In this document: positions 1 through 64,000 of the stretch, piece by piece
Position numbering within the stretch: position 1 is the stretch's first letter
Layout of the letters: each line of letters starts with the position of its first letter
Assembly: GCA_963768165.1 (NCBI GenBank)
Contig: CAVYHJ010000002.1
Span: 195,283 to 259,282 of the forward strand
Length of the DNA: 64,000 nt
Direction: 5' to 3'
Origin: an uncultured bacterium
GTDB lineage: Bacteria > UBP4 > UBA4092
The notes under the pieces: model-generated
Databases searched by the model: none
Told to the model about the DNA's origin: nothing
What the model saw: the letters and a program-made list of their open reading frames with translations, nothing else
Position numbers and translations under genes: made by a program

Positions 1-1
1 T

Positions 2-1963
2 CTGGCGGAATTTGCTTTACTTCAATCGGATACCACCAAGGCCATTTCCTTATTTCAAAAAGCGCTTTATTGCGCCCCTCACCGGGACGATATTCAGGAT
101 CGTGTCAGACTTTTATTGGGACAAAAAGATTTTTACGAACCCTATGATGTCGTATTCGAGACCGTGGATACTACCGGATACGATTCAGGAACCTATCCCC
201 GTGCCGCGGTAATTTATCTATTGGATTTAGCGGTTTCGGTTTATCATCCCGATGGCAGTGAACGCACGATGGTACATCAAGCGGTCAAAATCTTGAATAA
301 ACAAGGCAGGGAACGATTCGAAGAAATCTCCATTCCCTCGAATGCCACAGTCATTCTCGCCAGAACCATTACCAAAGATGGGAAAATTTATAAACCTACT
401 TTAATCACGCAAACTTCTTCCGGGAAAACTCTTTCCATGTATGCCGTGGAAGAAGGTACTATCGTGGAATATACTTATGTCTATAACGAAGGCGGGGGTG
501 GTTCACCTGTCAACCGTTATACCGCGGGAGAATTTTACTATCAAGAAAAAGAGGATGTCATGGCATTATCCCGCTCTGTATTTATTGTGCCGGATGGCGT
601 ATTGTTCCAATATCATTCTCATCCTGCGGATTTTCTGCCTACGATTTCTGTGACCACCCCCTTTAATTCCCCCTCCTTACTTAAGGAAGGGGGAGGGGGT
701 GGTCAAAAAGTATACTTATGGGAAAAAAGGAAAAGTCCGGGGATTAGAGATGAACCATTTATGCCCCCCATGGAAGATATCTCTGTCAATAATTTCGAAT
801 CCACCTATCCCAACTGGGAATCGGTCATTTTACCGATTCTGGACCATGTTCGAGAAGACTTGGTTCCATCATCCTGGATTTCTGAAACCGCAAAATCTTT
901 AATTTCATCGGCTACCACTGACAAAGAGAAAGTTCAAAAGATATACGACTTTGTGTCTCAAAAGATTACTTCCGACAATTCCGGCGGCGCGACAGTCACG
1001 GACATATTACTCATTGGATCAGGTTCTATGAGAGAAAAAACCTTGTTGGCCAAAGCCCTGCTCGATGCCGTTCAAATCAAGTCAGAATTGATGCTTGTGA
1101 CAACGGAAGATATTCCCGAAATTCAATCAGGGATTCCCCAGCCGGGACAATTTACTCGACCCTTACTTTATCTGCCGGATAAACCCGGAGGGTTTGAATA
1201 TTTGGATTTTAGTTCCCAGTATCGTCCGGCAGGACACATATCAGAATCCATCCAGGGGAAAGCAGAAATCCGGTTATCCTCAAATGGATTTGGATTTTAT
1301 TCTATTCCCGACTATAGCCAGACAGAACTTGGTACTTTCCATCAACTGGTTGTAACCGTTCTTAAAGACAGCACCTGCCGAGTGACCGGAAAAATCGTTT
1401 ATTATGGCGATAACGCCGTATCTCTGCGGGATTATCTCAACGACCCCATTCGAAAAAAGCGTACTCTCGACGAAGAGATCAACCGGTTATTCCGGGGAAT
1501 CGAAATCTCCACCAGCGCCTGGAACGGGTTAAACGATTTGACTCAGCCGGTTTCATTAACCTTTGAAGGGAAGGTTTCCAACCTGCTCACCCCCAATACC
1601 GAGGGATTCACTTTTACACCTCTATTAGATAAACTCAGCCTATCCCGGTATGTCCCTGCTCCTCAACGGGAATATCCATTGCAAATTAATGATGCCATCG
1701 CTCATGGCGAGTATGAACTTGAATTGAATTTGCCGGATACTATTCAAGTAGGCGGGTTACCTTCCGAACTTCTCGAAGTCAGTCCCTATGGAAATTATGA
1801 ATTGCACTGGACTCCGGTTACGCAGCATCAATGGATTGGGAAACGTTCGGTGCTGATACCTAAATTGAAAATCAAAAAGGACCAATATCCCGATTTTCTG
1901 GACTTTTGTCAAAAGATTGATTCCTTGGAAAAGCAACAATTGCATCTTATTTGGGTTAAATAA
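2..1963 (+). CDS. Transglutaminase-like superfamily (DUF3857-type) protein, 5' partial
   Basis: Reading frame of ORF 116..1963 stays open upstream to the window edge (LAEFALLQSDTTKAISLFQKALY...); motif GSGSMREKTLLAKALLDAVQ resembles a transglutaminase core with Cys replaced by Ser. Confidence 0.45.
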   Translation: MAEFALLQSDTTKAISLFQKALYCAPHRDDIQDRVRLLLGQKDFYEPYDVVFETVDTTGYDSGTYPRAAVIYLLDLAVSVYHPDGSERTMVHQAVKILNKQGRERFEEISIPSNATVILARTITKDGKIYKPTLITQTSSGKTLSMYAVEEGTIVEYTYVYNEGGGGSPVNRYTAGEFYYQEKEDVMALSRSVFIVPDGVLFQYHSHPADFLPTISVTTPFNSPSLLKEGGGGGQKVYLWEKRKSPGIRDEPFMPPMEDISVNNFESTYPNWESVILPILDHVREDLVPSSWISETAKSLISSATTDKEKVQKIYDFVSQKITSDNSGGATVTDILLIGSGSMREKTLLAKALLDAVQIKSELMLVTTEDIPEIQSGIPQPGQFTRPLLYLPDKPGGFEYLDFSSQYRPAGHISESIQGKAEIRLSSNGFGFYSIPDYSQTELGTFHQLVVTVLKDSTCRVTGKIVYYGDNAVSLRDYLNDPIRKKRTLDEEINRLFRGIEISTSAWNGLNDLTQPVSLTFEGKVSNLLTPNTEGFTFTPLLDKLSLSRYVPAPQREYPLQINDAIAHGEYELELNLPDTIQVGGLPSELLEVSPYGNYELHWTPVTQHQWIGKRSVLIPKLKIKKDQYPDFLDFCQKIDSLEKQQLHLIWVK

Positions 1964-1989
1964 TTAAACATTAAGTTGAAAGGTGAGTT

Positions 1990-2985
1990 ATGAGAAGAAT
2001 TCAAGTCGGCGTTGTAGGCGTTAATGGGATGGGGCGAGGACATTTGGAGGCGATTTCCAAATCGAAGAAAGTAGAATTGGTCGCGGTTTGTGATGTCCAA
2101 TTTCAGCCTCTTCAGGCGGCGATGAAAAAGTATGCTGTGCCCGGATTCACGGACTATGAAAAGATGTTTCGCACGGTTCCCATGGACGGAGTTATTCTGA
2201 TTCTACCGCATTTTGCCTATCCCAAAGCCGTGGATTCTGCTATCAAACATCGCATACATATCCTAAAAGAAAAGCCCTTGGCGCGAAATTTCAAAGAAGC
2301 CCAAGAGATGGTAAATAAAGTTAACGAGTCTGGCTTGGTATTTATGTTAGCAACCCAACGAAGGTATCATTCGGCGTTCGGGCAGGTTCACAAATACTTA
2401 CCGAAAATCGGGCGGGTATTTCTCGCGCGGGCACAATATGTTTTTCATTGGAAGTCCAAGGATATGAGTTGGCGTGGAGTTAAGAAATTGGCAGGTGGTG
2501 GAACTTTGCTGGATATGGGTTATCATGTCGTGGACATGGTCGTATCCAATCTCGGATTACCGGAGGAAGTGTATGGGTATCATGAATCTGTTGGCGCTCC
2601 CGGAGTGAAACATGATACGGAAGATACTTCCGTGGTCACATTCCGATATAAAAACGGATGTATCGGATATTTATTGAATTCCTGGGTTTCCAACCCTACG
2701 GAAGAAACCGTCATTTTTCATGGAACCAAAGGAATTTTAGTTGCCGATTGGCAGGGTCTGCGTTTGTTGAAACCTGACGGCAAAGAAGTCAAGAAAATCC
2801 CGGCGGACCCGAATTGGGTCAACACACTTTTAACTCAAGTGGAGCATTTTGCTGATTGTATTCGGCTTAAGAAAAAACCTCTTACTTCCGCTGATAAAAA
2901 TTTAGCAAATATGGCACTCATCGAAGCCGCCTATAAATCATATAAAACTCACAAACCGCAAAACCCACATCTGTTATTGAAATAA
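1990..2985 (+). CDS. Gfo/Idh/MocA family NAD(P)-dependent oxidoreductase
   Basis: N-terminal Rossmann motif VGVVGVNGMGRGH, EKP motif (ILKEKPLA), 331 aa; GTGAG-type RBS upstream. Confidence 0.85.
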   Translation: MRRIQVGVVGVNGMGRGHLEAISKSKKVELVAVCDVQFQPLQAAMKKYAVPGFTDYEKMFRTVPMDGVILILPHFAYPKAVDSAIKHRIHILKEKPLARNFKEAQEMVNKVNESGLVFMLATQRRYHSAFGQVHKYLPKIGRVFLARAQYVFHWKSKDMSWRGVKKLAGGGTLLDMGYHVVDMVVSNLGLPEEVYGYHESVGAPGVKHDTEDTSVVTFRYKNGCIGYLLNSWVSNPTEETVIFHGTKGILVADWQGLRLLKPDGKEVKKIPADPNWVNTLLTQVEHFADCIRLKKKPLTSADKNLANMALIEAAYKSYKTHKPQNPHLLLK

Positions 2986-3042
2986 ATATTTGCTCCGTTC
3001 CAATCTTTTCAATCTCCGCGACATGTTATAATTTTTAACATT

Positions 3043-4068
3043 ATGTCATCTGCCCTAATTTCCGTTCATCAATTAACCAAAACTTTTAAAACTTTTCACC
3101 GTAAGGAAGGCGTTGGTGGTGCGGTTTACAATTTATTCAAGCGGGATTATCGTCAAGTCCTGGCGGTTGACCATATCTCGTTTGAAATTCAAGACGGGGA
3201 ATTCATTGGATACATCGGCCCCAATGGCGCGGGAAAATCCACCACGATCAAAATGTTAACTGGTATCCTCGCGCCAACGTCCGGCGATATTCGAGTCGCG
3301 GGATTTATCCCTTGGAAACAGCGTCGGAAATATGTCACGCAAATCGGTGTGGTGTTTGGTCAGCGGACTCAGCTCTGGTGGGATATCGCCGTCATTGAAT
3401 CCTTTAAACTATTGCAAAAGATTTACGAGATTCCGTTGGACGTTTTCAAAAAACAACTGGACACCTACACTGAGATTCTTGAACTAAAAGAATTCCTCCA
3501 CACGCCTGTCCGTAAACTCAGTTTGGGTCAAAGAATGCGCTGTGATTTAACCGCTTCCCTACTACACCAGCCAAAAATTCTTTTTCTCGATGAGCCGTCG
3601 ATTGGATTGGACGTGGTCGCCAAATCTCGCATCCGTGATTTCTTAAAATATCTTAACCAGCAATTCAAAACCACAATCCTTTTGACCACCCATGACTTGG
3701 ATGAGATTGAGAAACTCTGTCCGCGTATTGTTCTCATAGACCACGGAAAAAAAGTCTATGACGGATTGCTTGATACTCTTTTGGATTCCTGTGTCCTGAC
3801 TCAAAAAATTACCGTTGACCTGGAAGACTCCTCGAAATTGGATTTCCTGCAATCGAAAAAAGGGAACGGGATTATGGATTATGCACGGATTAATCCCTAT
3901 CAAGGAACCATCACGATTGACCGCAAAAAAATGAGCGCGGGGGAAGCGGTTGCATTAGTCTTAACCAAGACGACCGTAAAAGATTTAAAGATCGAAGAAC
4001 CCTCAATCGAAGATGTCATCCGGGATATCTATGAAGGGAAACAAATTCTTCCATCGAGTAACCTATGA
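3043..4068 (+). CDS. ABC transporter ATP-binding protein (ABC-2 type system)
   Basis: Walker A GPNGAGKST, signature LSLGQRMR, Walker B LFLDEPSIGLD; ATGA overlap with next gene. Confidence 0.9.
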   Translation: MSSALISVHQLTKTFKTFHRKEGVGGAVYNLFKRDYRQVLAVDHISFEIQDGEFIGYIGPNGAGKSTTIKMLTGILAPTSGDIRVAGFIPWKQRRKYVTQIGVVFGQRTQLWWDIAVIESFKLLQKIYEIPLDVFKKQLDTYTEILELKEFLHTPVRKLSLGQRMRCDLTASLLHQPKILFLDEPSIGLDVVAKSRIRDFLKYLNQQFKTTILLTTHDLDEIEKLCPRIVLIDHGKKVYDGLLDTLLDSCVLTQKITVDLEDSSKLDFLQSKKGNGIMDYARINPYQGTITIDRKKMSAGEAVALVLTKTTVKDLKIEEPSIEDVIRDIYEGKQILPSSNL

Positions 4069-4880
4069 GTACCTCTTTCACCAAGATTCAGAAATATACC
4101 GAATACCTGCGTATATCCTTTCTCACTATGCTGGCGTATCGCGCGCGTTACTTTATCGGAATCACGACTTACATTATCTATATCGCCGTCAATTACTTCA
4201 TCTGGAAAGCCATGTTCAATTCCTCCGCATCTACCATCGGCGGATACACCTTCCCGCAAATGATTACCTACATTAACGTGGGTTGGATTTCCCGGAGTTT
4301 CTACTTTAATCGGCTCGATACGGAAATCGCGCAAAAAGTAGTCAAAGGGGATTTGGCGCTGGATTTGCTGAAGCCCGTGGACTTTCAAATGATGCAGTAT
4401 GCCCGAACGTTTGGAGAGGCGGTTTTCCGGTTATTCCTATTCACCCTGCCGACCTTCGTGGTGGCAATCTTCTTTTTTCCCATCCAGTTACCCGCTCATT
4501 CGACAACCTATGTTCTCTTCGTAATCAGCACACTCTTTGCCTTCTTACTTTTTACTTCCATCAATTACATTGTCGGTTTATTTTCCATCCCCTTGCAGAA
4601 CATTGAAGGGTTGTCCTATGCCAAGTCTAATTTGATGTTATTCTTTACCGGCTTGGTGATTCCCTTCAATCTCTTTCCGCCGATCATTACTCAAATTCTT
4701 AATTGTCTTCCCTTCGGCGGAATCTCTTATATCCCCTTGCAAATTTATCTGGAAAAGTTGTCTTTCCTAGGAATTTTTAAAGCTTTTGCAAATCAAATTA
4801 TTTGGATTTTGGTTCTTCATGCCATGGGTCGGTTAATTTATACTCAGTTCACTCGCAAGATTATTATTCAAGGAGGCTAA
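4065..4880 (+). CDS. ABC-2 family transporter permease
   Basis: Polytopic hydrophobic 271-aa protein translationally coupled to the upstream ATPase. Confidence 0.7.
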   Translation: MSTSFTKIQKYTEYLRISFLTMLAYRARYFIGITTYIIYIAVNYFIWKAMFNSSASTIGGYTFPQMITYINVGWISRSFYFNRLDTEIAQKVVKGDLALDLLKPVDFQMMQYARTFGEAVFRLFLFTLPTFVVAIFFFPIQLPAHSTTYVLFVISTLFAFLLFTSINYIVGLFSIPLQNIEGLSYAKSNLMLFFTGLVIPFNLFPPIITQILNCLPFGGISYIPLQIYLEKLSFLGIFKAFANQIIWILVLHAMGRLIYTQFTRKIIIQGG

Positions 4881-5684
4881 ATGCTTAAAACGATTATCTT
4901 TCATCTCAAAATCGGGTTCGGCCAGCAGGTGCAATTCCTTAAAGCGAAAATGGCGTATCAGGAAGATTTCTGGATTGGGCTGGTCGCGAACACTCTCTTG
5001 CACGTGGTCAACTTAATATTTATTAACGTCATATTCGAACAGACCAAGTCTCTGGCAGGCTGGGGAAAATATGACGTGTTCTTTATCTACGGAATGTCCA
5101 TCATCCCTTACTCTCTTTTCCACGGACTCTTTTCCAATATCTATTATTTGGCGAATGATTATATTGTCGAAGGAAATCTGGACCGGATTCTCCTCCGTCC
5201 GGTCAATAGCCTTTATCAGATTTATACCCAGAAAGTAGAACTGGAAGATTTAAGCGATATTTTTCTCGGTATTGGTATCCTGATTTATTCTTCCTTGGCT
5301 CTGCATTTACATTGGGGGATTCTGGAATATTTCGGATTGATTTTCTTTGTGATTTGCGGAGTGGCGGTATTTGTCGGCGTATTCACGACTTTATCATGTC
5401 TCAGTTTCTGGTTTTCCGACCGCACCGGCTTGATTCCCCCGGTCTATAACATGATGCAATTCGGCAGGTATCCTGTGACTATTTATAATTCCGTTGTCAA
5501 ATTCATCCTATCTTGGATCATCCCCTTTGCCTTTATCGGATTCTACCCCTCGACCTGGTTTATCCGCCGAGCGGAGTTCTCGCATTTTCTTCTCATCACA
5601 CCCGTCGTTGCCTTCGGTTGTATGTTCGTCGGCTACCTTACCTGGCATTTCGGATTACGACGATATGAGAGTACGGGAAGTTAA
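4881..5684 (+). CDS. ABC-2 family transporter permease (second subunit)
   Basis: Polytopic 267-aa protein starting 1 nt after the previous stop; same operon. Confidence 0.7.
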   Translation: MLKTIIFHLKIGFGQQVQFLKAKMAYQEDFWIGLVANTLLHVVNLIFINVIFEQTKSLAGWGKYDVFFIYGMSIIPYSLFHGLFSNIYYLANDYIVEGNLDRILLRPVNSLYQIYTQKVELEDLSDIFLGIGILIYSSLALHLHWGILEYFGLIFFVICGVAVFVGVFTTLSCLSFWFSDRTGLIPPVYNMMQFGRYPVTIYNSVVKFILSWIIPFAFIGFYPSTWFIRRAEFSHFLLITPVVAFGCMFVGYLTWHFGLRRYESTGS

Positions 5685-5763
5685 AAATTATCTTGATCAA
5701 TGCCAATCAGTGTTATCCGTGTCATCAGTGTACATTCTTTAACTTGGAACACCCAGCATCTAT

Positions 5764-6828
5764 CTACAATTTTATCACCAACTTGCCAAAGACCTGTCTC
5801 GATTCCATAATCGTCTCGGCTTTACTCACGTCTTTTAACGGATGCACGGAATGAATCGCGGGTTTCAATTTCCCCAGCGCCACCAATTCGGTCACGTGCA
5901 ATAATTCATTGCGCGTCCCCAGCATGGAACCCATGATATTTAATTGCCGCGAAAAGATGTAGCGTAAATCCACTTTCACTTCCGGTCCGGTGGTTGACCC
6001 GCAAAAGACCAATCGGCCATTCTTGCATAACGATTTCAAACTCTTGTCAAAAGTCGCGGGACCCACATGTTCAAACACCACATCCACGCCCCGCCCGCCG
6101 GTCAATTCCTTCACCTTTTCGTAAAAATCATGCGTCGGGAATGAAGTGTTCTCTACGGATTTCCCGACGCCGTAATCAATCGCTTCATCCGCGCCCAGTT
6201 TTTTACACTGTGCCAATTTCTCCTCACTACTGGACAGGGCTATCACTCTGGCACCGAACAATTTGGCAATTTGTATCGCTGCTGTTCCAATACCACTGCT
6301 CGCTCCCAAAATCAATACCGTCTCCGCTGGACGTAATTTCGCCCGTCCTATCAACATGTGCCACGCCGTTAAATACGCCAATGGAAACGCTGCCGCGTCT
6401 TCGAATGAAATCGTCTTGGGTTTGGGTATCACATGCTTCGCCGGGACAGCGGCGTATTCCGCAAACGCCCCTTGCGTATGCCCGCCGAATAATTTAAATT
6501 GAACGCAGGTGCTTTCCTCTCCCATCCGGCAATATTCACATTCAAAACACGGTTGTCCGGGAGAGATAATCACCTCGTCCCCGATTTTCCACTGCGTTAC
6601 CCGCGCCCCGACTTTCTCGATAATCCCCGCCCCCTCACACCCGCCGATATGCGGCATCGGCGCGTGATACGCCGGGATTCCCTTCCGAATCCACACATCC
6701 ACATGATTAATCGAAGTCGCCTTCACCCGCACCAACACTTCATCTTCTTTCATCTCTGGTTGGGGAAATTGCTCTTCATACGTTAACTTCTCAACCCCAC
6801 CCGGCTCATAAAAAACTACAGCTTTCAT
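5764..6828 (-). CDS. Zinc-dependent alcohol dehydrogenase family (MDR) oxidoreductase
   Basis: Catalytic Zn motif GGCEGAGII, structural Zn Cys cluster CFECEYC, NAD-binding ILGASSGIGTAAIQIAK. Confidence 0.85.
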   Translation of the reverse strand: MKAVVFYEPGGVEKLTYEEQFPQPEMKEDEVLVRVKATSINHVDVWIRKGIPAYHAPMPHIGGCEGAGIIEKVGARVTQWKIGDEVIISPGQPCFECEYCRMGEESTCVQFKLFGGHTQGAFAEYAAVPAKHVIPKPKTISFEDAAAFPLAYLTAWHMLIGRAKLRPAETVLILGASSGIGTAAIQIAKLFGARVIALSSSEEKLAQCKKLGADEAIDYGVGKSVENTSFPTHDFYEKVKELTGGRGVDVVFEHVGPATFDKSLKSLCKNGRLVFCGSTTGPEVKVDLRYIFSRQLNIMGSMLGTRNELLHVTELVALGKLKPAIHSVHPLKDVSKAETIMESRQVFGKLVIKL

Positions 6829-6862
6829 CGTATGTTCTCCTTCTCATTTGATTATACATTGA

Positions 6863-7258
6863 ATGTCTTGCTCATTTAAACTGGGTTTGGTATATTCTCA
6901 GGTTATGAAAGTGGCTTCAGGAAAAAAGAAAAGGATACTCAATTTAATAGTGTATGTATTTACTAATAAAATTACAACACGTATACTCAGTATAGGATTC
7001 TTTGCTTTATATGTTGGCTTTTCTATGACAAATCAGCGTACTGCTGCATTCCGTCTGATCGGAGTATATTTTATTTGCGGTGCGCTATATAATCTTCGTC
7101 ATCCGTGTGTCCCTTATGGAATTAGAGGACAACCACCAGCAGGATATTTAAGAGGGATTTATGCGGTTATCTTTGATATTGTGATTTTTATTATTGGTTT
7201 ATATTTTATTGTTTCACCAGAGTTGGCTAAGGAAATTTACGCTTATATGCATTCTTGA
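6863..7258 (+). CDS. Hypothetical small membrane protein
   Basis: 131-aa ORF with hydrophobic segments; no recognisable motif. Confidence 0.3.
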   Translation: MSCSFKLGLVYSQVMKVASGKKKRILNLIVYVFTNKITTRILSIGFFALYVGFSMTNQRTAAFRLIGVYFICGALYNLRHPCVPYGIRGQPPAGYLRGIYAVIFDIVIFIIGLYFIVSPELAKEIYAYMHS

Positions 7259-7512
7259 TATTTAGATAGAGCAATGCATCCTTCACCGCATCCTTGTCAT
7301 TCTGAGCGCAGCGAAGAATCCCTGTGTTCTACTCCCATATTATAGATTCAATGCGTCGGGAATTTTAGTGTTCTTTACGGTATTCCTGATGCATCTTTTA
7401 AAAAGGTTAAATTGTGATTGACATGATTAATTTCGTATGATAACCTTACGTTTCGTGTGGTAGGCGAAAATTTGATTTTTCCACATATTAACTCTAAAGG
7501 GAGGTAGTCGTT

Positions 7513-8016
7513 ATGAAGAAAATAATTCTATTCAGTTCGCTATTCGTATTTTTCATGATTGGATGGACTTGGACAAAAGTTGCGTGGACTAATTCTTTGG
7601 GTCCATTCGAAGACGTATATACACTGATTCCAATGAGCGGGTACACTACACTTCAGATCCAGTATGAATATTCAACAACAAGGTTTCAATTAAAATTGCC
7701 ATCCAAACCTGATTTGATTATGGAAAAGATTGAGAAAATAAAATTGTCAGTGAGTAAAAGTCCACATCCCTACCATATCATTATTGAGTTCAGTTCTGAT
7801 TATACTACTCAATTTGCTAAGCTTACTAGAAAAAACATAGGAAAATATATGGCAGTAATTGCGGATAACAAAGTGCTGGCTTGTAGAGTAATTACAAATA
7901 CCACTTCGAATACTTACATATTTATCAATTGGAGCGGTACTAACGAAGAGAATTCCCAATTCATAAAGTGGCTTAAAGGCAAGCCTCTGGAATTTTATTT
8001 TATTGTAATACCGTAA
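7513..8016 (+). CDS. Hypothetical secreted protein
   Basis: N-terminal signal-peptide-like segment MKKIILFSSLFVFFMIGWTWT; GGGAGG RBS upstream. Confidence 0.35.
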   Translation: MKKIILFSSLFVFFMIGWTWTKVAWTNSLGPFEDVYTLIPMSGYTTLQIQYEYSTTRFQLKLPSKPDLIMEKIEKIKLSVSKSPHPYHIIIEFSSDYTTQFAKLTRKNIGKYMAVIADNKVLACRVITNTTSNTYIFINWSGTNEENSQFIKWLKGKPLEFYFIVIP

Positions 8017-8083
8017 ATTATTTTTCCCTACTTCAGAAATAAAAAGTCTTTGAACGCGCGCCTCTCAAAACCCAACCACCGGA

Positions 8084-8464
8084 TTATCGCAAGTTCCACC
8101 GGTTCATATGGTCATCCCATGGATGGTTGCCGGTGGTAATTCCCAATATGCCATTAAAGCCAATGGCAACCCACTGTTTTTTGAGTTTCCCGATAGTATC
8201 TCTCACAACTTTATCAAACCGGATGATTTTTGCCTTTATAGTATACTCGCCTGCCTTGACTTCATCACCCAAAGGCATCGATAGATGTATCGTAACGGTA
8301 ACAGTCTGTTTAGGATCATACTCATGATTGGAAACAAAACAAGCGCCCGATCCGCTGATGTTCATGGTGATAGTTTCATCGGTAAAGGTATCCCCTTTAG
8401 GATCAATCCCTTGTACTTCAATGGGGACATCTAGGAAATATCTCTTTAATCTCCTGTTATCCAT
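8084..8464 (-). CDS. PilZ domain protein (c-di-GMP binding type)
   Basis: N-terminal RxxxR (RRLKR) followed by NISGSG (D/NxSxxG) motif typical of PilZ. Confidence 0.6.
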   Translation of the reverse strand: MDNRRLKRYFLDVPIEVQGIDPKGDTFTDETITMNISGSGACFVSNHEYDPKQTVTVTIHLSMPLGDEVKAGEYTIKAKIIRFDKVVRDTIGKLKKQWVAIGFNGILGITTGNHPWDDHMNRWNLR

Positions 8465-8662
8465 TACAATTTGCCATATTAATTAGATACCCATGCGGGA
8501 ATATATCCCGCATAAATCGTACCATATTTAATAAAAAAATCCCGGTGAACAGGAAGGTAAACCGCTCTACTTGGCAGAACTATCCTCTAAATCCCGTTAA
8601 AAAATAGGCGTTGTTGGATAGACAGGGGAAATTGAATCCGGGGCAGGTAAGAAACTTAATAA

Positions 8663-10996
8663 CTACGGCTTTTTATCCTTATGCTCGATCTTCTTGAAAT
8701 CATCAAGGGTTTCAGTCTTTTTGTTGAGGTCGTTTTTTAACCGCTGTAACGCCACTCTCATGACATCTCCATGAGAAATCCGCTTACCGTCCATGCGGGA
8801 CTGTACGTCAAGCCATAGGCTGTGTACCATATTAATATCTTCCTCACTCAATTGAGGAGCATGGGCACCCAAATTAAAGACATATTCAAACCCGTCCATA
8901 TCCACGACTTTAAACTGGACTTGTCGACGGGGTTTTTGCGGGAGCCGTTCCCAAGCTTGGCCAATGAGCTTTTCCTGTTCCCGGGCGTTCATTTTGGCAG
9001 ATAGACCGGTCACGATTTCAGCGGAATCCAGCCGCACCGCCGTTTGCGCCAGCGCATCGAATATATTATTGGAAGGAACCACCAGCAGGTCTACATGTTT
9101 CCCGTGTTTTTCAGCCATATTGACCACCGCGGTAAATAGGCGTTGTTCGTAATCCCGGAATAAGTTTTCCTGGTACAGGTCTCGTTCCCCGCTATCCGGT
9201 CCGGTAAGTAAGCGTATGGTGGTAACTACCACATCCTGTGCCACAGTATCGGTTTCATCCAACATATGTTCCAAGTGAGCGAGGAGATTGTAATTATGTA
9301 CCGCCACTAAAATATTGCCCGGTCGGGTTTGTACGGATTCCAGGCTGACTTCATGTTCTTGCGAAAGATTAAATTGTTCCAGGGAAGATACGGATTTATC
9401 CACTCTTTTGTGATTAATGTATTCCGAAACCGCAAATACGGTATAAAAAATACAGGTAAAGGCAATCCCTGAAATCGTGGCGATTTCTTTGGTAAATATA
9501 TTCACGACAGCGATGAAAAGTAAAACAGACGTAATCAGGATAAGTCCAAACGGGATTTCCAAAGTACCAATATATAAATTCCCCGGGACTTTCCATTCCC
9601 GCGGTGATTTGTCCTTATAGCGCAATACCACCATCGCCAGCCCTTTGAAGGCAAAAGACCATACCACACCAAAGGCGTAGGCTTCACCGAGCATATAGAC
9701 GTCTCCATGAGAACCCACGATGGTTAATAGTTGCATAAAGACAATCAAATTGATCATCCGGTAAGTGGTGCCGTATTTTTTCTGCGGTTTTCTAAACCAG
9801 GACGTCAGCACACCGTCTTCACTCAGCCGGTTGAGTACGCCGTTCGACCCGACAATGGCGGTATTCACCGCGCCGGAAAGCATTAAAAATCCCACAAAGA
9901 CTACAAAGGCTTGGAATAATAAGCGTAACGACAGTGGGCCAATCATATACATCGAAAGACCCGATATTAAATTGTCAAAGTATTGCGGTCGTACCGAGTC
10001 CGGGATAATCATAGAAGCAAAAATGCTGACCAGGGAAGTGAATATCAGGGAATAAACAAAGATGACAAAGCCGGCGCGCATAAGGTTTTTATGTTTGGGA
10101 TATTCCAGTTCCCTGTTCACCTGCGCCAGGGATTCTTCTCCGCTCATGGCTAAAACCGCATGGCCAAATGCGATCATGATTCCCAGTACCCCCATCCACA
10201 TGCCGAGTCCCCCGCGCATTCCAAACCGGGTTTCAGGGGGCGGTGCACTTGGATCCGCGGGGACAGCGTTGGGAGTATGAGTTAATGGATAAAATGCTTT
10301 AGGGAATATTTTCGGCATCCATCCGATAGCATCTTTGCTATATTCCATATGGCTGGCGGTCGGGGGAGGGGGCATTTGAGTTATCCCTTTTTGGATAAGA
10401 GTCAGGCTGCACCAGAATATCATAATGACCACCATCACGGTAGTAATTTTCATTATTTGTAAAGCATCCGAGGACGATTCATGCATCCCCTGGATATTCC
10501 GCCACCAGAAATACAGGGTTATAAATATGGCGATTCCAGCGGAAATCAAGTTAATGACCGATTTATCGGGCTGCCAGGGATGGCCAAAATAGGTCATAGT
10601 TTGCGCCACCAGTCCTACAATATACTGTCCTGCCGACACACCTGAAATGGGTCCCGTGAGTACATAGTCAAACATCAGGGCAGACACACTGATTTTAGCG
10701 AGCGTCCCGCCCATGGCTTCTTTGACCACGCGGTACACCCCACCCCGGGTAAACATGGCACAGCTTTCAACATAGACTGCCCGCACGGCGTAACTGAATA
10801 ACATGACCCCCAAAACCAGCCAGGGAGCCGCCCGGCCTGCCGCTTCTTCCGCAATCCCACCGACATAAAATGCCGATGAGCCCAGGTCGTTTAAGACAAT
10901 AGCCGCCGCGCGCCAAAAGGAGATAAAGGACAACATCACGGTCGTCGCGATAACTACCCGGACTCGATTTTGTTGAGGTGTAGTAGTAGGTTCCAT
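8663..10996 (-). CDS. APC-superfamily transporter with about 300-aa C-terminal cytoplasmic (USP-like) domain; possible K+ or amino-acid importer
   Basis: About 12 predicted TM segments in the N-terminal 480 aa plus a soluble C-terminal domain; immediately preceded by riboswitch-like leader A. Confidence 0.7.
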   Translation of the reverse strand: MEPTTTPQQNRVRVVIATTVMLSFISFWRAAAIVLNDLGSSAFYVGGIAEEAAGRAAPWLVLGVMLFSYAVRAVYVESCAMFTRGGVYRVVKEAMGGTLAKISVSALMFDYVLTGPISGVSAGQYIVGLVAQTMTYFGHPWQPDKSVINLISAGIAIFITLYFWWRNIQGMHESSSDALQIMKITTVMVVIMIFWCSLTLIQKGITQMPPPPTASHMEYSKDAIGWMPKIFPKAFYPLTHTPNAVPADPSAPPPETRFGMRGGLGMWMGVLGIMIAFGHAVLAMSGEESLAQVNRELEYPKHKNLMRAGFVIFVYSLIFTSLVSIFASMIIPDSVRPQYFDNLISGLSMYMIGPLSLRLLFQAFVVFVGFLMLSGAVNTAIVGSNGVLNRLSEDGVLTSWFRKPQKKYGTTYRMINLIVFMQLLTIVGSHGDVYMLGEAYAFGVVWSFAFKGLAMVVLRYKDKSPREWKVPGNLYIGTLEIPFGLILITSVLLFIAVVNIFTKEIATISGIAFTCIFYTVFAVSEYINHKRVDKSVSSLEQFNLSQEHEVSLESVQTRPGNILVAVHNYNLLAHLEHMLDETDTVAQDVVVTTIRLLTGPDSGERDLYQENLFRDYEQRLFTAVVNMAEKHGKHVDLLVVPSNNIFDALAQTAVRLDSAEIVTGLSAKMNAREQEKLIGQAWERLPQKPRRQVQFKVVDMDGFEYVFNLGAHAPQLSEEDINMVHSLWLDVQSRMDGKRISHGDVMRVALQRLKNDLNKKTETLDDFKKIEHKDKKP

Positions 10997-11016
10997 TATC
11001 CTGTCAATTCACTCCA

Positions 11017-11237
11017 ATAAAAAACGCTCGAAAGGCACGTTCCCTTCGAGCGGTTATTGCCACCACTAAAAGCGCTATGTTAGAAACGTCCACTGTCTCT
11101 CCCACGCCTGCGGGGTTAGCTGTTGGGTTCGGGTTGAAAAGTAACCCTGCGCGTTTCCGCGATTCACCCCCTGACATCGGTTCCCCCGTCTCTTGCGAGC
11201 TCGGCGATCTTTCGTGGGATTCTTATTCCAAATTTAA
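11017..11237 (-). promoter_or_regulatory. Candidate c-di-AMP (ydaO/kimA-type) riboswitch leader, copy A, with intrinsic terminator
   Basis: Conserved core shared with three other copies (RNA sense ...GGGGGAACC...GGGGUGAAUC-CGCG-GAAA-CGCG-CAGGGUUACUUUUCAACCCGAACCC..CAGCUAACC..GCAGGCGUGGG); 3' hairpin CGCUCGAAGG/CUUUCGAGCG plus U-run at 11017-11055; extended -10 TGATATAAT at 11245-11253; start codon 10996 about 20 nt past the U-run. Confidence 0.6.
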
Positions 11238-11270
11238 CGGAATTATTATATCATACTTGGGGGGATTTGA

Positions 11271-11591
11271 ATGATGCATATAGACTTTACATATTTGTTC
11301 CGAATAGCCTGCATATCCACTGCGTTATGCTTCTTGTGTTATGAATATTATTATTTTAAGTGTTACTTTTATTTAAGAAAGCATTTTCTGGACTTTCGTT
11401 TACGATGGAATCGTCTGTATTTTGCATACTTAAATATGAAAAATTATCGGGATTATATGTTGGAAAAAGGAGTAACAGAGGAAACGACAACGTTAAAAAA
11501 GTATATTACAATACTTAGAATAAGTATTCTTTTAGGTGTGATTAGTTTGATTTTCGTGGTAGTATTTGGTCATTTAAGTCACCTAATTTAG
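11271..11591 (+). CDS. Small membrane protein, tandem paralog 1
   Basis: 106 aa, N-terminus MMHIDFTYLFRIA, TTETTTLK motif, two TM segments; paralog of the next gene. Confidence 0.4.
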   Translation: MMHIDFTYLFRIACISTALCFLCYEYYYFKCYFYLRKHFLDFRLRWNRLYFAYLNMKNYRDYMLEKGVTEETTTLKKYITILRISILLGVISLIFVVVFGHLSHLI

Positions 11592-11622
11592 CCAGACTCG
11601 TTTTGCTTTGGATGGTATTTGA

Positions 11623-11934
11623 ATGATGCATACTGTCTATACATATCTCTTCCGAATAGCCAGTGTATCCTTTGTGTGGTACTTATTACGTTATTTATAT
11701 GATGGTGTAGTGTTTACCTTTTATTTAAAGGAGCATTTTCATGACTTTGAAAAAAGATGGTTTAGTGGAAGTCGTGCTTACTTCAATACGAAAAGTTTTA
11801 GAGATTATATGTTTGAGTTTGACATTACCACAGAAACTACGACTTTAAAATGGCATCTTAAAAAAGTTAGAATAAGTTTTCTTTCATGTGTTGTTAGTTA
11901 TATTTTAGCGGTAGTATTTTATATTTTAAGATAG
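11623..11934 (+). CDS. Small membrane protein, tandem paralog 2
   Basis: 103 aa, MMHTVYTYLFRIA...TTETTTLK; same architecture as 11271..11591. Confidence 0.4.
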   Translation: MMHTVYTYLFRIASVSFVWYLLRYLYDGVVFTFYLKEHFHDFEKRWFSGSRAYFNTKSFRDYMFEFDITTETTTLKWHLKKVRISFLSCVVSYILAVVFYILR

Positions 11935-11986
11935 CTATATTAACCAGACCCGTTTTGCTTTGGTAATGAAGTCTTGTCGTATAATA

Positions 11987-12080
11987 GGGCTAAAGCCCTG
12001 AGAACCGTGCACTAAAGTGCCGTAGAAGAAACAATCCTTCTACCCTGCTTTAGCAGAGGGTTACTGGACTTTAGTCCAAA
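11987..12080. repeat. Interspersed double-hairpin palindromic repeat (family R1), copy 1
   Basis: Halves GGGCTAAAGCCC..GCACTAAAGTGCCGTAGAAGAA and CTTCTACCC..GCTTTAGC..GGACTTTAGTCC; same family at 14083-14186 and 25597-25686. Confidence 0.6.
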
Positions 12081-12183
12081 CCAACCCCATCCCCTCTTTT
12101 CCCCCTCCCGCCAGCGCCGGATAAACAGGTAATTTAAATAGGTGTATAATAACCCTCACTGAAATATTGAGGTATAGATAGAG

Positions 12184-12663
12184 ATGAAAAAAACAGTTTC
12201 AATAATTTTGAATATACTTTCTTTGCTATCAATGTTTTTCAGTATTTTATGGACTTTTGTAATGTCATTGTTGTTATTCCGATGTTTACTTTATCCTGTA
12301 AAGTTTTCTGTGCAAAAAGATTCCCTAACTAATGGAATTTTTTATCGTTTTGTAGCTGCATATCCTATCTCTTTTTGCTTGATTGGAATTATTGCATTTC
12401 TCGGCCAGTTAGTCGTGTCTTTTGGGGTTTTAAAAAGGTTTAAATGGGGACTGTATGGGGTAAGAATTATTCTATTTCTTTTTCTCATAGCTGATATAAT
12501 CTATGATTATAGCAATCTAACCTATATTGATATTAACATTGGATTGATTGTATTCTTGTTAATTTTCTTTTATCTCCCCATCGTCAAAAGCCTGTTTGAA
12601 AAGCAACCCCCGATTCCCAGCGAACCCACCCCCTCTTTCCCCCCTCCCGCCAGTGCCGGATAA
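12184..12663 (+). CDS. Polytopic membrane protein with Pro-rich C-terminal tail, tandem paralog 1
   Basis: 159 aa; C-terminus FLPIVKSLFEKQPPIPSEPTPSFPPPASAG nearly identical to next gene; 5' region (CCCTCCCGCCAG..TAATAACCCTCACTGAA..ATAGATAGAGATG) also duplicated. Confidence 0.45.
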   Translation: MKKTVSIILNILSLLSMFFSILWTFVMSLLLFRCLLYPVKFSVQKDSLTNGIFYRFVAAYPISFCLIGIIAFLGQLVVSFGVLKRFKWGLYGVRIILFLFLIADIIYDYSNLTYIDINIGLIVFLLIFFYLPIVKSLFEKQPPIPSEPTPSFPPPASAG

Positions 12664-12722
12664 ACAGGTTGTTTAAATAGATGTATAATAACCCTCACTG
12701 AACTATAGAGGAATAGATAGAG

Positions 12723-13268
12723 ATGAAAAAAGCTATAACCATAATAATGTACCTTCTCGCTGTCCTTTGTATCTTGTTCAGTGTGATAGGTCTTTATCAA
12801 GGAATATCCTTTTTATCTGTATTATTCTTTCTCCCAGATTCAGTTTGGTATGAAATAAAAAGCGTGGGGATTCACTCGTCCTCATCAGTCATACACACGC
12901 AGAGTGTCTTACAATGTTTTCTAGATATTATTTTTGGTATCATTCAGTTTTTTGGATTTATAGGGGTATTACAGAAAAAGAAATGGGGATTGTATTGTGT
13001 TCAGGTAGTCTTGATTACTAGTTTTATTGACTTGATTCTGACAATGATAGATTATTACTCGGTAATTCAACCGATGATGAAACAACAAGGGGGCAATGTT
13101 CATTTGTTGATAGGCGGAAATCAATGGAAATTTATAAGGGGATTTGTCTTGGAAATCATCCTCTTGGTTTTCTTTTTCCTCCCCATCGTCAAAAGCCTGT
13201 TTGAAAAGCAACCCCCGATTTCCAGCGAACCCGTCCCCTCTTTCCCCCCTCCCGCCAGCGTCGGATAA
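12723..13268 (+). CDS. Polytopic membrane protein with Pro-rich C-terminal tail, tandem paralog 2
   Basis: 181 aa; same conserved C-terminal tail and duplicated 5' region. Confidence 0.45.
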   Translation: MKKAITIIMYLLAVLCILFSVIGLYQGISFLSVLFFLPDSVWYEIKSVGIHSSSSVIHTQSVLQCFLDIIFGIIQFFGFIGVLQKKKWGLYCVQVVLITSFIDLILTMIDYYSVIQPMMKQQGGNVHLLIGGNQWKFIRGFVLEIILLVFFFLPIVKSLFEKQPPISSEPVPSFPPPASVG

Positions 13269-13303
13269 GCGAACTAATAGCGAATATGCACCGAACCAGA
13301 AGC

Positions 13304-13346
13304 GGAGCTGGTGTGGAGGTGAAAATTTCACCTCCACACCAGCTCC
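13304..13346. other. Perfect 19-bp-stem palindrome
   Basis: GGAGCTGGTGTGGAGGTGAAAATTTCACCTCCACACCAGCTCC between convergent genes. Confidence 0.6.
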
Positions 13347-13414
13347 ACTCCATATTCGGTTCAAAAAGAGTTTTGAAACATAGACCCGACCACCTTCTGC
13401 GTCCATATCCTCCC

Positions 13415-13442
13415 GTAGAGACGTAACATGTTACGTCTCTAC
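13415..13442. other. Perfect 28-nt palindrome
   Basis: GTAGAGACGTAACATGTTACGTCTCTAC; no adjacent T-run. Confidence 0.6.
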
Positions 13443-13460
13443 AGAGGAATAGGGGTGGTC

Positions 13461-13937
13461 TTAATGGGTTAGCAGATAATTGGAAACAAACAAGTTATGC
13501 CCGGAATCTTGCAATCCTTTGGCTTTTTCATCCCAAATTGCCTTTTGTGCGGGAGACAGAGACTGCCAAGCTGATTGGGCAGGGCTCATTTTCCCTCTTT
13601 GTGCCTGTTGGAGAGGGGTGCGGGGGTTCGCCCCTTCTTCGTAATCCCGGGCATACTGTGTCCCGGTTTTCCCGACGACTTGATAGGTTAATCCCTTGAA
13701 TTTCCCATGCGCCTGCAAAGAATCCAACGGGAATTGTTCGACAATGAGAACCACATCCCCGCCCAGAACCGATTGGGGAATGGAACCCAATATCCTTTTA
13801 ACTTTGGCAGGTTTCACCGTAATCCCTTCCGGTTGAAACGCAGATTGCAACGCTTTCAGTAATATTTTTTCGACCTCTTTCCCACGAAACACCTGAATCA
13901 CCTTGTTTTTAGGTTTGCGATATATATTCGTTGGCAT
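13461..13937 (-). CDS. Hypothetical protein
   Basis: 158-aa ORF with GGAGG-like RBS; no recognisable motif. Confidence 0.35.
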   Translation of the reverse strand: MPTNIYRKPKNKVIQVFRGKEVEKILLKALQSAFQPEGITVKPAKVKRILGSIPQSVLGGDVVLIVEQFPLDSLQAHGKFKGLTYQVVGKTGTQYARDYEEGANPRTPLQQAQRGKMSPAQSAWQSLSPAQKAIWDEKAKGLQDSGHNLFVSNYLLTH

Positions 13938-14030
13938 ACATGAATCCTCCTATTCTTAGTATAATACAATCCCACTTTTCCCACACATTATTTTACCTCT
14001 AAATTGATAGGTAGTAAAGAGAGGGAAGGT

Positions 14031-14050
14031 GTCGAGTCGGGAGACTCGAC
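14031..14050. repeat. Short hairpin repeat (family R2) GTCGAGTC-GGGA-GACTCGAC
   Basis: Identical hairpin also at 21546-21565 and 22151-22170. Confidence 0.55.
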
Positions 14051-14082
14051 CTATCGGATGTAGAATTCATTATGAAGTAAAT

Positions 14083-14186
14083 CTTCTACCCGGCTTTAGC
14101 CGAGGGTTTCTGGACTTTAGTCCAAACATTTCAGAAGAGAATGGGCTAAAGCCCAAAGAACCGTACACTAAAGTGTCGTAGAAGAA
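14083..14186. repeat. Interspersed double-hairpin palindromic repeat (family R1), copy 2
   Basis: CTTCTACCCGGCTTTAGCCGAGGG..GGACTTTAGTCC...GGGCTAAAGCCC..ACACTAAAGTGTCGTAGAAGAA. Confidence 0.6.
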
Positions 14187-14195
14187 TAGATTTAT

Positions 14196-14894
14196 TTATT
14201 CTTTGGCTCCGGCATCTTTCAGGAGTTTTACGATGTCGTCATATTTCTTATATGTCGCTATTGATAAGGCAGTTTTACCATCATTGGTTTTCGTATTGAT
14301 ATTGGCTCCTTTATCTAGCAAGGCTTTCATGGTATCCATACGACCACCACGAACCGCCCACATCAAAGCAGTATAACCAATAACATCTTTCGCATTGACC
14401 TCCGCGCCTTTCGCTAATAAGGCTTGTACGGTCTCGTTATGTCCTACAACTGCCGCATTCATCAAGGCGGTCATACCGTACTTGTTTTTCGCATTGACCT
14501 CCGCACCTTTCGCTAATAAAGCGTTCACGATATTCGTTTGGCCCCACCATGCCGCTGACATCAAGGCGGTGTTACCAAACTTATTTTTTACATTAACATC
14601 GGCTCCTTTCGCCAATAAAGCTTGCACGGTATCTGTATGACCATTTTCTTCTGCTAACATCAAAGCGGACACACCTGTACTATCTTTCACATTCGGGTTC
14701 ATCCCCGCATCCAAATATAATTTTATAACATCGGTTTTGCTATGTCCTGCACATTTAAAAAACTCATCTTCGCTATAGGTAATCTTCATTTGCGCCAGTT
14801 CATTACGCGCTTCTTGCGGGGTTTTGGCGAAGGAAGGGAATACCAGGAACAAAAATAGTACAAGAGAGAGACACGGTAATGGTTTCAATTTCAT
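14196..14894 (-). CDS. Secreted ankyrin-repeat protein
   Basis: Signal peptide then repeated TALM.AA..GH...V..LL.KGA.VNAK units; AAGGAG RBS. Confidence 0.8.
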   Translation of the reverse strand: MKLKPLPCLSLVLFLFLVFPSFAKTPQEARNELAQMKITYSEDEFFKCAGHSKTDVIKLYLDAGMNPNVKDSTGVSALMLAEENGHTDTVQALLAKGADVNVKNKFGNTALMSAAWWGQTNIVNALLAKGAEVNAKNKYGMTALMNAAVVGHNETVQALLAKGAEVNAKDVIGYTALMWAVRGGRMDTMKALLDKGANINTKTNDGKTALSIATYKKYDDIVKLLKDAGAKE

Positions 14895-14976
14895 TATAAT
14901 TGGTACTCCTTTTTCCTCTAGAATGTATGGCGTCGGGAAAAAGAAGAGCGTTTATTCCCGACGCAGTTTTATTCTG

Positions 14977-15783
14977 TTATTCTTTCGCCCCGGCACTCTT
15001 GAGGAGTTTTACGACGTCGGGATGGTTCTCTTTTGCCGCGTCCATCAAAGCAGTATGACCTTCATTATCTTTCGCATTGACTTGAGCACCTTTTTTTAAT
15101 AAGACTTTAACGGTCTCTGCATGACCTGTGACTGCCGCAAACATCAAGGCAGTCCTGCCATTATTGATTTTCGCATTGACTTCAGCACCTTCTTTTAATA
15201 AGACTTGCACAGTCTCCGTATGACCATTCACTGCCGCTAATATCAATGCGGTCACACCACCCTTGTTTTTTGCATTGACATCCGCCCCTTTTGCTAATAA
15301 GGTTTGAACGATCTTCGTATAACCAAACTCTGCCGCAAGCATCAAGGCGTTTTTACCTTGTTTAGTTATCGCATCAACTTTTGCCCCTTTTGCTAAAAGG
15401 GCTTGCAACGTATCTGTACGACCACTAAGTGCCGCCCATGTCAATGGGGTCCAGTCATCGTTTGATTTCGCATTAATATCAGCACCTTTCGCCAATAAGG
15501 CTTGTAGAGTCTCAATATTATTATGAAATGCCGCAGCCATCAAGGGGGTTCGACCATTATCGTCTTTCAAATTCGGATTCATCCCAGCATCTAAAAACAA
15601 TCTCACAGCGTCAGTTTTGCCGTGTTGTGCACAAAAGAGAAATTCATCTTCGCTATAGGTTATTTTCATTTGCGCCAGTTCATTGCGCGCTTCTTGCGGG
15701 GTTTTGGCGAAGGAGGGGAATACCAGAAACGAAAATAGTAAAAGAGAGAGGCTTAATAATGGATTGAATTTCATCATACTTGG
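14977..15783 (-). CDS. Secreted ankyrin-repeat protein (paralog)
   Basis: Start placed at internal MMKFNPLLSL (AAGGAG RBS) rather than the ORF-track start; same N-terminal FLVFPSFAKTPQEARNELAQMKITYSEDEF as neighbour; at least six ankyrin units. Confidence 0.8.
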   Translation of the reverse strand, partial: PSMMKFNPLLSLSLLLFSFLVFPSFAKTPQEARNELAQMKITYSEDEFLFCAQHGKTDAVRLFLDAGMNPNLKDDNGRTPLMAAAFHNNIETLQALLAKGADINAKSNDDWTPLTWAALSGRTDTLQALLAKGAKVDAITKQGKNALMLAAEFGYTKIVQTLLAKGADVNAKNKGGVTALILAAVNGHTETVQVLLKEGAEVNAKINNGRTALMFAAVTGHAETVKVLLKKGAQVNAKDNEGHTALMDAAKENHPDVVKLLKSAGAKE

Positions 15784-16064
15784 TACTCCTTTTTCCCAAA
15801 GAATGAGAGAGTTTTTTATTACCGATAGCATACTCCCTTCTAGAACCCAGAGTCAAGTTAAAGAGTGGAAGGAACGGGAGAAACGGAGAATGGGCGAGAG
15901 AGCGAAATAGAATCAGGAATGAAGGAAAAGGTCAAATATGTTACCTGCTCCAGCAAAGAGATACCCATTATTTTGCCTATAAATAGACAGGTAGAAAAGA
16001 GTTGAAAAGATAACAGATTGTGCTATAATTTTTCTTAGTCAAAAACGGTCGGGAGGACACTTCG

Positions 16065-17670
16065 ATGAAAACACGTAAACGCATTATTGTTATTTCACAT
16101 TTTCTGTTAGGACTCGCTACGATGATTCTGATTTTACCCGGGAGCGGGTTCGGGAACCAATTGGTGTATTCCACGTATCTGGGCGGGACGAGCGATCATG
16201 CGGAATCATTAGGGATTGCGATTGATACGGCTGGGAATATCTATATTACCGGATTTACCAAAGCACCGAATTTTCCCGTCACAGCATCCGGCTACGATAC
16301 AGTGTATGAAGGCGCGGGAGAGCATGTGTTTGTAAGCAAAATCAATCCGAGTTTATCGGGTGTCTCGTCTTTAGTCTATTCCACTTTTCTTGGCGGAGAG
16401 GGATATGAACTTGCCCGGGGCATTGCGGTGGATAGCGCGGGGAATATCTATGTAACCGGCTTTACCAACTCCTCTACCTTTCCAGTAACCGCGAATGCCT
16501 ACGATACAGGATTACATGGCGCGGAGTACGCGGCTTATCTCAGCGAAATCAATCCGAGTTTATCGGGTGCTTCTTCGTTGGTGTATTCCACGTATCTGGG
16601 TTCGGGTTACGCGGGAGGCTATGGCATTGCCCTTGGTAAATCCGGCAATGCCTATATTACCGGCTCTCAAAGCTATTACACGTTCCCGGTAACTGCCAAT
16701 GCCGTGGATACTGTGGGTACCGGCAATGATGTCGCTTTTATCTCTGAATTTAATACCAGTTTATCGGGTGTCTCCTCCCTGGTCTATTCGACTTTGCTGG
16801 GACCCAAGGACACTTTCGCCGCATATGCCAATGCCATCGCCGTAGATACTTCAGGGAAAATTTACGTAACCGGATTGACGGACTCGTCCACCTTACTTAC
16901 CACAACCAATGCGTTTAATACGACTTTTCATGGGTTACAGGACACGTTTGTGAGTGTGATAAATCCTAATGTGGCGGGATTGGCGGGGTTGGTGTATTCG
17001 ACCCTGCTGGGAGGAAGCCCCGCTAATTACGAGGATTCCGGCAATGGAATTACGGTAGACAAAGCGGGTATTGCCTATGTCACCGGTGTAACAGAAGACA
17101 CAATCTTCCCGGTGACCGCCATTGCCTATGACACCGTATTCAAAGGAAACGGAAATGTATTCCTGTGCAAAATCAATCCGTCCTTATCGGGGGTCTCGTC
17201 TCTGGTCTATTCGACATTATTAGGCGGCAGTGGGGGCGAGGGAGGGGAAGCCATTGCCATTGATACTGCCGAGAAAGTCTATGTGACAGGGTACACATTT
17301 CCCGGTCACGGCAGACGGGTATGATACGACATTCAACGGAACTCAGGATGTTTTTGTGACTGTATTGAATCCCAACTCATTGGGAACCTCCGCTTTGATT
17401 TATTCGACCTTTCTGGGAGGCAATAGCTATAGCGATGGACAGGGAATTGCTCAAGACAATAATAACAAAGTGTATGTCACAGGATATACCTATGCATCGA
17501 ATTTCCCCATCACCTCCAATGCTGTCAGCACTTCTTTACGAGGGACTGCAGGCAGTAACTATGATGCCTTTGCCACGGTGCTGAATATCACTCCTCCGGT
17601 AGCGGTCAATGATTGGATGCTGTATGCAGAGCCGGAAGTGGCGCAAGGGAGTGAGTCGGGAAAGAGGTAA
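16065..17670 (+). pseudogene. SBBP (beta-propeller) repeat protein disrupted by frameshift/deletion
   Basis: Repeating LVYSTYLGG...IYVTGFT...FPVTA.AYDT units; frame 0 stops at 17324 (VTGYTFPGHGRRV*) while the repeat continues in frame +1 from 17299 (FPVTADGYDTTFNG...). Confidence 0.55.
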
Positions 17671-17700
17671 AAAGCGGTTTGTTATCGAGGGAATAGTATC

Positions 17701-18039
17701 TTACTTTTTATCTGCTTCAATTAATGAATTTGTGTTTATCGACTCGAAAGCAAAAATGATTTTAAAAAGTATTATATAAAGAATAAGCATGAGAAAAATA
17801 ATCGGTAGCCTCTGATCAAAATAGGTTAGGTGATACGCACCGCATAAAGACATAGTGATAATATAAAGAGTAAACGATATTAATCCATTTATCAAACCGT
17901 ACATGAACCTTTTTTTTGCCATAAATCCTTTATGACATTTAGGGCATTTCAAGGTATAGTTGTACAAAGAGAAAAGCACATTCCCAAAAGTTATTACGTG
18001 TCCACATGCTGGACAGGGTCTGGAAAATTTCATGAACAA
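17701..18039 (-). CDS. Zinc-ribbon (CPxCG...CPKCHK) membrane protein
   Basis: N-terminal MKFSRPCPACGH..CPKCHK then two TM segments; paralog at 21703..22083. Confidence 0.45.
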   Translation of the reverse strand: MFMKFSRPCPACGHVITFGNVLFSLYNYTLKCPKCHKGFMAKKRFMYGLINGLISFTLYIITMSLCGAYHLTYFDQRLPIIFLMLILYIILFKIIFAFESINTNSLIEADKK

Positions 18040-18562
18040 TCAATCTTTCTCACTGAATTGTCTTTATTATAACATATAGGTAGGTTATTTTGATTTAAAC
18101 GAATAGTTCCGAATAGCCAGAGAACTTACACTGATAAAAGATTCCAGCAGGTTTTTTTAACTATATCGGAAATGAGTATATTTCTCTTTCCCGATAAAGA
18201 GAAATTGCCATACATTGCGGTTAATAACAGTCAGTTTTCCCTTAATTAAAAACGGTTTTTAAGAATCAGAATTTATTTTTCTGTGACAAATCATTTAACA
18301 AAATACTGAAACGAGTCATGGTTGACAAAGAAAAATACTTACTATATATTGTAGTCCTGGCTAGGATTAATTAGTAACTGTTGAAAATCCTGTTTCTATA
18401 GATGAACCAATTAAAACTTGTGTATGCTCATGCAATACTTTTTCTCCAAAAGAAAAAAGTAAACCATTTATTTCATTGGAGATAAGTATTTGCCATTTGG
18501 TAAATATTATTCTATTATCATTAGTATATACCTAGGATTTATATGGTTTGTCTATAGCTTAA

Positions 18563-20090
18563 ATGCCAACATTTCTAGCAAGGAATATTCCGGTAAGTAC
18601 AAAATATAAAAATCACTTAGAAAAGGACCATAATATATTTATTCCGTTGTTGTTCTTTGTGATTTATTGTTTCAGTTTTATATTTCACGATCCAATCACA
18701 CACATTTATTATGGGTATTGGCAATTATTACCTTTGGATGCTTTACTTCAACATCCCATTAGTAGTTTACTCCTGATTCACTCACAACCTCCCCTGCTTA
18801 ATCTACTGTTTTATATCGTACATATTCCATCCATGATATGGGAAATCAATCCTCAATTCACCGCAACGCTTTTATTTTTCTTTATCTCCCTATTCTCGAT
18901 ATATGTCTATTACAACCTGGTTTTTCTTATCACAAAAAATAAAGTATGTGGCATGGCCGTTCTTTCCCTCATTCTACTCAATCCCGGTTTCTCCTTTTTT
19001 CAGGGGTATTTCTTTTATCAGAATATGGACTTTTTAGTCAGTGGTATCCTGGTCTATCAAGCCTGTCTGTGGGCACTAAAACCGGATTTATACCGATTTG
19101 GAGGCGTGGTCATAGTGTATACTACAATGGTTTATTTACGGAGTTTATGGCATCCTCTTTTCGGATTTTTTATCGTTCTCTTTTTACCCCTAATGATTTA
19201 TCCAAAAATGAATAAAAAAATAATCCAAAAGCATTGGATCTATGGCAGTCTCCTTTTTATTTTATTAATCAGTCCTTGGATGTTAAAAAACCTTATTTTG
19301 TTTAACACCCCTTCTTTTTCTTCCTGGCTGGGTGGAAACCTTGGTGGTCAACGATTTTCGAAATTCATTCTTTCCAATAATCCAGCCGATGCTTTTGATA
19401 ACTCTTTGGTTAAACAATATTATTCCGACTGGCAATTAAAGATTTTAATGAATTATCCTGCTACTGCAGACATCGAAAAAAATTTAATTTCTGCCCCCCC
19501 CCTACATGAAGAGAAATTTAAATCACTACGCCCTTCCTGCAATCTGTAATGAGGATATGAAAGAGCGAATATCCTATTATAGAGAACACCCCTACCAATA
19601 TATACAGAGAATCTATTCAAATTTTGTCTACATGGATCTTCCCCCATATATTAATTCGTATACACAGGATTCAACAACAGGTTGGTATGGCGGTTTGCAA
19701 CGGATGGGAACTTATGGATATTGGTATGATGTCATATTTTATGGAAGTTGGTTTAGAAATTTTATAGTCATACATACCCTGGATTTTGTATACAGACCCA
19801 GCCTGTTTATCTTCATACTGATCCTGCTGTTATTACTCAGCATTCGGTTGGCAATCAATCAAAAGACAGAACCTATCCAGAGAATATTTTATTTCTTGTC
19901 ATCGTTAATGTTTCTCTGGTTTCTTGCCATGATTTTACTGATCGATGGAAAGGAAAGTAACCGAATGAGATGGGATATGGAAGGGATCTATCTATCAATC
20001 CTGGTTGAACGATGTTACGCCCTCTATCAATCTTTGAGGATACATAAACCGAATAATAAAAAACGGGTCCAAGTCAAACGCAGTAAATAA
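18563..20090 (+). pseudogene. Polytopic membrane protein split by frameshift at a 9-C homopolymer
   Basis: ORFs 18563..19549 and 19506..20090 overlap in different frames at the C9 tract 19494-19502; removing one C fuses them (...ISAPPYMKRNLNHY...). Confidence 0.5.
19494..19502. repeat. Poly-C homopolymer tract (9 nt)
   Basis: CCCCCCCCC at the junction of the two overlapping ORFs. Confidence 0.9.
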
Positions 20091-20205
20091 CAACATTTAT
20101 TTATTCAACTAACCTATACATGAATGTTAATCAAGTTAATGGTAGACATGAGGTTGTGATTCGCTGGTGAGATGTATCGGGAATGACACACACAAGAATA
20201 AAAGG

Positions 20206-20262
20206 TTACTTGGCTTTGGCGGAGTGGTTGTAGATAGCCAGGGAGATGACGCTGAGAAAGGG
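20206..20262 (-). pseudogene. 3'-terminal remnant of a kdpD-like gene
   Basis: Minus strand encodes DPFLSVISLAIYNHSAKAK*, matching the C-terminus of the KdpD-like gene at 23023 (FLSVISLAIYNYSAKTK*); no open upstream frame. Confidence 0.4.
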
Positions 20263-20307
20263 GTCGGAAAATACGCCAAGAGCGCTCCTTCTCGACGCAT
20301 AATTCAA

Positions 20308-20418
20308 GTAGTAACGAGAGATTCTTCACTTCGTAAAAAACACTACGCTCAGAATGGCAGATAGGGGGACGATGGGAAGAAGGCGTCGGGAAAGAGATAA
20401 AAGGCGGGTTGTTATCGA
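20308..20418. repeat. Composite repeat (R3+R4), copy 1
   Basis: GAGATTCTTCACTTCGTAAAAAACACTACGCTCAGAATGGCA ... GTCGGGAAAGAGATAAAAGGCGGGTTGTTATCGA; related copies at 21586-21695, 22951-23002, 17661-17695 and inverted at 7294-7333. Confidence 0.55.
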
Positions 20419-20426
20419 GTCACAGT

Positions 20427-20906
20427 TCAGGATTTCTTGATTAATTTGAAATCCAGTACAGAAAGGAAATAGATGAATGAAGCATAGACTAGAATTACAA
20501 CACACGTCAAAATATATTCCCTTTGCTCCGGTAAATTTTTTATCACTCGCACATCTTTATTCGCCGAAATCAGACTGAATAATTTCGCTATTTGCAAAAA
20601 TAATAATACCGATAGCATAGAAAGCGTCAGAGTTTTAGCCCCAGGTCTTTTGCGTAAGATTCCAATACAACCAATAATTAAACACAGGGTTAAACCAAAT
20701 TCTAGAACGACTCCAATAATTGTTACTCGCAAAAACTGCGCATTACTTACGCCCGCAAACCCAAAAATTAAATAGACCAACGCAAAGCCCATTATTAACA
20801 GAAAACATACTCCCAAAGTGAGTAGAAGTATAACCCAAGGACGATAATGCTTGTTAACAAAAGATTTCATCTTTTTCTTCCCACGACGTAATCTTATATC
20901 TAACAA
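20427..20906 (-). CDS. Hypothetical polytopic membrane protein
   Basis: 159 aa with four hydrophobic segments. Confidence 0.4.
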   Translation of the reverse strand: MLDIRLRRGKKKMKSFVNKHYRPWVILLLTLGVCFLLIMGFALVYLIFGFAGVSNAQFLRVTIIGVVLEFGLTLCLIIGCIGILRKRPGAKTLTLSMLSVLLFLQIAKLFSLISANKDVRVIKNLPEQREYILTCVVILVYASFIYFLSVLDFKLIKKS

Positions 20907-21039
20907 GTTTCGTTGTCAATCACCTCCAAATTATAGAGGCGAAGTTTACCCTGCGCCTACGGTTTAGTTGAGAAAAAACGCGAGAAGGCGTCGGGAAAGG
21001 CTTGAAAAGTGAGACGTTCCCGACTCAGGAGAAATACGT

Positions 21040-21261
21040 TTACAGAAGTTTAAGGAATTCTTCCACGGTTAAACCGGAATTGCGGATGAGCGCTCGCAGA
21101 GTCCCTACTGAAAGTTCCTTGTGCTGGGGAATCGAGAGATTGACCCGGATTCCGGGTTTGACGAGAACCAGATGACTACCGACCTGACCCATGACCTGCC
21201 ACCCGGCTTTTTGAAAAGCCTTGGCGGCTTCCCTCCCAGAAATATTGGCCAGTCTCCCCAT
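21040..21261 (-). CDS. hicA: Type II toxin-antitoxin system HicA-family toxin
   Basis: 73 aa; SGREAAKAFQKAGWQ...GSH...GTLRALIRNSGL matches the HicA pattern. Confidence 0.7.
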   Translation of the reverse strand: MGRLANISGREAAKAFQKAGWQVMGQVGSHLVLVKPGIRVNLSIPQHKELSVGTLRALIRNSGLTVEEFLKLL

Positions 21262-21265
21262 TGGA

Positions 21266-21481
21266 TCAAACAGCGACTACAACCGGAGAGTGACCTTTGG
21301 CGGGTTTGCGTTTTCGCAGGGCTTTTTGGTCTTCCGCCCATAGCCAAGCGGTGATGGCTTCTTTTACATTTTCCAAGGCTTCTTTTTCGTCTTTACCTTG
21401 GGAAACGCAACCGGGGAGTGCGGGAACCTCCGCGACAATCCACCCGTCTTCCGCTTTCTCTAATAAAACGTGAAACATCAT
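21266..21481 (-). CDS. hicB: Type II toxin-antitoxin system HicB-family antitoxin (UPF0150-like)
   Basis: 71 aa; MMFHVLLEKAEDGWIVAEVPALPGCVSQGKDEKEALENVKEAI matches the small HicB pattern; 4-nt gap to hicA. Confidence 0.7.
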   Translation of the reverse strand: MMFHVLLEKAEDGWIVAEVPALPGCVSQGKDEKEALENVKEAITAWLWAEDQKALRKRKPAKGHSPVVVAV

Positions 21482-21585
21482 AATCGTTTGTCCTTTATTT
21501 TTTCCTCAATGACTCTAATATACCATAGAAATAGTTTCAAAGGCAGTCGAGTCGGGAGACTCGATCTAAAAAAGATTTACTTCAG

Positions 21586-21695
21586 GTAGAACACAGGGAT
21601 TCTTCGCTCCGTAAAAAGCACTACGCTCAGAATGACAAATTTGGAGGCGGTGGGGATTGAGTCGGGGAAGAGATAAGAAACGGGTTGTTGCTGAT
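21586..21695. repeat. Composite repeat (R3+R4), copy 2
   Basis: GGTAGAACACAGGGATTCTTCGCTCCGTAAAAAGCACTACGCTCAGAATGACA...GTCGGGGAAGAGATAAGAAACGGGTTGTTG. Confidence 0.55.
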
Positions 21696-21702
21696 TAGGA
21701 TT

Positions 21703-22083
21703 TTATTCTTTTGGGTTATCCTTGAACAGGTTATATAACAAGGGGTAAGCTGGTTTCCATTTTGTTTCTATTAATGTAACGTTGTCAAAGATGAATAAAG
21801 TTAAGATGAATCTGTAAACTATCTCAAAAACAAGTATAATTGGAATTAATAAAATAATGACCTCAAGCGGGTTTAGAATATTCACAAATTGCAATGTAAA
21901 TAAAACAATTAATATAATGACTAGACTTATTGCTTCTACTATTATAATCCCTTTACGCCAAGCTTGCGCCCAGTAGACTTTATGACATTTTGGGCATTGC
22001 AAATGATATCTATATAGTGTGGGAAGCATTTCCCAATTAGAAACACTATGTCCACATGCCGGACAGGGTCTGGAAAATTTCAT
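21703..22083 (-). CDS. Zinc-ribbon membrane protein (paralog of 17701..18039)
   Basis: MKFSRPCPACGH...CPKCHK followed by two TM segments. Confidence 0.45.
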   Translation of the reverse strand: MKFSRPCPACGHSVSNWEMLPTLYRYHLQCPKCHKVYWAQAWRKGIIIVEAISLVIILIVLFTLQFVNILNPLEVIILLIPIILVFEIVYRFILTLFIFDNVTLIETKWKPAYPLLYNLFKDNPKE

Positions 22084-22326
22084 ATCAAATTCCTTTTCAT
22101 TTCCAAACGCAGATTATAGCATTAGTGGAGGGCGGCGGGAATAGTAAAGTGTCGAGTCGGGAGACTCGACCTATCGGATAGAGGAATGGTCAAAACCAAT
22201 TTCTTACGAATATCATAAGTCGTATTGATTTAAACAAAAAGTAAGCGTAATATAATGGGGTTCAGACCATGGAAATTATCATTCACCCACGATATGATAC
22301 CGGGGATTTATTCAGGAGGGCAGGTC

Positions 22327-22956
22327 ATGAAACGCTTGATTTGTTTGTTAACAATCACTCTTAGTATAGGTTTTGTAACGCAATTATGTTGGGGTTACTC
22401 CTCATCGGAATTGATAATTCCGCCATCCGCCAGAGTACCCGGGTCTGTATCCAGCCAAGATACTTCCGCAAATACGCCCCCAATACGAAACTATGTTAGC
22501 GAACTTCCATCTTCTTTTAAAAAGGATGCCAATGAAATTTATAATTTTTCCGTTAAAAGTCTGGAAGGTAAATATACCCACATGGGGGACTATAAAGGGA
22601 AAGTCATCGTGGTCAATTTCTGGGAATCCACCTGTTATCCAAGTTATCTGGAATTGTTCAAAATCGAAAGCTTGGCTAATTTTGACAAGAGAAAAGAAGT
22701 GGTCATTATATGTGTCGCCGAGGATGACGAGAAACTCCTACTTCATTATAAGGACAAAATCCCCCAGCTTTCATTCCCCATCTTTACTTATAACCAGTTT
22801 GATATACCGGATGCGCTGGAACATGAATATGTCCCCACCACGTTTATCATCAACCAGAACGGTAAAATTATACTGGCAGAATCCGGTATCATTGAAGGTT
22901 TCCAACTATGGGAAGAAATCCAAAAACTCCTTCCCCACAAACCAAACACCAAGTAA
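22327..22956 (+). CDS. Thioredoxin-fold (TlpA/redoxin-like) protein with single-Cys site
   Basis: Start set at MKRLICLL (AGGAGGG RBS); VVNFWESTCYPS aligns with the WxxWCxxC redoxin site but the second Cys is Ser. Confidence 0.5.
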   Translation: MKRLICLLTITLSIGFVTQLCWGYSSSELIIPPSARVPGSVSSQDTSANTPPIRNYVSELPSSFKKDANEIYNFSVKSLEGKYTHMGDYKGKVIVVNFWESTCYPSYLELFKIESLANFDKRKEVVIICVAEDDEKLLLHYKDKIPQLSFPIFTYNQFDIPDALEHEYVPTTFIINQNGKIILAESGIIEGFQLWEEIQKLLPHKPNTK

Positions 22957-23022
22957 CGAGAGATTCTTCGCTCCGTAAAGAGCACTACGCTCAGAATGAC
23001 AATTTTGGGGGTGGTGGGGATG

Positions 23023-25002
23023 CTATTTGGTTTTGGCGGAGTAGTTGTAGATAGCCAGCGAGATGACGCTGAGGAAGGATTCGAGGAGATAGTCCTGTTC
23101 TTGCGAGAGGAACTGAGAATCCTGCGGACGACCGATAGCGAGGACGCCGACAATATCGTTTTTGACGTTCAAGGGGATAAAGCGCCACGCGGAAGAGGAG
23201 AGAGTCTGGGTCTCCCGACCGGCAAGTTCCTTGTGCTCAAATACCCATAAAGCGATAGTCATTTCGTGACTATTAAATTTCACAGAGTCACCGGTTTGGG
23301 AGCGGATAGTGAGTTTACCGGTTTTGTCGGGAAGCAGGAGCGCCGAGTCACAGGCGAACATTTCGGAAATGTCCGAACTGATTCTATCGAGCAAATCAAT
23401 AAACCCGATAGCGTGATACAAATCCTGGCTGAATTCATTGAGCAACGAAATGTACCGCACCTGGGTGCGGGAAGATTCCGATTGCCGTTTGAGACGGTCG
23501 GCAAGGAGACTTGTCACAATGCCGACTAAAAACATGACAAAGAACGTGGGCAGATAACTCATATCGCTGACTGTAAAAGTGAAAATCGGCGGAACAAAAA
23601 AGAAATCGAAACAAAGCACGCTCAACAGGGATGCGACCAGACCGCCGATGAGTCCGCGATAAATCCCTGACAGAATCACGGGAATGATGAATAAAAGGGC
23701 AACATTCGTGAGACCGATGTAAGAATGAAGAGGAAAGCAAATGAGAGTGGTTGCGCCCACGATGGCAAGGCTCATAAGATAGGAACGCCAATCAAGAACG
23801 AGATTGCTTCGTCGCTGCGCTCCTCGCAATGACAAAGGTTGTGGTGACGATTCGCCACCGACTACCAAGACTTGAATAGGATTGCTTTTATCAATAATCT
23901 GGTTCAAGAGTGACCCGCGTATCATTCTACGAAACCGGGATTGGCCGGAGAAACCAACAATAATCAACGAGGCATTTTTTGAACGGGCAAACCGCACGAC
24001 TTCATCGGCAGGCTGGTTGCTGGAAAGACGGACAATTTTCCCGCCCAATTCTTTGGCGAGATTAAAATTCTTCTCCAACTGTTTAGCCCTTTGCGGGTCG
24101 AGCGTAGTTTGCACCTGTGGTTCGACATAGACCGCAAACCAATCGGCTTTTAAATCTTCCGCCAACCGATGTGCCACGCGGACGGGTTGTTCGGACAAGG
24201 GACTCGGACTGATACATACCATAATCCGGGTGCCGACGGGCCAGGGACCTTTAATGCCCTGCAATTGCATGTAAGAGAGCATGGCATCGTCCACGTGCTT
24301 GGCGGTATAGCGCAGGGCTAATTCGCGGAGCGCGAGCAAAGTGCCTTCTTTAAAATAATTCTGGGAGGCGAGTTTCGCCATATTGGCCATGTAGACTTTA
24401 CCTTCGGTTAAGCGCTGGAGAAGTTCTTCCACGGGAAGGTCTACGAGAGCAATTTTATCCGCCAGTTCCAGAATGCGGTCGGGGACGGTTTCCTTCACTT
24501 CAATTTTGGTAATTTGATAAATAATGTCATTGACACTTTCAATATGCTGGATGTTCAAGGTGGTGTAGACACTGATACCGTTATTGAGGAGTTCTTCAAT
24601 ATCTTGAAACCGTTTTACATGGCGTGACCCGGGGACATTGGTATGCGCCAATTCATCCACCAGAACATATTTGGGTTTGCGCTTAAGAATATAGTCCAGG
24701 TTAAACTCATCCAAGACCATACCCTGATATTCTATTTTCAGGAGGGGAGAACGTTCCAATCCAAAAATCAACTGTTCGGTTTCGGCACGACCATGGGTTT
24801 CGACAATGCCGATAATGATATCTTCGCCCTTTTGTTTGATCGCCTGGGCTTCCTGCAACATGCGGTAGGTCTTGCCGACACCGGCCACGTACCCTAAGAA
24901 TATTTTAAGAAATCCCCGGGTGCGATGCTGCTGTTCCTGTTCTTTATTAAACAGGTTCAGCAGTTGATCCGGATCGGGGCGATTTTGATTCTGTTCAACC
25001 AT
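23023..25002 (-). CDS. kdpD: KdpD sensor protein lacking histidine-kinase domains
   Basis: N-terminal P-loop GVGKTY, USP-like region, 4-TM block and GAF-like C-terminus; ends at 659 aa with no H-box or HATPase motifs; directly downstream of kdpC. Confidence 0.75.
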   Translation of the reverse strand: MVEQNQNRPDPDQLLNLFNKEQEQQHRTRGFLKIFLGYVAGVGKTYRMLQEAQAIKQKGEDIIIGIVETHGRAETEQLIFGLERSPLLKIEYQGMVLDEFNLDYILKRKPKYVLVDELAHTNVPGSRHVKRFQDIEELLNNGISVYTTLNIQHIESVNDIIYQITKIEVKETVPDRILELADKIALVDLPVEELLQRLTEGKVYMANMAKLASQNYFKEGTLLALRELALRYTAKHVDDAMLSYMQLQGIKGPWPVGTRIMVCISPSPLSEQPVRVAHRLAEDLKADWFAVYVEPQVQTTLDPQRAKQLEKNFNLAKELGGKIVRLSSNQPADEVVRFARSKNASLIIVGFSGQSRFRRMIRGSLLNQIIDKSNPIQVLVVGGESSPQPLSLRGAQRRSNLVLDWRSYLMSLAIVGATTLICFPLHSYIGLTNVALLFIIPVILSGIYRGLIGGLVASLLSVLCFDFFFVPPIFTFTVSDMSYLPTFFVMFLVGIVTSLLADRLKRQSESSRTQVRYISLLNEFSQDLYHAIGFIDLLDRISSDISEMFACDSALLLPDKTGKLTIRSQTGDSVKFNSHEMTIALWVFEHKELAGRETQTLSSSAWRFIPLNVKNDIVGVLAIGRPQDSQFLSQEQDYLLESFLSVISLAIYNYSAKTK

Positions 25003-25012
25003 TGATTTTCAC

Positions 25013-25579
25013 TTATTTTTTAAGGACATCCAGTGCCATATTCAATTTTAATACATTGACAACCGGATCGCCGAACAACCCCAAGAGAGGTTTTTCGGTA
25101 TATTTTTGAACCAAATCAGTTACGACATCATCCTGCAAACTGCGAGATTTTGCAACTCTTGGCACTTGAAGCAAGGCGGCATCCAGACTTATATGGGGAT
25201 CGAGACCGCTGGCCGAGGATGTGACCAAGTCCACGGGAACAGGCGCATCGGGTGGCAAATTATTTTCCGCACGAACCGCGCGTGCCGTGGAATCAATCTG
25301 GCTAATCAATTTCTGGTTGGTGGGACCGAAATTGGTCGCATTGGAATTGGTGGCATCGAAATTAGCCGCCGAGGGACGCCCGTGGAAATATTCGGGTTTG
25401 GTGAAGGATTGTTCTATTAATTCGGAACCAACAACCTTGTTGTTCACTGTCGCCAGACTGCCATTGGCCTTGTGTGGGAAAAGTATCTGTGCGATTCCGG
25501 TCATTGCCAACGGGTATATCAACCCGGTGAGAATGGTGAATACGATTAAACTCAAGATGGAAATTTTTAACTGTTTCAT
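25013..25579 (-). CDS. kdpC: K+-transporting ATPase subunit KdpC (operon 1)
   Basis: 188 aa, N-terminal TM, conserved GRPSAANFD and SGLDPHIS segments. Confidence 0.85.
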   Translation of the reverse strand: MKQLKISILSLIVFTILTGLIYPLAMTGIAQILFPHKANGSLATVNNKVVGSELIEQSFTKPEYFHGRPSAANFDATNSNATNFGPTNQKLISQIDSTARAVRAENNLPPDAPVPVDLVTSSASGLDPHISLDAALLQVPRVAKSRSLQDDVVTDLVQKYTEKPLLGLFGDPVVNVLKLNMALDVLKK

Positions 25580-25596
25580 TTGTATAATCTCCTTTT

Positions 25597-25686
25597 TTAA
25601 TAACTTCTACCCGACTTTAGTCGAGGGTTCGGGGACTTCAGTCCCAATTTAAGGGCTAAAGCCCTAAGAACCGTGGACTAAAGTCC
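25597..25686. repeat. Interspersed double-hairpin palindromic repeat (family R1), copy 3
   Basis: CTTCTACCCGACTTTAGTCGAGGG..GGACTTCAGTCC..GGGCTAAAGCCC..GGACTAAAGTCCCGTAGAAGAA between kdpC and kdpB. Confidence 0.6.
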
Positions 25687-25702
25687 CGTAGAAGAAAATA
25701 TG

Positions 25703-27739
25703 TTATGCCCAACCTAATACAACGATGAGCATGTCAATTAGTTTGATACCGATGAAGGGAAGAAGCACTCCGCCCAACCCATATACCAGTAAATTCATTT
25801 TCAAGAACGAGGAAACGGAAACGGCACGTAATTTGACGCCCCTCAATGCCAACGGGATTAAGAACAAAATAATAATCGCGTTGAAAATGACGGCGGACAA
25901 AATCGCACTCCCAGGATTATTTAACCTCATCACATTCAGAATATTCAACTGCGGATAAGCGACCGCAAACATTGCCGGAACGATGGCGAAATATTTCGAG
26001 ACATCGTTGGCAATACTAAAAGTAGTAAGCGCGCCACGCGTGATAAGGATTTGTTTTCCGACTTCCACAATATCGAGAAGTTTCGTGGGATTGGAATCCA
26101 AATCAATCATATTGGATGCTTCCCGCGCCACCTGCGTGCCTGCATTCATAGCGACCGCGACATCGGCTTGCGCGAGAGCGGGTGCGTCATTAGTCCCGTC
26201 TCCAATCATCGCGACAAGGTTACCGTCCTCTTGTGCCTTGCGAATTAATGCCAATTTGGTTTCGGGTTTGGCCTGAGCAACGAAATCATCCAGCCCGGCT
26301 TCCGCGGCAATCGAAGCAGCGGTGAGCGGGTTATCGCCGGTAATCATGGTGGATTTGATACCCATTTCACGGAGTTGCGCGAGACGAGCTTTAATGCCTT
26401 GTTTCAGAACGTCTTTGAGACGAATCACGCCAAGAACTCTTTTCCCGTCAGAAACGACCAAAGGCGTATTACCTTGTTTGGCGAACCCTTCCACGATGTC
26501 CTTGACTCCGGCAGGGATTGTGGCATTGGACTGTTTCAGAAATTCTTCAATCGCGTCCAAGGAACCCTTGCGGATTTTTTTGCCATCAATATCAATCCCG
26601 CTCATGCGTGTTTCGGGAGTGAAAGGTACGAACACGGCACCTTCGGGAGCACGGATATCGCTTCCCTTGATACCTTTTTCGGTTTTACAGAGGGTTACAA
26701 TACTTCTGCCTTCGGGAGTTTCATCGGATAGTGAGGATAACAAGGCACAGTCCACCAATTCTGCTTTTTCAACTCCAGCAGAAGGAACCAAATCGGTTGC
26801 CATACGATTGCCGAGAGTGATGGTACCCGTCTTATCGAGCAAGACGATATTGACATCGCCTGCCGCTTCTACCGCACGACCGCTCAGAGCGATGACGTTG
26901 TGTTGTAATAGTCTATCCATCCCTGCGATACCGATAGCGGGAAGTAAACCGCCAATGGTGGTCGGCATGAGGCATACCAAGAGAGAAATCAATATCGGGA
27001 CGGTGGTCGCGATACCCAAATAATTGGCATAGGTGGGCAGGACGATAACGACGATTAGGAACAACACTGTGATGCCGACAAGGAGAATTTCTAAAGCGAT
27101 TTCATTGGGTGTCTTTTGACGTTTCGCGCCTTCGACCATAGAAATCATGCTATCGAGGAATGTCTCACCGGCATTCGCCGTGATACGGATTTTGATATGT
27201 CCCGATAATAGTTTGGTTCCACCAGTCACGCCACTGCGGTCACCACCGGATTCCCGAATCACGGGAGCGGATTCACCAGTGATGGCAGATTCGTCCACAA
27301 GAGCGACGCCTTCGATAATTTCTCCATCACCGGGAATGACTTCCCCTTCAATAACCAGAATCAAATCGCCTTTGCGAAGATCCAAGGCGGATACTTTTTC
27401 TTTCGCTCCACTTTCCAATATTTTAAGAGCAAAGAGTTCGCTGCGTGCTTTCCGCAAAGATTCCGCACGTGCTTTCCCTTGAATTTCCGCCAAGGCTTCC
27501 GAGAAGGTGGCGAAAAGAACGGTCACCCAGAGCCAAAGGGTAATTTGCAAATTAAACCCGAAACTGGCATGATGGGTGATATTGATTACCGTGATGATAG
27601 TGGTAATCACAGCGCCGATTTCAACGACCAACATTACGAGATTGCGCCATAATAAAAAGGGATTTAATTTTTTAATAGCTTCCTGCAATCCCTTGAACAG
27701 AAAGTCCGCTTGAAATATACTTCGTTTCGTTTGTGCCAT
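25703..27739 (-). CDS. kdpB: K+-transporting P-type ATPase subunit KdpB (operon 1)
   Basis: P-type motifs [21 protein letters not shown]; 678 aa. Confidence 0.95.
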
Positions 27740-27806
27740 ATATTATCTCCTTAGAACCACCACCCCCTTCCCCCTCCTTAATTAAGGAGGGGGACTGAGG
27801 GAGTGA

Positions 27807-29507
27807 TTAAAATGTTTTTCCTTGCAACATGAATAAATGTTCCAACACGGGACCGAGGGTGAATGCCGGGAAATAGGTCAATGCGCCGACAATAAAGACT
27901 ACGCAAACCAGCATAGCGACAAATAACCAGCCGGTGGTTGGAAATGTAGCCAAACTGGTAGGAACAATCTTTTTCCTGACCAGTGCTCCGGCAATAGCCA
28001 GTCCTGGAATGAGGGTGGAAAATCGTCCAACCAACATGGTGGCGCCACCGGTTAAATTATAAAACACGGTATTGGCGTTAAGTCCGGCAAACGCGGAACC
28101 GTTATTCCCACCATAGGATAAAAAGGCATATAACACTTCCGACCAACCGTGGGCGGAGGGATTATTCATGCTGGACAATCCGGTGGCGGTAATCATAGCG
28201 AATGCCGCAAAGATTTTAAGAACAATGGGCGCTGCCAAAATTGCAATCACCGTCCAAATCATTTCATAAGGACCAAGTTTCTTGCCAAGATATTCAGGGG
28301 TACGTCCGATCATCAATCCAGCAATAAACATAGTGGCGAAGACATAGAAAAACATTCCGATGAGTCCGACACCCAATCCGCCGAAGATGACTTCCCCAGT
28401 GCATAAGTTAAACATATAGACTAGACCCGTGAGGGGGAGCATACTGTCGTGCATAGAGTTCACGGAGCCGTTGGAAGTGACGGTGGTCATGTGTCCCCAT
28501 GCAGCAGAATTGATAATCCCAAAACGGGCTTCTTTGCCTTCCATATTCCCCCCAACCAGATGCAACTTATCGAAAAAGGGGTTACCCTGGGTTTCGCTAT
28601 AGAATACTACGGCCAAACCTATAATAAATAGGGTTAACATGGAATAAAAGATGGCTTTGCCTTGACGGCTATCGCGTACCATAAAACCAAACATGAACAC
28701 TTGCGCGGTGGAAATGAAGAGAATTGCCATCATTTCAAAAATATTAGACAAGCCAGTGGCATTCTCAAAGGGATGCGCGGAGTTGACGTTGAAGAAACCG
28801 CCGCCATTAGTTCCCAACTGTTTAATGGCAATCTGTGAAGCTGCAGGACCAACGGCAATGGTTTGCGCACCGCCTTCCAATGTCTTTACTACCTCATACG
28901 GATGTAAGGTTTGAACGACACCTTGAGACACCAAAATGAGGGTAAGGATAATGCTCAATGGCAATAATATATATATTACAGAACGGGTCATATCCACCCA
29001 GTAATTGCCTATCTTGTCGGTATCTTTGCGAATAAATCCGCGAATCATGGCGACCATGACTGCCATCCCCATCGCGGGGGTAACGAAATTATGTACCGTG
29101 AGTCCCAGCATTTGGGTGAGATAACTCAGGGTACTTTCCCCGCCATACGCCTGCCAGTTGGTATTGGTGACAAAAGAGATGGCGGTATTTAATGCCAAAT
29201 CCCAACGGACGGCAGCGAATTTTTGCGGATTCAAAGGCAGATGCCCTTGAAGAAGCTGCAATAAAAATAAAGCGGCGAGAAATATTACATTGAACCAGAA
29301 TACCGCCCAGGCATAAGTTTTCCAGTTCATTTCTTCGGATTCATTGACGCCGCAGAGACGGTATATTCCACGCTCAAGAGGTTTTAAGAACCCGCTGAGA
29401 AATGTCCATTCTCCGTTATACACCCGGAACATATATTTCCCTGTCGGGATGGACAGGAAAAACATGATTGCCAAGGCAACAACAACTACAATCATATCTA
29501 TTAACAT
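27807..29507 (-). CDS. kdpA: K+-transporting ATPase subunit KdpA (operon 1)
   Basis: 566-aa polytopic protein with KdpA-typical GTNGGGFF selectivity-filter-like motifs. Confidence 0.9.
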   Translation of the reverse strand: MLIDMIVVVVALAIMFFLSIPTGKYMFRVYNGEWTFLSGFLKPLERGIYRLCGVNESEEMNWKTYAWAVFWFNVIFLAALFLLQLLQGHLPLNPQKFAAVRWDLALNTAISFVTNTNWQAYGGESTLSYLTQMLGLTVHNFVTPAMGMAVMVAMIRGFIRKDTDKIGNYWVDMTRSVIYILLPLSIILTLILVSQGVVQTLHPYEVVKTLEGGAQTIAVGPAASQIAIKQLGTNGGGFFNVNSAHPFENATGLSNIFEMMAILFISTAQVFMFGFMVRDSRQGKAIFYSMLTLFIIGLAVVFYSETQGNPFFDKLHLVGGNMEGKEARFGIINSAAWGHMTTVTSNGSVNSMHDSMLPLTGLVYMFNLCTGEVIFGGLGVGLIGMFFYVFATMFIAGLMIGRTPEYLGKKLGPYEMIWTVIAILAAPIVLKIFAAFAMITATGLSSMNNPSAHGWSEVLYAFLSYGGNNGSAFAGLNANTVFYNLTGGATMLVGRFSTLIPGLAIAGALVRKKIVPTSLATFPTTGWLFVAMLVCVVFIVGALTYFPAFTLGPVLEHLFMLQGKTF

Positions 29508-29737
29508 AAATTTCCTTTCTTTTGTAATTTAGGCTTTTACTTTATACAACAGCCTGAATTTTACTACTATTCAAAAATCAATTCAACTGTTTTCCTTTTA
29601 CATGGTACCCTCCATTAAAAAATTGGCTTTTGAAAATATTAGATTACACTTTTGCTCAATTTAAACAATCTTAAAATTGCAAAGAATTGTGTTACTACAA
29701 CTGATAAATAATAAAAAGAAGTTAGGTGGAGGGTTCA

Positions 29738-29896
29738 TAAATAAAAAACCCACTCACTCTTCCACGCCTACGAGGTTAGCTGACGGGCTCGGGTTGAAAA
29801 GTAACCCTACGCTTTCGCGATTAGCCCCAACTTCCGGTTCCCCCGTATCTTTCGAATTCGGCGAACTTAAGTGGTAATACTGCTATATTTTTCTAC
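29738..29896 (-). promoter_or_regulatory. Candidate c-di-AMP (ydaO/kimA-type) riboswitch leader, copy B
   Basis: Same conserved core as copies A, C, D; internal GNRA-capped hairpin CGC-GAAA-GCG; 3' tail GAGUGAGUGGGUUUUUUAU. Confidence 0.6.
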
Positions 29897-29903
29897 TAGT
29901 ATT

Positions 29904-29932
29904 ATTATCGGATATTTTCAAGAAAATGTCAA
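29904..29932 (-). promoter_or_regulatory. Sigma70-type promoter candidate for leader B
   Basis: Minus-strand TTGACA (29927-29932), 17-nt spacer, GATAAT (29904-29909). Confidence 0.4.
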
Positions 29933-30074
29933 ATTGGAAGGTAAATAACAAGAGGATAACTATCTCATTTGTAATGGAAGTATTTTACTATGGATTATTG
30001 ATATTATTTAACATGTACAATTATTAGAGAGAGTAATTCCTAACTCATTACAATGGGAATATAGCAATTAATTA

Positions 30075-30114
30075 AAAAACAATAGGAATCCTACCTTTTC
30101 AAGGCAGGATTCCT
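30075..30114 (-). terminator. Intrinsic terminator downstream of kdpC (operon 2)
   Basis: Hairpin GGAATCCTGCC/GGTAGGATTCC followed by U-run on the minus-strand transcript. Confidence 0.55.
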
Positions 30115-30140
30115 ACAAAAGCAACCACTTTAGGAATATA

Positions 30141-30716
30141 TTATTTGGCAGAAGATTGAACTTGATCCAATGCGATATTTAACTTCAAGACATTGACGCC
30201 CGGATCACCAAGGAAGCCCAAAGTTCGAGAATCGGTATTTTTCTGGATCAGATCTTGTACCGTTGCCTCATCCATTTTTCGAGCTTTAGCAACCCTTGGA
30301 ACTTGAAATAAGGCAGCCTCCAGGCTTATATGGGGATCCAAACCACTGGCGGACCCTGTGACCAAGTCTACTGGCACTAGTGCATCTGCGGGCAGGTTAT
30401 TTTCCTGTCGAATAACATTCGCAGTAGAATCAATTTGACTAATAAGTTTTTGGTTGGTGGGTCCCAAGTTAGACCCGGTGGAATTCCCACCATCAAAATT
30501 CGCCGGAGATGGCCGCCCATGAAAATACTCCGGTTTGGTAAAAGATTGTTCGATTAATTCAGAACCAACCGTTTTCCCATTCACCTGTATTAGACTGCCA
30601 TTGGCTTTATATGGGAATAAAACCTGACAGATGCCTGTCATCATCAAGGGATAAAATAACCCTGTTAAGATTGAAAAAACTACAAAGGTTGTGATCGATC
30701 TTGTTAAATCTTTCAT
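30141..30716 (-). CDS. kdpC: K+-transporting ATPase subunit KdpC (operon 2)
   Basis: 191 aa, paralog of 25013..25579. Confidence 0.85.
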   Translation of the reverse strand: MKDLTRSITTFVVFSILTGLFYPLMMTGICQVLFPYKANGSLIQVNGKTVGSELIEQSFTKPEYFHGRPSPANFDGGNSTGSNLGPTNQKLISQIDSTANVIRQENNLPADALVPVDLVTGSASGLDPHISLEAALFQVPRVAKARKMDEATVQDLIQKNTDSRTLGFLGDPGVNVLKLNIALDQVQSSAK

Positions 30717-30729
30717 TTTTAGGACCTCC

Positions 30730-32793
30730 TTAAGCCCAACCTAAAGATACAATGAGCATGTCTATGAGTTTAATACCGATAAATGGTAATATCACACCAC
30801 CCAACCCATAAATTAACAAGTTTCTCTTCAAGAAAGCAGAAACTGTAGTGAGTCGTAACTTGACCCCTTTCAATGCCAAAGGAACCAAACAAAGAATGAT
30901 AATGGCATTGAAGATAACAGCAGACAAAATCGCACTGTATGGGTTTGACAACCCCATCACGTTTAATATATTCAACTGTGGATAGGTAATTGCAAACATA
31001 GCCGGTATGATGGCGAAATACTTGGATACATCATTGGCTATGCTGAACGTGGTTAAAGCTCCACGGGTAATGAGAATTTGTTTACCCACTTCAACGATAT
31101 CCAATAGTTTGGTGGGATTGGAATCCAAATCCACCATATTGGAGGCTTCCCGTGCCACTTGAGTTCCGGCATTCATTGCTACCGCTACATCGGCTTGAGC
31201 CAGGGCAGGAGCATCATTGGTCCCATCCCCAATCATAGCGACCAAGTTCCCATCGGACTGATATTTGCGTATCAACTGTAATTTGGTTTCCGGTTTGGCT
31301 TGCGCTACAAAATCATCCAATCCAGCTTCTGCGGCAATAGACGAAGCAGTTAATGGATTGTCACCGGTAATCATAATCGACTTAATCCCCATCTCTCGTA
31401 GTTGTGCCAACCTGGCTTTGATACCTTGCTTTAATACATCTTTTAACCGGATGACCCCTATGATCTTTTTGCTATTTGCTACAACCAAAGGAGTATCGCC
31501 TTGTTTCGCAAATTCTTCGACTTTGTTTCTCACATCACTAGGGATACTGAAATGAGATGGGCGTATAAATTCTTCGATGGCATCAAGCGCTCCTTTTCGA
31601 ATCATTTTTCCATCAATATCTATTCCACTCATCCTGGATTCAGGTGTAAAAGGAACAAAAACCGCACCTTCGGGAGCCCGGATATCACTTCCTCTAATCC
31701 CTTTTTCAGTTTTACACAATGTTACTATGCTTCTTCCTTCCGGTGTTTCATCTGAAAGTGAAGATAATAAAGCGCATTCGGTCATTTCTTTTTTATCTAT
31801 CCCTGCCGCCGGGATCAATTCAGTCGCCATGCGGTTTCCTAGGGTGATCGTCCCGGTCTTATCCAACAGAACCACATTGACATCACCGGAAGCTTCTACG
31901 GCACGACCGCTAAGGGCGATCACATTGTGTTGCAATAATCTATCCATGCCAGCAATACCAATAGCCGGAAGTAATCCTCCGATCGTGGTGGGCATTAAGC
32001 AAACCAATAAGGAGATTAAGATTGGAATGGTAGTAACGATTCCCATATAACTGGCATAAGCGGGAAGGGTTACGACGACAATCACGAACAATACGGTTAT
32101 ACCAATCAGCATGATCTCCAAAGCGATTTCGCCGGGTGTTTTTTGCCGTTTCGCACTTTCCACCATTTTAATCATGCCATCCAGAAATGTTTCTCCAGGA
32201 TTGGCAGTAATTTTGATTTTGACTTTTCCAGAGATTAATTTTGTTCCTCCGGTTACCCCACTCCGGTCTCCTCCAGATTCTCGAATAACCGGAGCTGATT
32301 CTCCTGTTATGGCCGATTCATCGATTAAGGCAACACCTTCAACTATTTCACCATCTCCAGGAATTACATCTCCATCAGCGACTAAAATTATGTCGCCTTT
32401 GCGAAGAGACAGGGCAGATACAGTCTCTATGCTACCATTGTCCAACAATTTTTGGGCAGACAATTCGCTTCTGGCACGGCGTAAAGATTCAGCACGAGCT
32501 TTTCCCTGAATTTCAGCCAAGGCTTCCGAAAAGGTTGAGAAAATAACAGTAAACCACAACCAGAGGGAAATCTGTAAATTAAAGGAGAAACTGGTGTGAT
32601 GGGCAATACTGACGATGGTTACTACAGTAGTAACCATCGCGCCGATCTCCACAACCAGCATGACAATATTTCTCCATAGTGTAAAAGGATTTAATTTTAT
32701 TATGGATTCTTTCAATCCTTGTAACAAGAAATCCGCTTGAAATAGGTTTTGTTTTTTTTGTGTCATATGCAATCTCCTTATGCGTTGGGTCAT
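30730..32793 (-). CDS. kdpB: K+-transporting P-type ATPase subunit KdpB (operon 2)
   Basis: [17 protein letters not shown]; paralog of 25703..27739. Confidence 0.95.
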
Positions 32794-32811
32794 GACATCG
32801 TCATGACTCTA

Positions 32812-34560
32812 CTAAAAAGTTTTTCCTTGCAACATAAATAAATGTTCCAATACAGGTCCTAGTGTAAACGCCGGAAAATACGTTAAGGCACCCACAATGA
32901 ATATTACACAGACTAACATGACAACAAACAACCAACCAGTGGTAGGAAAAGTGGCTGTACTTGTAGGAACAATCTTTTTCTGTACTAGTGAACCGGCAAC
33001 AGCCAGTCCCGGTATTAAGGTGGCGAACCGACCTACTAGTATGGTGACTGATCCTGTGAGGTTATAAAATAAGGTGTTAGCGTTAAGACCCGCAAAAGCA
33101 GAACCATTATTACCACCAAAGGATAAATAGGCATAGAGTATTTCTGACCAGCCATGTGCTGAGGGATTATTTAAGCTGGATAATCCTGTCGGTGTAATAA
33201 TGGCAATCGCTGAAAATATTTTGAGTATGATAGGCGCTGCCAGAATTGCAACCACCGTCCAAATCATTTCATAAACTCCTAATTTTTTACCCAGATACTC
33301 AGGAGTTCGTCCTATCATCAACCCGGCTATGAACATGGTGGTAAATACATAAAACAAAACACCAACCGTTCCTATGCCGACACCGCCGAAAATTACTTCT
33401 CCGGTACCCATAAAGAACATATAAACCAAACCGGTGAGCGGGAGCATACTGTCATGCATGGAATTAATCGAACCATTGGCTGTTCCTGTTACCAATCCTC
33501 CCCACACAGCGGAGTTTATAATCCCACAGCGAGTTTCCTTGCCTTCCATATTCCCGCCCACAACGTGTAATTTAGCAAACAAAGGATTCCCTTGCGTTTC
33601 TGTATATACACAAATGATTAACCCAATCACTAAGAGAATCAACATGGAATAAAAGATGGATCGGCCCTGACGAACATCTTTGACCATATATCCAAAGGTA
33701 AAAACAGGTGCACTGACCAAAAGGATAATCGCCATCATTTCCAAAAACATAGTCAACCCGTTTGGATCTTCAAAAGGATGTGAGGAATTCGTGTTGAAGA
33801 AACCTCCGCCATTGGTACCCAACTGTTTAATAGAAATTTGTGAGGCTACAGGACCCATGGCAATGGTCTGAGACCCGCCTTCCAAAGTTTTCACAGTTAC
33901 ATAAGGATGTAAGTTTTGAATAACACCCTGGGATCCCAATATCAATCCTAAAACAATACTTAATGGAATTAACACGTAAAGAATCGACCGGGTCAAGTCC
34001 ACCCAATAGTTACCAATAAAATTGGTATCTTTGCGTATAAATCCCCGGGTCAGAGCAACCAATACTGCTAAAGCTATGGCAGGAGAGACAAAATTATGCA
34101 CAGTCATACCTAGCATTTGGGTAAGATAACTCATGGTGGTTTCTCCCCCATAAGCCTGCCAGTTGGTATTGGTGATAAAGGAGATAGCTGTATTTAATGC
34201 CAGGTCCCATTTCAACCCCGGCAATTTTTGTGGATTCAGAGGAAGATAACCCTGAACCAGTTGTAAGACAAACAAAGTTATCAAAAAGATAACATTTGAC
34301 CAAACAAATGCCCAAGCATAGGTTTTCCAATTCATCTCCTCATCTTCATTAATGAAACAAACCCGGTAGATTCCTTTTTCCAATGGCCGGAATACCGGGG
34401 AAAGAAATGTTCTTTTCCCTTCGTATACATGAGCCATGAATTTCCCTATTGGGATGGACAGGAGTAATGTAACGATTAAACCAATTGTGACTACAAGTAT
34501 ATCTATCATATTAATTATCCTTTCTTCAAAAGATGGTCTTTCATTAATCTCATTAATCAA
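32812..34560 (-). CDS. kdpA: K+-transporting ATPase subunit KdpA (operon 2)
   Basis: Paralog of 27807..29507; alternative start at 34509 (MIDILVV, GAAAGGA RBS) is plausible. Confidence 0.9.
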   Translation of the reverse strand: MINEINERPSFEERIINMIDILVVTIGLIVTLLLSIPIGKFMAHVYEGKRTFLSPVFRPLEKGIYRVCFINEDEEMNWKTYAWAFVWSNVIFLITLFVLQLVQGYLPLNPQKLPGLKWDLALNTAISFITNTNWQAYGGETTMSYLTQMLGMTVHNFVSPAIALAVLVALTRGFIRKDTNFIGNYWVDLTRSILYVLIPLSIVLGLILGSQGVIQNLHPYVTVKTLEGGSQTIAMGPVASQISIKQLGTNGGGFFNTNSSHPFEDPNGLTMFLEMMAIILLVSAPVFTFGYMVKDVRQGRSIFYSMLILLVIGLIICVYTETQGNPLFAKLHVVGGNMEGKETRCGIINSAVWGGLVTGTANGSINSMHDSMLPLTGLVYMFFMGTGEVIFGGVGIGTVGVLFYVFTTMFIAGLMIGRTPEYLGKKLGVYEMIWTVVAILAAPIILKIFSAIAIITPTGLSSLNNPSAHGWSEILYAYLSFGGNNGSAFAGLNANTLFYNLTGSVTILVGRFATLIPGLAVAGSLVQKKIVPTSTATFPTTGWLFVVMLVCVIFIVGALTYFPAFTLGPVLEHLFMLQGKTF

Positions 34561-34714
34561 CAGTGAAATTAAAATTCTTTTCTAAATGCCAACCCATTGG
34601 ACCGTCATAATTCCTCTTCATCTCCTCCTAAAATTTCTCCTGACGAATCATGGTCACCAGGAGATAGACTATTAAAATCACAGTTATAAAACCTGCAATT
34701 AAATCCCCATAGGC

Positions 34715-34807
34715 TTACTGGTCCTCCAGTTTCTCTAATGCTTTGATACAGACAAAGCAAAGGGCTATAATAATCACAGCTATGGCAATGACTTGCAAAT
34801 CACTCAT
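34715..34807 (-). CDS. kdpF: KdpF-like small hydrophobic peptide (30 aa)
   Basis: MSDLQVIAIAVIIIALCFVCIKALEKLEDQ; AGGAGGG RBS 8 nt upstream; sits between the P-II gene and kdpA; not in the ORF track because it is short. Confidence 0.5.
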   Translation of the reverse strand: MSDLQVIAIAVIIIALCFVCIKALEKLEDQ

Positions 34808-34819
34808 GCAATTTCCCTC

Positions 34820-35179
34820 CTACAAAAATGAAACTGCGCATTCATCCGTTTCTCCGGTACGAATACGAACGGCTCTTTCGATTGGAAACACATAAATTCT
34901 GTCATTGGAGACTTTGCCATTACGCGCGGCAAACATCATGGTTTCCACAATCCGGTCGGTTTGTTCTCGGGGAACAACCACTTCAACTTTCAATTTGGGC
35001 AGAAAATCCATAATATACTCCACTCCCCGATAAACTTCTTTATGCCCTTTTTCCGTCCCACAGACTTGAACTTCTGTCACGGTGATGCCTTGAACTCCAA
35101 GGGCCTGAAGCGCGTCTTTCACATCATCCAACTTATACGGTTTAATGATGCATTCAATTTTGTTTAACATATTTAACAT
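34820..35179 (-). CDS. P-II (GlnB/GlnK-like) signal-transduction protein, first gene of kdp operon 2
   Basis: KIECIIKPYKLDDVKDAL...GITVTEV...EVYRGVEY...FLPKLKVEVVVP...RIRTGE aligns with GlnB; T-loop and GDGKIF-like B-loop are diverged; AGGAGG RBS. Confidence 0.75.
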   Translation of the reverse strand: MLNMLNKIECIIKPYKLDDVKDALQALGVQGITVTEVQVCGTEKGHKEVYRGVEYIMDFLPKLKVEVVVPREQTDRIVETMMFAARNGKVSNDRIYVFPIERAVRIRTGETDECAVSFL

Positions 35180-35427
35180 GTTTCTTTAACCTCCTATGTA
35201 GCAAGTTAATCTCGATTCAAATATTTTTTAATTAGCAAAGTGCGGAGCCGGAAACTTAAGGAGGAAACCGGCTCCGCGATTAGCCCATATAACACAATTC
35301 AAAAATATGGGTTAACTTTTAAATTCTAATTACATCATCCGATACATGTATTTGGACTTAAACCAAAATTAACGTCATGTATCTATAACGATGAATCAAT
35401 TATTTAGGAAGTTAATGGGGTGGGGTT

Positions 35428-35590
35428 TCAATAAAAAACCCACTCACTCTTCCACGCCTGCGAGGTTAGCTGACGGGCTCGGGTTGAAAAGTAACCCTAC
35501 ACCTTGCGGTGATTCGCCCCAACTTTCGGTTCCCCCGCCTTTTTCAAGCTCGGCGAACTTAAGTGGTACTATTAAAATTCTATGTTATTT
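35428..35590 (-). promoter_or_regulatory. Candidate c-di-AMP (ydaO/kimA-type) riboswitch leader, copy C
   Basis: Conserved core; internal hairpin CACC-GCAA-GGUG covaries with GCGC-GCAA-GCGC (D), CGC-GAAA-GCG (B) and CGCG-GAAA-CGCG (A). Confidence 0.6.
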
Positions 35591-35760
35591 TACTTATATA
35601 AAAATAACGCATATCCCATACCAGTTATAATGAATTCTAAAGGTTTTCAACAACTCAAATATTTTCAATATTTTACAATTAAATCTGTAAAAACCATTCG
35701 GTAAACTTATGACATAAATGTCATTTAGAACTGCGAAACATTGTCATAATTATGACATTT

Positions 35761-35976
35761 TTAGAAACAGTTATGTTTTTTTATGTTCAAGTTATGGATC
35801 ACCTTTAATTGGCTATTTGAGTTATTTTTGTTTTTGGCACACTTAGTTAATACCACCCCACCTTGAGGGTGAATTGCTTTATCGGAGTTATAAAGCATAT
35901 CCTGCAAATCCATAATTTGATCCCTCATAATTCGGATCATATAATCTTCCTGTAACTCGTAATGGGCATGGATCAT
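35761..35976 (-). CDS. Small helical protein, paralog b
   Basis: 71 aa; AAGGAG RBS; shares an RDQIMDLQDML / RLQIMELQRFL segment with the next gene. Confidence 0.4.
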   Translation of the reverse strand: MIHAHYELQEDYMIRIMRDQIMDLQDMLYNSDKAIHPQGGVVLTKCAKNKNNSNSQLKVIHNLNIKKHNCF

Positions 35977-36001
35977 AGGATTCTCCTTAGTCTTTATTGC
36001 T

Positions 36002-36220
36002 TTAGTACATCAGGAACTTTTGACGGAGTTCCTGGCGCAATTTTTTTAATTGCAATTCGATATTACTTAATGTTTCGACGCCCAATTCGCCATCCTTTTG
36101 AAAACCGTGATTATGTTCCAGCGCCTTTAGAAATCTCTGCAATTCCATAATCTGGAGGCGTAATATACTCGCTCTGAAATCTTTCATTCGACTCATATTT
36201 ATGCCTATTTGAACTCTCAT
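36002..36220 (-). CDS. Small helical protein, paralog a
   Basis: 72 aa; start overlaps the stop of the upstream P-II gene (ATGA). Confidence 0.4.
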   Translation of the reverse strand: MRVQIGINMSRMKDFRASILRLQIMELQRFLKALEHNHGFQKDGELGVETLSNIELQLKKLRQELRQKFLMY

Positions 36221-36558
36221 ACAGCGCTTTCAGACAGTTCTCCAGTTCGAATCCGAACAGCCATATCAATGGGAATCACAATAATCTTAATGTTGGAGAT
36301 ATGATTATTACGCAAGGTTGAAGTAATCGTATCTACAGCCCTGGAGACCATTTCTTCAGGGAGCACTAACTCGATTTTCACCTTAAGTAAATAATCAACG
36401 TTGAACTCTACTCCACGATAAACTTCAGTAGGTTTAATTTCTCGATTAGAAACTTTAACCTCCGTGGCCGCCAATCCGTGAATACCAATATCAAGGAGGG
36501 CTTCTTTCACTTCCTCCACTAGACTGGGTTTGATAATGCACTCGATTTTTTGTAACAT
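36217..36558 (-). CDS. Divergent P-II-like protein (paralog 2)
   Basis: MLQKIECIIKP...ATEVKV...EVYRGVEF...KVKIELVLP...RIRTGE; GlnB-like fold signature with altered T-loop. Confidence 0.6.
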   Translation of the reverse strand: MLQKIECIIKPSLVEEVKEALLDIGIHGLAATEVKVSNREIKPTEVYRGVEFNVDYLLKVKIELVLPEEMVSRAVDTITSTLRNNHISNIKIIVIPIDMAVRIRTGELSESAV

Positions 36559-36686
36559 GGTTATTTACCTCCTCATAAATTTTTTATTTTGTGTTCTCAA
36601 TCGTTTTCATTTCATTGGGACGCCGGATTGGGTGATGTGAATCCGGCGCCCATTAATCCCCCAATAAATATAGTGGATAGCTTGTA

Positions 36687-37028
36687 CTAAGCCGCTTTCG
36701 GATACCATTTTTGGGGATATTGTTCACTTACAACCATTACCGGGACCACATAAAAGTTTCCCTTTGTTTTACCATCAACACAAATAATACGAGTGATGGT
36801 CTCAATCACCCTGTTTACCAGATGTTGGGAAACGATAGTTTCGATTTTGGTGTATGCCTGGAACTCCAACTTGTATTGGATACCCCTATAGGATAAGGTC
36901 GGGCTATTAACCGGATCATACACTTTGGCATCAGAAAGTGTAATCTCATCAATACCCATACCCTTTAGGGCTTCAGTGACTCCACCCAATTTATAGGATT
37001 TGATGGTGCATTCGATTTTTTGAAACAT
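36687..37028 (-). CDS. Divergent P-II-like protein (paralog 3)
   Basis: MFQKIECTIKSYKL...SYRGIQY...TKIETIVS; weaker GlnB-like pattern, C-terminal RxR motif absent. Confidence 0.5.
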   Translation of the reverse strand: MFQKIECTIKSYKLGGVTEALKGMGIDEITLSDAKVYDPVNSPTLSYRGIQYKLEFQAYTKIETIVSQHLVNRVIETITRIICVDGKTKGNFYVVPVMVVSEQYPQKWYPKAA

Positions 37029-37049
37029 GTTACGAACCTCCTTTAAGGT

Positions 37050-37304
37050 TTAATTGATGAATTTGTTTAATTTTTTGTGATATTCAATTGATTTATTATG
37101 TTTCTGAAAATAAGCTTGTACCGTAATCACATAAATGCCACAAACCAATATGGAAAGGATAAAAAACCCCAGAAAAAAACACTGGTCGGCATTGAACCCT
37201 AAAAATGACCAAGGCTGGCTTTGAGCAACAGTATCTGTACTCATCTCACTCCATACTTTTTGTACGAGAGGAGCAATAGCTTGAATTGTATAATTAAAAG
37301 TCAT
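37050..37304 (-). CDS. Small membrane protein
   Basis: 84 aa with one TM segment; between the M23 peptidase and P-II paralog 3. Confidence 0.35.
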   Translation of the reverse strand: MTFNYTIQAIAPLVQKVWSEMSTDTVAQSQPWSFLGFNADQCFFLGFFILSILVCGIYVITVQAYFQKHNKSIEYHKKLNKFIN

Positions 37305-37363
37305 CGTTGAAACTCCTTATAACGTCATTTCATTGGAGGACTCTAAAAATCCATCCAAAAGAA

Positions 37364-37912
37364 TTAAAGTAAATATTTCATAGGATTCACAGGTACTCCA
37401 TTTAGCCGAATTTCAAAATGGACATGCGGTCCTGTGGCAAGTCCGGTACTGCCCACCAAGGCAATGACCTGTCCGCGTTCCACCCCTTGACCCACTTGGA
37501 CTAGAACACTGGAACAATGCCCATATAAAGTAATAAAATCATTGTCATGTTGGATAATGACGCATTTCCCTAAAAGCCCATGCCATCCGGCACCTACCAC
37601 ACGCCCGGATTGCGATGCGCAAATAATGGTTCCATGCTCTGCGGCAATATCTATTCCACTATGAAACCGGATTCCCCCCTCGATAGGATGATGGCGATAA
37701 CCAAACCCAGACGTTATAAGCCCATCTACCGGCCAGACAAAACCAAGTTTTTCATCAGGCACGGAACCGTTAAAATATTGATTGACATTCCTATTATTCA
37801 TCTCAGGTGCCTGCGCATAACTCCAATTGGCGATAATTCCAGGTATCACCAAAAGCAACATAATACCTGTCATCCGTTTTTTATAGAGTTGTTTCCATAA
37901 CCGTTTCATCAT
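37364..37912 (-). CDS. Secreted M23 family metallopeptidase
   Basis: HxxxD-type HSGIDIA and HVHFE motifs; start set at MMKRLW (AGGAG RBS, signal peptide) rather than the ORF-track start 38023. Confidence 0.8.
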   Translation of the reverse strand: MMKRLWKQLYKKRMTGIMLLLVIPGIIANWSYAQAPEMNNRNVNQYFNGSVPDEKLGFVWPVDGLITSGFGYRHHPIEGGIRFHSGIDIAAEHGTIICASQSGRVVGAGWHGLLGKCVIIQHDNDFITLYGHCSSVLVQVGQGVERGQVIALVGSTGLATGPHVHFEIRLNGVPVNPMKYLL

Positions 37913-38097
37913 TTTTCTCCTAACTTTTTGACGAGCAGAGCCGGACTGGTGGCAATCCGACCCTGCTCTAACCCCGCTCATACAATTCAAAATACGGGAT
38001 ATCTTTAAATCCTTAAAAAACACCTATAAGGATTATTTCCAATACATACTGTACAAAAAATGATTAAATTGGTTTAGGAAGTAAAATGGGAGGGTTA

Positions 38098-38261
38098 TAA
38101 ATAAAAAACCCACTCACTCTTCCACGCCTGCGAGGTTAGCTGACGGGCTCGGGTTGAAAAGTAACCCGGCGCTTGCGCGCTTCGCCCCTACTTCTTGGTT
38201 CCCCCGCCTCTTACGAGCTCGGCGAACTTAAGTGGTGCTAAGTTCTTGATTTAATTTTCTA
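38098..38261 (-). promoter_or_regulatory. Candidate c-di-AMP (ydaO/kimA-type) riboswitch leader, copy D
   Basis: Conserved core with GCGC-GCAA-GCGC hairpin; 3' tail GAGUGAGUGGGUUUUUUAU; M23 peptidase gene downstream. Confidence 0.6.
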
Positions 38262-38268
38262 ATTCAAT

Positions 38269-38297
38269 TATATAATACCTTTTATCCCGTTTGTCAA
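38269..38297 (-). promoter_or_regulatory. Sigma70-type promoter candidate for leader D
   Basis: Minus-strand TTGACA (38292-38297), 17-nt spacer, TATATA (38269-38274). Confidence 0.4.
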
Positions 38298-38516
38298 GTT
38301 TTGGTCTTGAGAGGCAGAGTACTCATTGTAATTTAAAACTTTCTCCATTTGGATAATAATTTGTAAGTCATTGAATTTATTAATATTAAAATTTTTTTGC
38401 CTATTGTCATGTGTCAGGTGTAATAGGTATAATATCACTTACTTGAACTAAATTCATAACCCTTTTTATCAAAAGCGTTTTATAATAAATGTTTATAAAA
38501 ATGGTGCGATGCGAAT

Positions 38517-39365
38517 ATGTGGCCATTAAGATATTTTGAGTCAAATACATGGGCTATTCCTGAGGTAGATAATTCACCTACGTGGGATGGTGTAATCTTT
38601 TTCATCCTAGCCATTTTGTTTTACTTTGAATTTTACAGATTTATATTAAATAAGACAGAGGGTACTCAGAAAACATGGTTAAAACAATGGGTAATTTTCG
38701 GTGCTATTTTTATAATCTCTAAATTACTCGATGCCGGTGCATTAACAAATTTTCTTGGGTATTCCGGTGGGATGATACTGGTTTTCCTAACAATTTCACT
38801 TATCCGAAAGATATGGTATTCATCAATTCGTCTATCCCAAAAATGGAAATGGACAGGAATCGGTCTTTTTTATACCTTGATAATAATTTTTTGTATATTG
38901 GGTTGGTGGTGTTCTTACGTATATTTTTTACCCGCCTCCTACCCACCGGAAGAAAGAGATCAATTGCGTATGATTCGTCGAATCATTGAAATTGAACCTC
39001 ACGGGGGTGACTTGGATAAGCCCATCATTCCTTTAACCGAAGCCCATTTGGTGTATGCGGGAAAAGAACTAATACCCGACTCAATTCGGTCCAATCTTGA
39101 ATATCAAGGTTATCATTATACTTTAATCACAAACAAAGCATATCAACCCGCATTATTTACTATTGATGCGGTTCCGATAAACGTTAAAAAGAGACAGAAA
39201 TCTTTCCATGCCTATCCGGTAAATCCTGAAGGACTAAAAGAAGATTTCAAACACGTCGGTTATTGCATCACAATGGCAAACCATGCAGGTGGACCTGCTA
39301 CCGATAAAGACCGCCATTTTCATGAAAAAGGGTATTGGTCTCTTTTAAAATATTACCTATTCTAA
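38517..39365 (+). CDS. Hypothetical polytopic membrane protein
   Basis: 282 aa with several TM segments. Confidence 0.4.
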   Translation: MWPLRYFESNTWAIPEVDNSPTWDGVIFFILAILFYFEFYRFILNKTEGTQKTWLKQWVIFGAIFIISKLLDAGALTNFLGYSGGMILVFLTISLIRKIWYSSIRLSQKWKWTGIGLFYTLIIIFCILGWWCSYVYFLPASYPPEERDQLRMIRRIIEIEPHGGDLDKPIIPLTEAHLVYAGKELIPDSIRSNLEYQGYHYTLITNKAYQPALFTIDAVPINVKKRQKSFHAYPVNPEGLKEDFKHVGYCITMANHAGGPATDKDRHFHEKGYWSLLKYYLF

Positions 39366-39497
39366 CCGTATCATGAGTGGAATTGTTATTTTCAATTCCA
39401 CTCCTAGTACTAAAGAAGATAGGATTTCCCCGCCAATTGACTATCATTTTCATGAAATGGTGGAAAGTTGGGCAATAATGTTAGAATAATAGGAGAT

Positions 39498-40031
39498 ATG
39501 GCGATATTAAAAGTAGCAAAAATGGGTCACCCGGTATTGCGAACGAAGGCTCAACCCTTGAGTCCAAAGGAAATACGGTTACCGGAAAATCAACTTTTGA
39601 TAGAAAACATGGTAGAAACCATGCGGGAATATGATGGGGTGGGTTTGGCGGGACCGCAAGTACATGAATCGAAACGGATATTTGTGGTGGAGGTAGTAGA
39701 AAATCCTGATAATCCGAAACGGGGGGGGACTCCTTTAAAAGTATTGATTAACCCGATCATTAAACCGTTAACCAATGAGAAAGCGTTGGGTTGGGAAGGG
39801 TGCCTCTCCATACCGGATATCCGCGGGATGGTGCCAAGATATACGGAAATTGAAGTTTCGGCGGTTGATCGGCATGGGAAAGAATTGAATTTTAAAGCCA
39901 AGGATTTTTTTGCGGTGGTGATTCAACATGAAACCGATCATCTGGACGGGATATTGTTTCTTGACCGGATGCAGGATTTTTCCACCTTGACCTATTTGAA
40001 CGAATATGCCAAGTATTGGGCAAAAGAATAG
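39498..40031 (+). CDS. def: Peptide deformylase
   Basis: Motifs GVGLAGPQV, EGCLSIP, HETDHLDG; start at MAILKV with AGGAG RBS. Confidence 0.9.
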   Translation: MAILKVAKMGHPVLRTKAQPLSPKEIRLPENQLLIENMVETMREYDGVGLAGPQVHESKRIFVVEVVENPDNPKRGGTPLKVLINPIIKPLTNEKALGWEGCLSIPDIRGMVPRYTEIEVSAVDRHGKELNFKAKDFFAVVIQHETDHLDGILFLDRMQDFSTLTYLNEYAKYWAKE

Positions 40032-40093
40032 TCTAAAGCTTGAGTTTTAAAGCTCTAACATTGGATGTGAGACCTTAGACTTGGGACTTAATT

Positions 40094-40843
40094 ATGGATA
40101 CGGATACGAGAAATGCAGTCGCGGAATTGATTCTGGAAGCGTTGAAAAAACCGGAAAAAGCGAGATACATGGATTTGTTGGAGGGATATTGTTCTCATGT
40201 GGAGAAATGGAACGCTCTTATGGTTCCGTTCACTTCTTTGAATCATAACTTCCCCATTACCCGAAATATTTTAGAGTCTTTGGTCCATTCAGGATTGTTT
40301 AAAATGTTTCCCTTGGAAATGCCATTGGAAGAAGAGGATACTCCCCTACCCTCCGGAGCAACTTTATGTTTAAATCCGGAAATTGAGAATGATTTTCCCT
40401 ACCTGGCATCCCGCATCCACGCGGGGTACCGGATTGTGGATACCTTGCGTAATAATCCTGTCCCGAAAGAAAAGAATCATATTGAAAGCGGGATCATCAA
40501 AGCTTCGCTCCTGTTTAATAACAAACTATATTTTGAGACCCATGAGATATTGGAAGAAATCTGGCTGGAGGAGACGGGTTCTATCCGTCCATTTTTACAA
40601 GGGATTATTCAAATTGCGGTGGGTTTTCATCATCTCCTGAATAGTAATTATTATGGGGTGGTAAGTTTGACGAAAGACGGAGCAAATAAATTACGTCCCT
40701 ATACACCCGTTCATAGTGGATTGGATGTAAAATCATTTTTGGCGGGAGTAGACCGATGCCAGGAAAGATTAACAGAGTTAAACAGAGAAACAGTTTCCCA
40801 ATTTGATCCTTCGTTAATCCCGAAGATGAGATTGGTGAATTAA
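40094..40843 (+). CDS. DUF309-like domain protein
   Basis: LFNNKLYFETHEILEEIWLEETG...FLQGIIQIAVGFHHLL fits the DUF309 pattern as remembered. Confidence 0.5.
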   Translation: MDTDTRNAVAELILEALKKPEKARYMDLLEGYCSHVEKWNALMVPFTSLNHNFPITRNILESLVHSGLFKMFPLEMPLEEEDTPLPSGATLCLNPEIENDFPYLASRIHAGYRIVDTLRNNPVPKEKNHIESGIIKASLLFNNKLYFETHEILEEIWLEETGSIRPFLQGIIQIAVGFHHLLNSNYYGVVSLTKDGANKLRPYTPVHSGLDVKSFLAGVDRCQERLTELNRETVSQFDPSLIPKMRLVN

Positions 40844-40912
40844 GTTGAAGTAAATTTTGATTCTATGTAAAATGGAAAGACTGAGCAATATAATTTCAAG
40901 TTACAAGGAGGA

Positions 40913-41224
40913 ATGCGTATGGCCGAGTTTGTTTTTGCGGCAAAAAAAAGCGAGATTGAGCCGGGAAACGGGAAAACCGTGGAAATTAACGGGACACCGG
41001 TGGCGATTTTCAATGTAAACGGAAAGTTTTATGCAATTCATGACACGTGTGTTCATGCCGGAGGCCCGTTGGGAGAAGGGTATCTGGATGAGAATATCGT
41101 GACCTGTCCGTGGCACGGGTGGAAATATGATGTGATCACCGGCCAGTCCGAAGTTACCGCTTCTGCTAAAGTCCAGACTTTTGAAGTGAAAGTAGAAGGC
41201 GACGACATCAAAGTCGCGGTGTAA
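40913..41224 (+). CDS. Rieske [2Fe-2S] domain protein
   Basis: CVHAGGPL and CPWHGWKYD (CxH...CxxH) motifs; 103 aa. Confidence 0.8.
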   Translation: MRMAEFVFAAKKSEIEPGNGKTVEINGTPVAIFNVNGKFYAIHDTCVHAGGPLGEGYLDENIVTCPWHGWKYDVITGQSEVTASAKVQTFEVKVEGDDIKVAV

Positions 41225-41315
41225 GCATATTGGAAAATTTGAGATTTCAGAGGGGATTTGCCCGGTGAGACACCTTTAGATAAGGTGTTTCAAAAAAAGA
41301 GAATTTGAGATATCT

Positions 41316-42095
41316 ATGGCGGCTGTTGGAAAAGTTGAAAATTCAAAAAGATTTAAAACAAGCTGGATGGGGATGGCAGTCCTCTTCTTTGGATTGTTAG
41401 TTATTAATCAATTCATCCTCACTCAGCGGGTACAATTGGGATTACAAAAATCGGAGTTTTATGACGCCCCCAAAAAACTATTAGGAGGAGCATTCCGAGA
41501 AGTTCGGGTGACCATCGCAGATATTTTATGGGTCAAGGTAGATACGTATTTTCATGCGGCATTAACACCGGAAGAACATGAACAAATCCATCCCGGCCAT
41601 CCGGAACATATGCTCGGGATATCCCATTCTGCCAGTGCACGAGCCATGGCGGAAACCCAATTTCTCCCTTTGATTAAGATCATCACGGAGTTGGATCCCA
41701 ATTTTATCACCGCCTACTCAACCGGGGGATGGTGGTTATGGCAAAAACTTAACCAGGTACCGCAAGCAATAGATTTTTTCAAAGAGGGCATCCGGAATAA
41801 TCCCACCAGTTTTCAACTGCATTACGATTTGGCAACACTATATTTTTGGAAATTGGAGGATTATGAAAAGACCAAAGGAGAACTCATCGCGGCGTTAAAC
41901 ATGGAAATGGATGACCGCACGAGAGTCGAAGTAATGAATTTTTTGGGATATACTTACGAGAGATTGAACGATAATACGAATGCCATTAAAATTTGGGAAC
42001 AGATTGAAAAAACGAACGTATTCCCTTACTCAAATTCCGCAAAACGGCGGTTGGCCGAATTACAACCCATGCAAAAAAGGCTCTCAGGAAAATGA
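41316..42095 (+). CDS. Hypothetical protein, TPR-like C-terminus
   Basis: N-terminal TM then helical repeats; ATGA overlap with the downstream kinase gene. Confidence 0.4.
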   Translation: MAAVGKVENSKRFKTSWMGMAVLFFGLLVINQFILTQRVQLGLQKSEFYDAPKKLLGGAFREVRVTIADILWVKVDTYFHAALTPEEHEQIHPGHPEHMLGISHSASARAMAETQFLPLIKIITELDPNFITAYSTGGWWLWQKLNQVPQAIDFFKEGIRNNPTSFQLHYDLATLYFWKLEDYEKTKGELIAALNMEMDDRTRVEVMNFLGYTYERLNDNTNAIKIWEQIEKTNVFPYSNSAKRRLAELQPMQKRLSGK

Positions 42096-43705
42096 TTATG
42101 CGCACAAAACCAATGAATCTAGAATCGTCCACCCAAATCGGTTTGAGTGACGATTCTCATGCCAATGAATCTAATAAAAAGAACCAATCAAGACTTGAAG
42201 AAAACACTTCTTTATTTAATCGTGGAACCCTGAGAATCCGACTAATCATCGCCGGGCCATTATTCGTCAGTTTACTGGTTTTACTCACCGGCGTATTCAT
42301 TTTACAGATCGTCGAACTCAAAATAACAAATGCGGGAGTGCCTCAAGCAAATATCAATAATATTTTGTCGACACTTGAATTAACCATTTTAGGGTTTACA
42401 GTGATTGCGGCTTTTGCTGGATTTTTACTGAGTTATGTTATTGTTAAACCGGTCCGCCGAATGACGGAAACCGCAAGAAATATTGCTACTGGAAAATTGA
42501 CCCAAACCGACCAAATTCCTTCGCACGTGGAATTAGATACGTTGCAGGCGACATTTAATAACATGGTCACTTCGCTACGTGAATTTTCCTATGAACGAAA
42601 TACCTATATTTTAGAGAGTTTAACGAGTGCCTTGGTAACATTGGACAGTACGGGGAAAATTGCCACCATCAACACAGCAGCAGAATCCATCCTGGGAGTC
42701 GAACCAGATTCCGCCACGGGAAAATCCATTTTCGATATTCTGGAAGATTTACCAGAAAACCAACAAGTCCGAAGGATGTTTCAAAACAGTTTACAGCGCC
42801 ACATCACCTATTCTTCCGAGGAAATAATTTTAAGTTCTGCTAAATTTAAAAAACTACCGATCGGAATAACCATTTCACTTTTAAAAGAAGAAGACCAACT
42901 CATCGGGATTGTCGCCGCATTCAAAGACTTGAGTAAAATCAAACAGATTCACCAGCAACTCCAGCGTTCTGACCGGCTGGCGGCCATCGGGACTTTGGCT
43001 ACAGGATTAGCACATGAGATCCGCAACCCGCTGGGTTCCATGCGAGGATTGGCACAATTACTGGCGGAAGATATGAAACCGGAAGATCCCAAATTACGTT
43101 ATGCCCAGGTTATTATAAAAGAAATTGACCGTTTAAATCATGTGGTACAGGAACTCTTAACTTTTTCACAGGCATCGACCGGCGGAATGGAATATAATGA
43201 CATCAATATTGCTTTGCGTGATGCTTTATTCGTTGCAAAACAGAATCCGAAAATGAACCCGAATATTACCATAACGGAATATTATGACACGCAAATTCCC
43301 CTGGTAAAGATTGAAAAAGAAAAGCTTATTCAAGCATTTTTGAACATCATCATAAACGGCTTGGAAGCTGCAGGGGAAATGCCGGGAGATAAAAGCAATT
43401 TGAATGTTCGTACTTCGTTAGCCAACCCACGTTCCGATTACCCGGTGCCGAACCTGGGGTTTGCACTAGTCGAAATAAGCAATACCGGCAAGACCATTCC
43501 ACCGGAACATCTCGATCATATTTTTGACCCATTTTTTACAACAAAAGAATCCGGTACGGGATTGGGTCTGGCGATTGTTCACCAAATTATTGCTTCTCAC
43601 AGCGGATTAATCGAAGTCAGCAGCGAACCGAATAAAGGGACGGTTTTCCAAATTTACATTCCTATTATTAAAGAACAGGAGGCATTTGAACTTGCCACCA
43701 CCTAA
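42092..43705 (+). CDS. Sensor histidine kinase (NtrB/PilS-like)
   Basis: Two TM segments, PAS-like region, H-box LAHEIRNPLGSMRGL, HATPase G-boxes (GTGLGLAIV). Confidence 0.85.
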   Translation: MIMRTKPMNLESSTQIGLSDDSHANESNKKNQSRLEENTSLFNRGTLRIRLIIAGPLFVSLLVLLTGVFILQIVELKITNAGVPQANINNILSTLELTILGFTVIAAFAGFLLSYVIVKPVRRMTETARNIATGKLTQTDQIPSHVELDTLQATFNNMVTSLREFSYERNTYILESLTSALVTLDSTGKIATINTAAESILGVEPDSATGKSIFDILEDLPENQQVRRMFQNSLQRHITYSSEEIILSSAKFKKLPIGITISLLKEEDQLIGIVAAFKDLSKIKQIHQQLQRSDRLAAIGTLATGLAHEIRNPLGSMRGLAQLLAEDMKPEDPKLRYAQVIIKEIDRLNHVVQELLTFSQASTGGMEYNDINIALRDALFVAKQNPKMNPNITITEYYDTQIPLVKIEKEKLIQAFLNIIINGLEAAGEMPGDKSNLNVRTSLANPRSDYPVPNLGFALVEISNTGKTIPPEHLDHIFDPFFTTKESGTGLGLAIVHQIIASHSGLIEVSSEPNKGTVFQIYIPIIKEQEAFELATT

Positions 43706-45071
43706 AGTTTTAATCGTTGACGACGAAGAAACATTACGATTTACTCTATCTGAGGTAATGAACAAGGAGGGGTATACCGCGGTGACAGCCGCAGACGGCG
43801 AAGAAGCCTTGCAAAAAGCAACCGGGACACTGTTCGATCTGATTATTTTAGATATCAAGATGCCCAAAATGGACGGGATGGAAACGCTACCACGAATTAA
43901 AGAAATAGATCCAGATGCCACCGTCATTATGATAACAGCTTTTGGTTCCAAAGAATTGGCTCTTCAAGCCATCCATATCGGCGCTTACGACTATTTCACC
44001 AAACCTTTTGATATTGAAGAAATGCGGGTAGTGGTGCGAAGAGGTTTGGAAAAAAACCGGCTGCAACGGGAACTTTCGGTATTACAAAAGCAACCCTTTG
44101 AATTTGACAATATGATTGGGCAAAGCAACCAAATGCAGGATGTTTTCCGTTTAATCCATCAAGTAGCTAACTCCGATGCGACGGTATTAATTTGCGGAGA
44201 AAGCGGCACGGGGAAGGAATTGGTCGCTCAAGCGATTCATTACCACAGTTCCCGTTCCAGAAAACCGTTTGTCAAAATGAATTGTGTTGCCATTCCGGAG
44301 GGTCTGCTCGAATCGGAATTATTTGGCCATGAAAAAGGGTCGTTCACCGGTGCCGTAACGCAACGAGTAGGCAAATTCGAATTGGCGCAGGATGGTACTT
44401 TGCTTTTGGATGAAATCGGAGATATGAGTCTGACCACCCAGGCAAAACTGTTGCGGGTACTTCAAGAAAGAGAATTTGAACGAGTTGGGGGAAACAAGAT
44501 TGTCAAAGTCAATATTCGTATCATTGCAGCAACCAATCAAGACCTAGCCAAGGCGGTGCAAGAAAAAAAATTTCGGGAAGATTTATATTTTCGATTGAAT
44601 GTAGTACCGATTTATTTACCTCCGTTACGTGAACGAAAAGGCGATATTCCATTATTATTGGATCATTTTTTGCGGATTTACAATGCCAGATTTTCAAAAC
44701 AGGTCAGGAATGTTGCTCCATCTGTGATGAAATTTCTTACGGAATATTCCTGGCCGGGGAATATCAGGGAATTTGAAAATATCATTCAACGCGCGGTGGT
44801 ACTTGCTCAATCGGATACACTGACAGAGAACTATTTACCCTTGGGCACTCCCCCGGTAAAATCCAACGATACAATTGCTACAGAATCTCTTTCCGGCAAT
44901 CAACCTCTTAGTAAAAAGATTAACGCTATTACTTCGGAAGCGGAAAAAAAGATTATCCTCCAAGCTCTGGAAGAAGCTCAGGGAAATAGGACTATTGCTG
45001 CTAGAATACTGGGTCTAAGCCGCAAGGGACTTTACGATAAGTTGGCCAGATACCATATTTCGGATAACTGA
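43686..45071 (+). CDS. Sigma54-dependent response regulator (NtrC/PilR family)
   Basis: REC domain, AAA+ Walker A GESGTGKE, GAFTGA-type ESELFGHEKGSFTGA, C-terminal HTH. Confidence 0.9.
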   Translation: MNLPPPKVLIVDDEETLRFTLSEVMNKEGYTAVTAADGEEALQKATGTLFDLIILDIKMPKMDGMETLPRIKEIDPDATVIMITAFGSKELALQAIHIGAYDYFTKPFDIEEMRVVVRRGLEKNRLQRELSVLQKQPFEFDNMIGQSNQMQDVFRLIHQVANSDATVLICGESGTGKELVAQAIHYHSSRSRKPFVKMNCVAIPEGLLESELFGHEKGSFTGAVTQRVGKFELAQDGTLLLDEIGDMSLTTQAKLLRVLQEREFERVGGNKIVKVNIRIIAATNQDLAKAVQEKKFREDLYFRLNVVPIYLPPLRERKGDIPLLLDHFLRIYNARFSKQVRNVAPSVMKFLTEYSWPGNIREFENIIQRAVVLAQSDTLTENYLPLGTPPVKSNDTIATESLSGNQPLSKKINAITSEAEKKIILQALEEAQGNRTIAARILGLSRKGLYDKLARYHISDN

Positions 45072-45256
45072 TCTTTTACAACGAACAATTCTGTAAAACA
45101 GACACTTTCCAATCATCTCAGATTAACTCTAATAAACAACTGTAACCCTAACTTTACATATTGGCAAATTTATCAAGGATTATAATTCCACCCAGTGTTC
45201 AATTAGATAATTGATTATATTATTGTTATGATTACTTTTTGAAAATAATAAGGTAA

Positions 45257-45272
45257 TGGCATGGGGTTTGCG
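45257..45272 (+). promoter_or_regulatory. Sigma54 (-24/-12) promoter candidate
   Basis: TGGCATGGGGTTTGCG: GG and GC elements with canonical spacing, about 65 nt upstream of the first pilin-like gene. Confidence 0.5.
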
Positions 45273-45337
45273 TTATCATAACCTACAATGAAAAATAAAA
45301 TACACATAAACCAAATTAGAAAGGGGGGGAATAATTA

Positions 45338-45712
45338 ATGAAAACATTAAGAAATAAACGTGGTTTTACCTTGGTGGAAATTATGATCGTAGTAGCGATC
45401 ATCGGAATCTTGGCGGCTATTGCTATCCCGAACTTTATCAGAGCGCGGATACAATCTAATGCCAAGGCGTGCGTCAATAACCTGAAACAAGTATCGGGTG
45501 CCAAAGACCAATATGCCTTGGAATTCAAATTGACAGGTTCGAATTCCGTGAGTCCGTTTGCCAATCTGACGGTGTATCTGTTGAACCCGAATGCGACAAC
45601 CTGCCCGACTAATGGGTCCGCCTATACCGGCGATGTGGTTATTCAAAATACTGTGGTCTGTCCGAACTTTGCTTCAACCGATCCAGAATTTTCACTACAT
45701 CATTTCCCTTAA
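45338..45712 (+). CDS. Prepilin-type (pilin/pseudopilin-like) protein 1
   Basis: N-terminal GFTLVEIMIVVAIIGILAAIAIP cleavage/methylation motif; 124 aa. Confidence 0.8.
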   Translation: MKTLRNKRGFTLVEIMIVVAIIGILAAIAIPNFIRARIQSNAKACVNNLKQVSGAKDQYALEFKLTGSNSVSPFANLTVYLLNPNATTCPTNGSAYTGDVVIQNTVVCPNFASTDPEFSLHHFP

Positions 45713-45797
45713 AAACGTATTTACTCAAAACCGGCGTCTTGGTTTAACTTACAAGCCGTCGGTTTTTTTACTGTTTCGGGAAAAAAAGGAGAAAAAT

Positions 45798-46172
45798 ATG
45801 TTTAAAAAAAGAGGTCAATTAGGATTTACCTTGGTAGAAATCATGATTGTCGTGGCTATTATCGGAATCTTGGCGGCTATCGCTATTCCGAACTTTATCA
45901 GGGCCCGAATTCAATCTAATGCCAAGTCTTGCGTCAATAATCTTAAGCAAGTAACCGGTGCGAAAGCGCAATACGCCTTGGAATTCAAACTGACAGGTTC
46001 CAATTCCGTTAGCCCGTTTGCCAACCTGACCGTGTATCTGTTGAATCCGAATGCGACAGCCTGCCCCACCAATGGATCCGCCTATACTGGCGATGTGGTT
46101 ATTCAAAATGCTGTTGTCTGTCCGAACTTTGGTTCAACCGATCCGGAATTTTCACTACATTACTATCCGTAA
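45798..46172 (+). CDS. Prepilin-type protein 2
   Basis: Start set at MFKKRGQLGFTLVEIM (AAGGAG RBS); about 85 percent identical to gene 1. Confidence 0.8.
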   Translation: MFKKRGQLGFTLVEIMIVVAIIGILAAIAIPNFIRARIQSNAKSCVNNLKQVTGAKAQYALEFKLTGSNSVSPFANLTVYLLNPNATACPTNGSAYTGDVVIQNAVVCPNFGSTDPEFSLHYYP

Positions 46173-46281
46173 TTCAAGAAGAGGGCGATTGTGTATAATA
46201 AGAAGTTATCATACCAAGGAGTTCTTGGAAGCCGAGAACTCCTTGGGTAATCAGTTTAGTGTGAAAACCAGTGATAGTGAT

Positions 46282-46662
46282 ATGAAACCTAGAACAAAAA
46301 AGTTAAAACGTGGATTTACCCTTGTTGAAATCATGATTGTGGTTGCAATCATCGGAATTTTGGCCAGCATTGCTATTCCATGGTGGATACGCAGTGTAAT
46401 TCAAACCAATGCGAAAGCTTGCATCAACAACCTTAAACAATTGGATAGTGCCAAATTCCAATATGCATTGGAATTAAAAATGTCTGGTTCCGCATCTATT
46501 ACATCAATTTCGGATCTAACAGTCTACCTGTTACAGCCCAATGCGACAACCTGCCCTACTAATGGCAGCCCCTATTTGGGAAGTTTTGTGGTAAGCAATG
46601 ATTTTGTATGTCCTAATTTTACCTCGATTGATCCCGAATTCTCAATGCATACCTGGCCTTAA
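46282..46662 (+). CDS. Prepilin-type protein 3
   Basis: Start set at MKPRTKKLKRGFTLVEIM; more divergent paralog. Confidence 0.75.
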   Translation: MKPRTKKLKRGFTLVEIMIVVAIIGILASIAIPWWIRSVIQTNAKACINNLKQLDSAKFQYALELKMSGSASITSISDLTVYLLQPNATTCPTNGSPYLGSFVVSNDFVCPNFTSIDPEFSMHTWP

Positions 46663-46695
46663 TCCATTCCGAAGTTTCTGAAATATTATCTTTAA

Positions 46696-48714
46696 TTATT
46701 GTAATTCCAGCAGTCCCTTTTTTGCCCCCGCATATTCCGGATTGAAAAACAAGACTCGATTGTAAGATTCTTTCGCCAGATCCTTTTTCCCCTGAGTTTG
46801 GTATAACAATCCCAATCGGTAATGGGAGGAAATATTTTCGGGTTCTAACTGTACCGACTCTTTCCATTCACTTTCTGCTTTCCCAAATTCTTTATTGGTG
46901 AAATAATAAATTCCCTGATAGTAATGGTAATCCGATAAACGCTCGAACGCCCATGCCCTCCAAAAATCTTTTTGGGAAATATCTGACGGCGTATACCGGT
47001 AAACATAATTTATTTTTGGCGGTAGATATGGATAAGGATGTTCAGGGACGGCATTTTTGACAGGTACACTTGTCACATGATAAAGCAACCCTTCCTGAGT
47101 TACTGATAACGACGGGTTAATTCGAAGATTATATTTCTCATAAAAATAACAGGGACGCTGTGATAGATTCTGTTTGAAAAATTGGAACATTTGCCAATCC
47201 ACAAACGTGAATGCCTGGTTGGGATTTTTGGGGACTTGAGAATTGTTGAAGGTGGGGATTTGTAATTTTGGATCATGGATTCTGTTTAACCCTTCATAAT
47301 ACCATCCCAGCGCCAGTGACGTTCGCGAAAGTACGGTGACATCCGCACGATAATGTTCCACTTGCTGCAAATACCAAACTGGGAATACATGTAAATCATC
47401 GTCACCGATAAATAAAGCCTTCGGTTCCATAGTATCCAAAATATCTTTTCCAAAATCATACGCGAGATAATAATTACGCTCATTATGTTTTAAGAATTGG
47501 GTTACAAAGCCCGTCAAAACAAAAAAAACGCTAATGGCATATGCTAGAAAATATCTATTGGGTTTGTTATTGATAATTGTATATCCAATTCTCGTAATCC
47601 CTATCCCCCCCCATATCCCATAAATTAAGTATGCAGGAATAAAAAAAACGTCCCGGGTTTCTAAAGAGAGTAGTTGAGTCATGGGATGATTATTGACAGC
47701 ACAGAAAAATAACCACACGACTATAGCAATCCCTCCCAATAGAATGGCGGAGGATTTATGATTCTGTCCAAGCCAAGATAACCCGAATAATGCGCATAAT
47801 CCCAAAATAATTCCGTAAATCAATCCGGAGATGGTTACGGATTGCCCGGTCAACAAAACCCATGCGGTCGTGCCCAACTGTTCTTCCAGCAAGCCCCATG
47901 ACCGTCTCCATTCAAACGGCGGGTAATCGCTTCGTAATAGAATTTCTCTGAATCCTTTCCATGTATCCGCTTTTCCCCATTCGATCATTCCCAAATGCGG
48001 TGTTACCAACGGCAGTAATAAATATACCGAAAATCCTAATAAAGCCAGGGAAATACCAATAAGTAAAGGTTTAAGTGAAAATGTATTTTTGAATTGCCCC
48101 TGCAATAACAAAAAAAGAATTACTACCGGAACATAAAGAACGGAGGTATGATGAATCCCCAGGCTGAACGACCACAGGAATACCCCCGCGTACCAATATC
48201 GCCGTTCCCGGGTCCGGGCGTAAAGCAATACAAATAAAATGATAAATGCCGTAAAGAACGCGCTCAACGGATGAACTTTTGCCACCAACGCCTGCGACCA
48301 AAAGGTCCCGGAAAAAGCAAATGTCAACGCACCGGATATGGCTCCGATGTGTGCCATTGTACTTGACTGTAAATCCTTTTCCGTTAAACAGTACCATTGC
48401 AAAAGAAGAAAAATAATGACATACGTTACGCCCACAGAAGCCGCCGCAAAGAATACCGATAATAAGTTCACTCTATAGCCGATATCCGTTCCAAAAGGCA
48501 GAAAAGTAAACAATTTCGCCAACAGAATATATGTCGGATAACCGGGTGGGTGCGCGAATCGCAAACCGTAGGATGCCGTGATAAAATCCCCGCTATCTCC
48601 GAAGGTCACGGTCGGTGCGACAGTATAAAGATACACCGCCCCGCTAATCAAAAAAGTCAAAATGAAATATGTAATAACTTTTTTTTGATTTACCATAAAT
48701 TTCTTGGAATTCAA
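46696..48714 (-). CDS. DUF2723-like polytopic membrane protein with C-terminal TPR repeats
   Basis: N-terminal YLYTVAPTVTFGDSGDF motif, many TM segments, C-terminal TPR-like helices. Confidence 0.6.
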   Translation of the reverse strand: MNSKKFMVNQKKVITYFILTFLISGAVYLYTVAPTVTFGDSGDFITASYGLRFAHPPGYPTYILLAKLFTFLPFGTDIGYRVNLLSVFFAAASVGVTYVIIFLLLQWYCLTEKDLQSSTMAHIGAISGALTFAFSGTFWSQALVAKVHPLSAFFTAFIILFVLLYARTRERRYWYAGVFLWSFSLGIHHTSVLYVPVVILFLLLQGQFKNTFSLKPLLIGISLALLGFSVYLLLPLVTPHLGMIEWGKADTWKGFREILLRSDYPPFEWRRSWGLLEEQLGTTAWVLLTGQSVTISGLIYGIILGLCALFGLSWLGQNHKSSAILLGGIAIVVWLFFCAVNNHPMTQLLSLETRDVFFIPAYLIYGIWGGIGITRIGYTIINNKPNRYFLAYAISVFFVLTGFVTQFLKHNERNYYLAYDFGKDILDTMEPKALFIGDDDLHVFPVWYLQQVEHYRADVTVLSRTSLALGWYYEGLNRIHDPKLQIPTFNNSQVPKNPNQAFTFVDWQMFQFFKQNLSQRPCYFYEKYNLRINPSLSVTQEGLLYHVTSVPVKNAVPEHPYPYLPPKINYVYRYTPSDISQKDFWRAWAFERLSDYHYYQGIYYFTNKEFGKAESEWKESVQLEPENISSHYRLGLLYQTQGKKDLAKESYNRVLFFNPEYAGAKKGLLELQ

Positions 48715-48849
48715 AAACAGTATATTGTATCACTGAATCCTAAACTATATTATCCTACAAATCGCCCATCACGAGTCCTATTCATTACAAGATGAAGCTA
48801 AAATCAGAGCGGACTCCAATACAAGATGTGGCGGAAATAGTGGGAGGGC

Positions 48850-48896
48850 GGGTAAGAAAATAAATAAAAATTAGGGGTGTCCAGACATGAACACCC
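48850..48896 (-). terminator. Intrinsic terminator after GH44-like gene copy 1
   Basis: Hairpin GGGTGT/ACACCC followed by U-rich tract on the minus-strand transcript. Confidence 0.5.
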
Positions 48897-48951
48897 TATG
48901 TACTCATTATTGTAAAATACTAGTAGAATGTCTTCTAATTATTACCATGGG

Positions 48952-50637
48952 TTAATATTTCTTCCAGTCAGCTATATCTACAGTCGATGGTGTCAGTATC
49001 AAATGGGTAATGGATAAGGGAGGAAGATTGTAAGTGAAAGAATTCCCGGTTACTGAAATGACGGATGGTCCAATAATGGAGGCTCCACTGTTTGAGGCTA
49101 CCGAATAGATGGTCGCACTATTGAACGTGGTTTGACTGCTAATTGTAAAATTTCCATTAATGGTCTGGGTCATATTTTTATTGAGGACCATGATATGCAA
49201 TTGTGATTGATTACTGGACATCACAGAGGCATAGATGGAGGTATCGGTAGTATCGTTCATCAACGCCTGCACATGGGTATCGCCAAAGGTGGAATTATGT
49301 CCGTCATAATTCCGGTACATCTTATAGGCTAGTGAATTATATTCATCCCCATTCCCTAAAGACCACAAACAACCCGCAAAGACACCATATTTCCCGAATA
49401 TTCCCAATACATCTGCTTCCGCTATTCCCCCTGTGATATCCCATCCTCCACCATAGTTATATTCTGAGATCGAAAGTTGGGTTCCGGGATTATAGATATT
49501 GATACAAGATTGAATCGCTGGAATATAAGGACAAAATGGTGCCCAGTAAGTTGTTTGACCTTGTCCTATCCAACTGGGTTGAATATAATTGCTATCCCAT
49601 AATTCACGGGGAGCTTGTAACCGGGCTAATTTATCTGCATTCGTGTCATTACCGGAATTGGTACTATTTATCCGATGAGTACCTGTGACCTCTGAATAGT
49701 CATGAATATCGAGCACATCCAGTAATCTAAATCCGTAAGCTGTAGAAGCCTGATACAGTTTATCCAAATAATAGCTAAGAAACCAGCCATAACTTCCTTG
49801 AACAGTGCTCCAATCGGGTGCATTTTGCAAAGTCAGAAAACCTTCAAAACCATAGTCTACCGGGCCGAACATCAGAGCCGTTGAATCCACCGACTTGATG
49901 GCGGAAGAACAGGCAATTGTCTTTTGGACTAATTCCGTGCATTGGGTTGCCGTGGGATGAATTTCCTTATGTGTGGAGGGCCATAGACTGGGTTCATTAT
50001 CCAAGTCGTAGAAGGGAACTCCACCAGTTACCTGGCTTAATGTACTGAAAGAGCTTAGGCTGCCAGCACCCGTCCCAAACCTGTTCACCAGATAGTTGAC
50101 CTGTTCATCCATATACACGGTAGAACCATTATCATACTTTGTCTCTTTCGGGTTCGTAGTAAAGGCGGAACCTTTATGAAATGCTATGGGATTAAATCTC
50201 GATGAAGAGAATGATGCCGTACTGACAACACCTGTATCATCTGCTGAAACATAACCGGCCATCTGGATTGTTAATAGGTTCTGTGCCGTGAATTTCGATC
50301 GGGTATCTAAGACATACACCGTATTCGTAGTACACGGAGACACCGTACCAATGGAAACGGAAACCCCGCCTGGTAGCATATAATCATCGCTTTCGAATAT
50401 ATAATCATTTCCTGCATTGGACCAATTCGTGACCCAGTTATATGCCGTCAAACGGTTTCCACCCATTCGAAACAAAGTAAAATTCTCCCCCCCTACCAAA
50501 TCCTGATTGGTTCCGTAAATATAGGGGCTGATTGGTTGCTGGTCGGTTTGGGGTGAAATCGTGTAGTTGACGTTTATTTGTGCGAAGGCGGAAATGGTTA
50601 GGTTGAGTAAGACGAGAAACACGAGCTTTTTTTGCAT
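48952..50637 (-). CDS. Secreted glycoside hydrolase, GH44-like (short paralog)
   Basis: Signal peptide; FRMGGNRLTAYNW, DLDNEPSLW and SEYNYGGGWDITGG motifs resemble GH44 from memory; 561 aa. Confidence 0.55.
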   Translation of the reverse strand: MQKKLVFLVLLNLTISAFAQINVNYTISPQTDQQPISPYIYGTNQDLVGGENFTLFRMGGNRLTAYNWVTNWSNAGNDYIFESDDYMLPGGVSVSIGTVSPCTTNTVYVLDTRSKFTAQNLLTIQMAGYVSADDTGVVSTASFSSSRFNPIAFHKGSAFTTNPKETKYDNGSTVYMDEQVNYLVNRFGTGAGSLSSFSTLSQVTGGVPFYDLDNEPSLWPSTHKEIHPTATQCTELVQKTIACSSAIKSVDSTALMFGPVDYGFEGFLTLQNAPDWSTVQGSYGWFLSYYLDKLYQASTAYGFRLLDVLDIHDYSEVTGTHRINSTNSGNDTNADKLARLQAPRELWDSNYIQPSWIGQGQTTYWAPFCPYIPAIQSCINIYNPGTQLSISEYNYGGGWDITGGIAEADVLGIFGKYGVFAGCLWSLGNGDEYNSLAYKMYRNYDGHNSTFGDTHVQALMNDTTDTSIYASVMSSNQSQLHIMVLNKNMTQTINGNFTISSQTTFNSATIYSVASNSGASIIGPSVISVTGNSFTYNLPPLSITHLILTPSTVDIADWKKY

Positions 50638-50860
50638 GATTACATACTCCTAATAAATTAAATAGTTCAATATGTCTACATTAGATAATAGGATAATAAA
50701 AATATATTTGCAATATGATAAATCTTTTCCAATATAAGACGTGGCGGAAATAGTGGAAGAGTGGGCAAGAGAATTAATAAAAAAGAGGATATTCTGAAAT
50801 GAACAACCCTATGTACTTATTATAAATTTCTAGTAAAATTTCCCTTGATTATTACCCCGA

Positions 50861-53287
50861 TTAATATTTTTCCCAGTCATCTATATCTACAGTCGATGGT
50901 GTCAGTATCAAATGGGTTATGGATAAGGGAGGGAGATTGTAGGTGAAAGAATTCCCGGTTACTGGAATAACGGACGGTCCGATGATGGATGTTCCACTGC
51001 TTGAGGCTACCGAATAAACGGTGGCACTATTGAACGTAGTGAGACTGCTAATCGTAAAATTTCCCTGGATGGACGATGTCCAATTTTTATTCAGCACCAT
51101 GATATGCAATTGCGATTGATTACTGGACATTACAGAGGCATAGATGGAACTATCTACCGTATCGTTCATCAACGCCTGCACATGAGTATCGCCAAAGGTG
51201 GAATTTTTACCGTCATAGTTCCGATACATTCGAAAAGCCAAGGAAATAAAATTATCTACCGATCCCCAATAACTTGCCGCATAAACCCCGTATTTCCCAC
51301 AAATTCCAAAAAAGTCCGCTTGGGCAATTCCCCCCGTAATATCCCAACTGCCGCCAAAACTATATTCCGAAAATGATGTTTTTGTACCGGGATAGTAATT
51401 ATAAATGGAAGTTTGAATGGTCGGAATAAGCGGTAAATAGGCATCGTAATATTGTCCAATCCAGCTATTCTCAACATAATTCTTATCCCATAATGTCCGC
51501 GGCGCTTGTAGCCGGACGGTCTTATCTGAATACGTATCGGAGTCGGAATTTGTCCCCGTAATGGAATTTCCCTCAGAGCCAGCAGCGGAAGAATAATAAT
51601 GCAGATCCAACACATCCAACAATCGTTCTCCTATAGTCACAGAAGCTTTATGCACTGTATCCAAATAGTACGATAAAAACCAATCCGGTGAATACCCGTT
51701 ATCTACATTGGCCCAATCCGGAGCACCTTGCAAAGTCAGATAACCTTCAAAACCATATTCCACCGGGCCAAACACCATGGCCGTCGAATCCACCGACTTG
51801 ATGGCAGAAGAACAGGCTATCGTCTTCTGAACCAGTTCCGTACAACAGGTTGCTGTGGGATGAATTTCCTTATGTGTTCCCGACCAAATCGAGGGTTCAT
51901 TATCCAAGTCATAGAAGGGAATTCCACCGGTTACCTGACTTAATGTACTGAAAGAGCTTAGACTGCTGCCACCCGTACCAAACCTATTCACCAGATAGTT
52001 CACTTGTTCATCCATATACACCGTAGCCCCATCATCATAACTTGTCTCTGTCGGTTTCGTGGTAAAGGCGGAACCTTTATGAAACGCTATCGGGTTAAAT
52101 CTCCACGATTGAAATGACGTCGTACTGACGTCCCCCGTATCATCTGCCGAAACATACCCAGCCATCTGGATCGTTAATAGGTTCTGTGCCGTGTAATGGG
52201 AGCGGGTATCTAAGACATACACCGTGTTGGTCGTACACGGATTCGCGTTAAAACTGCCAGAAACACCGCTGGGATACATACCATCATCGCTCTCAAAATA
52301 CCAGTCACTTCCTGCATTGGACCAATTAGTGACCCAGTTATAGGCGGACAAACGGTTTCCGCCCATGCGAAATAAAGTAAAGTTCTCTCCCCCTACCAAA
52401 GGCCCGAAATTAATTCCATAAATATAGGGACTAATGGCTTGTTGTTCCAATTGAGGGGAGATAGAGTAATTGATTGTGATTTGAGACAGGGTAATGGATA
52501 AAGCTTGGGTGGCTGTGGATCCCACTGAATCAGTTACTTTCACAGTAAAGTCATAAACACCTAATGAAGTCGGAGTTCCTGAAATAGTGCCTGAACTATA
52601 GAAAGTCAACCCGGGAGGTAATGTTCCCGTCGTTGTAGTCCAAGTATAGGGAGGAGTCCCATTCGCTGCTTGAAGGATCTGATTATAAGGAAAATTAATT
52701 GTTCCATTGGGTAAACTGGAGGTCGTGATAATTAAAGAAGGTGTTGTCGTAGATAGGGAGGGGCCAAAAATAACATTGTCAATTTTAAAAGTATAATTTC
52801 CGGTATTGGTCCCGATAAGAATTTGAAGGCCAATCCGATCCATCGGAGTTCCAATCCCGGTGTCATTTCCATATAATATGCTTGACTGCCAAGAGTTGGA
52901 TAAAGTCAACCATGATCCATTAGCCCAGGTCCATCCAGAACCTTGTTGCGAATATACTTGTGCATTGGGGGAAGATGCAGAATTGGTACATGCAACATAC
53001 ATACTCAAGATAGTATCAGTTCCCAATGTAAATGGTGGATTCGAGTAATAGACATCTATATTGGCACTGGTAGATGAAGTTTTGTTTACATAGACATAAA
53101 GACAGTCCTCACCGGAATATCCACCGGGTCCCCAACCGATAGTAAAAGAACCATAGTTACCACTTTCCCAGGCAGCTACCCAACCGGTGGTATTACTCGA
53201 TTGGGAAAAGAAATCTGAATATGATGCAATTACAGGGCTGAGAATGGTTAGGGAAAGTAGAAGAGTTGAAATAAGAAGTTTTTTCAT
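50861..53287 (-). CDS. Secreted GH44-like hydrolase with N-terminal extra and Ig-like domains
   Basis: 808 aa; N-terminal about 270 aa with PPYTWTTTTGTLPPGL...GTISGTP Ig-like segment, then the same catalytic region as 48952..50637. Confidence 0.55.
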   Translation of the reverse strand: MKKLLISTLLLSLTILSPVIASYSDFFSQSSNTTGWVAAWESGNYGSFTIGWGPGGYSGEDCLYVYVNKTSSTSANIDVYYSNPPFTLGTDTILSMYVACTNSASSPNAQVYSQQGSGWTWANGSWLTLSNSWQSSILYGNDTGIGTPMDRIGLQILIGTNTGNYTFKIDNVIFGPSLSTTTPSLIITTSSLPNGTINFPYNQILQAANGTPPYTWTTTTGTLPPGLTFYSSGTISGTPTSLGVYDFTVKVTDSVGSTATQALSITLSQITINYSISPQLEQQAISPYIYGINFGPLVGGENFTLFRMGGNRLSAYNWVTNWSNAGSDWYFESDDGMYPSGVSGSFNANPCTTNTVYVLDTRSHYTAQNLLTIQMAGYVSADDTGDVSTTSFQSWRFNPIAFHKGSAFTTKPTETSYDDGATVYMDEQVNYLVNRFGTGGSSLSSFSTLSQVTGGIPFYDLDNEPSIWSGTHKEIHPTATCCTELVQKTIACSSAIKSVDSTAMVFGPVEYGFEGYLTLQGAPDWANVDNGYSPDWFLSYYLDTVHKASVTIGERLLDVLDLHYYSSAAGSEGNSITGTNSDSDTYSDKTVRLQAPRTLWDKNYVENSWIGQYYDAYLPLIPTIQTSIYNYYPGTKTSFSEYSFGGSWDITGGIAQADFFGICGKYGVYAASYWGSVDNFISLAFRMYRNYDGKNSTFGDTHVQALMNDTVDSSIYASVMSSNQSQLHIMVLNKNWTSSIQGNFTISSLTTFNSATVYSVASSSGTSIIGPSVIPVTGNSFTYNLPPLSITHLILTPSTVDIDDWEKY

Positions 53288-53394
53288 CGGAAGGACTATC
53301 CTTTCAAATAAATAATTTATGATACGTTAAATTTACCTCAATCGGTGAGGTCATGTCAATGGATCTTAACCAATAAAAACGCGATAGAAATAGT

Positions 53395-53437
53395 GGAAGA
53401 ATAAATAAAAAAAGGAGTGTTCTGACATGAACACCCC
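53395..53437 (-). terminator. Intrinsic terminator after GH44-like gene copy 3
   Basis: Hairpin GGAGTGTTC-TGACAT-GAACACCCC followed by U-run on the minus-strand transcript. Confidence 0.5.
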
Positions 53438-53478
53438 TATATACTCATTATTATAAAATTCTAGTAGAATGTCTCTAG

Positions 53479-55908
53479 TTAATCTTTCTTCCAGTCAGGT
53501 ACATTAAGATTTACAGGCATCAATATAAAATGGGTAATGGATAAGGGAGGGAGATTGTAGATGAAAGAATTCCCGGTCACTGGAATAACAGATGGCCCGA
53601 TGATGGATGTTCCACTGGTTGAGACTATCGAATAAACGGTTGCAGTATCGAAAGTGTATAGACTGCTAATCGTAAAATTTCCCTGGATGGACTGAGTCCA
53701 ATTTTTATTCAACACCATGATATGTAATTCCTGATTACTCGACATCACAGAGGCATAGATGGAGGTGTCTGTGGTATCATCCATCAATGCCTGGACATGA
53801 GTATCCCCAAAAGTGGAATTTTTCCCGTCATAATTCCGATACATTTTATAGGCCAAGGAAGTATACTTGTCTCCCTGACCCAAGGACCAATAGCACGCCG
53901 CATAAACCCCATATTTCCCATAAATTCCTAAAGCATCCGCTTGCGCTATCCCACCCGTAATATCCCAACCGCCGCCAAAGCTGTATTCCGTAAATGAGTT
54001 TTTTGTACCGGGATAGTAATTATTGATGGAAGTTTGGATGGTCGGAATAAGCGGCAGATATTGGTCATTCCATTGTGCAATCCAGCTTGGTTCAATATAA
54101 TTCTTATCCCATAATGTCCGCGGTGCTTGTAGCCGAACTTGTTTATCACTCAATGTATCACTGGTAGGCGTTGTCCCCGTAATGGAATTTCCTTCAGAAC
54201 CAGTAGGGGAAGAATAATAATGAAGATCCAACACATCCAACAATCGTTCTCCAAAAGTCACAGAGGCTTGTTTCACAGTGTCCAAATAGTACGATAAAAA
54301 CCAGTTCGGTGAATATCCGGTGCTCACACTGGCCCAATCCGGTGCACCTTGCAAAGTCAGATAACCTTCAAAACCATATTCCACCGGACCGAACACCAAA
54401 GCCGTTGAATCTACCGACTTGATGGCAGAAGAACAGGCAATCGTCTTTTGAACTAATTCCGTACAACAAGTTGCTGTGGGATGAATTTCCTTATGTGTTC
54501 CCGACCAAATCGAGGGTTCATTATCCAAGTCATAGAAGGGAATTCCACCGGTTACCTGACTTAATGTACTGAAAGAGCTTAGACTGCTGCCACCCGTACC
54601 AAACCTATTCACCAGATAGTTCACTTGTTCATCCATATACACCGTAGCCCCATCATCATAACTTGTCTCTGTCGGTTTCGTGGTAAAGGCGGAACCTTTA
54701 TGAAACGCTATGGGATTAAATCTCCACGATTGAAATGACGTCGTACTGACGTCCCCCGTATCATCTGCCGAAACATACCCAGCCATCTGGATCGTTAATA
54801 GGTTCTGTGCCGTGAACTGGGAGCGGGTATTTAAGACATACACCGTATTGGTCGTACACGGAGACACCGTACCAATGGAAACGGAAACCCCGCCTGGTAA
54901 CATACCATCATCGCTCTCGAAATACCAATCATTTCCTGCATTGGACCAATTCGTGACCCAGTTATAGGCGGATAAACGGTTTCCGCCCATTCGAAATAAA
55001 GTAAAGTTCTCACCCCCCACCAAAGTCTGATTAGTTCCATAAATATAAGGACTAATGGCTTGTTGCTCTAATTGAGGGGAAATGGTGTAATTGACTGTGA
55101 TTTGAGTCAGGGTAATGGATAAAGCCTGGGTGGCTGTGGAGGCTACTGAGTCGGTTACTCTCACAGTAAAGTTATAAATACCTAATGAAGTCGGAGTTCC
55201 TGAAATAGTGCCTGAACTATAGAAATTCAATCCGGGAGGTAAAGTTCCTGCCGTGGTTGTCCAGGTATAAGGAGGTGTTCCATTGGCTGCTTGCAATACC
55301 TGGCTATAAGAATAATTAATCGTTGCATTGGGTAAACTGGAAGTTGTAATCACTAAGGGCGGTACTGTTGTGGATAAAGATGGGCCAAAAATAACATTAT
55401 CAATTTTAAAAGTATAATTTCCGGTATTGGTTCCGATAAGAATTTGAAGGCCAATCCGATCCATCGGAGTCCCACTTCCGGTGTCATTTCTATATAATAT
55501 GCTTGACTGCCAAGAGTTGGATAAAGTCAACCATGATCCATTAGCCCATGTCCATCCAGAACCTTGTTGCGAATATACTTGTGCATTGGGGGAAGATGCA
55601 GAATTGGTACATGCTACATACATATTTAAAACGGTATCGGTTCCTAAAGTAAAGGCTGGATTCGAGTAATAGACATCTATATTGGCACTGGAGGATGAGG
55701 TTTTGTTTACATAGACATAGAGACAATCCTCTCCGGAATATCCCCCTAGACCCCAACCAACAGTGATGGTACCATAAGGACCCCCTTCCCATGCAGCACT
55801 CCAACCAACGGTATCACTCGATTGGGAAAAGATAGTTGAATAAGAAGCAAATACAGGACTGAAAATTATTATGGTAAGAAGAAGAGTTGGAATAAGAAGT
55901 TTTTTCAT
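53479..55908 (-). CDS. Secreted GH44-like hydrolase with N-terminal extra and Ig-like domains (paralog)
   Basis: Start set at MKKLLIPTLLL (same RBS context as copy 2); nucleotide-level similarity to 50861..53287. Confidence 0.55.
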   Translation of the reverse strand: MKKLLIPTLLLTIIIFSPVFASYSTIFSQSSDTVGWSAAWEGGPYGTITVGWGLGGYSGEDCLYVYVNKTSSSSANIDVYYSNPAFTLGTDTVLNMYVACTNSASSPNAQVYSQQGSGWTWANGSWLTLSNSWQSSILYRNDTGSGTPMDRIGLQILIGTNTGNYTFKIDNVIFGPSLSTTVPPLVITTSSLPNATINYSYSQVLQAANGTPPYTWTTTAGTLPPGLNFYSSGTISGTPTSLGIYNFTVRVTDSVASTATQALSITLTQITVNYTISPQLEQQAISPYIYGTNQTLVGGENFTLFRMGGNRLSAYNWVTNWSNAGNDWYFESDDGMLPGGVSVSIGTVSPCTTNTVYVLNTRSQFTAQNLLTIQMAGYVSADDTGDVSTTSFQSWRFNPIAFHKGSAFTTKPTETSYDDGATVYMDEQVNYLVNRFGTGGSSLSSFSTLSQVTGGIPFYDLDNEPSIWSGTHKEIHPTATCCTELVQKTIACSSAIKSVDSTALVFGPVEYGFEGYLTLQGAPDWASVSTGYSPNWFLSYYLDTVKQASVTFGERLLDVLDLHYYSSPTGSEGNSITGTTPTSDTLSDKQVRLQAPRTLWDKNYIEPSWIAQWNDQYLPLIPTIQTSINNYYPGTKNSFTEYSFGGGWDITGGIAQADALGIYGKYGVYAACYWSLGQGDKYTSLAYKMYRNYDGKNSTFGDTHVQALMDDTTDTSIYASVMSSNQELHIMVLNKNWTQSIQGNFTISSLYTFDTATVYSIVSTSGTSIIGPSVIPVTGNSFIYNLPPLSITHFILMPVNLNVPDWKKD

Positions 55909-55997
55909 CGGAAGGACTATCCTTTCAAATAAAAATATATATGATACATTAACTATATTTACCACAATCGGTGAGGCTATGTCAATGTATAATAATC

Positions 55998-57429
55998 AGG
56001 AGTTTCCCCATTTTTTAATCGAAATCAAATTGAAGGAACAACTGATTGGGTTCCAAGAAAGGTTTTTGGGATTGGGGAGTATATTTCCAACGGGTATTAA
56101 AGAAGACCCGAAAGATGCCATCGGCCAAGGCATATTGATGGAAAGCAGGAATTTGAAAGAAACGTTTGGCCCGGGTATAAATTTTACGAAGAAGTACCGC
56201 AAGTCGAAGAGTTCCACCAAGGAAGACACTCAGGAAATAGAAGACGGCAAAGAGTAAGACGACAGTATTTTTCAGAGAGCGATACGTGCGTACCCGTACA
56301 TCCTCGAGATGATATTCTTTTTTAAGAAACCGGATACTTTCTTCCACTTTCCAACGAGTCAGATAAATCTCCAAAATACGAAGAGGGGAAAAGGTTACAT
56401 TGGTTAAGAGGATGAGCGGCTCGGATCCAAATCCTTTCACGACCACTAAAAACAAATCTTCCCCTGATAGCGTAGGAAAATGAACTTTGGTTTTCCCCAG
56501 AGATAATAATCGTTTTTCCGTATACCCTTGTTGATCGACCTCCACCGTATACTCCTGGGGACAAGCAAGCTCTTGGGCCATCTGTCGAGCCAGTTGTTCA
56601 ACCCGATTCGGAGTAATCAATCCACGGTCTCCTTTGAGACGAACCACAAATCGCAAGTCCCTCGCCAACCAGTCTCGAATCAGGTTTTTTCGGTCTCCCC
56701 CACGGTCCATGACCCAAATCCCTTTACCCTTCAAGGAGCTATTGACTTGATCCATCGCTTTGAATATTTGATGGTTCTCGCTGATGAAATCATGCGCCTT
56801 CGCCGAATATAATTCACTGTAGAGGGGATACAAATTCTTTTGGTCTACCCGGGCACCCACCACTTCTAACACCCAATATCCCCAGGTCTTCTGTTTCTCT
56901 ACCCCATCCCAAACCCAATCTAAGAAATCCATCTTCTGGGCATAGGGTTTGGAGATATCCGTCAAATCAATCGCTAATACCGTATCCGGATCTATTCGAT
57001 CTCGCACATGCTCCAGCATCTGATCCAAGACCTGTTGGGATAACTCTGGATCTTGCAGATTTCGAGACAACCGATTCTCCGTCTTGATCAATTTGATCTC
57101 CTCATGTAAATTACGGGCCACTTCCGATAACTTGATATCCCGCGAGGCTTGAATCCCAAAGAGCATCTGATGAAGAAATCTCCGTTGTGGTTTGGGGAGT
57201 CCTTTCCCAAGGACCTCCATAAAGTGATCTAATTGAGTATTGATTTTTTCCAGTAATCTGCTATCGTTATTCATAGGAACCTCCGATTTTGGGGAATAAG
57301 ATTCCCCATTTTTTTCTCCAAGGCTATTTTATCCCCGCTCAGAGGTTCCTTACCACTTCCTATTTTACATCCCTTATTGATATCTCGCAGGTTATATTAT
57401 TCAATCCCTAAATTCTGGGGAAACTCCTC
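55998..57429 (-). mobile_element. IS4-like insertion sequence with 8-bp target-site duplication
   Basis: Terminal inverted repeats CAGGAGTTTCCCCA (55998-56011) and TGGGGAAACTCCTC (57416-57429); flanking direct repeats ATAATAAT at 55990-55997 and 57430-57437; one transposase ORF. Confidence 0.7.
56015..57274 (-). CDS. DDE transposase (IS4-family-like)
   Basis: 419 aa; candidate DDE residues in AIDLTDI, VMDRGGD and YLTRWKVEESIRFLKKE. Confidence 0.75.
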   Translation of the reverse strand: MNNDSRLLEKINTQLDHFMEVLGKGLPKPQRRFLHQMLFGIQASRDIKLSEVARNLHEEIKLIKTENRLSRNLQDPELSQQVLDQMLEHVRDRIDPDTVLAIDLTDISKPYAQKMDFLDWVWDGVEKQKTWGYWVLEVVGARVDQKNLYPLYSELYSAKAHDFISENHQIFKAMDQVNSSLKGKGIWVMDRGGDRKNLIRDWLARDLRFVVRLKGDRGLITPNRVEQLARQMAQELACPQEYTVEVDQQGYTEKRLLSLGKTKVHFPTLSGEDLFLVVVKGFGSEPLILLTNVTFSPLRILEIYLTRWKVEESIRFLKKEYHLEDVRVRTYRSLKNTVVLLFAVFYFLSVFLGGTLRLAVLLRKIYTRAKRFFQIPAFHQYALADGIFRVFFNTRWKYTPQSQKPFLEPNQLFLQFDFD

Positions 57430-57803
57430 ATAATAATTGATTCAAGATGGCTTTATTTTCAATCATGTTATTTTAAAAATTGTAAAGAATAATTTCAAAT
57501 TAACAATCATTTCTATTATTGGTTAAATAAGTGTAAAGTTAGCTACACACTGTCTCCGTATTAACTCCACTTTGTCTCCCAATGAACCGTATAGGTACTT
57601 TTCAGATGCTTTTACTAAAATAAATTTATGAAACACTTTATTTTTTTAATTTTTAGGGCTTTTAGAAGGAGAGTTGTCTACACTTTAGCGACTAACCTAC
57701 TAATCATTTAAGGCACGTAGATTGAGCTCCATAAAATTTTCTTGCATGGTCGGTATCCAGTGACACCCGTACCGAAATAGGGAGATCTTTGATTCGTGAA
57801 AAA

Positions 57804-58643
57804 TTAACCTTTCAGCCCGGAGGTGGATAAAGACTTCACAATATGCTCTTGAAAAACAAAGAAGATAATCAAGACAGGAATTATAGCCAGTGCAGCTCCA
57901 GCCATCTGGATATTTTCCGACCCGGTATATCTTCCCTGGAGGAGAGCTATTCCCAAGGGAAGAGTATATTTATCTTCATCCAATAGAAAAATTAAAGGAC
58001 CTACAAAATTATTCCAGGAACCCAAGAAAGTGAGGATGGCTAAAGTAGCAATCAAGGCTTTCGATAATGGAACAATTATTAAACTATAGGTATAGAAATC
58101 CGGACAGCCATCAATTTTGGCGGCATCTGTTAAATCATTCGGGATCGTCTCAATAAACTGTTTCGCAAGAAACACACCAAAGGTACCTGCCAGACTGGGG
58201 ACTATTAAAGGAAGGTAGGTATTTAACCAATGGAAATCCCGCATGAGTATAAATCCCGGCACCAATAAAACACTGCCCGGAATCATCATGGTCGCCAGCA
58301 TCGCCAGGAATATTTTATCTTTACCCGGGAATTGGTGTTTGGCAAAGGTATACCCCGCGAGAGAACAAAAGAAAATGGTTCCCAAGGTAACACTCCCGGA
58401 GACAACTACACTATTCCACATGAAACGTAGGTACGGCATACCGACCATCAGTTCCCGGTAGGGAATTAAAGTTGGAAAGTGTTTGAACCATAAACTAATA
58501 GGAATAGCGATGACATCCTCCCCCTTTTTAAAAGAAGTAATCACCATAAAATAGAACGGGATGACCATCACAATTCCAAACAAAGCCATCAAGAAATAAA
58601 TTAAAAAGCGAAAGAAGGATTTCTTGATTCGATAAGTATTCAT
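57804..58643 (-). CDS. Carbohydrate ABC transporter permease (MalG-like)
   Basis: Six-TM permease with EAA-loop-like AAKIDGCPDF..IIVPLSKAL. Confidence 0.85.
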   Translation of the reverse strand: MNTYRIKKSFFRFLIYFLMALFGIVMVIPFYFMVITSFKKGEDVIAIPISLWFKHFPTLIPYRELMVGMPYLRFMWNSVVVSGSVTLGTIFFCSLAGYTFAKHQFPGKDKIFLAMLATMMIPGSVLLVPGFILMRDFHWLNTYLPLIVPSLAGTFGVFLAKQFIETIPNDLTDAAKIDGCPDFYTYSLIIVPLSKALIATLAILTFLGSWNNFVGPLIFLLDEDKYTLPLGIALLQGRYTGSENIQMAGAALAIIPVLIIFFVFQEHIVKSLSTSGLKG

Positions 58644-58647
58644 TGCA

Positions 58648-61149
58648 TTAATCTACTTTCTTACCAAACAACCATTTAAAATTGATATACGTTAAAACAA
58701 AAATGATAGCAAATAAAATATACGCTATGGCGGAAGATTCACCCATTTTAAAATCCTCGAATCCTTTACGATAGAGATAACACACCATGGTCATCCCCGA
58801 ATCCGCCGGACCAAACTTGGAACCCGCTTCTCCGGCACCACCACCCAAAACATAAATCTGGTCAAAGACCTGGAGCGCGCCGATTGTGCCGGTAACGGTA
58901 AGAAACAAAATCTGCGGGCGCAGCATAGAGAGCGTTATCTGCCAGAAATTCTGAAGGGCATTCGCCCCATCAATTGCAGCCGCCTCATAGAGTTCATTGG
59001 GAATATTCTGCAATCCTGCCAAATAAATAAGAACCGTGAATGCCAATCCCTGCCAGACGCTCATGGCAATAACAGCATAGAGGAAGGTCTGGGAGTTATG
59101 AAGAAAATTAACCGGGTCTCGAATTAATCTTAAATTTAATAACAATGCATTAATCCAGCCATATTTAGCTCCCAGAAAGAGAACTGTCCAAATTAATGCC
59201 ACAGATACTACAGAAGTGACCAATGGAGAAAAATAGACAAACTTGAACATTCTATCCGGTTTAAGTTTCTTGTCCAACCCAATCGCAAATAAGACGGCCA
59301 TAAACATTTGTAATGGAATGACTATCAGACAAAATACCAGTGTTCTGCCGAAACTGGACCATAAATCATTTTCAGACAGGAACATTTTTAACTTACCCGC
59401 CCAGGACAGATTGGCATTGGCAGAATCCGTAAAGATCTGGGAATTAGCAAACAATATTCCTTTAAAGTTTTTAAGACCCACCCAGTCCGCTGTCGACAAG
59501 GGCAAGACAGGATTATATGCTGTAAACGCTATATAAATGGATACACACATAGGGATAAATAGAAAAATTAATAAACTTAAAACAGTCGGGGTAATGTACA
59601 GATAAGAATACCAGTTTTTACGAGCCTGAGAATTCAACAGAATGAATCCTAAACAACAAAGGATGAGAATACCTGACGCGATTTTGGAATAAAAAAGAAC
59701 ATCTTTTTTCTTTTCAAGAGCAGGCAACCGTTCCACGATATTCGTATAATATTTATTAAAATCTTTGAGTCGTTCTGCCAACGCCTTATTCGCAAGGGGT
59801 GTAATGCGGTCAATTTCCTCGTCGCATAAATTACTTTCATAATTCAAGAATTTCTTATATTCATCAGGATATTTCCCCTGAGCGAACGCCGCATTGATTT
59901 TAAAAAGAGTAGTTTTTTCCTTACCGGCCACACTGATGAGATAATCCCGGATATCATTACGAAGTCTTGAAAAAGAATTATCAAGGAATCTATCCGATTC
60001 AGGACTGCCCACAATATAGGGCCATGACCGGGTACAATACATAATCTGTTTTAAAGATTCCTGATCGTCTTTCGGGATGCCAGGTAAAGGCTCATCCCAA
60101 AATTCTTTTAAAGGAGACAAGAAAAGGTTCCGGCCTTCTCCCCGGTTATTCATATTATCGTTAAAAATATATTTTTGAACATCCTTCCGGTAATAGTATT
60201 GAATCCACTGCATGGCTTCTTTGGGATGTTTAGACTTCCGAAAAATGACAAAACTGGTACCGCCAAGAATCGAAGCCGATTGGCCGTTATCTGCTGCCGG
60301 CATGGGAACGATGCCCCATTTCCCTTTTAGAAAAGGAGCCCGTTTTTCAATTTCCAGGTAATACCATATCCCATCAATCATCATGGGGGCCGCGAATCCC
60401 TTTTCATCCGAGACAAATAATTCCAACCCTTTATCCAACTCAATATTACCGTTATTCCATAACCCTATTGCAAACTTAAATCCTTCTCGAAACCGGGGGT
60501 CCTGCCAGTTGACTTTGGTACCATCGGTAGACATGGTTTCCGTCCCCAATGGCCAAACAAACTGGCCAATCGCCCAGCCTGAATCTCTTGTAAAAGAAAC
60601 ACTATACTGGTATTCATTGGCTTCCAGAACCCGGATGACTTCTTTAAGTTCCGACCAGGTATTGGGTGGTTTAATCCCTAGTTTGGCAAAAATATCTTTC
60701 CGGTAGTAAATACCCAAGGAGGTCATTCCCTGCGGAATACCATAAAGATGATTTTGAAAATAAAAAATCCTCCAAGGACCTTCAAAAGACTTTTGTTTGA
60801 GATCTTCGATTTCCTTTGGGAACATAGCTTGCAGGTCAACCAATCCCCCGATTGAACCATAATCTCCCGGTCCTCCCAAATTAGTCGTCGCCAAATCCGG
60901 CGGGTCTCCAGCGGCCATCGCAGTAAGATATTTGGTATAGAATTGCCCCCAGGAGATGGGTTGAACAATTACATGGATTCCGGTTTCTCTTTCAAAGTTT
61001 CCGGCAATTACCCGGTACATCCGGCCATCATACGCATCTCCGACATTCCAAAAACGCAAGGTAACAGCCAAGGAAGAATTTGGTAACAACCCAAAAGTGA
61101 TAAGTATGATTGATGAAACAGTTAGTAATTTAATATATCGCCAAGGCAT
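58648..61149 (-). CDS. Fusion of extracellular solute-binding protein and ABC permease (MalF-like)
   Basis: N-terminal signal peptide and about 450-aa family-1 SBP-like region, then six-TM permease with EAA loop (EAAAIDGANALQ); 833 aa. Confidence 0.75.
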   Translation of the reverse strand: MPWRYIKLLTVSSIILITFGLLPNSSLAVTLRFWNVGDAYDGRMYRVIAGNFERETGIHVIVQPISWGQFYTKYLTAMAAGDPPDLATTNLGGPGDYGSIGGLVDLQAMFPKEIEDLKQKSFEGPWRIFYFQNHLYGIPQGMTSLGIYYRKDIFAKLGIKPPNTWSELKEVIRVLEANEYQYSVSFTRDSGWAIGQFVWPLGTETMSTDGTKVNWQDPRFREGFKFAIGLWNNGNIELDKGLELFVSDEKGFAAPMMIDGIWYYLEIEKRAPFLKGKWGIVPMPAADNGQSASILGGTSFVIFRKSKHPKEAMQWIQYYYRKDVQKYIFNDNMNNRGEGRNLFLSPLKEFWDEPLPGIPKDDQESLKQIMYCTRSWPYIVGSPESDRFLDNSFSRLRNDIRDYLISVAGKEKTTLFKINAAFAQGKYPDEYKKFLNYESNLCDEEIDRITPLANKALAERLKDFNKYYTNIVERLPALEKKKDVLFYSKIASGILILCCLGFILLNSQARKNWYSYLYITPTVLSLLIFLFIPMCVSIYIAFTAYNPVLPLSTADWVGLKNFKGILFANSQIFTDSANANLSWAGKLKMFLSENDLWSSFGRTLVFCLIVIPLQMFMAVLFAIGLDKKLKPDRMFKFVYFSPLVTSVVSVALIWTVLFLGAKYGWINALLLNLRLIRDPVNFLHNSQTFLYAVIAMSVWQGLAFTVLIYLAGLQNIPNELYEAAAIDGANALQNFWQITLSMLRPQILFLTVTGTIGALQVFDQIYVLGGGAGEAGSKFGPADSGMTMVCYLYRKGFEDFKMGESSAIAYILFAIIFVLTYINFKWLFGKKVD

Positions 61150-61291
61150 GTTTGTTTTCTATTTAAGAACCGAAAACGTTTTTATTATAGCAGAAAAGCA
61201 TGCCATAATTATTTTTGGAAGGCCAAAGGAGGGGGTACTAGAACATTCGATTATTCGCTCGGAATAGCATACCATCTCCACTCAATCCCGT

Positions 61292-61867
61292 TCAAGTAGT
61301 TAAAGAGACATTGACCGGTTTGCGGGCTTCCAAAGAATCAATTTCAAAGTATTCTTTTGTTTTAAAACCACCAAAGGAGGCAATCATGCTACTGGGAAAC
61401 ATCAACACCTGATTATTGAAATCCCGGACATTGGAATTGTAAAATCTGCGTGAGGCTTGAATCCGATTTTCGGTATTGATCAGTTCTTGTTGCAATTTTA
61501 GAAAATTCTGATTGGCTTTAAGCTCAGGATAATTTTCAACCACGGCAAATAAAGATTTCAATTCATTCACAAGTTGATTCTCAGCCTGTGCCTGGGACTC
61601 TGGATTTCCGGTATTAGCCATTGCAGCGGCACGGGCTTGGGCAATTCTTTCAAAAATATTTTTTTCATGTTGGGCATACCCTTTGACCGTCTCCACTAGA
61701 TTGGGGATAAGGTCATAGCGCCGCCGCAATTCTGTGTCTATATTTGACCAAGATTCGGGGATCATCTGATTTAATTTGACAAGAGAATTGTATCTTCCAA
61801 AACAATAAATAATAAAAGCTAAAAGTACCATTCCTGTTAAAGGACATAAAACCGCAAATGCACCCAA
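61292..61867 (-). CDS. lemA: LemA family protein
   Basis: N-terminal TM, then LemA-typical RYDLIPNLV...YAQHEK...ARAA...RRFYN. Confidence 0.85.
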   Translation of the reverse strand: MGAFAVLCPLTGMVLLAFIIYCFGRYNSLVKLNQMIPESWSNIDTELRRRYDLIPNLVETVKGYAQHEKNIFERIAQARAAAMANTGNPESQAQAENQLVNELKSLFAVVENYPELKANQNFLKLQQELINTENRIQASRRFYNSNVRDFNNQVLMFPSSMIASFGGFKTKEYFEIDSLEARKPVNVSLTT

Positions 61868-61900
61868 GACTGTCTCCTCTTATAAATATTTTCTTTATGT

Positions 61901-63040
61901 TTACAAAGAATTTTCCTCTTTCACATAATCGGGTATCAAATCAAAGAATTTATGCGCACATATAAGAAAATTATCCATTTGTTGTGCCGAAACACGATAA
62001 GTTTTCCATTGATCTTGTTGGGCTTTTTTAAAACGATCCCAATAATTTGTCGTATTCGTAAGGGAATGAACAAATTTGAATATAACCGTTTGCGATCTGG
62101 CTGTCATAGACAACATCGTTGTTCCCTGGCGTGGTAAATTGAGTATGAATTCAATCATTTGAGGATGAATGATGTCATAGGAGAATTTTTTATCTTCACA
62201 TTTTACATAATACTTTTTAGAGAATTCCGCTGATTCAAAGTCAAGCCCACGACGATTTGGGAATTTACCTAAAATACGCGCCAATTCAAAGAGCGATGGT
62301 TCAAACACGGTAGATGTTTCTGAGTTGGGATGTGATATCTCGACTGCGGTATCCCCGAATGCAGCGAGAGATTTGAAAAAAGATGCTCCACAAAATAGGA
62401 CATAGAGAGGATATCTAAATACCAGTGAAGTATCCACGGCAATGCATGTTTCGTAAATAGTTTTTCGTTCCTGACCTCTTCCCGTCGCGACTGTTACTTG
62501 ATAATCGAAAGTACAGATGTCCCTATCTTTCTCACGCCCCAGACAAATATTGTACATTTTTTTCTTCTCACCTCTAAAACCATAATCGGTAAACCTTTCA
62601 AGAAGGCCTATAGAATCATCTTGTAGGTATGTAAATCCATGGCGCTTGGCGAAATCCCGCCATTCCATCCGGCGTTTTTCATCTACCTTTTTCTGACTAA
62701 CAATAATGGAAATAATGATAGCGACAACACCTAAACTAAACATAGGACACAACAAACCCACCAAAGAATCTTTCATTATCAGCATAAGAGCAACGAAGAA
62801 GATACCAGTACCTCCAATTATGTACTTGGTTTTTATATCAAAATTTTTAGGCGGTTCGGCTGTGGGAGGAGTCGTTACTTCTGGCGGAACATTCTCCGGT
62901 GGATTTTCTCGAACTGGCGGGGATTCGTTCTGGACATATTCTTTTATAACTTGTGTTCCACACGAACTGCAAAATTCGTCTTCACGAGTAAGTGGTTTCC
63001 CACATTTTCTACAGAATCCCCCACCAGTATCAGTATCCAT
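61901..63040 (-). CDS. Zinc-ribbon membrane protein, LemA-associated (possibly DUF3137-like)
   Basis: N-terminal CRKCGKPL...CSSCG zinc ribbon, Pro-rich linker, two TM segments, about 250-aa soluble domain. Confidence 0.4.
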   Translation of the reverse strand: MDTDTGGGFCRKCGKPLTREDEFCSSCGTQVIKEYVQNESPPVRENPPENVPPEVTTPPTAEPPKNFDIKTKYIIGGTGIFFVALMLIMKDSLVGLLCPMFSLGVVAIIISIIVSQKKVDEKRRMEWRDFAKRHGFTYLQDDSIGLLERFTDYGFRGEKKKMYNICLGREKDRDICTFDYQVTVATGRGQERKTIYETCIAVDTSLVFRYPLYVLFCGASFFKSLAAFGDTAVEISHPNSETSTVFEPSLFELARILGKFPNRRGLDFESAEFSKKYYVKCEDKKFSYDIIHPQMIEFILNLPRQGTTMLSMTARSQTVIFKFVHSLTNTTNYWDRFKKAQQDQWKTYRVSAQQMDNFLICAHKFFDLIPDYVKEENSL

Positions 63041-63069
63041 AATTCAATCCTTCCTAATTGCAAGTATAC

Positions 63070-64000
63070 TTAGAACATATTGGTTAATACGATTTTGGTC
63101 AACCATCCACTCAATAAGATCATAATGGGGACGGTACAGGCTGATACGGCTTCTGAGATTTTGGAAATTTTCGTGCATCCGCTATACAGAATCAGGATTG
63201 TATAACAGAGGGAGAATACCGACAATATGCCCATAAGTTCTACGTTTGCCAGATCCAATATCCCAAAGAGAATCCCGGAAACGAGGATTACGACTGCCAT
63301 GGGTAATAACGCCGAACCGGCAATGAACATATCACCTTCGATTCCTCCCATTCCATGAAACGATTTACGGACTAAAAAACTGGCTAAAACAATGCTCAAG
63401 AAAGGGATTGCCGCAAACAGAATTAATTGGAAAAAATCTTTCATAGTTATTTGTTTAATTGCGTCTACGAAATTGGAACTCCCTCTAGGGTAGCTATAAG
63501 AAGAAGAATTTTGTGGTTCAAGAAATATTTTCCCCAGTCTATCTTTTACCTGATTGAGCTGTGCAACGGTCAGATCGGAAGATTTCTGAATATCGGGTGA
63601 TATGAGACCAAAGAGTTTTAGAGAATTGAATTCTTCATCATTCATACGGTAATTTTCCCTTTGTAATCCATTTTCAATTTCAGAATATACATTTTCTAAC
63701 CCTCTTATAATACCTCTGAGATCATTAAGCTGATCAAGAGTTAAATCCGAATAATTTTTAGAAAATGTATCTTCCCATTTACTTGCCGTTTCATTAATTC
63801 TATTAATTTGATCCTGATTCAGGTTGGGTACGTTTTGTGCGTTGGGAACAAGTCCCAAGCTTTTAATTTTTTTGAATTGCTGTTGGATTACTTCGGATTC
63901 ACTGAGTGTTTTAGGAATTCGCGTTCGTTGAGAAAATCCACTGGAATAGTTTAACATTCCAAGTCCCCAACCCTGTCCCGACATGGGACTATTCCACACA
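63070..64000 (-). CDS. Hypothetical membrane protein, 5' partial (continues beyond window)
   Basis: Reading frame open to the window edge; C-terminal TM segments. Confidence 0.4.
   Translation of the reverse strand, partial: VWNSPMSGQGWGLGMLNYSSGFSQRTRIPKTLSESEVIQQQFKKIKSLGLVPNAQNVPNLNQDQINRINETASKWEDTFSKNYSDLTLDQLNDLRGIIRGLENVYSEIENGLQRENYRMNDEEFNSLKLFGLISPDIQKSSDLTVAQLNQVKDRLGKIFLEPQNSSSYSYPRGSSNFVDAIKQITMKDFFQLILFAAIPFLSIVLASFLVRKSFHGMGGIEGDMFIAGSALLPMAVVILVSGILFGILDLANVELMGILSVFSLCYTILILYSGCTKISKISEAVSACTVPIMILLSGWLTKIVLTNMF

Follow-up and report, generated by a model that had tools for sequence, protein, structure and literature searches.

The stretch from 17.65 to 23.02 kb of the DNA analysed here (64 kb in all, referred to below as the window) is probably a lineage-specific variable islet lying between the kdpD and SBBP genes, in which a gene coding for a small zinc-ribbon membrane protein (z) has been duplicated and a hicBA toxin-antitoxin (TA) pair has been inserted (Table 1). 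A kinase-less kdpD lies on one side of the islet and the gene of a beta-propeller protein (SBBP) on the other, and no tRNA gene was found nearby. Every element named in the first-pass annotation is found at the position given there. The sole close comparator is L012, a contig of 2.8 kb that belongs to another species; its KdpD is 90% identical to that of the window and its SBBP protein 68-72% identical. Within about 0.55 kb L012 runs from kdpD through a B-X element, a promoter, a single z gene and element A to SBBP, and its kdpD-SBBP interval contains neither hicBA nor any of the other island genes. With this single comparator, the direction of change could be either expansion in the present lineage or collapse of an array in the lineage of L012.

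Table 1. Genes, repeats and hairpins of the islet (positions counted along the window)
Feature	Position	Strand	Remarks
Repeat A, native copy	17647..17692	.	last SBBP codons (..SESGKR-stop) and convergent z1 3' flank
z1	17701..18033	-	ORF 17701-18039, likely ATG at 18033; 110 aa; paralog of z2
Degenerate kdpD 3'-end relic	18079..18150	-	NLLESFISVSSLAIRNYSFKSK-stop; just upstream of z1; family D6
Split membrane-protein gene	18563..20090	+	overlapping ORFs 18563-19549 (328 aa) and 19506-20090 (194 aa)
kdpD 3'-end relic	20202..20266	-	last ~19 codons (DPFLSVISLAIYNHSAKAK-stop); 91% identical to 23024-23078
REP-like hairpin element X	20260..20299	.	further window copies: 6131-6171, 7353-7392
Repeat B copy	20300..20378	.	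joined to repeat A
Repeat A copy	20378..20422	.	directly after four-TM stop; SBBP-end relic ASGKR-stop
ORFan polytopic membrane protein ("four-TM")	20427..20870	-	ORF 20427-20906, ATG at 20870; 147 aa
REP-like palindrome	20984..21033	.	GAGTCGGGAA..TTCCCGACGC; just after hicA stop
hicA (toxin)	21040..21261	-	73 aa; PF07927 and phrog_353 "toxin" matches
hicB (antitoxin)	21266..21481	-	71 aa; PF15919, PF21748 and phrog_497 matches
Short perfect hairpin	21546..21568	.	GTCGAGTC-GGGA-GACTCGA; between z2 and hicB; fold z-score -4.6
Repeat B copy	21568..21657	.	natively follows kdpD stop; ~12-nt microhomology at junction with repeat A
Repeat A copy	21654..21698	.	directly after z2 stop codon; SBBP-end relic IESGKR-stop
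z2	21703..22083	-	126 aa; zinc ribbon (CPxC-19-CxxC), two TM helices
Short perfect hairpin	22151..22173	.	same as at 21546..21568; upstream of z2; third copy 14031-14049
TlpA/ResA-like thioredoxin-fold protein	22255..22956	+	CxxS motif (WESTCYPS); divergent from z2
Repeat B, native copy	22952..23021	.	immediately after kdpD stop

The zinc-ribbon membrane proteins

The paralogy of z1 and z2 claimed in the first-pass annotation is genuine: the two proteins are 46% identical across their first 61 residues (E=1e-18), the 5' ends of their genes are 75% identical, and both contain two hydrophobic helices (by hydropathy) and the same N-terminal cysteine pattern, C7-x2-C10 and C30-x2-C33, with 19 residues between the pairs. 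A tblastn search across the 64 kb returned no third copy. Homologs are rare (18 representatives in 1.84 billion proteins), with M1, C7, P8, C10, C30 and C33 invariant in the family. The lack of an assigned function for z1 and z2, also claimed at first pass, holds, none having been assigned experimentally. An AF2 model of z (mean pLDDT 78) has a ribbon of four strands and a pair of long helices, and structure searches retrieved generic zinc ribbons and helical hairpins alone. The predicted topology is a cytoplasmic N-terminal four-Cys ribbon, a helical hairpin that would act as membrane tether and a short conserved C-terminal strand, also cytoplasmic. The loop between the helices is predicted to have about 5-10 residues and the charge distribution places both termini in the cytoplasm, which argues against a role as extracytoplasmic sensor; our best guess is that z is a membrane-anchored protein-interaction adaptor and not an external sensor.

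z1 is the positional counterpart of the single z gene of L012, sharing with its product (P0003) a C-terminal INTNSLxExDKK motif. z2 keeps the ancestral upstream promoter region, its upstream segment and 5' end being 73% identical to those of the L012 gene. Identity between z1 and P0003 is 45%, against 90% for KdpD, a pairing of values that would not be expected from simple orthology under purifying selection.

Diversifying selection could be driving fast evolution of z1 and z2, as small membrane proteins with a role in, say, immunity or exclusion or with a toxin-like action, and the amplified copies would be kept because they differ. The low identity of the positional counterparts next to that of the adjoining KdpD is in favour of this reading, as are the concentration of the divergence in the TM region, with the zinc ribbon and the C-terminal motif conserved, and the tandem amplification of z within a variable islet. 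We nevertheless consider it unlikely, because no phage, defence or secretion context was found among z homologs, quick drift of TM segments is common under weak constraint, and the sample consists of three sequences.

The location of z downstream of kdpD (in L012 on the same strand and 181 nt apart; in the window, kdpD is followed on the minus strand by z2 as the next gene) could point to an accessory part of Kdp potassium uptake or sensing. This function is very unlikely, since a relative with 64% KdpD identity has an amino-acid permease directly after kdpD and no z, z homologs elsewhere are not beside kdp genes, and the sequence between kdpD and z contains a separate TATAAT box as well as a REP-like element.

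The hicBA pair and its relation to z1 and z2

The hicB-hicA call of the first-pass annotation was right, both genes passing the Pfam thresholds. HicA matches PF07927 over the whole model (positions 1-58 of 58) with 53.7 bits (cut-off 27), and its G-S-H motif (Gly28-Ser29-His30) aligns to the GSH of the solved chains 9svk_A and 4p78_C (HicA3). HicB is marginal in the same profile search (PF15919, 30.2 bits, cut-off 27; PF21748, 29.8 bits, cut-off 27.3), matches phrog_497 ("HicB-like") at E=3e-12 and resembles weakly TTHA1756 (PDB 2yzt). The protein is composed of the HicB/UPF0150 core alone, with no RHH or HTH match in its 71 residues at E<0.1; a C-terminal RHH or Xre-HTH domain is present in many HicB proteins but optional for the family (PMC2701414). 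The genes are 4 nt apart on the same strand with hicB first, forming a two-gene operon. Judged from sequence, hicBA is a canonical, self-contained type II TA pair. By homology, HicA would be a ribosome-independent mRNA endonuclease, with the His of the G-S-H motif, catalytic according to published work on other HicA proteins, as its probable catalytic residue, and the short HicB would bind and block it. In the absence of a DNA-binding domain in HicB, any autoregulation would need some other route.

The GC content of hicBA is 0.51, compared with 0.32 for z1/z2 and 0.42 for the whole window, and the difference between the first two suggests a separate acquisition, by horizontal transfer, of the TA pair. 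Its role in the islet would most likely be the selfish maintenance of the islet itself.

It had been proposed that the z proteins, as membrane sensors or effectors, form an accessory module with the hicBA pair that they flank. z genes do lie on both sides of the pair, but loosely: z2 is 221 nt upstream of hicB and, on the far side, z1 is separated from hicA by 3.0 kb and two further gene units. That z1, z2 and hicBA form one accessory module, in which z senses or executes the TA response, would fit the position of z2, hicB, hicA, the four-TM ORF and z1, all on the minus strand inside 4.4 kb, and the presence of the same repeat after each unit. This interpretation is highly improbable, given that L012 carries z without hicBA, that the difference in GC content separates the two, that z homologs in five other lineages have unrelated, heterogeneous neighbours with no TA or defence genes, and that PADLOC-DB gave no match for the eight island proteins at E<0.01. 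Moreover, z2 and hicB are kept apart by a hairpin, a junction of A and B relics and a separate promoter-like site, and HicA and HicB pair strictly and uniquely with each other, not with partners from other TA systems (PMC2701414). z1 and z2 thus appear to be outside the TA system, and a tie to defence is not supported. The first-pass annotation had set against its own proposal the case of z proteins being widespread housekeeping genes unlinked to TA or defence loci; the link is indeed absent, but the proteins turned out to be rare, not widespread.

Repeats and assembly of the islet

The repeats noticed at first pass are real and far beyond chance (none of 100 shuffles matched them). On the evidence of their sequence, repeats A and C are remnants of gene ends, of SBBP and kdpD, and not REPs. 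The A-B junctions fall in a TCCCCACCGCC-like stretch that is common to the sequence following the kdpD stop and to the SBBP end, and the junction copy on the 20300..20378 side and that at 21578-21689 have 77% identity over 114 nt. This value and the identity of z1 to z2 at their 5' ends would fit duplications of a single age, and relics joined at a microhomology of about 12 nt are the signature of a tandem duplication of a z unit followed by insertions. No matches to the repeats were found in JGI metagenomes.

A second class of elements is formed by REP-like palindromes and hairpins. B/X elements are scattered through the window, the GMGTCGGGR motif occurs there 13 times (1.0 expected), and good folding was obtained for both the X-type palindromes and the short hairpin (z-scores -3.7 to -5.7). 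Hairpin and REP-like elements separate hicBA from its neighbours.

As for the remaining genes, the four-TM protein reported at first pass is present: its ORF, whose hydropathy profile shows five peaks that overlap and would fit 4-5 hydrophobic segments, is unrelated to the z family and has no Pfam, NCBIfam, PHROG or PADLOC match. The membrane gene described as frameshifted is seen as two overlapping ORFs whose frame switch falls exactly on a C9 tract (19494-19502); this homopolymer supports a frameshift, in what may once have been a single gene. Pfam, NCBIfam and PHROG gave no family match for either ORF. The thioredoxin-like protein (AhpC-TSA, 43.4 bits; Redoxin, 37.6 bits; ResA-like, E=2e-18) has an N-terminal hydrophobic anchor at residues 24-46, and the stop codon of its gene, convergent with kdpD, is at the edge of the native repeat B.

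These elements can be accommodated in a scheme in which z is the resident gene of the islet. The ancestral unit would have consisted of the sequence downstream of kdpD, a REP-like hairpin, a promoter, z and a 3' flank running into the SBBP end, and it would have been duplicated in tandem at least twice, through unequal recombination at the microhomology. We infer that the copies were remodelled later by foreign or ORFan insertions: the thioredoxin-like gene, the four-TM ORFan, the frameshifted polytopic gene and the hicBA cassette. At about 20260, the junction between X and the kdpD relic needs at least one further rearrangement beyond a simple tandem model.

Chromosomal integron arrays typically contain TA cassettes, and repeat A directly follows each of the four minus-strand units, two of them with a composite A-B site of about 115 nt. 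An integron-like, site-specific cassette array, whose cassettes end in an A(-B) site and are stabilised by hicBA, is nonetheless scarcely credible: neither strand of A or A-B folds more stably than shuffled controls (DNA z-scores +0.2 to +1.1, and likewise A alone as RNA), no junction has an attC-type RYYYAAC/GTTRRRY core on either strand, repeat A is simply the SBBP end and its flank while other relics are the kdpD end, further B/X copies are present as REP-like elements at other places in the window, and no recombinase or integrase family, intI included, was found among the window ORFs scanned with Pfam. The sole mobility gene found in the window is a DDE transposase at 56 kb.

Comparison with known systems

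The palindromes of the window resemble REP elements in being short, GC-rich (GCGTCGGGAA-N15-19-TTCCCGACGC), located after stop codons, dispersed and stably folding, and they match no described family (no Rfam and no JGI metagenome match).

z1 and z2 appear to be distant, sub-threshold relatives of TIGR04104 ("cxxc_20_cxxc"), an NCBIfam family of uncharacterised putative zinc finger proteins of about 100-125 aa that share with z the N-terminal CxxC pair and the two hydrophobic helices. This family is the best match for 13 of 15 z relatives, and one distant z match bears the JGI name "CXXC-20-CXXC protein". z2 spans model positions 3-90 of 93, and the scores of z2 (31.1 bits, E=2.3e-7) and z1 (23.8 bits) are under the 45-bit cut-off. 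The spacing of the Cys pairs is 19 in z1/z2 and 20 in TIGR04104, and the z subgroup has, unlike TIGR04104, an extra conserved C-terminal I-N-K/T-x-S/T-L motif. Membrane proteins of the MJ0042/ZitP type also have a small cytoplasmic N-terminal four-Cys ribbon followed by a membrane anchor, although z proteins are far shorter and have no DUF3426-like periplasmic domain, so that the resemblance is one of architecture alone; the ZitP finger (PDB 2NB9) is a weak structural match to z that is not significant (rank 9, Foldseek E=2.5), and the weak TIGR02098 matches in 5 of the 15 relatives are not significant either.

The pair itself is close to the known HicAB/HicBA type II systems (E. coli HicAB; Yersinia pestis HicA3-HicB3, PDB 4P78; Streptococcus pneumoniae HicBA, PMC6159526), which are two-gene operons coding for small proteins, as here. 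Its HicB differs from these in having a mere 71 aa, without RHH or Xre-HTH domain, and shares with known HicB proteins the UPF0150/degenerate RNase-H-like core; its HicA is like the solved HicA toxins in both domain score and aligned G-S-H. The gene order, antitoxin before toxin, is that of S. pneumoniae HicBA and differs from that of E. coli HicAB and, like known hicBA loci, the pair stands in a variable context and was apparently acquired horizontally.

The kdpD to beta-propeller interval

The closest relative of z1, one of the two paralogous zinc-ribbon proteins with two TM helices encoded around hicBA, is P0003, which is encoded on a related 2.8-kb contig (L012). To the left of P0003 this contig carries the 3' portion of a kdpD gene whose product is 90% identical to the KdpD of the window and ends at the same residue, and to its right a convergent beta-propeller (SBBP) gene, 68-72% identical to the one of the window. 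Between the kdpD and SBBP stops there is about 0.55 kb with one z gene in L012, against 5.3 kb in the window (23023 to 17670). Because the same anchors enclose such different lengths, hicBA, the four-TM ORF, the split membrane gene, the Trx-like gene and the second z copy would be, judging from this comparison, either lineage-specific additions or genes lost in the L012 lineage. The SBBP gene is one continuous ORF in L012 and is split into two in the window.

Features of the kdpD-SBBP islet, its borders and related repeat copies (window coordinates)
Feature	Coordinates	Strand	Remarks
Hairpin X alone	6131-6171
B/X-like copies	7297-7392
SBBP gene, split	16065-17324 and 17356-17670	plus	419-aa and 104-aa ORFs
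z1	17701-18033/18039	minus	110 aa
Repeat C, degenerate copy	18079-18150		just upstream of z1; reads NLLESFISVSSLAIRNYSFKSK, then stop
Split membrane gene	18563-19549 and 19506-20090	plus	two overlapping ORFs
Repeat C, copy	20202-20266		reads DPFLSVISLAIYNHSAKAK, then stop
Polytopic ORFan (four-TM ORF)	20427-20870/20906	minus
hicA	21040-21261	minus	73 aa
hicB	21266-21481	minus	71 aa
z2	21703-22083	minus	126 aa
Thioredoxin-fold gene	22255-22956	plus	TlpA/ResA-like
kdpD	23023-25002	minus
kdpABC, two sets	25013-29507 and 30141-34560	minus	complete, in tandem

Five ORFs lie on the minus strand in the 17.7-22.1 kb region, among them the four-TM ORF, which has no relation to the z profile. The Rfam scan of 13-26 kb gave chance-level matches only, and the search for tRNA genes found none. 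A near-perfect hairpin about 85 nt long (13283-13367), located in a low-GC ORFan stretch (12.1-13.9 kb), has sub-threshold Rfam matches to several microRNA-precursor models. The TlpA/ResA-like protein carries an N-terminal hydrophobic anchor and a CxxS sequence (W-E-S-T-C-Y-P-S) instead of the usual CxxC active site.

The split membrane gene contains a homopolymer of nine C residues (19494-19502) exactly at the switch of frame between its 328-aa and 194-aa ORFs, and one C more or fewer there would bring them into a single frame, giving a polytopic protein of about 510 aa. This may point to a contingency gene subject to phase variation, to a pseudogene that has become fixed or to a mistake in the assembly; a Logan contig (L001, sample ERR11523654) carries an identical C9 tract, but it may have been assembled from reads that also gave the window. 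A hydrophobic ORF piece in another frame (LPFGKYYSIIISIYLGFIWFVYSL.., 18490-18610) overlaps the start of the 328-aa ORF and may represent another frameshift in this decaying gene. An AF2 model of the 328-aa ORF, built with no alignment, was too poor for use (mean pLDDT 51.6).

The KdpD at the border contains KdpD-N, Usp, DUF4118 and GAF domains and lacks HisKA and HATPase. Truncation of kdpD by insertion of an island was rejected, since a kinase-less form of about 655 aa dominates among thousands of homologs and the L012 protein ends at the same residue. The closest named homologs of this KdpD are from methanogenic archaea, and its gene is followed downstream by the two kdpABC sets.

Gene-end relics and the proposed duplication of the z unit

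The nature of the repeats in the islet became clear when L012 was mapped to the window and their copies were translated. Repeat A is found directly 3' of the stops of z1, z2 and the four-TM ORF, with a degenerate copy after hicA; its native copy is composed of the last SBBP codons (..SESGKR, then stop) and the z 3' flank, and the displaced copies retain ASGKR or IESGKR before the stop. Repeat C corresponds to the final 20 or so codons of kdpD, whose native reading is DYLLESFLSVISLAIYNYSAKTK followed by the stop. Repeat B, with hairpin X, is the element natively placed after the kdpD stop. The B/X elements are REP-like: the window contains 13 occurrences of their GMGTCGGGR core where 1.0 would be expected, often as an inverted pair with a stable fold (z-scores -3.7 to -5.7). 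Two pattern scans for the repeats in JGI metagenomes returned 0 matches.

REP-like palindromes of the form GCGTCGGGAA-N15-19-TTCCCGACGC lie at 6131-6171, 7353-7392, 14929-14965 and 20984-21033, the first of them within an ORF (5764-6828) assigned to alcohol dehydrogenase with Pfam support, a strange position for an extragenic element. Two adjacent ankyrin-repeat proteins are encoded at 14196-15831 (minus strand), with a REP-like palindrome between their genes and 99-nt tandem DNA repeat units (15034-15429).

At the two A-B junctions a relic of the SBBP end is joined to sequence from downstream of kdpD. Because this join falls inside a TCCCCACCGCC-like stretch common to both native sites, a unit composed of B, X, promoter, z and A would have been tandemly duplicated by unequal recombination at microhomology. 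Identity is 77% between the two junction copies and 75% between the 5' ends of z1 and z2, values that would fit a single old duplication event. The ancestral upstream region is retained by z2 (73% identical to L012), and the ancestral C-terminus and native SBBP junction by z1. The relics of the kdpD end show that duplication took place at least once more, with one boundary within kdpD, and the join of X to a relic near 20260 would require an extra rearrangement that simple tandem duplication does not account for.

An integron-like cassette array was considered seriously because each unit terminates in a conserved element, but it was rejected: on neither strand do the A and A-B elements fold better than shuffled controls, they contain no RYYYAAC or GTTRRRY cores, and A and C are relics of gene ends. 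Among the window ORFs scanned with Pfam there was no match to integrase families. A DDE (IS4-type) transposase (56015-57274), the one mobility gene detected across the window, follows three consecutive GH44 glycoside hydrolase paralogs (48952-57274, minus strand, for the whole group).

The z family and its neighbourhoods

The first-pass annotation had described hicBA as flanked by two paralogous zinc-ribbon membrane proteins, and this observation holds, since hicA and hicB have Pfam matches and z1 and z2 are true paralogs (46% identity over 61 residues, E=1e-18), each with a CPxC-19-CxxC motif followed by two hydrophobic helices. No third copy was found within the 64-kb window. A 379-aa protein with an N-terminal Zn_Ribbon_1 domain, encoded beside a LemA family gene (61292-63040, minus strand), has no sequence relation to z1 or z2.

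Among 5.8 billion proteins a word-indexed search recovered z1 and z2 alone, and an exhaustive HMMER search with a two-sequence z profile against 1.84 billion cluster representatives gave 18 proteins at E<=1e-3, mostly of 105-130 aa. In the aligned family M1, C7, P8, C10, C30 and C33 are invariant, and an I-N-K/T-x-S/T-L motif recurs at the C-terminus after the second helix. TIGR04104 ('cxxc_20_cxxc', putative zinc finger protein) is the best NCBIfam family for 13 of 15 members, and one distant match bears the JGI name 'CXXC-20-CXXC protein'. The TIGR04104 scores are sub-threshold: z2 reaches 31.1 bits (covering model positions 3-90 of 93) and z1 23.8 bits. As these scores fall below the 45-bit cut-off despite the best-family matches, z1 and z2 are treated as a putative sister group of TIGR04104 and not as members. 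A search for TIGR04104 or CXXC-20-CXXC found no paper mentioning the family within the library covered. Scanning reference genomes with the z profile gave two loci only, which were rejected as relatives: both are C-terminal zinc ribbons of HTH-TM proteins, a different architecture.

Neighbourhoods differ among the homologs. P0019 and P0011, from one lineage, have a PAS histidine kinase upstream and an ABC-2 transporter downstream; P0010 adjoins a GDSL lipase gene and P0022 lies downstream of mannose-type PTS genes. The P0004 gene (L013, 10001-10378) overlaps by 4 nt a rhomboid protease gene (10375-11193), followed by HSP20 and DnaJ (also in L014 and L015), the sole context that hints at an operon partner. 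No toxin, antitoxin or defence genes are present at any of these loci, and a PADLOC search of the islet proteins gave no match, so that the accessory module of sensors or effectors linked to the toxin-antitoxin pair is unsupported. A functional link of z to Kdp was rejected, since kdpD is followed directly by a permease in a relative whose KdpD is 64% identical; the permease that neighbours kdpD in L017 was rejected as an orthologue of the permease of the window. In a 66%-identical KdpD relative, the contigs stop at the kdpD gene.

As a tentative best guess, z may be a membrane-tethered zinc-ribbon adaptor on the cytoplasmic face. The ordinary reading of the locus does not fully explain one feature, that z1 and its positional counterpart P0003 are 45% identical while the KdpD proteins of the same loci reach 90%; either a weakly constrained TM hairpin or diversifying selection could account for it. 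Very improbable, taken jointly, is that either z is a rapidly diversifying, tandemly amplified family whose variable TM hairpins target or protect against something at the membrane (e.g., exclusion or immunity), the kdpD-SBBP gap being a dedicated hotspot that gathers such genes plus a stabilising hicBA, or the A-B junctions are recognition sites of a recombination system encoded elsewhere in the genome.

The hicBA pair and the standing of the locus

The toxin-antitoxin call of the first-pass annotation was correct, both proteins passing the Pfam thresholds: HicA matches PF07927 (53.7 bits, cut-off 27) and HicB matches PF15919 (30.2 bits, cut-off 27) and PF21748 (29.8 bits, cut-off 27.3). The Gly-Ser-His of HicA aligns with the same motif in the solved toxins 9svk_A and Y. 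pestis HicA3 (4p78_C), and for HicB, in which a DNA-binding domain is absent, the only such match, a weak one, is to TTHA1756, a short protein of the UPF0150 type. By its family membership, operon structure and conserved GSH motif, hicBA is a self-contained type II toxin-antitoxin module. By analogy with the family, HicA would cleave mRNA independently of translation and HicB would block it through direct binding. The GC content (0.51 for hicBA against 0.32 for z1/z2 and 0.42 for the window), a promoter-like site at 21540-21512 and the REP or hairpin elements on both sides suggest that the pair is a cassette acquired and transcribed independently; stabilising the islet is probably its main effect.

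Beyond annotation, the locus has little significance. It illustrates clearly how tandem duplication at microhomology can be recognised from relics of the ends of adjacent genes, and such relics can mimic "cassette" repeats, which calls for caution in scans that take repeats near toxin-antitoxin genes as defence or integron-like modules. The zinc-ribbon membrane proteins of TIGR04104, themselves uncharacterised, gain from it a small sister group for which a usable alignment and a model of moderate confidence are available, and one further chromosomal hicBA pair is added to the short-HicB subtype without a DNA-binding domain, a subtype that was already recognised (PMC2701414).

Follow-up and report, generated by a model that had tools for sequence, protein, structure and literature searches.

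The gene at positions 18563 to 20090 on the forward strand of the analysed DNA (a 64-kb stretch of the genome of an uncultured bacterium, referred to as the window) encodes an uncharacterised polytopic membrane protein with a predicted GT-C fold and is interrupted by a single frame change at a run of nine cytosines (C9). The chances appear even that this interruption represents a real slipped-strand change which recently switched off a glycosyltransferase-like gene. Such a change would be reversible in principle since a run of nine cytosines is intrinsically prone to slippage, and no evidence was found that it is used as a switch. The sequence-only reading of this DNA had offered two explanations, phase variation and a sequencing error. 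Both are retained here as alternatives, but a third one had been omitted, namely a plain slippage mutation which became fixed in the sampled population and left a young pseudogene. This explanation is at least as likely as the two that had been offered.

The tract, CCCCCCCCC, occupies positions 19494 to 19502 of the forward strand and, according to the window sequence, lies inside a reading frame, where it codes for A-P-P. The 5' part of the gene, ORF1 (18563-19549, forward strand), encodes 328 amino acids, of which the final 15 form an out-of-frame tail. The 3' part, ORF2, follows on the same strand in the +1 frame; it is open from 19488, has its first ATG at 19506 and extends to 20090 (194 amino acids). 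ORF1 comprises the membrane helices within approximately residues 23 to 247 and the first half of a soluble loop domain, and the ORF2-frame part adds the second half of this domain and the last membrane helices and carries two motifs, N318-x-N-H-Y and D461-G-x-E464-x-x-R467. When the tract was edited in silico, the removal of one C resulted in a single ORF of 508 amino acids (tract C8) and the addition of two Cs in one of 509 amino acids, while a C10 version was still out of frame. The earlier expectation that the loss of one C restores a single ORF therefore holds, but the length of this ORF is 508 rather than about 520 amino acids.

The position of the frame change was derived from homology using a family HMM built from 59 relatives, with the window sequence left out. 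The ORF1 frame matches HMM positions 8 to 298 up to nucleotide 19483 (240.9 bits), and the ORF2 frame matches HMM positions 301 to 484 from nucleotide 19509 onwards (134.6 bits). Consequently, the switch is confined to the 25 nucleotides from 19484 to 19508 (forward strand) which include the tract. No base forms a longer homopolymer than C9 in the 64-kb window, where all remaining ones have a length of at most 8, and by simple arithmetic the chance of a 25-nt interval containing the only run of at least 9 is approximately 5e-4. In comparison to Markov models of order 0 to 5 for the same 64 kb, G/C runs of at least 9 were observed once versus 0.08-0.23 expected, and those of at least 8 three times versus 0.4-1.0 expected. 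A scan of every homopolymer of at least 6 in the window identified C9 as the only one at which a shift of frame connects two open stretches, each of 100 codons or more, belonging to one gene; two A6 sites that also emerged were rejected as split genes, being explained by an ordinary 4-nt overlap of the genes at 41316-42095 and 42092-43705. The frame break is thus causally tied to the C9 tract, be it biologically or technically. These results, together with full-length relatives, bear out the view of the sequence-only reading that both ORFs belong to one gene of a polytopic membrane protein and that they are separated by a single frameshift at 19494-19502. The location of the switch within 25 nt around the only homopolymer of at least 9 in the window also argues for a slippage mutation.

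No match was obtained for the repaired protein in Pfam or NCBIfam, and a profile search against the PDB sequences returned noise only. A word-indexed search of 5.8 billion proteins recovered, besides ORF1, two relatives of full length: P0002 (508 amino acids, 38% identity) and P0003 (492 amino acids, 28% identity). Both align end to end across the junction and thereby provide the comparison with orthologs which had been proposed as a check. On the family HMM the repaired ORF reaches 384 bits. When 1.84 billion cluster representatives were searched with a profile, 1,740 relatives at E<=1e-3 and 77 at E<=1e-30 emerged as members of the family, the figure of approximately 1,740 referring to representatives at 50% clustering. 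Nearly all of its best representatives are single polypeptides of 470 to 510 amino acids in which both halves are covered, and this typical organisation in a family of such size is a further argument for a slippage mutation in the window gene. A scan of genome contigs revealed 40 distant loci in metagenome-assembled genomes of Sumerlaeota, Thermoanaerobaculia, Verrucomicrobiota, Omnitrophota, Myxococcota and others. Among the 127 ORFs flanking the 40 family loci neither a conserved gene partner nor a conserved neighbour for donor synthesis was detected, the commonest neighbour being a PMT_2-type GT-C gene (5 of the 127).

The fold was deduced from the homologue P0002, which was modelled using a 116-sequence alignment; a 4-sequence alignment gave a pLDDT of 49. 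The P0002 model (pLDDT 93) displays a GT-C fold, and the window protein is accordingly predicted to be a polytopic membrane protein with the conserved N-terminal helix module of GT-C enzymes. The GT-C fold is established by this model; the gene product is probably a glycosyltransferase using a lipid-linked sugar. The hydrophobic segments of the window protein are located within residues 23 to 247 and 413 to 459 and flank a soluble stretch of approximately 165 residues (248-412), which is most likely a periplasmic domain. The tract codes for residues 311 to 313 in the middle of this stretch.

All residues that are invariant in the family are present in the window protein: H73, Q75, P76, P77, P141, K242 and N243 before the tract and N318, E464 and R467 after it. 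The near-invariant residues are N320, H321, W452, D461, G462 and R469. D461, which is found in 59 of the 60 members, and E464 are the only acidic residues of the family that are invariant or nearly so, and both are located close to the C-terminus in the ORF2 half. Loop 1, by comparison, holds the invariants H73, Q75, P76 and P77, and its Asp (column 57) occurs in 33 of the 60 members; the window protein has a Pro at this position and an Asp two residues further on. For ArnT (undecaprenyl-phosphate-L-Ara4N:lipid A transferase, PDB 5F15), PglB, STT3, PMT, ALG3, PIG-M and AftB the sequence identity is 7-12%. In contrast to ArnT and the other GT-C enzymes with their usual acidic motif in loop 1, the window family is characterised by the invariant elements H-x-Q-P-P, K-N, N-x-N-H and D-G-x-E-x-x-R.

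Half of the soluble domain, the final membrane helices and both motifs, N-x-N-H-Y and D-G-x-E-x-x-R, would be missing from the ORF1 product, which judging from the sequence is therefore presumably non-functional, and the gene OFF. Only this OFF state was observed, in a gene which is otherwise intact. Both halves fit the profile about equally well (0.83 and 0.73 bits per position) and sum to 375 bits versus the 384 bits of the repaired ORF; the 3' half has retained its conserved residues and displays no decay, which implies that the break is recent, reversible, bypassed or not real. The similar fit of the two halves and the retention of the invariant residues are consistent with a slippage mutation. 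The frequency of promoter-like and terminator-like sites did not exceed that in shuffled sequences.

A natural division of the protein into two subunits encoded by ORF1 and ORF2 was rejected, since no relative is split in this manner, the ATG of ORF2 at 19506 is not preceded by a purine-rich Shine-Dalgarno-like motif in the sequence and the tail of ORF1 is out of frame. Shine-Dalgarno-like sequences are used in this genome, for instance the GGGGGGG ahead of the pseudopilin gene at 45338.

For the slippage mutation we propose the following course of events. The poly-C tract lies in a loop of the soluble domain that is not conserved, and slipped-strand mispairing at replication may have altered it by one C, most simply from C8 to C9. 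Translation would depart from the frame at codon 313 and meet a stop 15 codons later, so that the truncated product would lack the last helices and the invariant D-G-x-E-x-x-R motif and the gene would be OFF. The downstream half without decay suggests that the break is recent.

The sequence context of the tract is in agreement with such a placement. The columns of residues 307 to 312 (NLISAP) are gapped in 44 to 48 of the 60 relatives, and the closest homologue (L002) has TTCCCGGCAGAC at the position of the tract and no homopolymer there. The tract is hence located in a lineage-specific, non-conserved loop insertion in which in-frame changes in length should be harmless.

The best surviving alternative assumes that the true tract is C8 (or C11), that the gene is intact and that the additional C originates from a homopolymer miscall in long reads during sequencing or assembly. 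We regard this error as rather doubtful; the evidence points in both directions. The break is located at the longest homopolymer of the window, where one base is sufficient to cause it, and the perfectly preserved 3' half would be expected of an intact gene. The contig has a length of 1.26 Mb and was therefore built from long reads. In R10.4 Nanopore data the calling at read level is weakest at cytosine 8-9-mers, and bins with a coverage below 40x need polishing (PMC9262707). Moreover, a large survey of frameshifted genes traced those that have spanning homologues but no relatives with a frameshift mostly to sequencing errors (PMC3711429), and by the criteria of this survey the disrupted gene is such a singleton with spanning homologues. 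The use of long reads, their weakness at cytosine runs and the survey, along with the possible dependence of the sequencing runs discussed below, weigh against a slippage mutation. The case resembles the homopolymer errors of long-read metagenome-assembled genomes (PMC9262707) in its single-base break at the longest homopolymer, the very long contig and the otherwise intact gene; it differs from them in that the tract length agrees between the k-mer assemblies of two runs, the remaining homopolymers are unaffected and the change appears to be an insertion and not a deletion.

The same C9 was found in the Logan k-mer contigs of the runs ERR11523654 and ERR11523656, which may be the assembled read sets themselves and are thus perhaps not independent of the record. 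For ERR11523654, a 6,441-nt contig covers the gene (the same contig is recorded for a second sample) and 5,267 nt of a second contig were obtained, and ERR11523656 contributed two contigs. In total, the four Logan contigs span 16.8 kb with 38 homopolymers of at least 6, including C9 and a G8, and are 100% identical to the window. This agreement argues against a miscall, as does the finding that no other homopolymer breaks a gene in the 64 kb: all eight 8-mer homopolymers in coding ORFs of the window are in frame. A generally homopolymer-poor assembly can consequently be ruled out, although a systematic miscall at C9 alone would fit these data. Agreement of both runs at C9 and the eight coding 8-mers in frame in turn count for a slippage mutation. 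The consensus of R10.4 data has furthermore been reported to resolve the vast majority of runs below 11 correctly (PMC9262707). A miscall could mask an intact gene only as an insertion of one base or a deletion of two bases, and a C10 that was under-called would itself be out of frame. The usual homopolymer bias of long reads is the loss of one base; the direction required here is contrary to it and thus favours a slippage mutation.

A second argument of this kind is provided by the neighbouring gene, located 2.2 kb upstream of the GT-C gene, which encodes SBBP beta-propeller repeats. It is likewise split, into ORFs at 16065-17324 (419 amino acids) and 17356-17670 (104 amino acids) on the forward strand, with a break at approximately 17298 identified by comparing the gene with its own repeats. 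In the six other repeats 12 nt separate the codons for 'VTGxT' and 'FPVT', whereas the broken repeat ('VTGYT') has 1 nt at this place, which corresponds to a deletion of 11 nt that is also present in the Logan contig L001. A deletion of 11 nt is beyond any homopolymer miscall and demonstrates that real gene inactivation occurs in this stretch. It speaks against the error explanation and increases the prior probability that the frameshift in the GT-C gene is real, thereby supporting a slippage mutation; in comparison to a selected switch, plain decay becomes the more likely reading. The disrupted pair has two adjacent ankyrin-repeat protein genes upstream (14196-15831, reverse strand) and a HicA/HicB toxin-antitoxin pair downstream (21040-21481, reverse strand), and the surrounding stretch, with spacers of 30% G+C, looks like accessory DNA.

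As another alternative, the tract may constitute an evolved contingency locus in which switching between C8, C9 and C10 varies an enzyme for surface glycans, for example in response to phages or grazers, with the record representing the OFF phase. This scenario seems unlikely. It is favoured by repeat length: C9 lies within an ORF and reaches the PhasomeIt cut-off for poly-G/C tracts of at least 9, and it is glycosyltransferase genes that form the classic class with poly-G/C phase variation (PMC5953494). The same cut-off counts against a plain mutation. Additional points in its favour are the predicted GT-C fold of the protein, the position of the tract in a loop insertion that would tolerate in-frame changes, the intact 3' half and the occurrence of C9 in a gene with a G+C content of just 35.6% (window, 41.9%). 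The excess of G/C runs of at least 8 mentioned above may also be counted here, as the second of the three, a C8 at 47605-47612, is found in frame within another GT-C gene (TMEM260-like GT-C plus TPR, 46696-48714, reverse strand). The third, a G8 at 39721-39728, lies however in frame within the essential gene def (peptide deformylase) and has no counterpart in a relative (L045) with 79% nucleotide identity. Since CCC is the commonest Pro codon (32%) and GCC the commonest Ala codon (30%) of the window, the sequence GCC-CCC-CC does not require special selection.

The search for variation in tract length does not support a contingency locus either. When the products of C5, C6, C7, C8, C10, C11 and C12 were looked up as exact matches, there was no hit in 15 billion proteins, a junction-centred search returned just the two halves and no fragment bridging the junction, and the clusters of ORF1 and ORF2 contain one member each. 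In the JGI metagenomes neither a match to the flanks with any tract of 6 to 12 nt nor close protein relatives were detected. C9 was the only length found, identically in two runs, from a very thin sampling of one organism in two or three runs. Relatives lack the repeat, being gapped or different at its position, and the other runs of 8 in the 64 kb examined are in frame; the repeat is thus neither kept in orthologues nor, within these 64 kb, part of a set of such loci. Like the decay of the neighbouring gene, these observations speak against a selected switch.

The lgt and pgl glycosyltransferase genes of Neisseria with poly-G/C tracts of 9 to 15 are the obvious systems for comparison. Like the window gene they carry an intragenic G/C run of at least 9 in which a change of 1 nt decides whether the product is full-length or truncated (PMC5953494). 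In the window gene, by contrast, one tract length is seen and the tract is absent from all relatives. Unlike the host-adapted Neisseria, the organism of the window is uncultured and known from metagenome runs only, and three GH44 genes are located in the window. The enzymes differ as well: classic poly-G/C phase-variable glycosyltransferases are known as soluble GT-A or GT-B enzymes, whereas the window enzyme has a predicted GT-C membrane fold.

Finally, it was considered that a C9 template yields the full-length protein by recoding, either because tRNA-Pro slips by +1 on CCC_C ahead of the rare CTA codon or through slippage at the transcript level; the split would then be apparent or leaky. 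This is very improbable, although the tract reads CCC CCC CTA in the ORF1 frame, CTA is the rarest Leu codon of the window (6%), the shift needed is +1, and CCC as a slippery codon followed by a rare or a stop codon leads to 1-5% of +1 slippage in E. coli (PMC10861913): the frameshift and the tract are conserved in no relative, all of which have single ORFs, a Shine-Dalgarno-like stimulator is absent, and a weak RNA hairpin is predicted upstream (z = -2.45) while nothing downstream of or across the tract beats shuffled sequences. Transcript slippage was rejected as the main mechanism since neither E. coli nor Buchnera showed transcript insertions in G or C runs, and homopolymers are rarely the starting point of transcript deletions (PMC5574713). 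At most, recoding would account for a leak of a few percent as a side effect.

Further features of the window were recorded independently of the disrupted gene. Four c-di-AMP riboswitches (ydaO, RF00379), all on the reverse strand, occur within 27 kb (11090-11216, 29750-29873, 35440-35565 and 38110-38234). They precede an amino-acid permease gene (8663-10996), an operon ending with KdpD (23023-29507), a KdpA gene (32812-34560) and an ORF of 219 amino acids (37364-38023) which resembles an M23 peptidase by eye. This cluster around potassium-transport genes is unusually dense for one riboswitch class. Three small ORFs that are paralogous to each other (119, 113 and 113 amino acids; 34820-37028, reverse strand) are situated in between two of the potassium-transport units under riboswitch control and by eye resemble P-II (GlnB-type) signal proteins. 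The three GH44 glycoside-hydrolase genes are tandem paralogues (48952-55965, reverse strand) with products of 561, 808 and 828 amino acids, the two larger of which carry He_PIG Ig-like domains. The overlapping ORFs at 45338-46662 were rejected as a second split gene since they represent separate genes: three consecutive pseudopilin genes (45323-46662, forward strand) with the N-terminal methylation motif have overlapping open frames that mimic a split gene, and the G7 run ahead of the first one serves as a Shine-Dalgarno-like sequence.

Frame breaks of a single base at homopolymers are routine in metagenome-derived genomes, whether they arose by mutation or by error, and as it stands the present one matters little; the split gene calls of 328 and 194 amino acids should be annotated as one disrupted gene. 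The more far-reaching interpretation, that a homopolymer ON/OFF switch varies a surface glycan of a free-living, uncultured environmental bacterium by means of an undescribed GT-C family (no Pfam model), for instance to escape from phages, is quite improbable. If it were true, contingency loci would extend beyond host-adapted pathogens, and mixed tract lengths in the reads would make this a rare documented example in which a repeat mediates phase variation in a non-pathogenic lineage from the environment. With respect to the protein itself, the window gene belongs to a widespread family with a predicted GT-C fold. This family is not covered by any curated model and is marked by a distinctive combination of invariant residues; it may deserve to be described in its own right.

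Follow-up and report, generated by a model that had tools for sequence, protein, structure and literature searches.

The kdp locus lies on the minus strand of the 64-kb stretch of DNA analysed here (the window, to which all positions refer) and follows the order riboswitch–P-II–kdpF–kdpA2B2C2–terminator–promoter–riboswitch–kdpA1B1C1–kdpD. The c-di-AMP riboswitch RS2 (35440..35565) heads operon 2, in which a divergent P-II gene of 119 aa (34820..35179) comes first and the pump genes are kdpA2 (32812..34509; 565 aa from its ATG, with the ORF reaching a TTG at 34560; Pfam KdpA, 730.3 bits), kdpB2 (30730..32793; 687 aa, or 678 aa from a second Met at 32766; Pfam E1-E2_ATPase and Hydrolase) and kdpC2 (30141..30716; 191 aa; Pfam KdpC, 241.7 bits). 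An intrinsic terminator after kdpC2 (30072..30116; a 16-bp stem with a 3-nt loop, the hairpin spanning 30116-30082, then TGTTTTTTAA) is followed by a sigma-70-like promoter, a consensus match only (29904..29932; TTGACA-N17-GATAAT, 11/12), and by the c-di-AMP riboswitch RS1 (29750..29873). RS1 heads operon 1, composed of kdpA1 (27807..29507; 566 aa; Pfam KdpA, 758.6 bits), kdpB1 (25703..27739; 678 aa; Pfam E1-E2_ATPase and Hydrolase), kdpC1 (25013..25579; 188 aa; Pfam KdpC, 244.4 bits) and a kdpD gene of 659 aa devoid of the histidine kinase (23023..25002). A redoxin gene on the plus strand (22255-22956) is convergent with kdpD and ends 66 nt past its stop codon, and at the other side a third c-di-AMP riboswitch, RS3 (38110..38234, minus strand; Rfam, 92 bits), precedes genes for an M23 peptidase and two P-II-like proteins. 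The earlier note had described two complete kdpA-kdpB-kdpC sets with their own leaders and a terminator in between, and all of this was borne out by Pfam, Rfam and the hairpin.

All Kdp proteins of both sets give full-length Pfam matches, in the order kdpA, kdpB, kdpC. KdpB1 and KdpB2 each contain one copy of the motifs DKTGT (the phosphorylated Asp), TGES and GDGTND, and a stretch of 16 residues around TGES, the loop with the target Glu-Ser, is the same in the two proteins. KdpA1 and KdpA2 share 75% identity, the nucleotide sequences of the two sets diverge by 29%, and dN/dS between them is 0.06-0.10 with dS saturated; such low values despite saturation require that purifying selection has acted on both copies over a long time. 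The two pumps are intact, and purifying selection on them is strong. Operon 2 does hold a KdpF-like frame, as had been proposed, but not at the place first given to it. The 30-aa hydrophobic ORF labelled kdpF-like (34715..34807) has no Potass_KdpF match in Pfam, and the homologous frame is the one of 28 codons at 34628..34714, which in order precedes kdpA2 (Potass_KdpF, 26.9 bits vs a cut-off of 21.2; TIGR02115, 17.9 bits, below the cut-off). This frame has no in-frame canonical start codon, and its sequence is unchanged in an independent short-read assembly (L089), where the 30-aa ORF was also called by an independent gene caller. No KdpF was found for set 1 in any frame of its leader.

The KdpD-like protein carries KdpD_N (residues 29-237), Usp (259-381), the four-transmembrane DUF4118 (408-513) and GAF_3 (537-653), and Pfam finds neither HisKA nor HATPase_c in its 659 residues. 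The NCBIfam KdpD model is covered only at positions 2-642 of 895, and matches in the PDB were obtained for the N-domain (2r8r, alignment E = 1e-71), the TM domain (2ksf) and the GAF domain (4qpr). We can therefore agree with the earlier claim that this KdpD stops at 659 aa without its kinase domains, as the domain search and the model coverage coincide and there is no coding room downstream. A frameshift hiding a kinase, which had been put forward as the finding that could overturn the claim, is ruled out by the convergent gene only 66 nt away and by the 120 best homologs, all of which (645-792 aa) have the same domains, end alike and have no kinase. Since this architecture is common to 120 of these 120 proteins, kinase-less KdpD is a family and not a truncation. 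The NCBIfam family KdpD_non_kinase (NF038185), which describes an N-terminal-only KdpD of about 373 aa, scores 360.8 bits, below its cut-off of 550, and the protein here has TM and GAF domains in addition.

The view of this KdpD as sensor-only is outdated. The N-domain of KdpD is an atypical serine kinase that phosphorylates Ser162 of KdpB and thereby inactivates it (Silberberg 2024, PMC11018627); Walker A, Walker B and an Arg are needed for this phosphorylation, and deletion of DHp/CA does not abolish the activity (PMC11018627). In the protein studied here these motifs are intact: Walker A (G-x5-GKT) reads GYVAGVGKT at residue 37, Walker B reads VDELAH at residue 115, and the adenine-coordinating Arg is kept in LLQRL at residue 194. 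GKT is followed by an aromatic Tyr in place of Trp, as in 2r8r. From these motifs we infer that KdpD would transfer phosphate to KdpB in this organism as well. The proposal that its USP domain binds c-di-AMP fared less well. In S. aureus, the motif for the ligand is (A/G/C)-x-S-x-S-x2-N plus Tyr271 (PMC8214093, PMC4686210); the corresponding stretch here is C-I-S-P-S-P-L-S, such that C-x-S-x-S and the final Tyr (in WFAVY) are kept, but Ser stands in place of Asn249 and the full E. coli-type motif RxxxR-x8-WxAVY is also present. The two Ser residues of the motif are conserved in less than 90% of the kinase-less KdpD family. As the S. aureus motif is only partly kept, binding of c-di-AMP by this USP domain is putative.

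Each kdp operon has its own high-scoring c-di-AMP riboswitch, in agreement with what had been noticed before: RS1 (94 bits) and RS2 (101 bits) are far above the gathering score of 38 for RF00379 and cover positions 1-134 of the Rfam model. Alignment revealed that RS1, RS2 and RS3 are copies of one leader within 8.5 kb, with flanks and a post-aptamer segment in common and exact repeats of 30-68 nt shared by the three; the presence of three such copies is a modestly new point. The closing helix CCACUUA/UGAGUGG, directly followed by U6, is kept in all three. Besides the U6 tract, an alternative pairing was seen downstream of the aptamer, and the expression platform is no textbook hairpin-plus-U terminator; the OFF logic that we propose is taken from the riboswitch family and the U6 tract, and ligand-dependent termination at the kdp leaders is thus a prediction. 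A promoter scan gave a site before the riboswitch of operon 1 and none before operon 2. Neither the palindrome that lies upstream of RS2 nor the GC hairpin of its leader recurs elsewhere in the window. The 777-aa protein controlled by RS4 was also considered as a KimA-type K+ transporter and rejected, since no PDB sequence matched it at E<0.001 and NCBIfam gave no hit; it was left as an APC-family permease.

Taken as a whole, the locus probably serves K+ uptake under the control of c-di-AMP and encodes two KdpFABC pumps of the P-type ATPase class that are paralogs of each other. With ample K+ and rising c-di-AMP, the ligand would close the aptamer and, with U6 right after the closing helix, transcription would stop before the kdp genes; at low c-di-AMP both operons would be read through. 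KdpD would have no part in the control of transcription and would be a K+ sensor in the membrane to which the atypical serine kinase is coupled; this kinase is expected to phosphorylate the TGES serine of KdpB. One KdpD could switch off both pumps once they are in the membrane, given that the TGES region is the same in KdpB1 and KdpB2. Copies of a single riboswitch leader now stand at the head of three adjacent transcription units.

We then considered whether transcription of kdp could depend on a two-component system after all. Pfam scans of the window, which covered 62 ORFs of 70 aa or more that do not overlap, found no OmpR-type KdpE, as the earlier note had stated, and the sole two-component pair is a HAMP-PAS kinase (42092-43705) with a sigma-54 NtrC-type regulator (43686-45071) adjoining pilin-like genes. 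In a sample of about 90 kdpD loci, a riboswitch upstream of kdpA always went together with a kinase-less KdpD. The arrangement riboswitch-kdpABC-kinase-less kdpD occurs in three relatives (L081, L082 and L088), in Auribacterota (L005) and in Omnitrophota (L025), and none of about 25 full-length KdpD loci checked had the riboswitch. A kinase-less KdpD is also found without the riboswitch in L091 and in the archaeal L092, and the 7-kb contig of the closest relative, L083, has no riboswitch either. A published survey reported that riboswitch and KdpDE exclude each other (PMC6488665), and this also holds in the present sample of loci.

As in Deinococcus, Anabaena and Alicyclobacillus, an unlinked histidine kinase and response regulator could nonetheless work with the kinase-less KdpD and activate kdp; the riboswitch would then be a secondary brake. 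There are known cases in which a truncated KdpD is kept downstream of the pump and a separate two-component system drives kdp (PMC11018627, PMC5716572), in the archaeal L092 kdpA is directly preceded by a gene for a PAS-HisKA-HATPase protein, and our view of the genome spans 64 kb. However, the described systems carry the TM/GAF sensor on the separate kinase chain and here it is on the KdpD chain; the window has no OmpR-type regulator, its sole two-component pair belongs to the NtrC type and neighbours pilin-like genes, and the mutual exclusion of riboswitch and KdpDE speaks against such a split control as well, so that we consider it unlikely. Transcriptional control by c-di-AMP remains our preferred reading, and of the earlier proposal that a riboswitch and a sensor-only KdpD replace the two-component system, the riboswitch part is supported and the sensor-only part is outdated.

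The two operons had been called duplicated, which holds in the sense of an old paralogy and fails for a recent tandem duplication. We compared the sets by identity at four-fold sites, by a KdpA neighbour-joining tree and with the relative L083. Four-fold-site identity between the sets is 0.29-0.35 for KdpA and KdpB and 0.45 for KdpC (n=58); between set 1 and L083 it is 0.51-0.52. In the tree, the phylogeny that had been suggested as a check, KdpA2 falls inside the clade (100%) and outside the group of KdpA1, L083 and L081 (79%), against a recent tandem duplicate. L083 has set 1 only, and along its alignment with the window small ORFs are followed by P-II and this by set 1, such that set 2 sits between a P-II gene and a kdpA1 that directly adjoin in L083. 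A recent tandem duplication is therefore ruled out by the saturated synonymous sites, the tree and L083. A search among 5.8 billion clusters gave no homolog closer to KdpA2 than KdpA1; as KdpA1 remains the closest, the idea that a sampled donor had recently passed on set 2 was rejected too. On these comparisons, set 2 is best described as an old paralog or a xenolog from the same bacterial group.

Set 2 might be a silent or decaying copy, like the non-induced kdp1 of Anabaena L-31, with only set 1 and kdpD at work. Its KdpF frame without a canonical start, the absence of a kdpD of its own and a closest relative that does without set 2 would fit such a case, and of the two cyanobacterial kdp operons only one responds to K+ limitation (PMC5716572). 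Against this, none of kdpA2, kdpB2 and kdpC2 is shortened and no catalytic motif is missing, the low dN/dS holds at saturated synonymous divergence, and a riboswitch, ribosome-binding sites and a terminator belong to the operon itself. In E. coli, moreover, KdpF is dispensable in vivo. A silent set 2 is quite improbable. It is hardly credible that faulty assembly, with a mis-join at the repeated leaders, placed the two sets in tandem: the exact repeats exist, and it is precisely within them that L089 and L090, two short-read contigs built with k=31, break off, but L089 independently runs from the 3' part of RS2 through P-II, kdpF, set 2, terminator and promoter into the 5' part of RS1 (100% identity over 35459-29781), the sole alternative linear path demands three wrong joins at once, ordinary reads are longer than the repeats, the nucleotide difference is too large for strain variants and the source contig measures 1.26 Mb.

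The P-II protein deserves separate mention. It matches the family in Pfam (85.5 bits) and is about 60% identical to annotated GlnB proteins, and it scores 135.9 and 123.1 bits against the NCBIfam equivalogs, below both cut-offs (202 and 181). The base of its T-loop is GTEKG vs the canonical GRQKG and its B-loop SNDR vs GDGK, so the canonical residues for ATP and 2-oxoglutarate (R38, Q39 and the B-loop G-D-G-K) are not kept. A divergent P-II gene predicted to share one message with kdp is a point of modest novelty, found only in this lineage, and a full-text search, which was not exhaustive, returned no literature tying P-II to Kdp. It is tempting, if rather doubtful, to see here a new subfamily that may regulate Kdp or c-di-AMP/K+ signalling by direct binding, in the manner of GlnK-AmtB and SbtB-SbtA; the two degenerate P-II paralogs under RS3 would join the same circuit. 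Behind this idea are the lost ATP/2-oxoglutarate ligands and the predicted riboswitch-headed message shared with kdpFABC. P-II is also joined to the kdpABCD operon in L083.

The genetic configuration recalls several known systems. In B. thuringiensis BMB171, a c-di-AMP riboswitch terminates kdp transcription and KdpD is truncated with no KdpE (Wang 2019, PMC6488665). The window has the same ydaO-class riboswitch in the kdp leader and a kinase-less KdpD after kdpC, and KdpE is absent from it; however, the B. thuringiensis KdpD has 365 aa with KdpD_N and Usp only, the one studied here has 659 aa with TM and GAF domains, and the present locus has a second pump and a second riboswitch. The B. thuringiensis-type arrangement was reported for 12 species, in Bacillales only (PMC6488665), whereas the relatives of the present locus include Auribacterota and Omnitrophota MAGs; the pairing of the riboswitch with a kinase-less KdpD that retains TM and GAF domains outside Bacillota is new, in a modest sense. 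The domain order KdpD, Usp, TM, GAF without DHp/CA and the missing KdpE are those of the DHpCA-truncated KdpD, placed in Campylobacterota and Archaea, for which serine-kinase inhibition of KdpB was proposed as the sole role and transcriptional control may be superfluous (Silberberg 2024, PMC11018627). In contrast to that version, the locus here and five related bacterial loci pair it with the riboswitch, which suggests that transcription stays under control in another way. Anabaena sp. L-31 and PCC 7120 also have two kdpABC sets with a truncated kdpD on one only (Ballal and Apte 2005, in PMC5716572); unlike here, the two operons there are at separate loci, KdpD is N-terminal only, regulation falls to a separate two-component system, and riboswitches play no part. 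From E. coli kdpFABC-kdpDE the locus keeps the pump subunits, the order kdpA-B-C-D and the homologous N-domain, TM and GAF parts of KdpD, and it differs in having no DHp/CA, no KdpE in the window and an RNA-based switch of transcription.

The locus is a variant of already described Kdp regulation and not a new kind of system, and current models of this regulation are not overturned by it. If functional, the P-II linkage would tie signalling proteins of the nitrogen/energy type to K+ uptake. The locus would extend riboswitch-only transcriptional control of Kdp past Bacillales to candidate phyla, together with a kinase-less KdpD that retains TM and GAF domains, and one KdpD with two pumps would offer a natural case for action of the serine kinase in trans.

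The kdp locus of this uncultured UBA4092 bacterium has, as the earlier note claimed and as Rfam, Pfam and a hairpin with T-run confirm, two kdpABC sets, each with its own leader and with a terminator between them. All elements lie on the minus strand. From 5' to 3', these are the c-di-AMP riboswitch RS2 (35440-35565; 101 bits against a gathering score of 38, whole model), a P-II gene (34820-35179), a hydrophobic ORF of 30 aa (34715-34807), a KdpF-like frame (34628-34714), kdpA2 (32812-34509), kdpB2 (30730-32793), kdpC2 (30141-30716), a terminator found by scanning the sequence (16-bp hairpin and T-run, 30116-30072), a promoter-like site, TTGACA-N17-GATAAT (29932-29904, consensus scan only), the c-di-AMP riboswitch RS1 (29750-29873; 94 bits against 38, whole model), kdpA1 (27807-29507), kdpB1 (25703-27739), kdpC1 (25013-25579) and a KdpD-like gene of 659 aa (23023-25002) that starts 10 nt past kdpC1.

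The 30-aa ORF had been mistaken for kdpF; the KdpF-like stretch is the adjacent frame. A GGAGGA Shine-Dalgarno sequence and an ATG (34699-34714) stand in the +1 frame relative to this frame, reading ATG GGG ATT TAA; one extra G in the run at 34705-34708 would give an ordinary 27-aa KdpF (MGDLIAG...), and four Gs are likewise present in an independent assembly. A genuine frameshift, slippage of the ribosome or a start codon outside the usual set could explain this. In the kdpA1 leader (29580-29605), GGAGG precedes ATG TAA, a start-stop mini-ORF conserved in the closest relative, L083, which has GGAGGAATAAATGTAA at the equivalent site (800-830). The RS2 leader contains a perfect 10-bp GC-rich hairpin, GCGGAGCCGG...CCGGCTCCGC (35242-35277), about 160 nt 3' of the aptamer, and upstream of RS2 (35700-35760) two AT-rich palindromes, ATGTCATAATTATGACAT and ATGACATTTATGTCAT, could be protein-binding sites; a repeat search of the window found no other copy of the hairpin or of ATGACATTTATGTCAT.

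Judged by their sequences, the two pumps are old paralogs, both predicted to be functional. Protein identity between the sets is 75% for KdpA, 82% for KdpB and 70% for KdpC, with about 70% at the nucleotide level. Four-fold degenerate sites agree at 0.29-0.35 in KdpA and KdpB, near saturation, and at 0.45 in KdpC (n=58); set 1 and its L083 ortholog share 0.51-0.52. With a dN/dS of 0.06-0.10 between them and every catalytic motif found in KdpB1 and KdpB2 alike, both copies have been kept by selection. In a neighbour-joining tree, KdpA2 falls within the clade of KdpA1, L083, the related locus L081 and three metagenomic sequences (100% bootstrap), outside all other members (79% bootstrap), and a database of 5.8 billion clusters had no protein closer to KdpA2 than KdpA1. 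The duplication proposed earlier holds as paralogy, but a recent origin is rejected on the near-saturated sites, the tree and the L083 locus; set 2 predates the split from L083.

The L083 contig encodes a KdpD 91% identical to that of the window, in the order two small ORFs, P-II, kdpA, kdpB, kdpC and kdpD, with no riboswitch within its 6963 nt. It aligns over the small ORFs (22-321 with 36197-35898), P-II (428-771 with 35174-34831) and set 1 with kdpD (809-6963 with 29603-23525). Relative to it, the window has two extra segments, one of 724 nt with RS2, 5' of P-II, and one of 5.2 kb between P-II and kdpA1 with kdpF, set 2, the terminator, the promoter and RS1. Given the greater age of set 2, it was either lost from L083 or gained by the window lineage from an unsampled relative. 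RS1, RS2 and a third c-di-AMP riboswitch, RS3 (38110-38234, minus; Rfam), with a strong TTGACA/TATAAT promoter-like site upstream, share the aptamer, its 5' flank and a post-aptamer segment, GGGTTTTTTATT..ACCC.CCC..TAACTTCC; flank and segment are missing from the fourth riboswitch of the window, RS4, and from those of the relatives L081 and L082. One leader was therefore duplicated within the genome, and its copies stand at the front of three neighbouring units. That the tandem arrangement is a mis-join at these repeats, inside which the short-read contigs of run ERR11523654 do break, is highly improbable: it requires three coordinated errors, and an independent contig (L089) matching 35459-29781 at 100% joins P-II, kdpF, set 2, the terminator and the 5' part of RS1. 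A further contig, L090, begins in RS1 and includes kdpA1.

In the single KdpD of the locus, the Pfam domains are KdpD_N, Usp, DUF4118 and GAF_3, with no other, so that HisKA and HATPase are absent as had been noted; the match to the NCBIfam full-length model covers positions 2-642 of 895, ending at the GAF/DHp boundary, and PDB sequence matches are solely to the KdpD N-domain, TM domain and GAF domain. A frameshift artefact is excluded, because a convergent redoxin gene ends 66 nt past the kdpD stop, leaving no room for a hidden kinase, and because homologs have the same architecture: the best 120 in the database (645-792 aa, many from methanogens) all have this domain set without the kinase. 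The protein represents a family rather than a truncation. Beyond their own small clade, KdpD (~50%) and KdpA (~60%) are closest to homologs in methanogenic archaea (Methanobacterium, Methanomethylovorans, Methanolobus), which also have the order kdpABC-kinase-less kdpD; this points to a transfer of the operon as a whole between domains. The absence of KdpE from the 64-kb window was likewise upheld by a Pfam scan of every non-overlapping ORF of 70 aa or more, 62 in total. Its only two-component pair, a HAMP-PAS histidine kinase (42092-43705) and a sigma-54 NtrC-type regulator (43686-45071), is followed in the unit 42092-46662 (plus) by two genes with prepilin N-methylation motifs and looks like a PilS/PilR-type pair unrelated to kdp.

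How might such a system be regulated? Riboswitches of the c-di-AMP class act as OFF switches, and in B. thuringiensis, where KdpD is truncated and KdpE absent, such a riboswitch terminates kdp transcription (PMC6488665). In RS1, RS2 and RS3, U6 directly follows the 3' strand of the closing helix (CCACUUA/UGAGUGG), a strand that could pair instead with a conserved downstream segment; the ligand-stabilised helix would be the terminator stem. The N-domain of KdpD has been shown to be an atypical serine kinase, whose phosphorylation of KdpB Ser162 inactivates the pump and which is unaffected by deletion of DHp/CA; KdpD versions that lack the kinase are found mostly where KdpE is missing (Silberberg et al., PMC11018627). 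The window KdpD keeps the Walker A (G-x5-GKT), Walker B (D-E) and Arg residues required for this activity, and the TGES loop holding the target Ser is identical, with its flanks, in KdpB1 and KdpB2, so one KdpD plausibly acts on both pumps. Retention of the TM and GAF domains makes K+ itself the likely signal. The regulation model of the earlier note survives in outline, though its "sensor-only" KdpD should be replaced by "serine kinase". The USP domain, for which the note cited c-di-AMP binding in Staphylococcus, may or may not bind it here: of the S. aureus motif just a part is present, alongside the complete E. coli-type motif.

The kdp-linked P-II protein is about 60% identical to ordinary GlnB proteins and scores under the NCBIfam equivalog cut-offs. 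In it and its sole two close relatives, GTEKG/GSEKG replaces GRQKG and SNDR replaces GDGK, so that the ATP/2-oxoglutarate-binding residues are altered. None of 84 other kdpD loci (flanks up to 10 kb) has a P-II gene nearby, and a full-text, non-exhaustive literature search found no link between P-II and Kdp; that the protein regulates the pump is the most far-reaching reading and an improbable one. The unit headed by RS3 (35761-38234, minus) begins with an M23 peptidase gene (37364-38023) and a membrane ORF of 84 aa; two P-II-like genes of growing degeneracy (36687-37028 and 36217-36558) come next, then a pair of small helical ORFs (36002-36220 and 35761-35976). Counting the kdp-linked gene, three P-II paralogs lie behind copies of one riboswitch leader.

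Elsewhere, RS4 (11090-11216, minus; Rfam) heads the unit 8663-11216, in which it is followed by a gene for a 777-aa APC-family permease (AA_permease_2); NCBIfam and PDB sequence searches gave no match, and a KimA-type K+ transporter was not demonstrable. The window also has three tandem GH44 glycoside hydrolase paralogs of 561, 808 and 828 aa (48952-57274, minus), two with He_PIG Ig-like domains, adjoined by a DDE transposase (56015-57274), two adjacent ankyrin-repeat proteins of 232 and 284 aa (14196-15831, minus), and a low-GC stretch (18001-20000; 34% vs ~42%) whose ORFs have no Pfam match.

A kinase-less KdpD_N-Usp-DUF4118-GAF protein occurs with a riboswitch upstream of kdpA in the relatives L081, L082 and L088 and in loci of Ca. 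Auribacterota (L005) and Ca. Omnitrophota (L025). About 25 loci checked among 80 species-representative loci have a full-length KdpD and no such riboswitch; L091 and the Methanomethylovorans locus L092, the latter with a PAS kinase upstream, have a kinase-less KdpD and no riboswitch upstream of kdpA. NCBIfam already has a model named "KdpD-like non-kinase potassium sensor", and the literature already accounts for the interpretation given in the earlier note, which is correct in outline. Control of kdp by a riboswitch, together with a kinase-less KdpD, has been published and was said to be restricted to Bacillales with an N-terminal-only KdpD (PMC6488665), whereas the window KdpD retains TM and GAF domains and belongs to an unclassified bacterium. 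DHpCA-truncated KdpD was reported for Campylobacterota and Archaea, where transcriptional control was suggested to be dispensable (PMC11018627); here, in contrast, it is paired with a riboswitch. Anabaena is described as having two kdp operons and one truncated kdpD (PMC5716572), as in the window, where the pumps are adjacent. What is new is the combination of known parts: a kinase-less KdpD that retains TM and GAF domains together with a riboswitch in an unclassified bacterium, and, along with them, two pumps side by side, one leader in triplicate and an operon that includes a P-II gene.

Follow-up and report, generated by a model that had tools for sequence, protein, structure and literature searches.

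Three derived GlnB-type P-II genes behind c-di-AMP riboswitches, one of them adjoining a duplicated kdp operon

The minus strand of the window (the whole 64,000-nucleotide stretch of DNA analysed here) carries three P-II genes, placed behind two leaders, C and D, that are c-di-AMP riboswitches of the ydaO class, as originally read, and match RF00379 well above its gathering score of 38 (Table 1). P-II-1 is located immediately 5' of kdpFABC, and P-II-2 and P-II-3 are located downstream of an M23 peptidase gene. A phmmer search of all six frames found no fourth P-II in the window, and the locus contains no amtB, glnA, or glnD. The reading frames of the P-II paralogs are intact and their ribosome-binding sites strong. 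Riboswitch D is nearly identical to copies B and C, 3' flank included, and the second kdp copy (kdp2) is 70-83% identical to the first (kdp1); both the riboswitch duplication and the kdp duplication in the locus are recent.

Table 1. Features of the locus, in window coordinates.
Feature	Position	Strand	Evidence or remark
Further c-di-AMP riboswitch copy	11090..11216		RF00379
kdpA1-kdpB1-kdpC1 + kdpD'	23023..29507	-	Pfam
c-di-AMP riboswitch B	29750..29873	-	RF00379, 94 bits; leader of kdp1
Terminator-like hairpin	30082..30116		closes kdp2
kdpA2-kdpB2-kdpC2 (second Kdp pump copy)	30141..34509	-	Pfam domains KdpA and P-type ATPase marked in identical contig L003; ORFs
True KdpF motif	34628..34711	-	PF09604 Potass_KdpF, 26.9 bits (cut-off 21.2)
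30-aa hydrophobic peptide ORF	34715..34807	-	called as gene in L003
P-II-1, derived GlnB	34820..35179	-	PF00543, 85.5 bits
c-di-AMP riboswitch C	35440..35565	-	RF00379, 101 bits; leader of P-II-1 + kdp2
Helical protein B, 71 aa	35761..35976	-	N-terminal helix paralogous to that of helical A
Helical protein A, 64 aa	36002..36196	-	longer ORF starts at ATGA overlap, 36220
P-II-2, derived GlnB paralog	36217..36558	-	PF00543, 57.2 bits
P-II-3, most diverged paralog	36687..37028	-	PF00543, 28.6 bits
84-aa single-pass membrane protein	37050..37304	-	ORF; AAGGAG ribosome-binding site
Secreted M23 (LytM-type) peptidoglycan peptidase	37364..37912	-	PF01551, 121 bits
c-di-AMP riboswitch D (ydaO class)	38110..38234	-	RF00379, 92 bits; leader of M23 / P-II-3 / P-II-2 operon

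At the junction between P-II-1 and kdp2, the sequence is as the original prediction had it: the P-II-1 stop codon TAG (34820-34822) is separated from the ATG of the next ORF (34807) by a 12-nt gap that contains GGAGGG. That ORF had been described as kdpF-like, a description that does not hold, as Pfam gives nothing for the 30-aa peptide up to E ≤ 10 and the PF09604 signal lies instead in the next 28 codons, in the same frame and right after the TAA, in a segment that has no ATG, GTG, or TTG start. In kdp1, the truncated kdpD' encodes KdpD_N, Usp, DUF4118, and GAF domains, and histidine-kinase domains are absent; KdpD proteins without kinase domains have been described as a class, one whose members phosphorylate KdpB (PMC11018627). 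Because such a kinase-less KdpD, a known post-translational regulator of Kdp, is already present in the locus, a P-II regulator is not required to fill a gap.

All three predicted P-II ORFs are present and exceed the PF00543 gathering cut-off of 25 bits, and their nearest solved structures are canonical GlnB/GlnK proteins (best PDB matches Aquifex GlnB 2eg1, E 2e-37, for P-II-1 and Neisseria PII 2gw8, E 8e-30, for P-II-2). Identity to canonical GlnB is ∼60% for P-II-1, ∼50% for P-II-2, and ∼30% for P-II-3. The suggested link to known c-di-AMP-binding P-II-like families was not borne out: none of the three matches PF06153 (DarA/PstA) in Pfam at E ≤ 1, and SbtB and PstA chains are absent from the PDB matches of P-II-1 and P-II-2 at E ≤ 1e-3. 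Judged by sequence, all three are derived GlnB-type P-II proteins and not DarA/PstA or SbtB. The GDGK B-loop, kept in 235 of 238 tabulated database homologues, has indeed been lost in each of them (its place is taken by SNDR, within GKVSNDR, in P-II-1, by SNIK, within NHISNIK, in P-II-2, and by an unrecognisable stretch in P-II-3), and R38-Q39 is replaced by T-E, R-E, and P-V, respectively, so canonical MgATP/2-oxoglutarate sensing is unlikely; canonically, the B-loop binds the nucleotide, and Q39 contacts K58 in the ADP state (PMC3198391). The T-loops, originally described as diverged throughout, have diverged unevenly: their length is kept relative to GlnB/GlnK, the Y46-R47-G48 tip is invariant in all three, and P-II-1 retains 12 of 19 residues, Y51 included (counted in an alignment with E. 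coli GlnB). Derived residues common to all three paralogs are C6 and V35, and E39, S87, and N88 are common to P-II-1 and P-II-2. The three paralogs and the P-II-1 clade cluster in 140 of 200 neighbour-joining bootstraps, although the branches are long and the clustering may be due to long-branch attraction.

P-II-1 itself carries G37-T38-E39 and retains K58, R101, and R103. Its scores against the NCBIfam GlnB/GlnK equivalog models (136/123 bits, cut-offs 202/181) are below the cut-offs; with the ATP/2-oxoglutarate site disrupted as well, the three paralogs are not the ordinary GlnK copies that had been considered as an alternative. Proteins of this type are very rare, 5.8 billion protein clusters yielding four distinct sequences, with the motifs found, besides the window protein, only in P0001, P0002, and P0240; V35, T or S at position 38, E39, and S87-N88-D89-R90 are fixed in all four. 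Compared with its orthologue on L001, an independent metagenome contig from another sample, P-II-1 has a dN/dS of 0.146 (KdpA/B/C, at equal divergence, have 0.07-0.08) and is under purifying selection.

P-II-2 has N37-R38-E39 and F51 and retains K58, R101, and R103; its only close database match is an exact match to itself, the next being canonical proteins at ≤59% identity. P-II-3 keeps Y51 and, because K58 and the C-loop residues R101/R103 are lost, may be decaying. Structure prediction nevertheless gave a P-II fold (AF2 model, pLDDT 82; TM 0.88 to M. tuberculosis PII 3lf0). Searched by words against 5.8e9 protein clusters and exhaustively against 1.84e9 representative proteins, P-II-3 had no relative above ∼40% identity; it is an orphan, present in this genome alone. 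Orthologues of P-II-2 and P-II-3 were not detected in the database searches. In the same operon, the M23 gene (181 aa according to the gene caller) encodes a hydrophobic, signal-like N-terminus, and the 84-aa membrane protein, for which no Pfam or NCBIfam match is listed at E ≤ 0.05, also appears among the genes called in an independent assembly. The predicted ATGA overlap between P-II-2 and helical protein A exists (36217-36220), but translation more likely starts at 36196, on which the gene caller and the L001 orthologue agree. Helical A is 89% identical to that orthologue (dN/dS 0.059), is predicted to form a two-helix hairpin (pLDDT 75), and has no family match in Pfam or NCBIfam; in helical B, the first 29 residues are conserved in L001 and the tail is not (dN/dS 0.36).

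On contig L001, a P-II gene 85% identical to P-II-1 is found directly upstream of kdp, in the order helA-helB-P-II-kdpA-kdpB-kdpC-kdpD', with gaps of 6 to 25 nt from helA through to kdp (6 nt directly 5' of P-II) and no riboswitch at the place ahead of P-II where the window has riboswitch C. Since this order recurs in an independent contig, misassembly, which had been considered as a possible source of the P-II/kdp adjacency, is not its cause. The kdpABC-kdpD' genes of L001 are orthologous to, and 89-91% identical with, kdp1 and kdpD' of the window, where P-II-1 now stands ahead of kdp2, and the P-II/kdp link is therefore older than the local duplication of kdp and riboswitch; helA-helB-P-II running straight into kdp suggests one ancestral operon. 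The conserved synteny could in part reflect close relatedness (Kdp proteins ∼90% identical), gene context in the P-II-1 clade being visible in two organisms. Of 80 canonical GlnB loci in reference genomes, 0 have kdpA or kdpC within 10 kb, and the nearest canonical relatives adjoin glnA or unrelated genes, never kdp; a tiny clade is all that shows the arrangement.

At a probability of roughly 45%, we favour the reading that the three P-II proteins are lineage-specific, neofunctionalised descendants of GlnB recruited into a c-di-AMP turgor regulon, one that would join K+ uptake through Kdp to cell-wall remodelling by the M23 peptidase. Judged by gene context, they probably serve together as an additional, lineage-specific regulator of K+ uptake, and their putative control over Kdp is deduced from synteny. 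Given the riboswitch class, low c-di-AMP would permit transcription, and the P-II paralogs and the pump would be made together. P-II proteins dock onto their partners via the T-loop tip, and the trimer scaffold and tip (Y46-R47-G48, Y51) retained in the P-II-1 sequence suggest that it probably binds a protein encoded beside its own gene, the candidate being the Kdp complex (much as GlnK plugs AmtB and SbtB binds SbtA) or, alternatively, kinase-less KdpD' as a putative KdpB-phosphorylating serine kinase. With its MgATP/2-oxoglutarate sensor rebuilt (R38T, Q39E, G87S-D88N-G89D-K90R), P-II-1 would no longer signal carbon/nitrogen status as canonical proteins do; it may answer another ligand (c-di-AMP, K+, or none are the candidates) or have its T-loop fixed in a single state, as might happen if an E39-K58 salt bridge stood in for the Q39-K58 contact that is made in the transporter-binding ADP state. 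P-II-2, P-II-3, and helical A and B, the role of which is least clear, would be co-expressed accessories, possibly heterotrimer partners or adaptors.

It is also conceivable, if unlikely, that the rebuilt inter-subunit pocket binds c-di-AMP and that rising c-di-AMP shuts Kdp at the protein level, duplicating the riboswitch control as KtrA, KimA, and KdpD-Usp do. Potassium importers are normally under dual c-di-AMP control, of expression and of activity (PMC11018627), SbtB provides a P-II-type cleft able to accept c-di-AMP (PMC8654305), and both the loss of the canonical ATP/2-oxoglutarate residues and the RF00379 leaders ahead of all three genes would fit, but the Pfam and PDB searches gave no DarA/PstA or SbtB match, the new acidic residues E39 and D89 in the phosphate-binding site argue against a dinucleotide, and the Usp domain of KdpD' already supplies a c-di-AMP input. 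Somewhat less probable is a nitrogen link, with P-II-1 still GlnK-like and either gating Kdp as an NH4+ carrier or coupling K+ uptake to the synthesis of glutamate, which serves as counter-ion to K+, although its identity to GlnB and its retained Y51, K58, R101, and R103 would be in keeping with this. Futile cycling of NH4+ through Kdp has reportedly been recorded in E. coli (Buurman et al. 1991, cited in PMC4432691). The R47 plug of the GlnK T-loop is likewise conserved (PMC3198391); yet the 2-oxoglutarate-sensing Q39, G87, and the GDGK loop are altered in every member of the P-II-1 clade, the nitrogen genes amtB, glnA, and glnD are missing from the locus, and control is exerted by c-di-AMP and not by nitrogen.

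The position of P-II-3 and P-II-2 right after the M23 and membrane protein genes, behind riboswitch D, together with the very strong conservation of helical A, raises the still smaller chance that at least these two, with helical A/B, control the peptidase or a membrane partner instead of Kdp. P-II proteins are cytoplasmic, however, and the signal-like N-terminus of the peptidase implies action outside the cytoplasm; in L001, moreover, the helA-helB-P-II genes lead directly into kdp. We give little credence to the idea that the P-II genes arose as surplus GlnB copies in a local duplication, have been drifting since, and ride along in the operon with no specific role, for which the orphan P-II-3 with its lost K58 and C-loop, the recent duplications in the locus, and the long branches could be cited, since P-II-1 is constrained, its new motif is fixed in four sequences, frames and ribosome-binding sites are sound, and the P-II-3 model folds confidently.

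The favoured reading, GlnB descendants recruited into a turgor regulon, has partial counterparts in known systems. Arrangements in which a riboswitch is paired with kdp, a KimA-like permease, or a cell-wall hydrolase are all classical in the ydaO regulon, to which the window adds a P-II gene; in line with the original prediction, we found no description in the literature of a GlnB-type P-II in a kdp operon, in this regulon, or behind any c-di-AMP riboswitch. DarA/PstA shares the small trimeric P-II-like fold and a part in c-di-AMP signalling but belongs to another Pfam family, with T- and B-loop lengths swapped. Cyanobacterial SbtB is likewise encoded with its transporter (the bicarbonate transporter SbtA), P-II genes often clustering with transporters under their regulation, and has a non-canonical nucleotide specificity that includes c-di-AMP (PMC8654305), whereas the window has no sbtA, no SbtB chain among its PDB matches, and no C-terminal CGPEGC-type extension. 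GlnB/GlnK proteins, as in GlnK-AmtB, have the same family, fold, T-loop length, and tip, and K58, R101, and R103 in common with P-II-1 and P-II-2; as in glnK-amtB, a P-II gene is, by gene order, co-transcribed with a cation transporter, but the partner is kdp or the M23 peptidase rather than amtB or glnA, the genes are under c-di-AMP riboswitches, and the NCBIfam scores are sub-equivalog. PII-NG is said to have been described by Sant'Anna et al. 2009, with Geobacter GSU2134 as an example. Like P-II-1, it is a GlnB/GlnK-derived clade that occupies the first position of a cation-transporter operon, czcABC (PMC7726332); by its description it is set apart in pairing with proton/metal antiporters and in being widespread in Proteobacteria, whereas P-II-1 belongs to a tiny clade and is partnered with the Kdp P-type K+ pump.

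Profile searches place all three predicted P-II genes of the locus (P-II-1, which precedes the second Kdp pump copy, kdp2, and P-II-2 and P-II-3, which follow an M23 peptidase gene) above the PF00543 cut-off of 25 bits, with the individual scores given in the table below, and the window has no P-II genes beyond these three. Hundreds of canonical GlnB sequences share ∼60% identity with P-II-1; in a PDB search, the closest solved structures are Aquifex and E. coli GlnB for P-II-1 and Neisseria PII for P-II-2, and both proteins can be aligned over their full length with GlnB structures. Their top canonical P-II matches come from Deltaproteobacteria, Magnetococcales, and Dadabacteria MAGs. An AF2 model of P-II-3 (pLDDT 82) has the P-II fold, with a TM score of 0.88 to M. 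tuberculosis PII (3lf0), a result that the input alignment of canonical P-II sequences favors. The double beta-alpha-beta ferredoxin-like fold with a long T-loop is thus seen in the P-II-3 model and in the structure alignments of P-II-1 and P-II-2. Neither NCBIfam equivalog is reached (135.9, 100.2, and 48.8 bits for P-II-1, P-II-2, and P-II-3 against a cut-off of 202 for NF008111; 123, 85, and 39 bits against 181 for NF007946). None of the three matches the DarA/PstA profile (PF06153) at E ≤ 1, and the PDB matches of P-II-1 and P-II-2 at E ≤ 1e-3 are headed by GlnB and GlnK and include no SbtB or PstA chains, and a DarA/PstA- or SbtB-type identity was rejected on this basis; the locus also holds no sbtA. 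In a neighbor-joining tree with 70 canonical sequences added, the P-II-1 clade, P-II-2, and P-II-3 cluster in 140 of 200 bootstraps, a grouping that long-branch attraction may produce. Derived residues occur in common, namely C6 and V35 in all three proteins and E39, S87, and N88 in P-II-1 and P-II-2. We class all three as derived GlnB-type P-II proteins.

[quoted passage not shown] The T-loop tip, Y46-R47-G48, is unchanged in all three proteins; P-II-1 and P-II-3 retain the modifiable Y51, with F in its place in P-II-2; and 12 of the 19 T-loop positions of P-II-1, Y51 included, are identical to E. coli GlnB (counted from the alignment), so the original prediction of diverged T-loops does not apply uniformly. 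It was right that the GDGK-type ATP-binding B-loop is missing: G84-K-x-G87-D88-G89-K90 has become GKVSNDR in P-II-1, NHISNIK in P-II-2, and an unrecognizable stretch in P-II-3. At the T-loop base, R38-Q39, the Mg2+/2-oxoglutarate switch, is replaced by T-E (P-II-1), R-E (P-II-2), and P-V (P-II-3), and K58 and the C-loop residues R101 and R103 are present in P-II-1 and P-II-2 and gone from P-II-3. Of the database relatives of P-II-1 and P-II-2, the best 238 include 235 with GDGK and 232 with GRQ. The role of Q39 has been described (PMC3198391), and the combination of Q39E with G87S, D88N, and G89D is expected to abolish canonical 2-oxoglutarate sensing; either the site would then take another ligand or the T-loop would be fixed in a single state.

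Features of the P-II/kdp locus in reading order (window positions)
Feature	Position	Strand	Basis
c-di-AMP riboswitch D	38110..38234	-	RF00379
Secreted M23 peptidase	37364..37912	-	Pfam
84-aa single-pass membrane protein	37050..37304	-	ORF
P-II-3	36687..37028	-	PF00543, 28.6 bits
P-II-2	36217..36558	-	PF00543, 57.2 bits
Helical protein A	36002..36196	-	64 aa
Helical protein B	35761..35976	-	ORF
Riboswitch C	35440..35565	-	RF00379
P-II-1	34820..35179	-	PF00543, 85.5 bits
30-aa hydrophobic ORF	34715..34807	-	ORF
KdpF motif	34628..34711	-	PF09604, 26.9 bits
kdpA2-kdpB2-kdpC2, then terminator-like hairpin	30141..34509	-	ORFs
Riboswitch B	29750..29873	-	RF00379
kdpA1-kdpB1-kdpC1 and kinase-less kdpD'	23023..29507	-	ORFs, Pfam
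Fourth c-di-AMP riboswitch, ahead of KimA-like permease	11090..11216	-	RF00379

The genes from ∼38.3 to 23 kb, read on the minus strand, form one unbroken c-di-AMP-controlled block. On inspection of the sequence, the predicted junctions are in place, with the TAG and ATG where stated, a GGAGGG within the 12-nt gap, and the ATGA overlap; however, helical protein A probably starts not at that overlap but at 36196, as judged from a gene caller run on an independent assembly and from the orthologue on another contig. Further neighbors encode a sigma-54 activator, ankyrin and SBBP repeats, and GH44; together with the top canonical P-II matches, they suggest no more than an uncultured lineage of Gram-negative bacteria. 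Two adjoining ankyrin-repeat proteins of 232 and 284 aa (14196..15831, minus strand) and an SBBP beta-propeller protein (16065..17324) are unusual for bacteria and unrelated to the finding.

All four riboswitch copies match RF00379 with 92–101 bits (covariance model, gathering score 38) over model positions 1–134. Copies B, C, and D are near-identical to one another and share ∼40 nt of 3' flank (GTGGGTTTTTTATT...AACCC...TAACTTCC), with compensatory changes in one variable stem, a pattern suggesting that the whole leader underwent recent local duplication, which would have placed three riboswitches in a row within a single 15-kb block. Scans with promoter and terminator consensus sequences did no better than on shuffled sequence, and folding of leader C (z = -0.9) gave no classical terminator; the ON/OFF logic of the riboswitches therefore rests on the known behavior of the class. 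The fourth copy is more divergent and lies ahead of the gene for a 777-aa AA_permease_2 protein (8663..11216, minus strand, for the two together), which is KimA-like and carries ∼250 added C-terminal residues without a Pfam match.

The 30-aa ORF that follows P-II-1 had been taken as kdpF-like, but it gives no match to PF09604 (Potass_KdpF) at E ≤ 10. The KdpF signal, above the cut-off of 21.2 bits, lies instead in the next 28 codons, in the same frame, directly past the TAA, and lacks an ATG, GTG, or TTG start. The sequence of 34628..34807 is identical in an independent assembly (L003). The arrangement could reflect stop read-through yielding a two-helix peptide, initiation at an ATT codon (34699), or decay of kdpF. 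The interval that separates kdpA2 from the KdpF motif has a 22-codon ORF (MKRNYDGPMGWHLEKNFNFTVD; 34553..34621, minus strand) with an AGGAGG site. No kdpF is recognizable upstream of kdpA1; the kdpA1 leader (∼29540..29615, minus strand; ∼800..900 in contig L001, described below), conserved in both organisms, has a start-stop mini-ORF (GGAGG-N4/5-ATGTAA) as well as a small hairpin, AGGCT...AGCCT. By Pfam, KdpD' (23023..25002, minus strand) contains KdpD_N, Usp, DUF4118, and GAF domains and lacks HisKA and HATPase, and no kdpE is seen adjoining its gene. KdpD' falls into the described kinase-less class of KdpD, which lacks histidine-kinase domains and for which phosphorylating KdpB on serine is regarded as the sole role; c-di-AMP stimulates short KdpD/Usp forms of this kind (PMC11018627).

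The link between P-II-1 and kdp recurs in L001, a 6,963-bp metagenome contig from a separate sequencing run, with the gene order helA-helB-P-II-kdpA-kdpB-kdpC-kdpD' (helA and helB encoding helical proteins A and B), a 6-nt gap ahead of P-II, and no riboswitch in the helB/P-II interval. The possibility that the arrangement is an assembly artefact, raised with the original prediction, is thereby removed, since P-II directly precedes kdp in L001 as well. Its Kdp proteins are 89–91% identical to those of window kdp1 and just 70–83% identical to those of kdp2. The simplest history would be an ancestral operon ...P-II-2-helA-helB-P-II-1-kdpABC-kdpD', with the window lineage having gained an inserted second kdp and extra riboswitches; the P-II/kdp link is therefore older than these rearrangements. 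At positions 1..25 of L001 there is a possible ORF end (...STGRR*) that stops 1 nt before the helical A ATG; it may represent the C-terminal end of P-II-2 in this organism, as an orthologue cut short past the RTGE motif, and is too short to judge. The pairing was absent from canonical loci: none of the 80 GlnB loci from reference genomes, i.e., those retrieved in the genome-contig scan with P-II-1, had kdpA or kdpC within 10 kb, and the nearest canonical relatives adjoin glnA (P0003) or unrelated genes. Conversely, the window P-II genes have as neighbors kdp, M23, and small proteins of no assigned family, with no linkage to glnA, amtB, or nif. The kdp context and the rebuilt effector site thus co-occur in the P-II-1 clade and in no canonical relative examined. 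In keeping with the original prediction, we found no paper describing a P-II gene in such an operon or behind a c-di-AMP riboswitch, in a search with thin coverage of subscription papers.

Outside the window, the P-II-1 motifs (V35, G37, [TS]38, E39, and S87-N88-D89-R90) occur only in three database proteins, P0001 (95% identical), P0002 (85%), and P0240, a JGI protein that falls into one 90% cluster with P0002 and is encoded on a 23.6-kb contig. Compared with P0001 and P0002, its orthologues, the start of P-II-1 (35161..35179, minus strand) carries a 9-nt tandem duplication (ATGTTAAAT ATGTTAAAC), i.e., three extra residues (MLN). P-II-2 matches only itself in the database, as an entry (P0121) not on record as a called gene, the next matches being canonical with ≤59% identity. 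P-II-3 is an orphan: a word-based search returns only itself, and phmmer, run exhaustively over 1.84 billion cluster representatives, gave nothing above 31–40% identity. In the genome-contig scan with P-II-1, canonical GlnB sequences dominated because they carry the conserved pattern VQGITVTE, and no match exceeded 60% identity; a metagenome scan with the helical A alignment and a search with a degenerate DNA pattern for NGKxSNDRIYV gave no match. Between the window and L001, dN/dS comes to 0.146 (P-II-1), 0.059 (helical A), and 0.36 (helical B), compared with 0.07–0.08 for KdpA, KdpB, and KdpC at the same divergence, which indicates that P-II-1 and helical A are maintained by selection. The P-II/kdp pairing is very rare and has good support as an innovation that is real, selected, and specific to its lineage. 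Helical A had also been considered as a peptidoglycan-binding repeat ("DGxLGxxT" by eye), an assignment we rejected (no Pfam match at E ≤ 1; the model is a plain helical hairpin).

On the whole, the original observation is borne out with minor corrections, and its interpretation in part. The reading we prefer, at a probability of roughly 0.45, is that GlnB-derived P-II paralogs have entered the c-di-AMP regulon and that P-II-1 acts through its T-loop on KdpFABC or KdpD'. Its sequence-level components are established: the P-II scaffold, the T-loop tip, the rebuilt pocket, the signals for co-transcription with kdp, the riboswitch leaders, and purifying selection. Low c-di-AMP would permit transcription, as with other ydaO-class leaders, and the P-II-1 T-loop would bind a partner encoded by a neighboring gene, the candidates being KdpFABC itself and KdpD'. 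We infer such a partner from the habit of P-II genes of clustering with the transporter they regulate (PMC8654305) and from the plugging of AmtB by GlnK R47 (PMC3198391). A more elaborate version, which we regard as unlikely, would make the P-II-1 clade the third P-II transporter regulator after GlnK-AmtB and SbtB-SbtA, with the T-loop acting on KdpFABC or the KdpD' serine kinase, the pocket (T38, E39, S87, N88, D89, and R90) sensing c-di-AMP or K+, and P-II-2 and P-II-3 forming heterotrimers with P-II-1 or working with the helical adaptors, linking the pump to cell-wall expansion.

Less likely again is that the P-II proteins are c-di-AMP receptors: this would fit the dual-level logic of c-di-AMP control, but it lacks family evidence, and a dinucleotide would sit poorly with the new acidic residues. 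That a nitrogen or ammonium role has been retained seems improbable; NH4+ is reportedly carried by Kdp in E. coli (Buurman 1991, cited in PMC4432691), yet the 2-oxoglutarate residues are gone and no nitrogen genes lie nearby. We give still less credence to the idea that P-II-2 and P-II-3, with helical proteins A and B, serve a cell-wall branch, and least of all to the P-II genes being drifting duplicates overall, an explanation that fits the orphan P-II-3 best.

Few signal integrators in biology are as widespread as the P-II proteins, and each new target or ligand (AmtB, NAGK, PipX, SbtA, and c-di-AMP for SbtB) has altered the view of their role. If P-II-1 does act on KdpFABC or KdpD', the recurring pairing of P-II proteins with transporters would extend to K+ and turgor homeostasis inside the c-di-AMP regulon, the locus would provide a natural case of an ATP/2-oxoglutarate pocket rebuilt while T-loop output is kept, and Kdp would have an extra layer of control in organisms without the KdpDE two-component system; the biological reach may be narrow, the P-II-1 clade being very rare.

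GlnK-AmtB and SbtB-SbtA serve as mechanistic models for the P-II/Kdp proposal. The closest precedent for its P-II part is PII-NG, a GlnB/GlnK-derived clade whose genes stand first in czcABC cation-antiporter operons (PMC7726332); the likeness, known by description, is one of logic only, and the window P-II genes have kdp, not czc, as neighbors. The arrangements of riboswitches with kdp, with KimA-like genes, and with cell-wall hydrolases are already known, as are kinase-less KdpD and the recruitment of P-II proteins to transporter operons as such; what is new here is a P-II protein recruited to a Kdp transporter operon.
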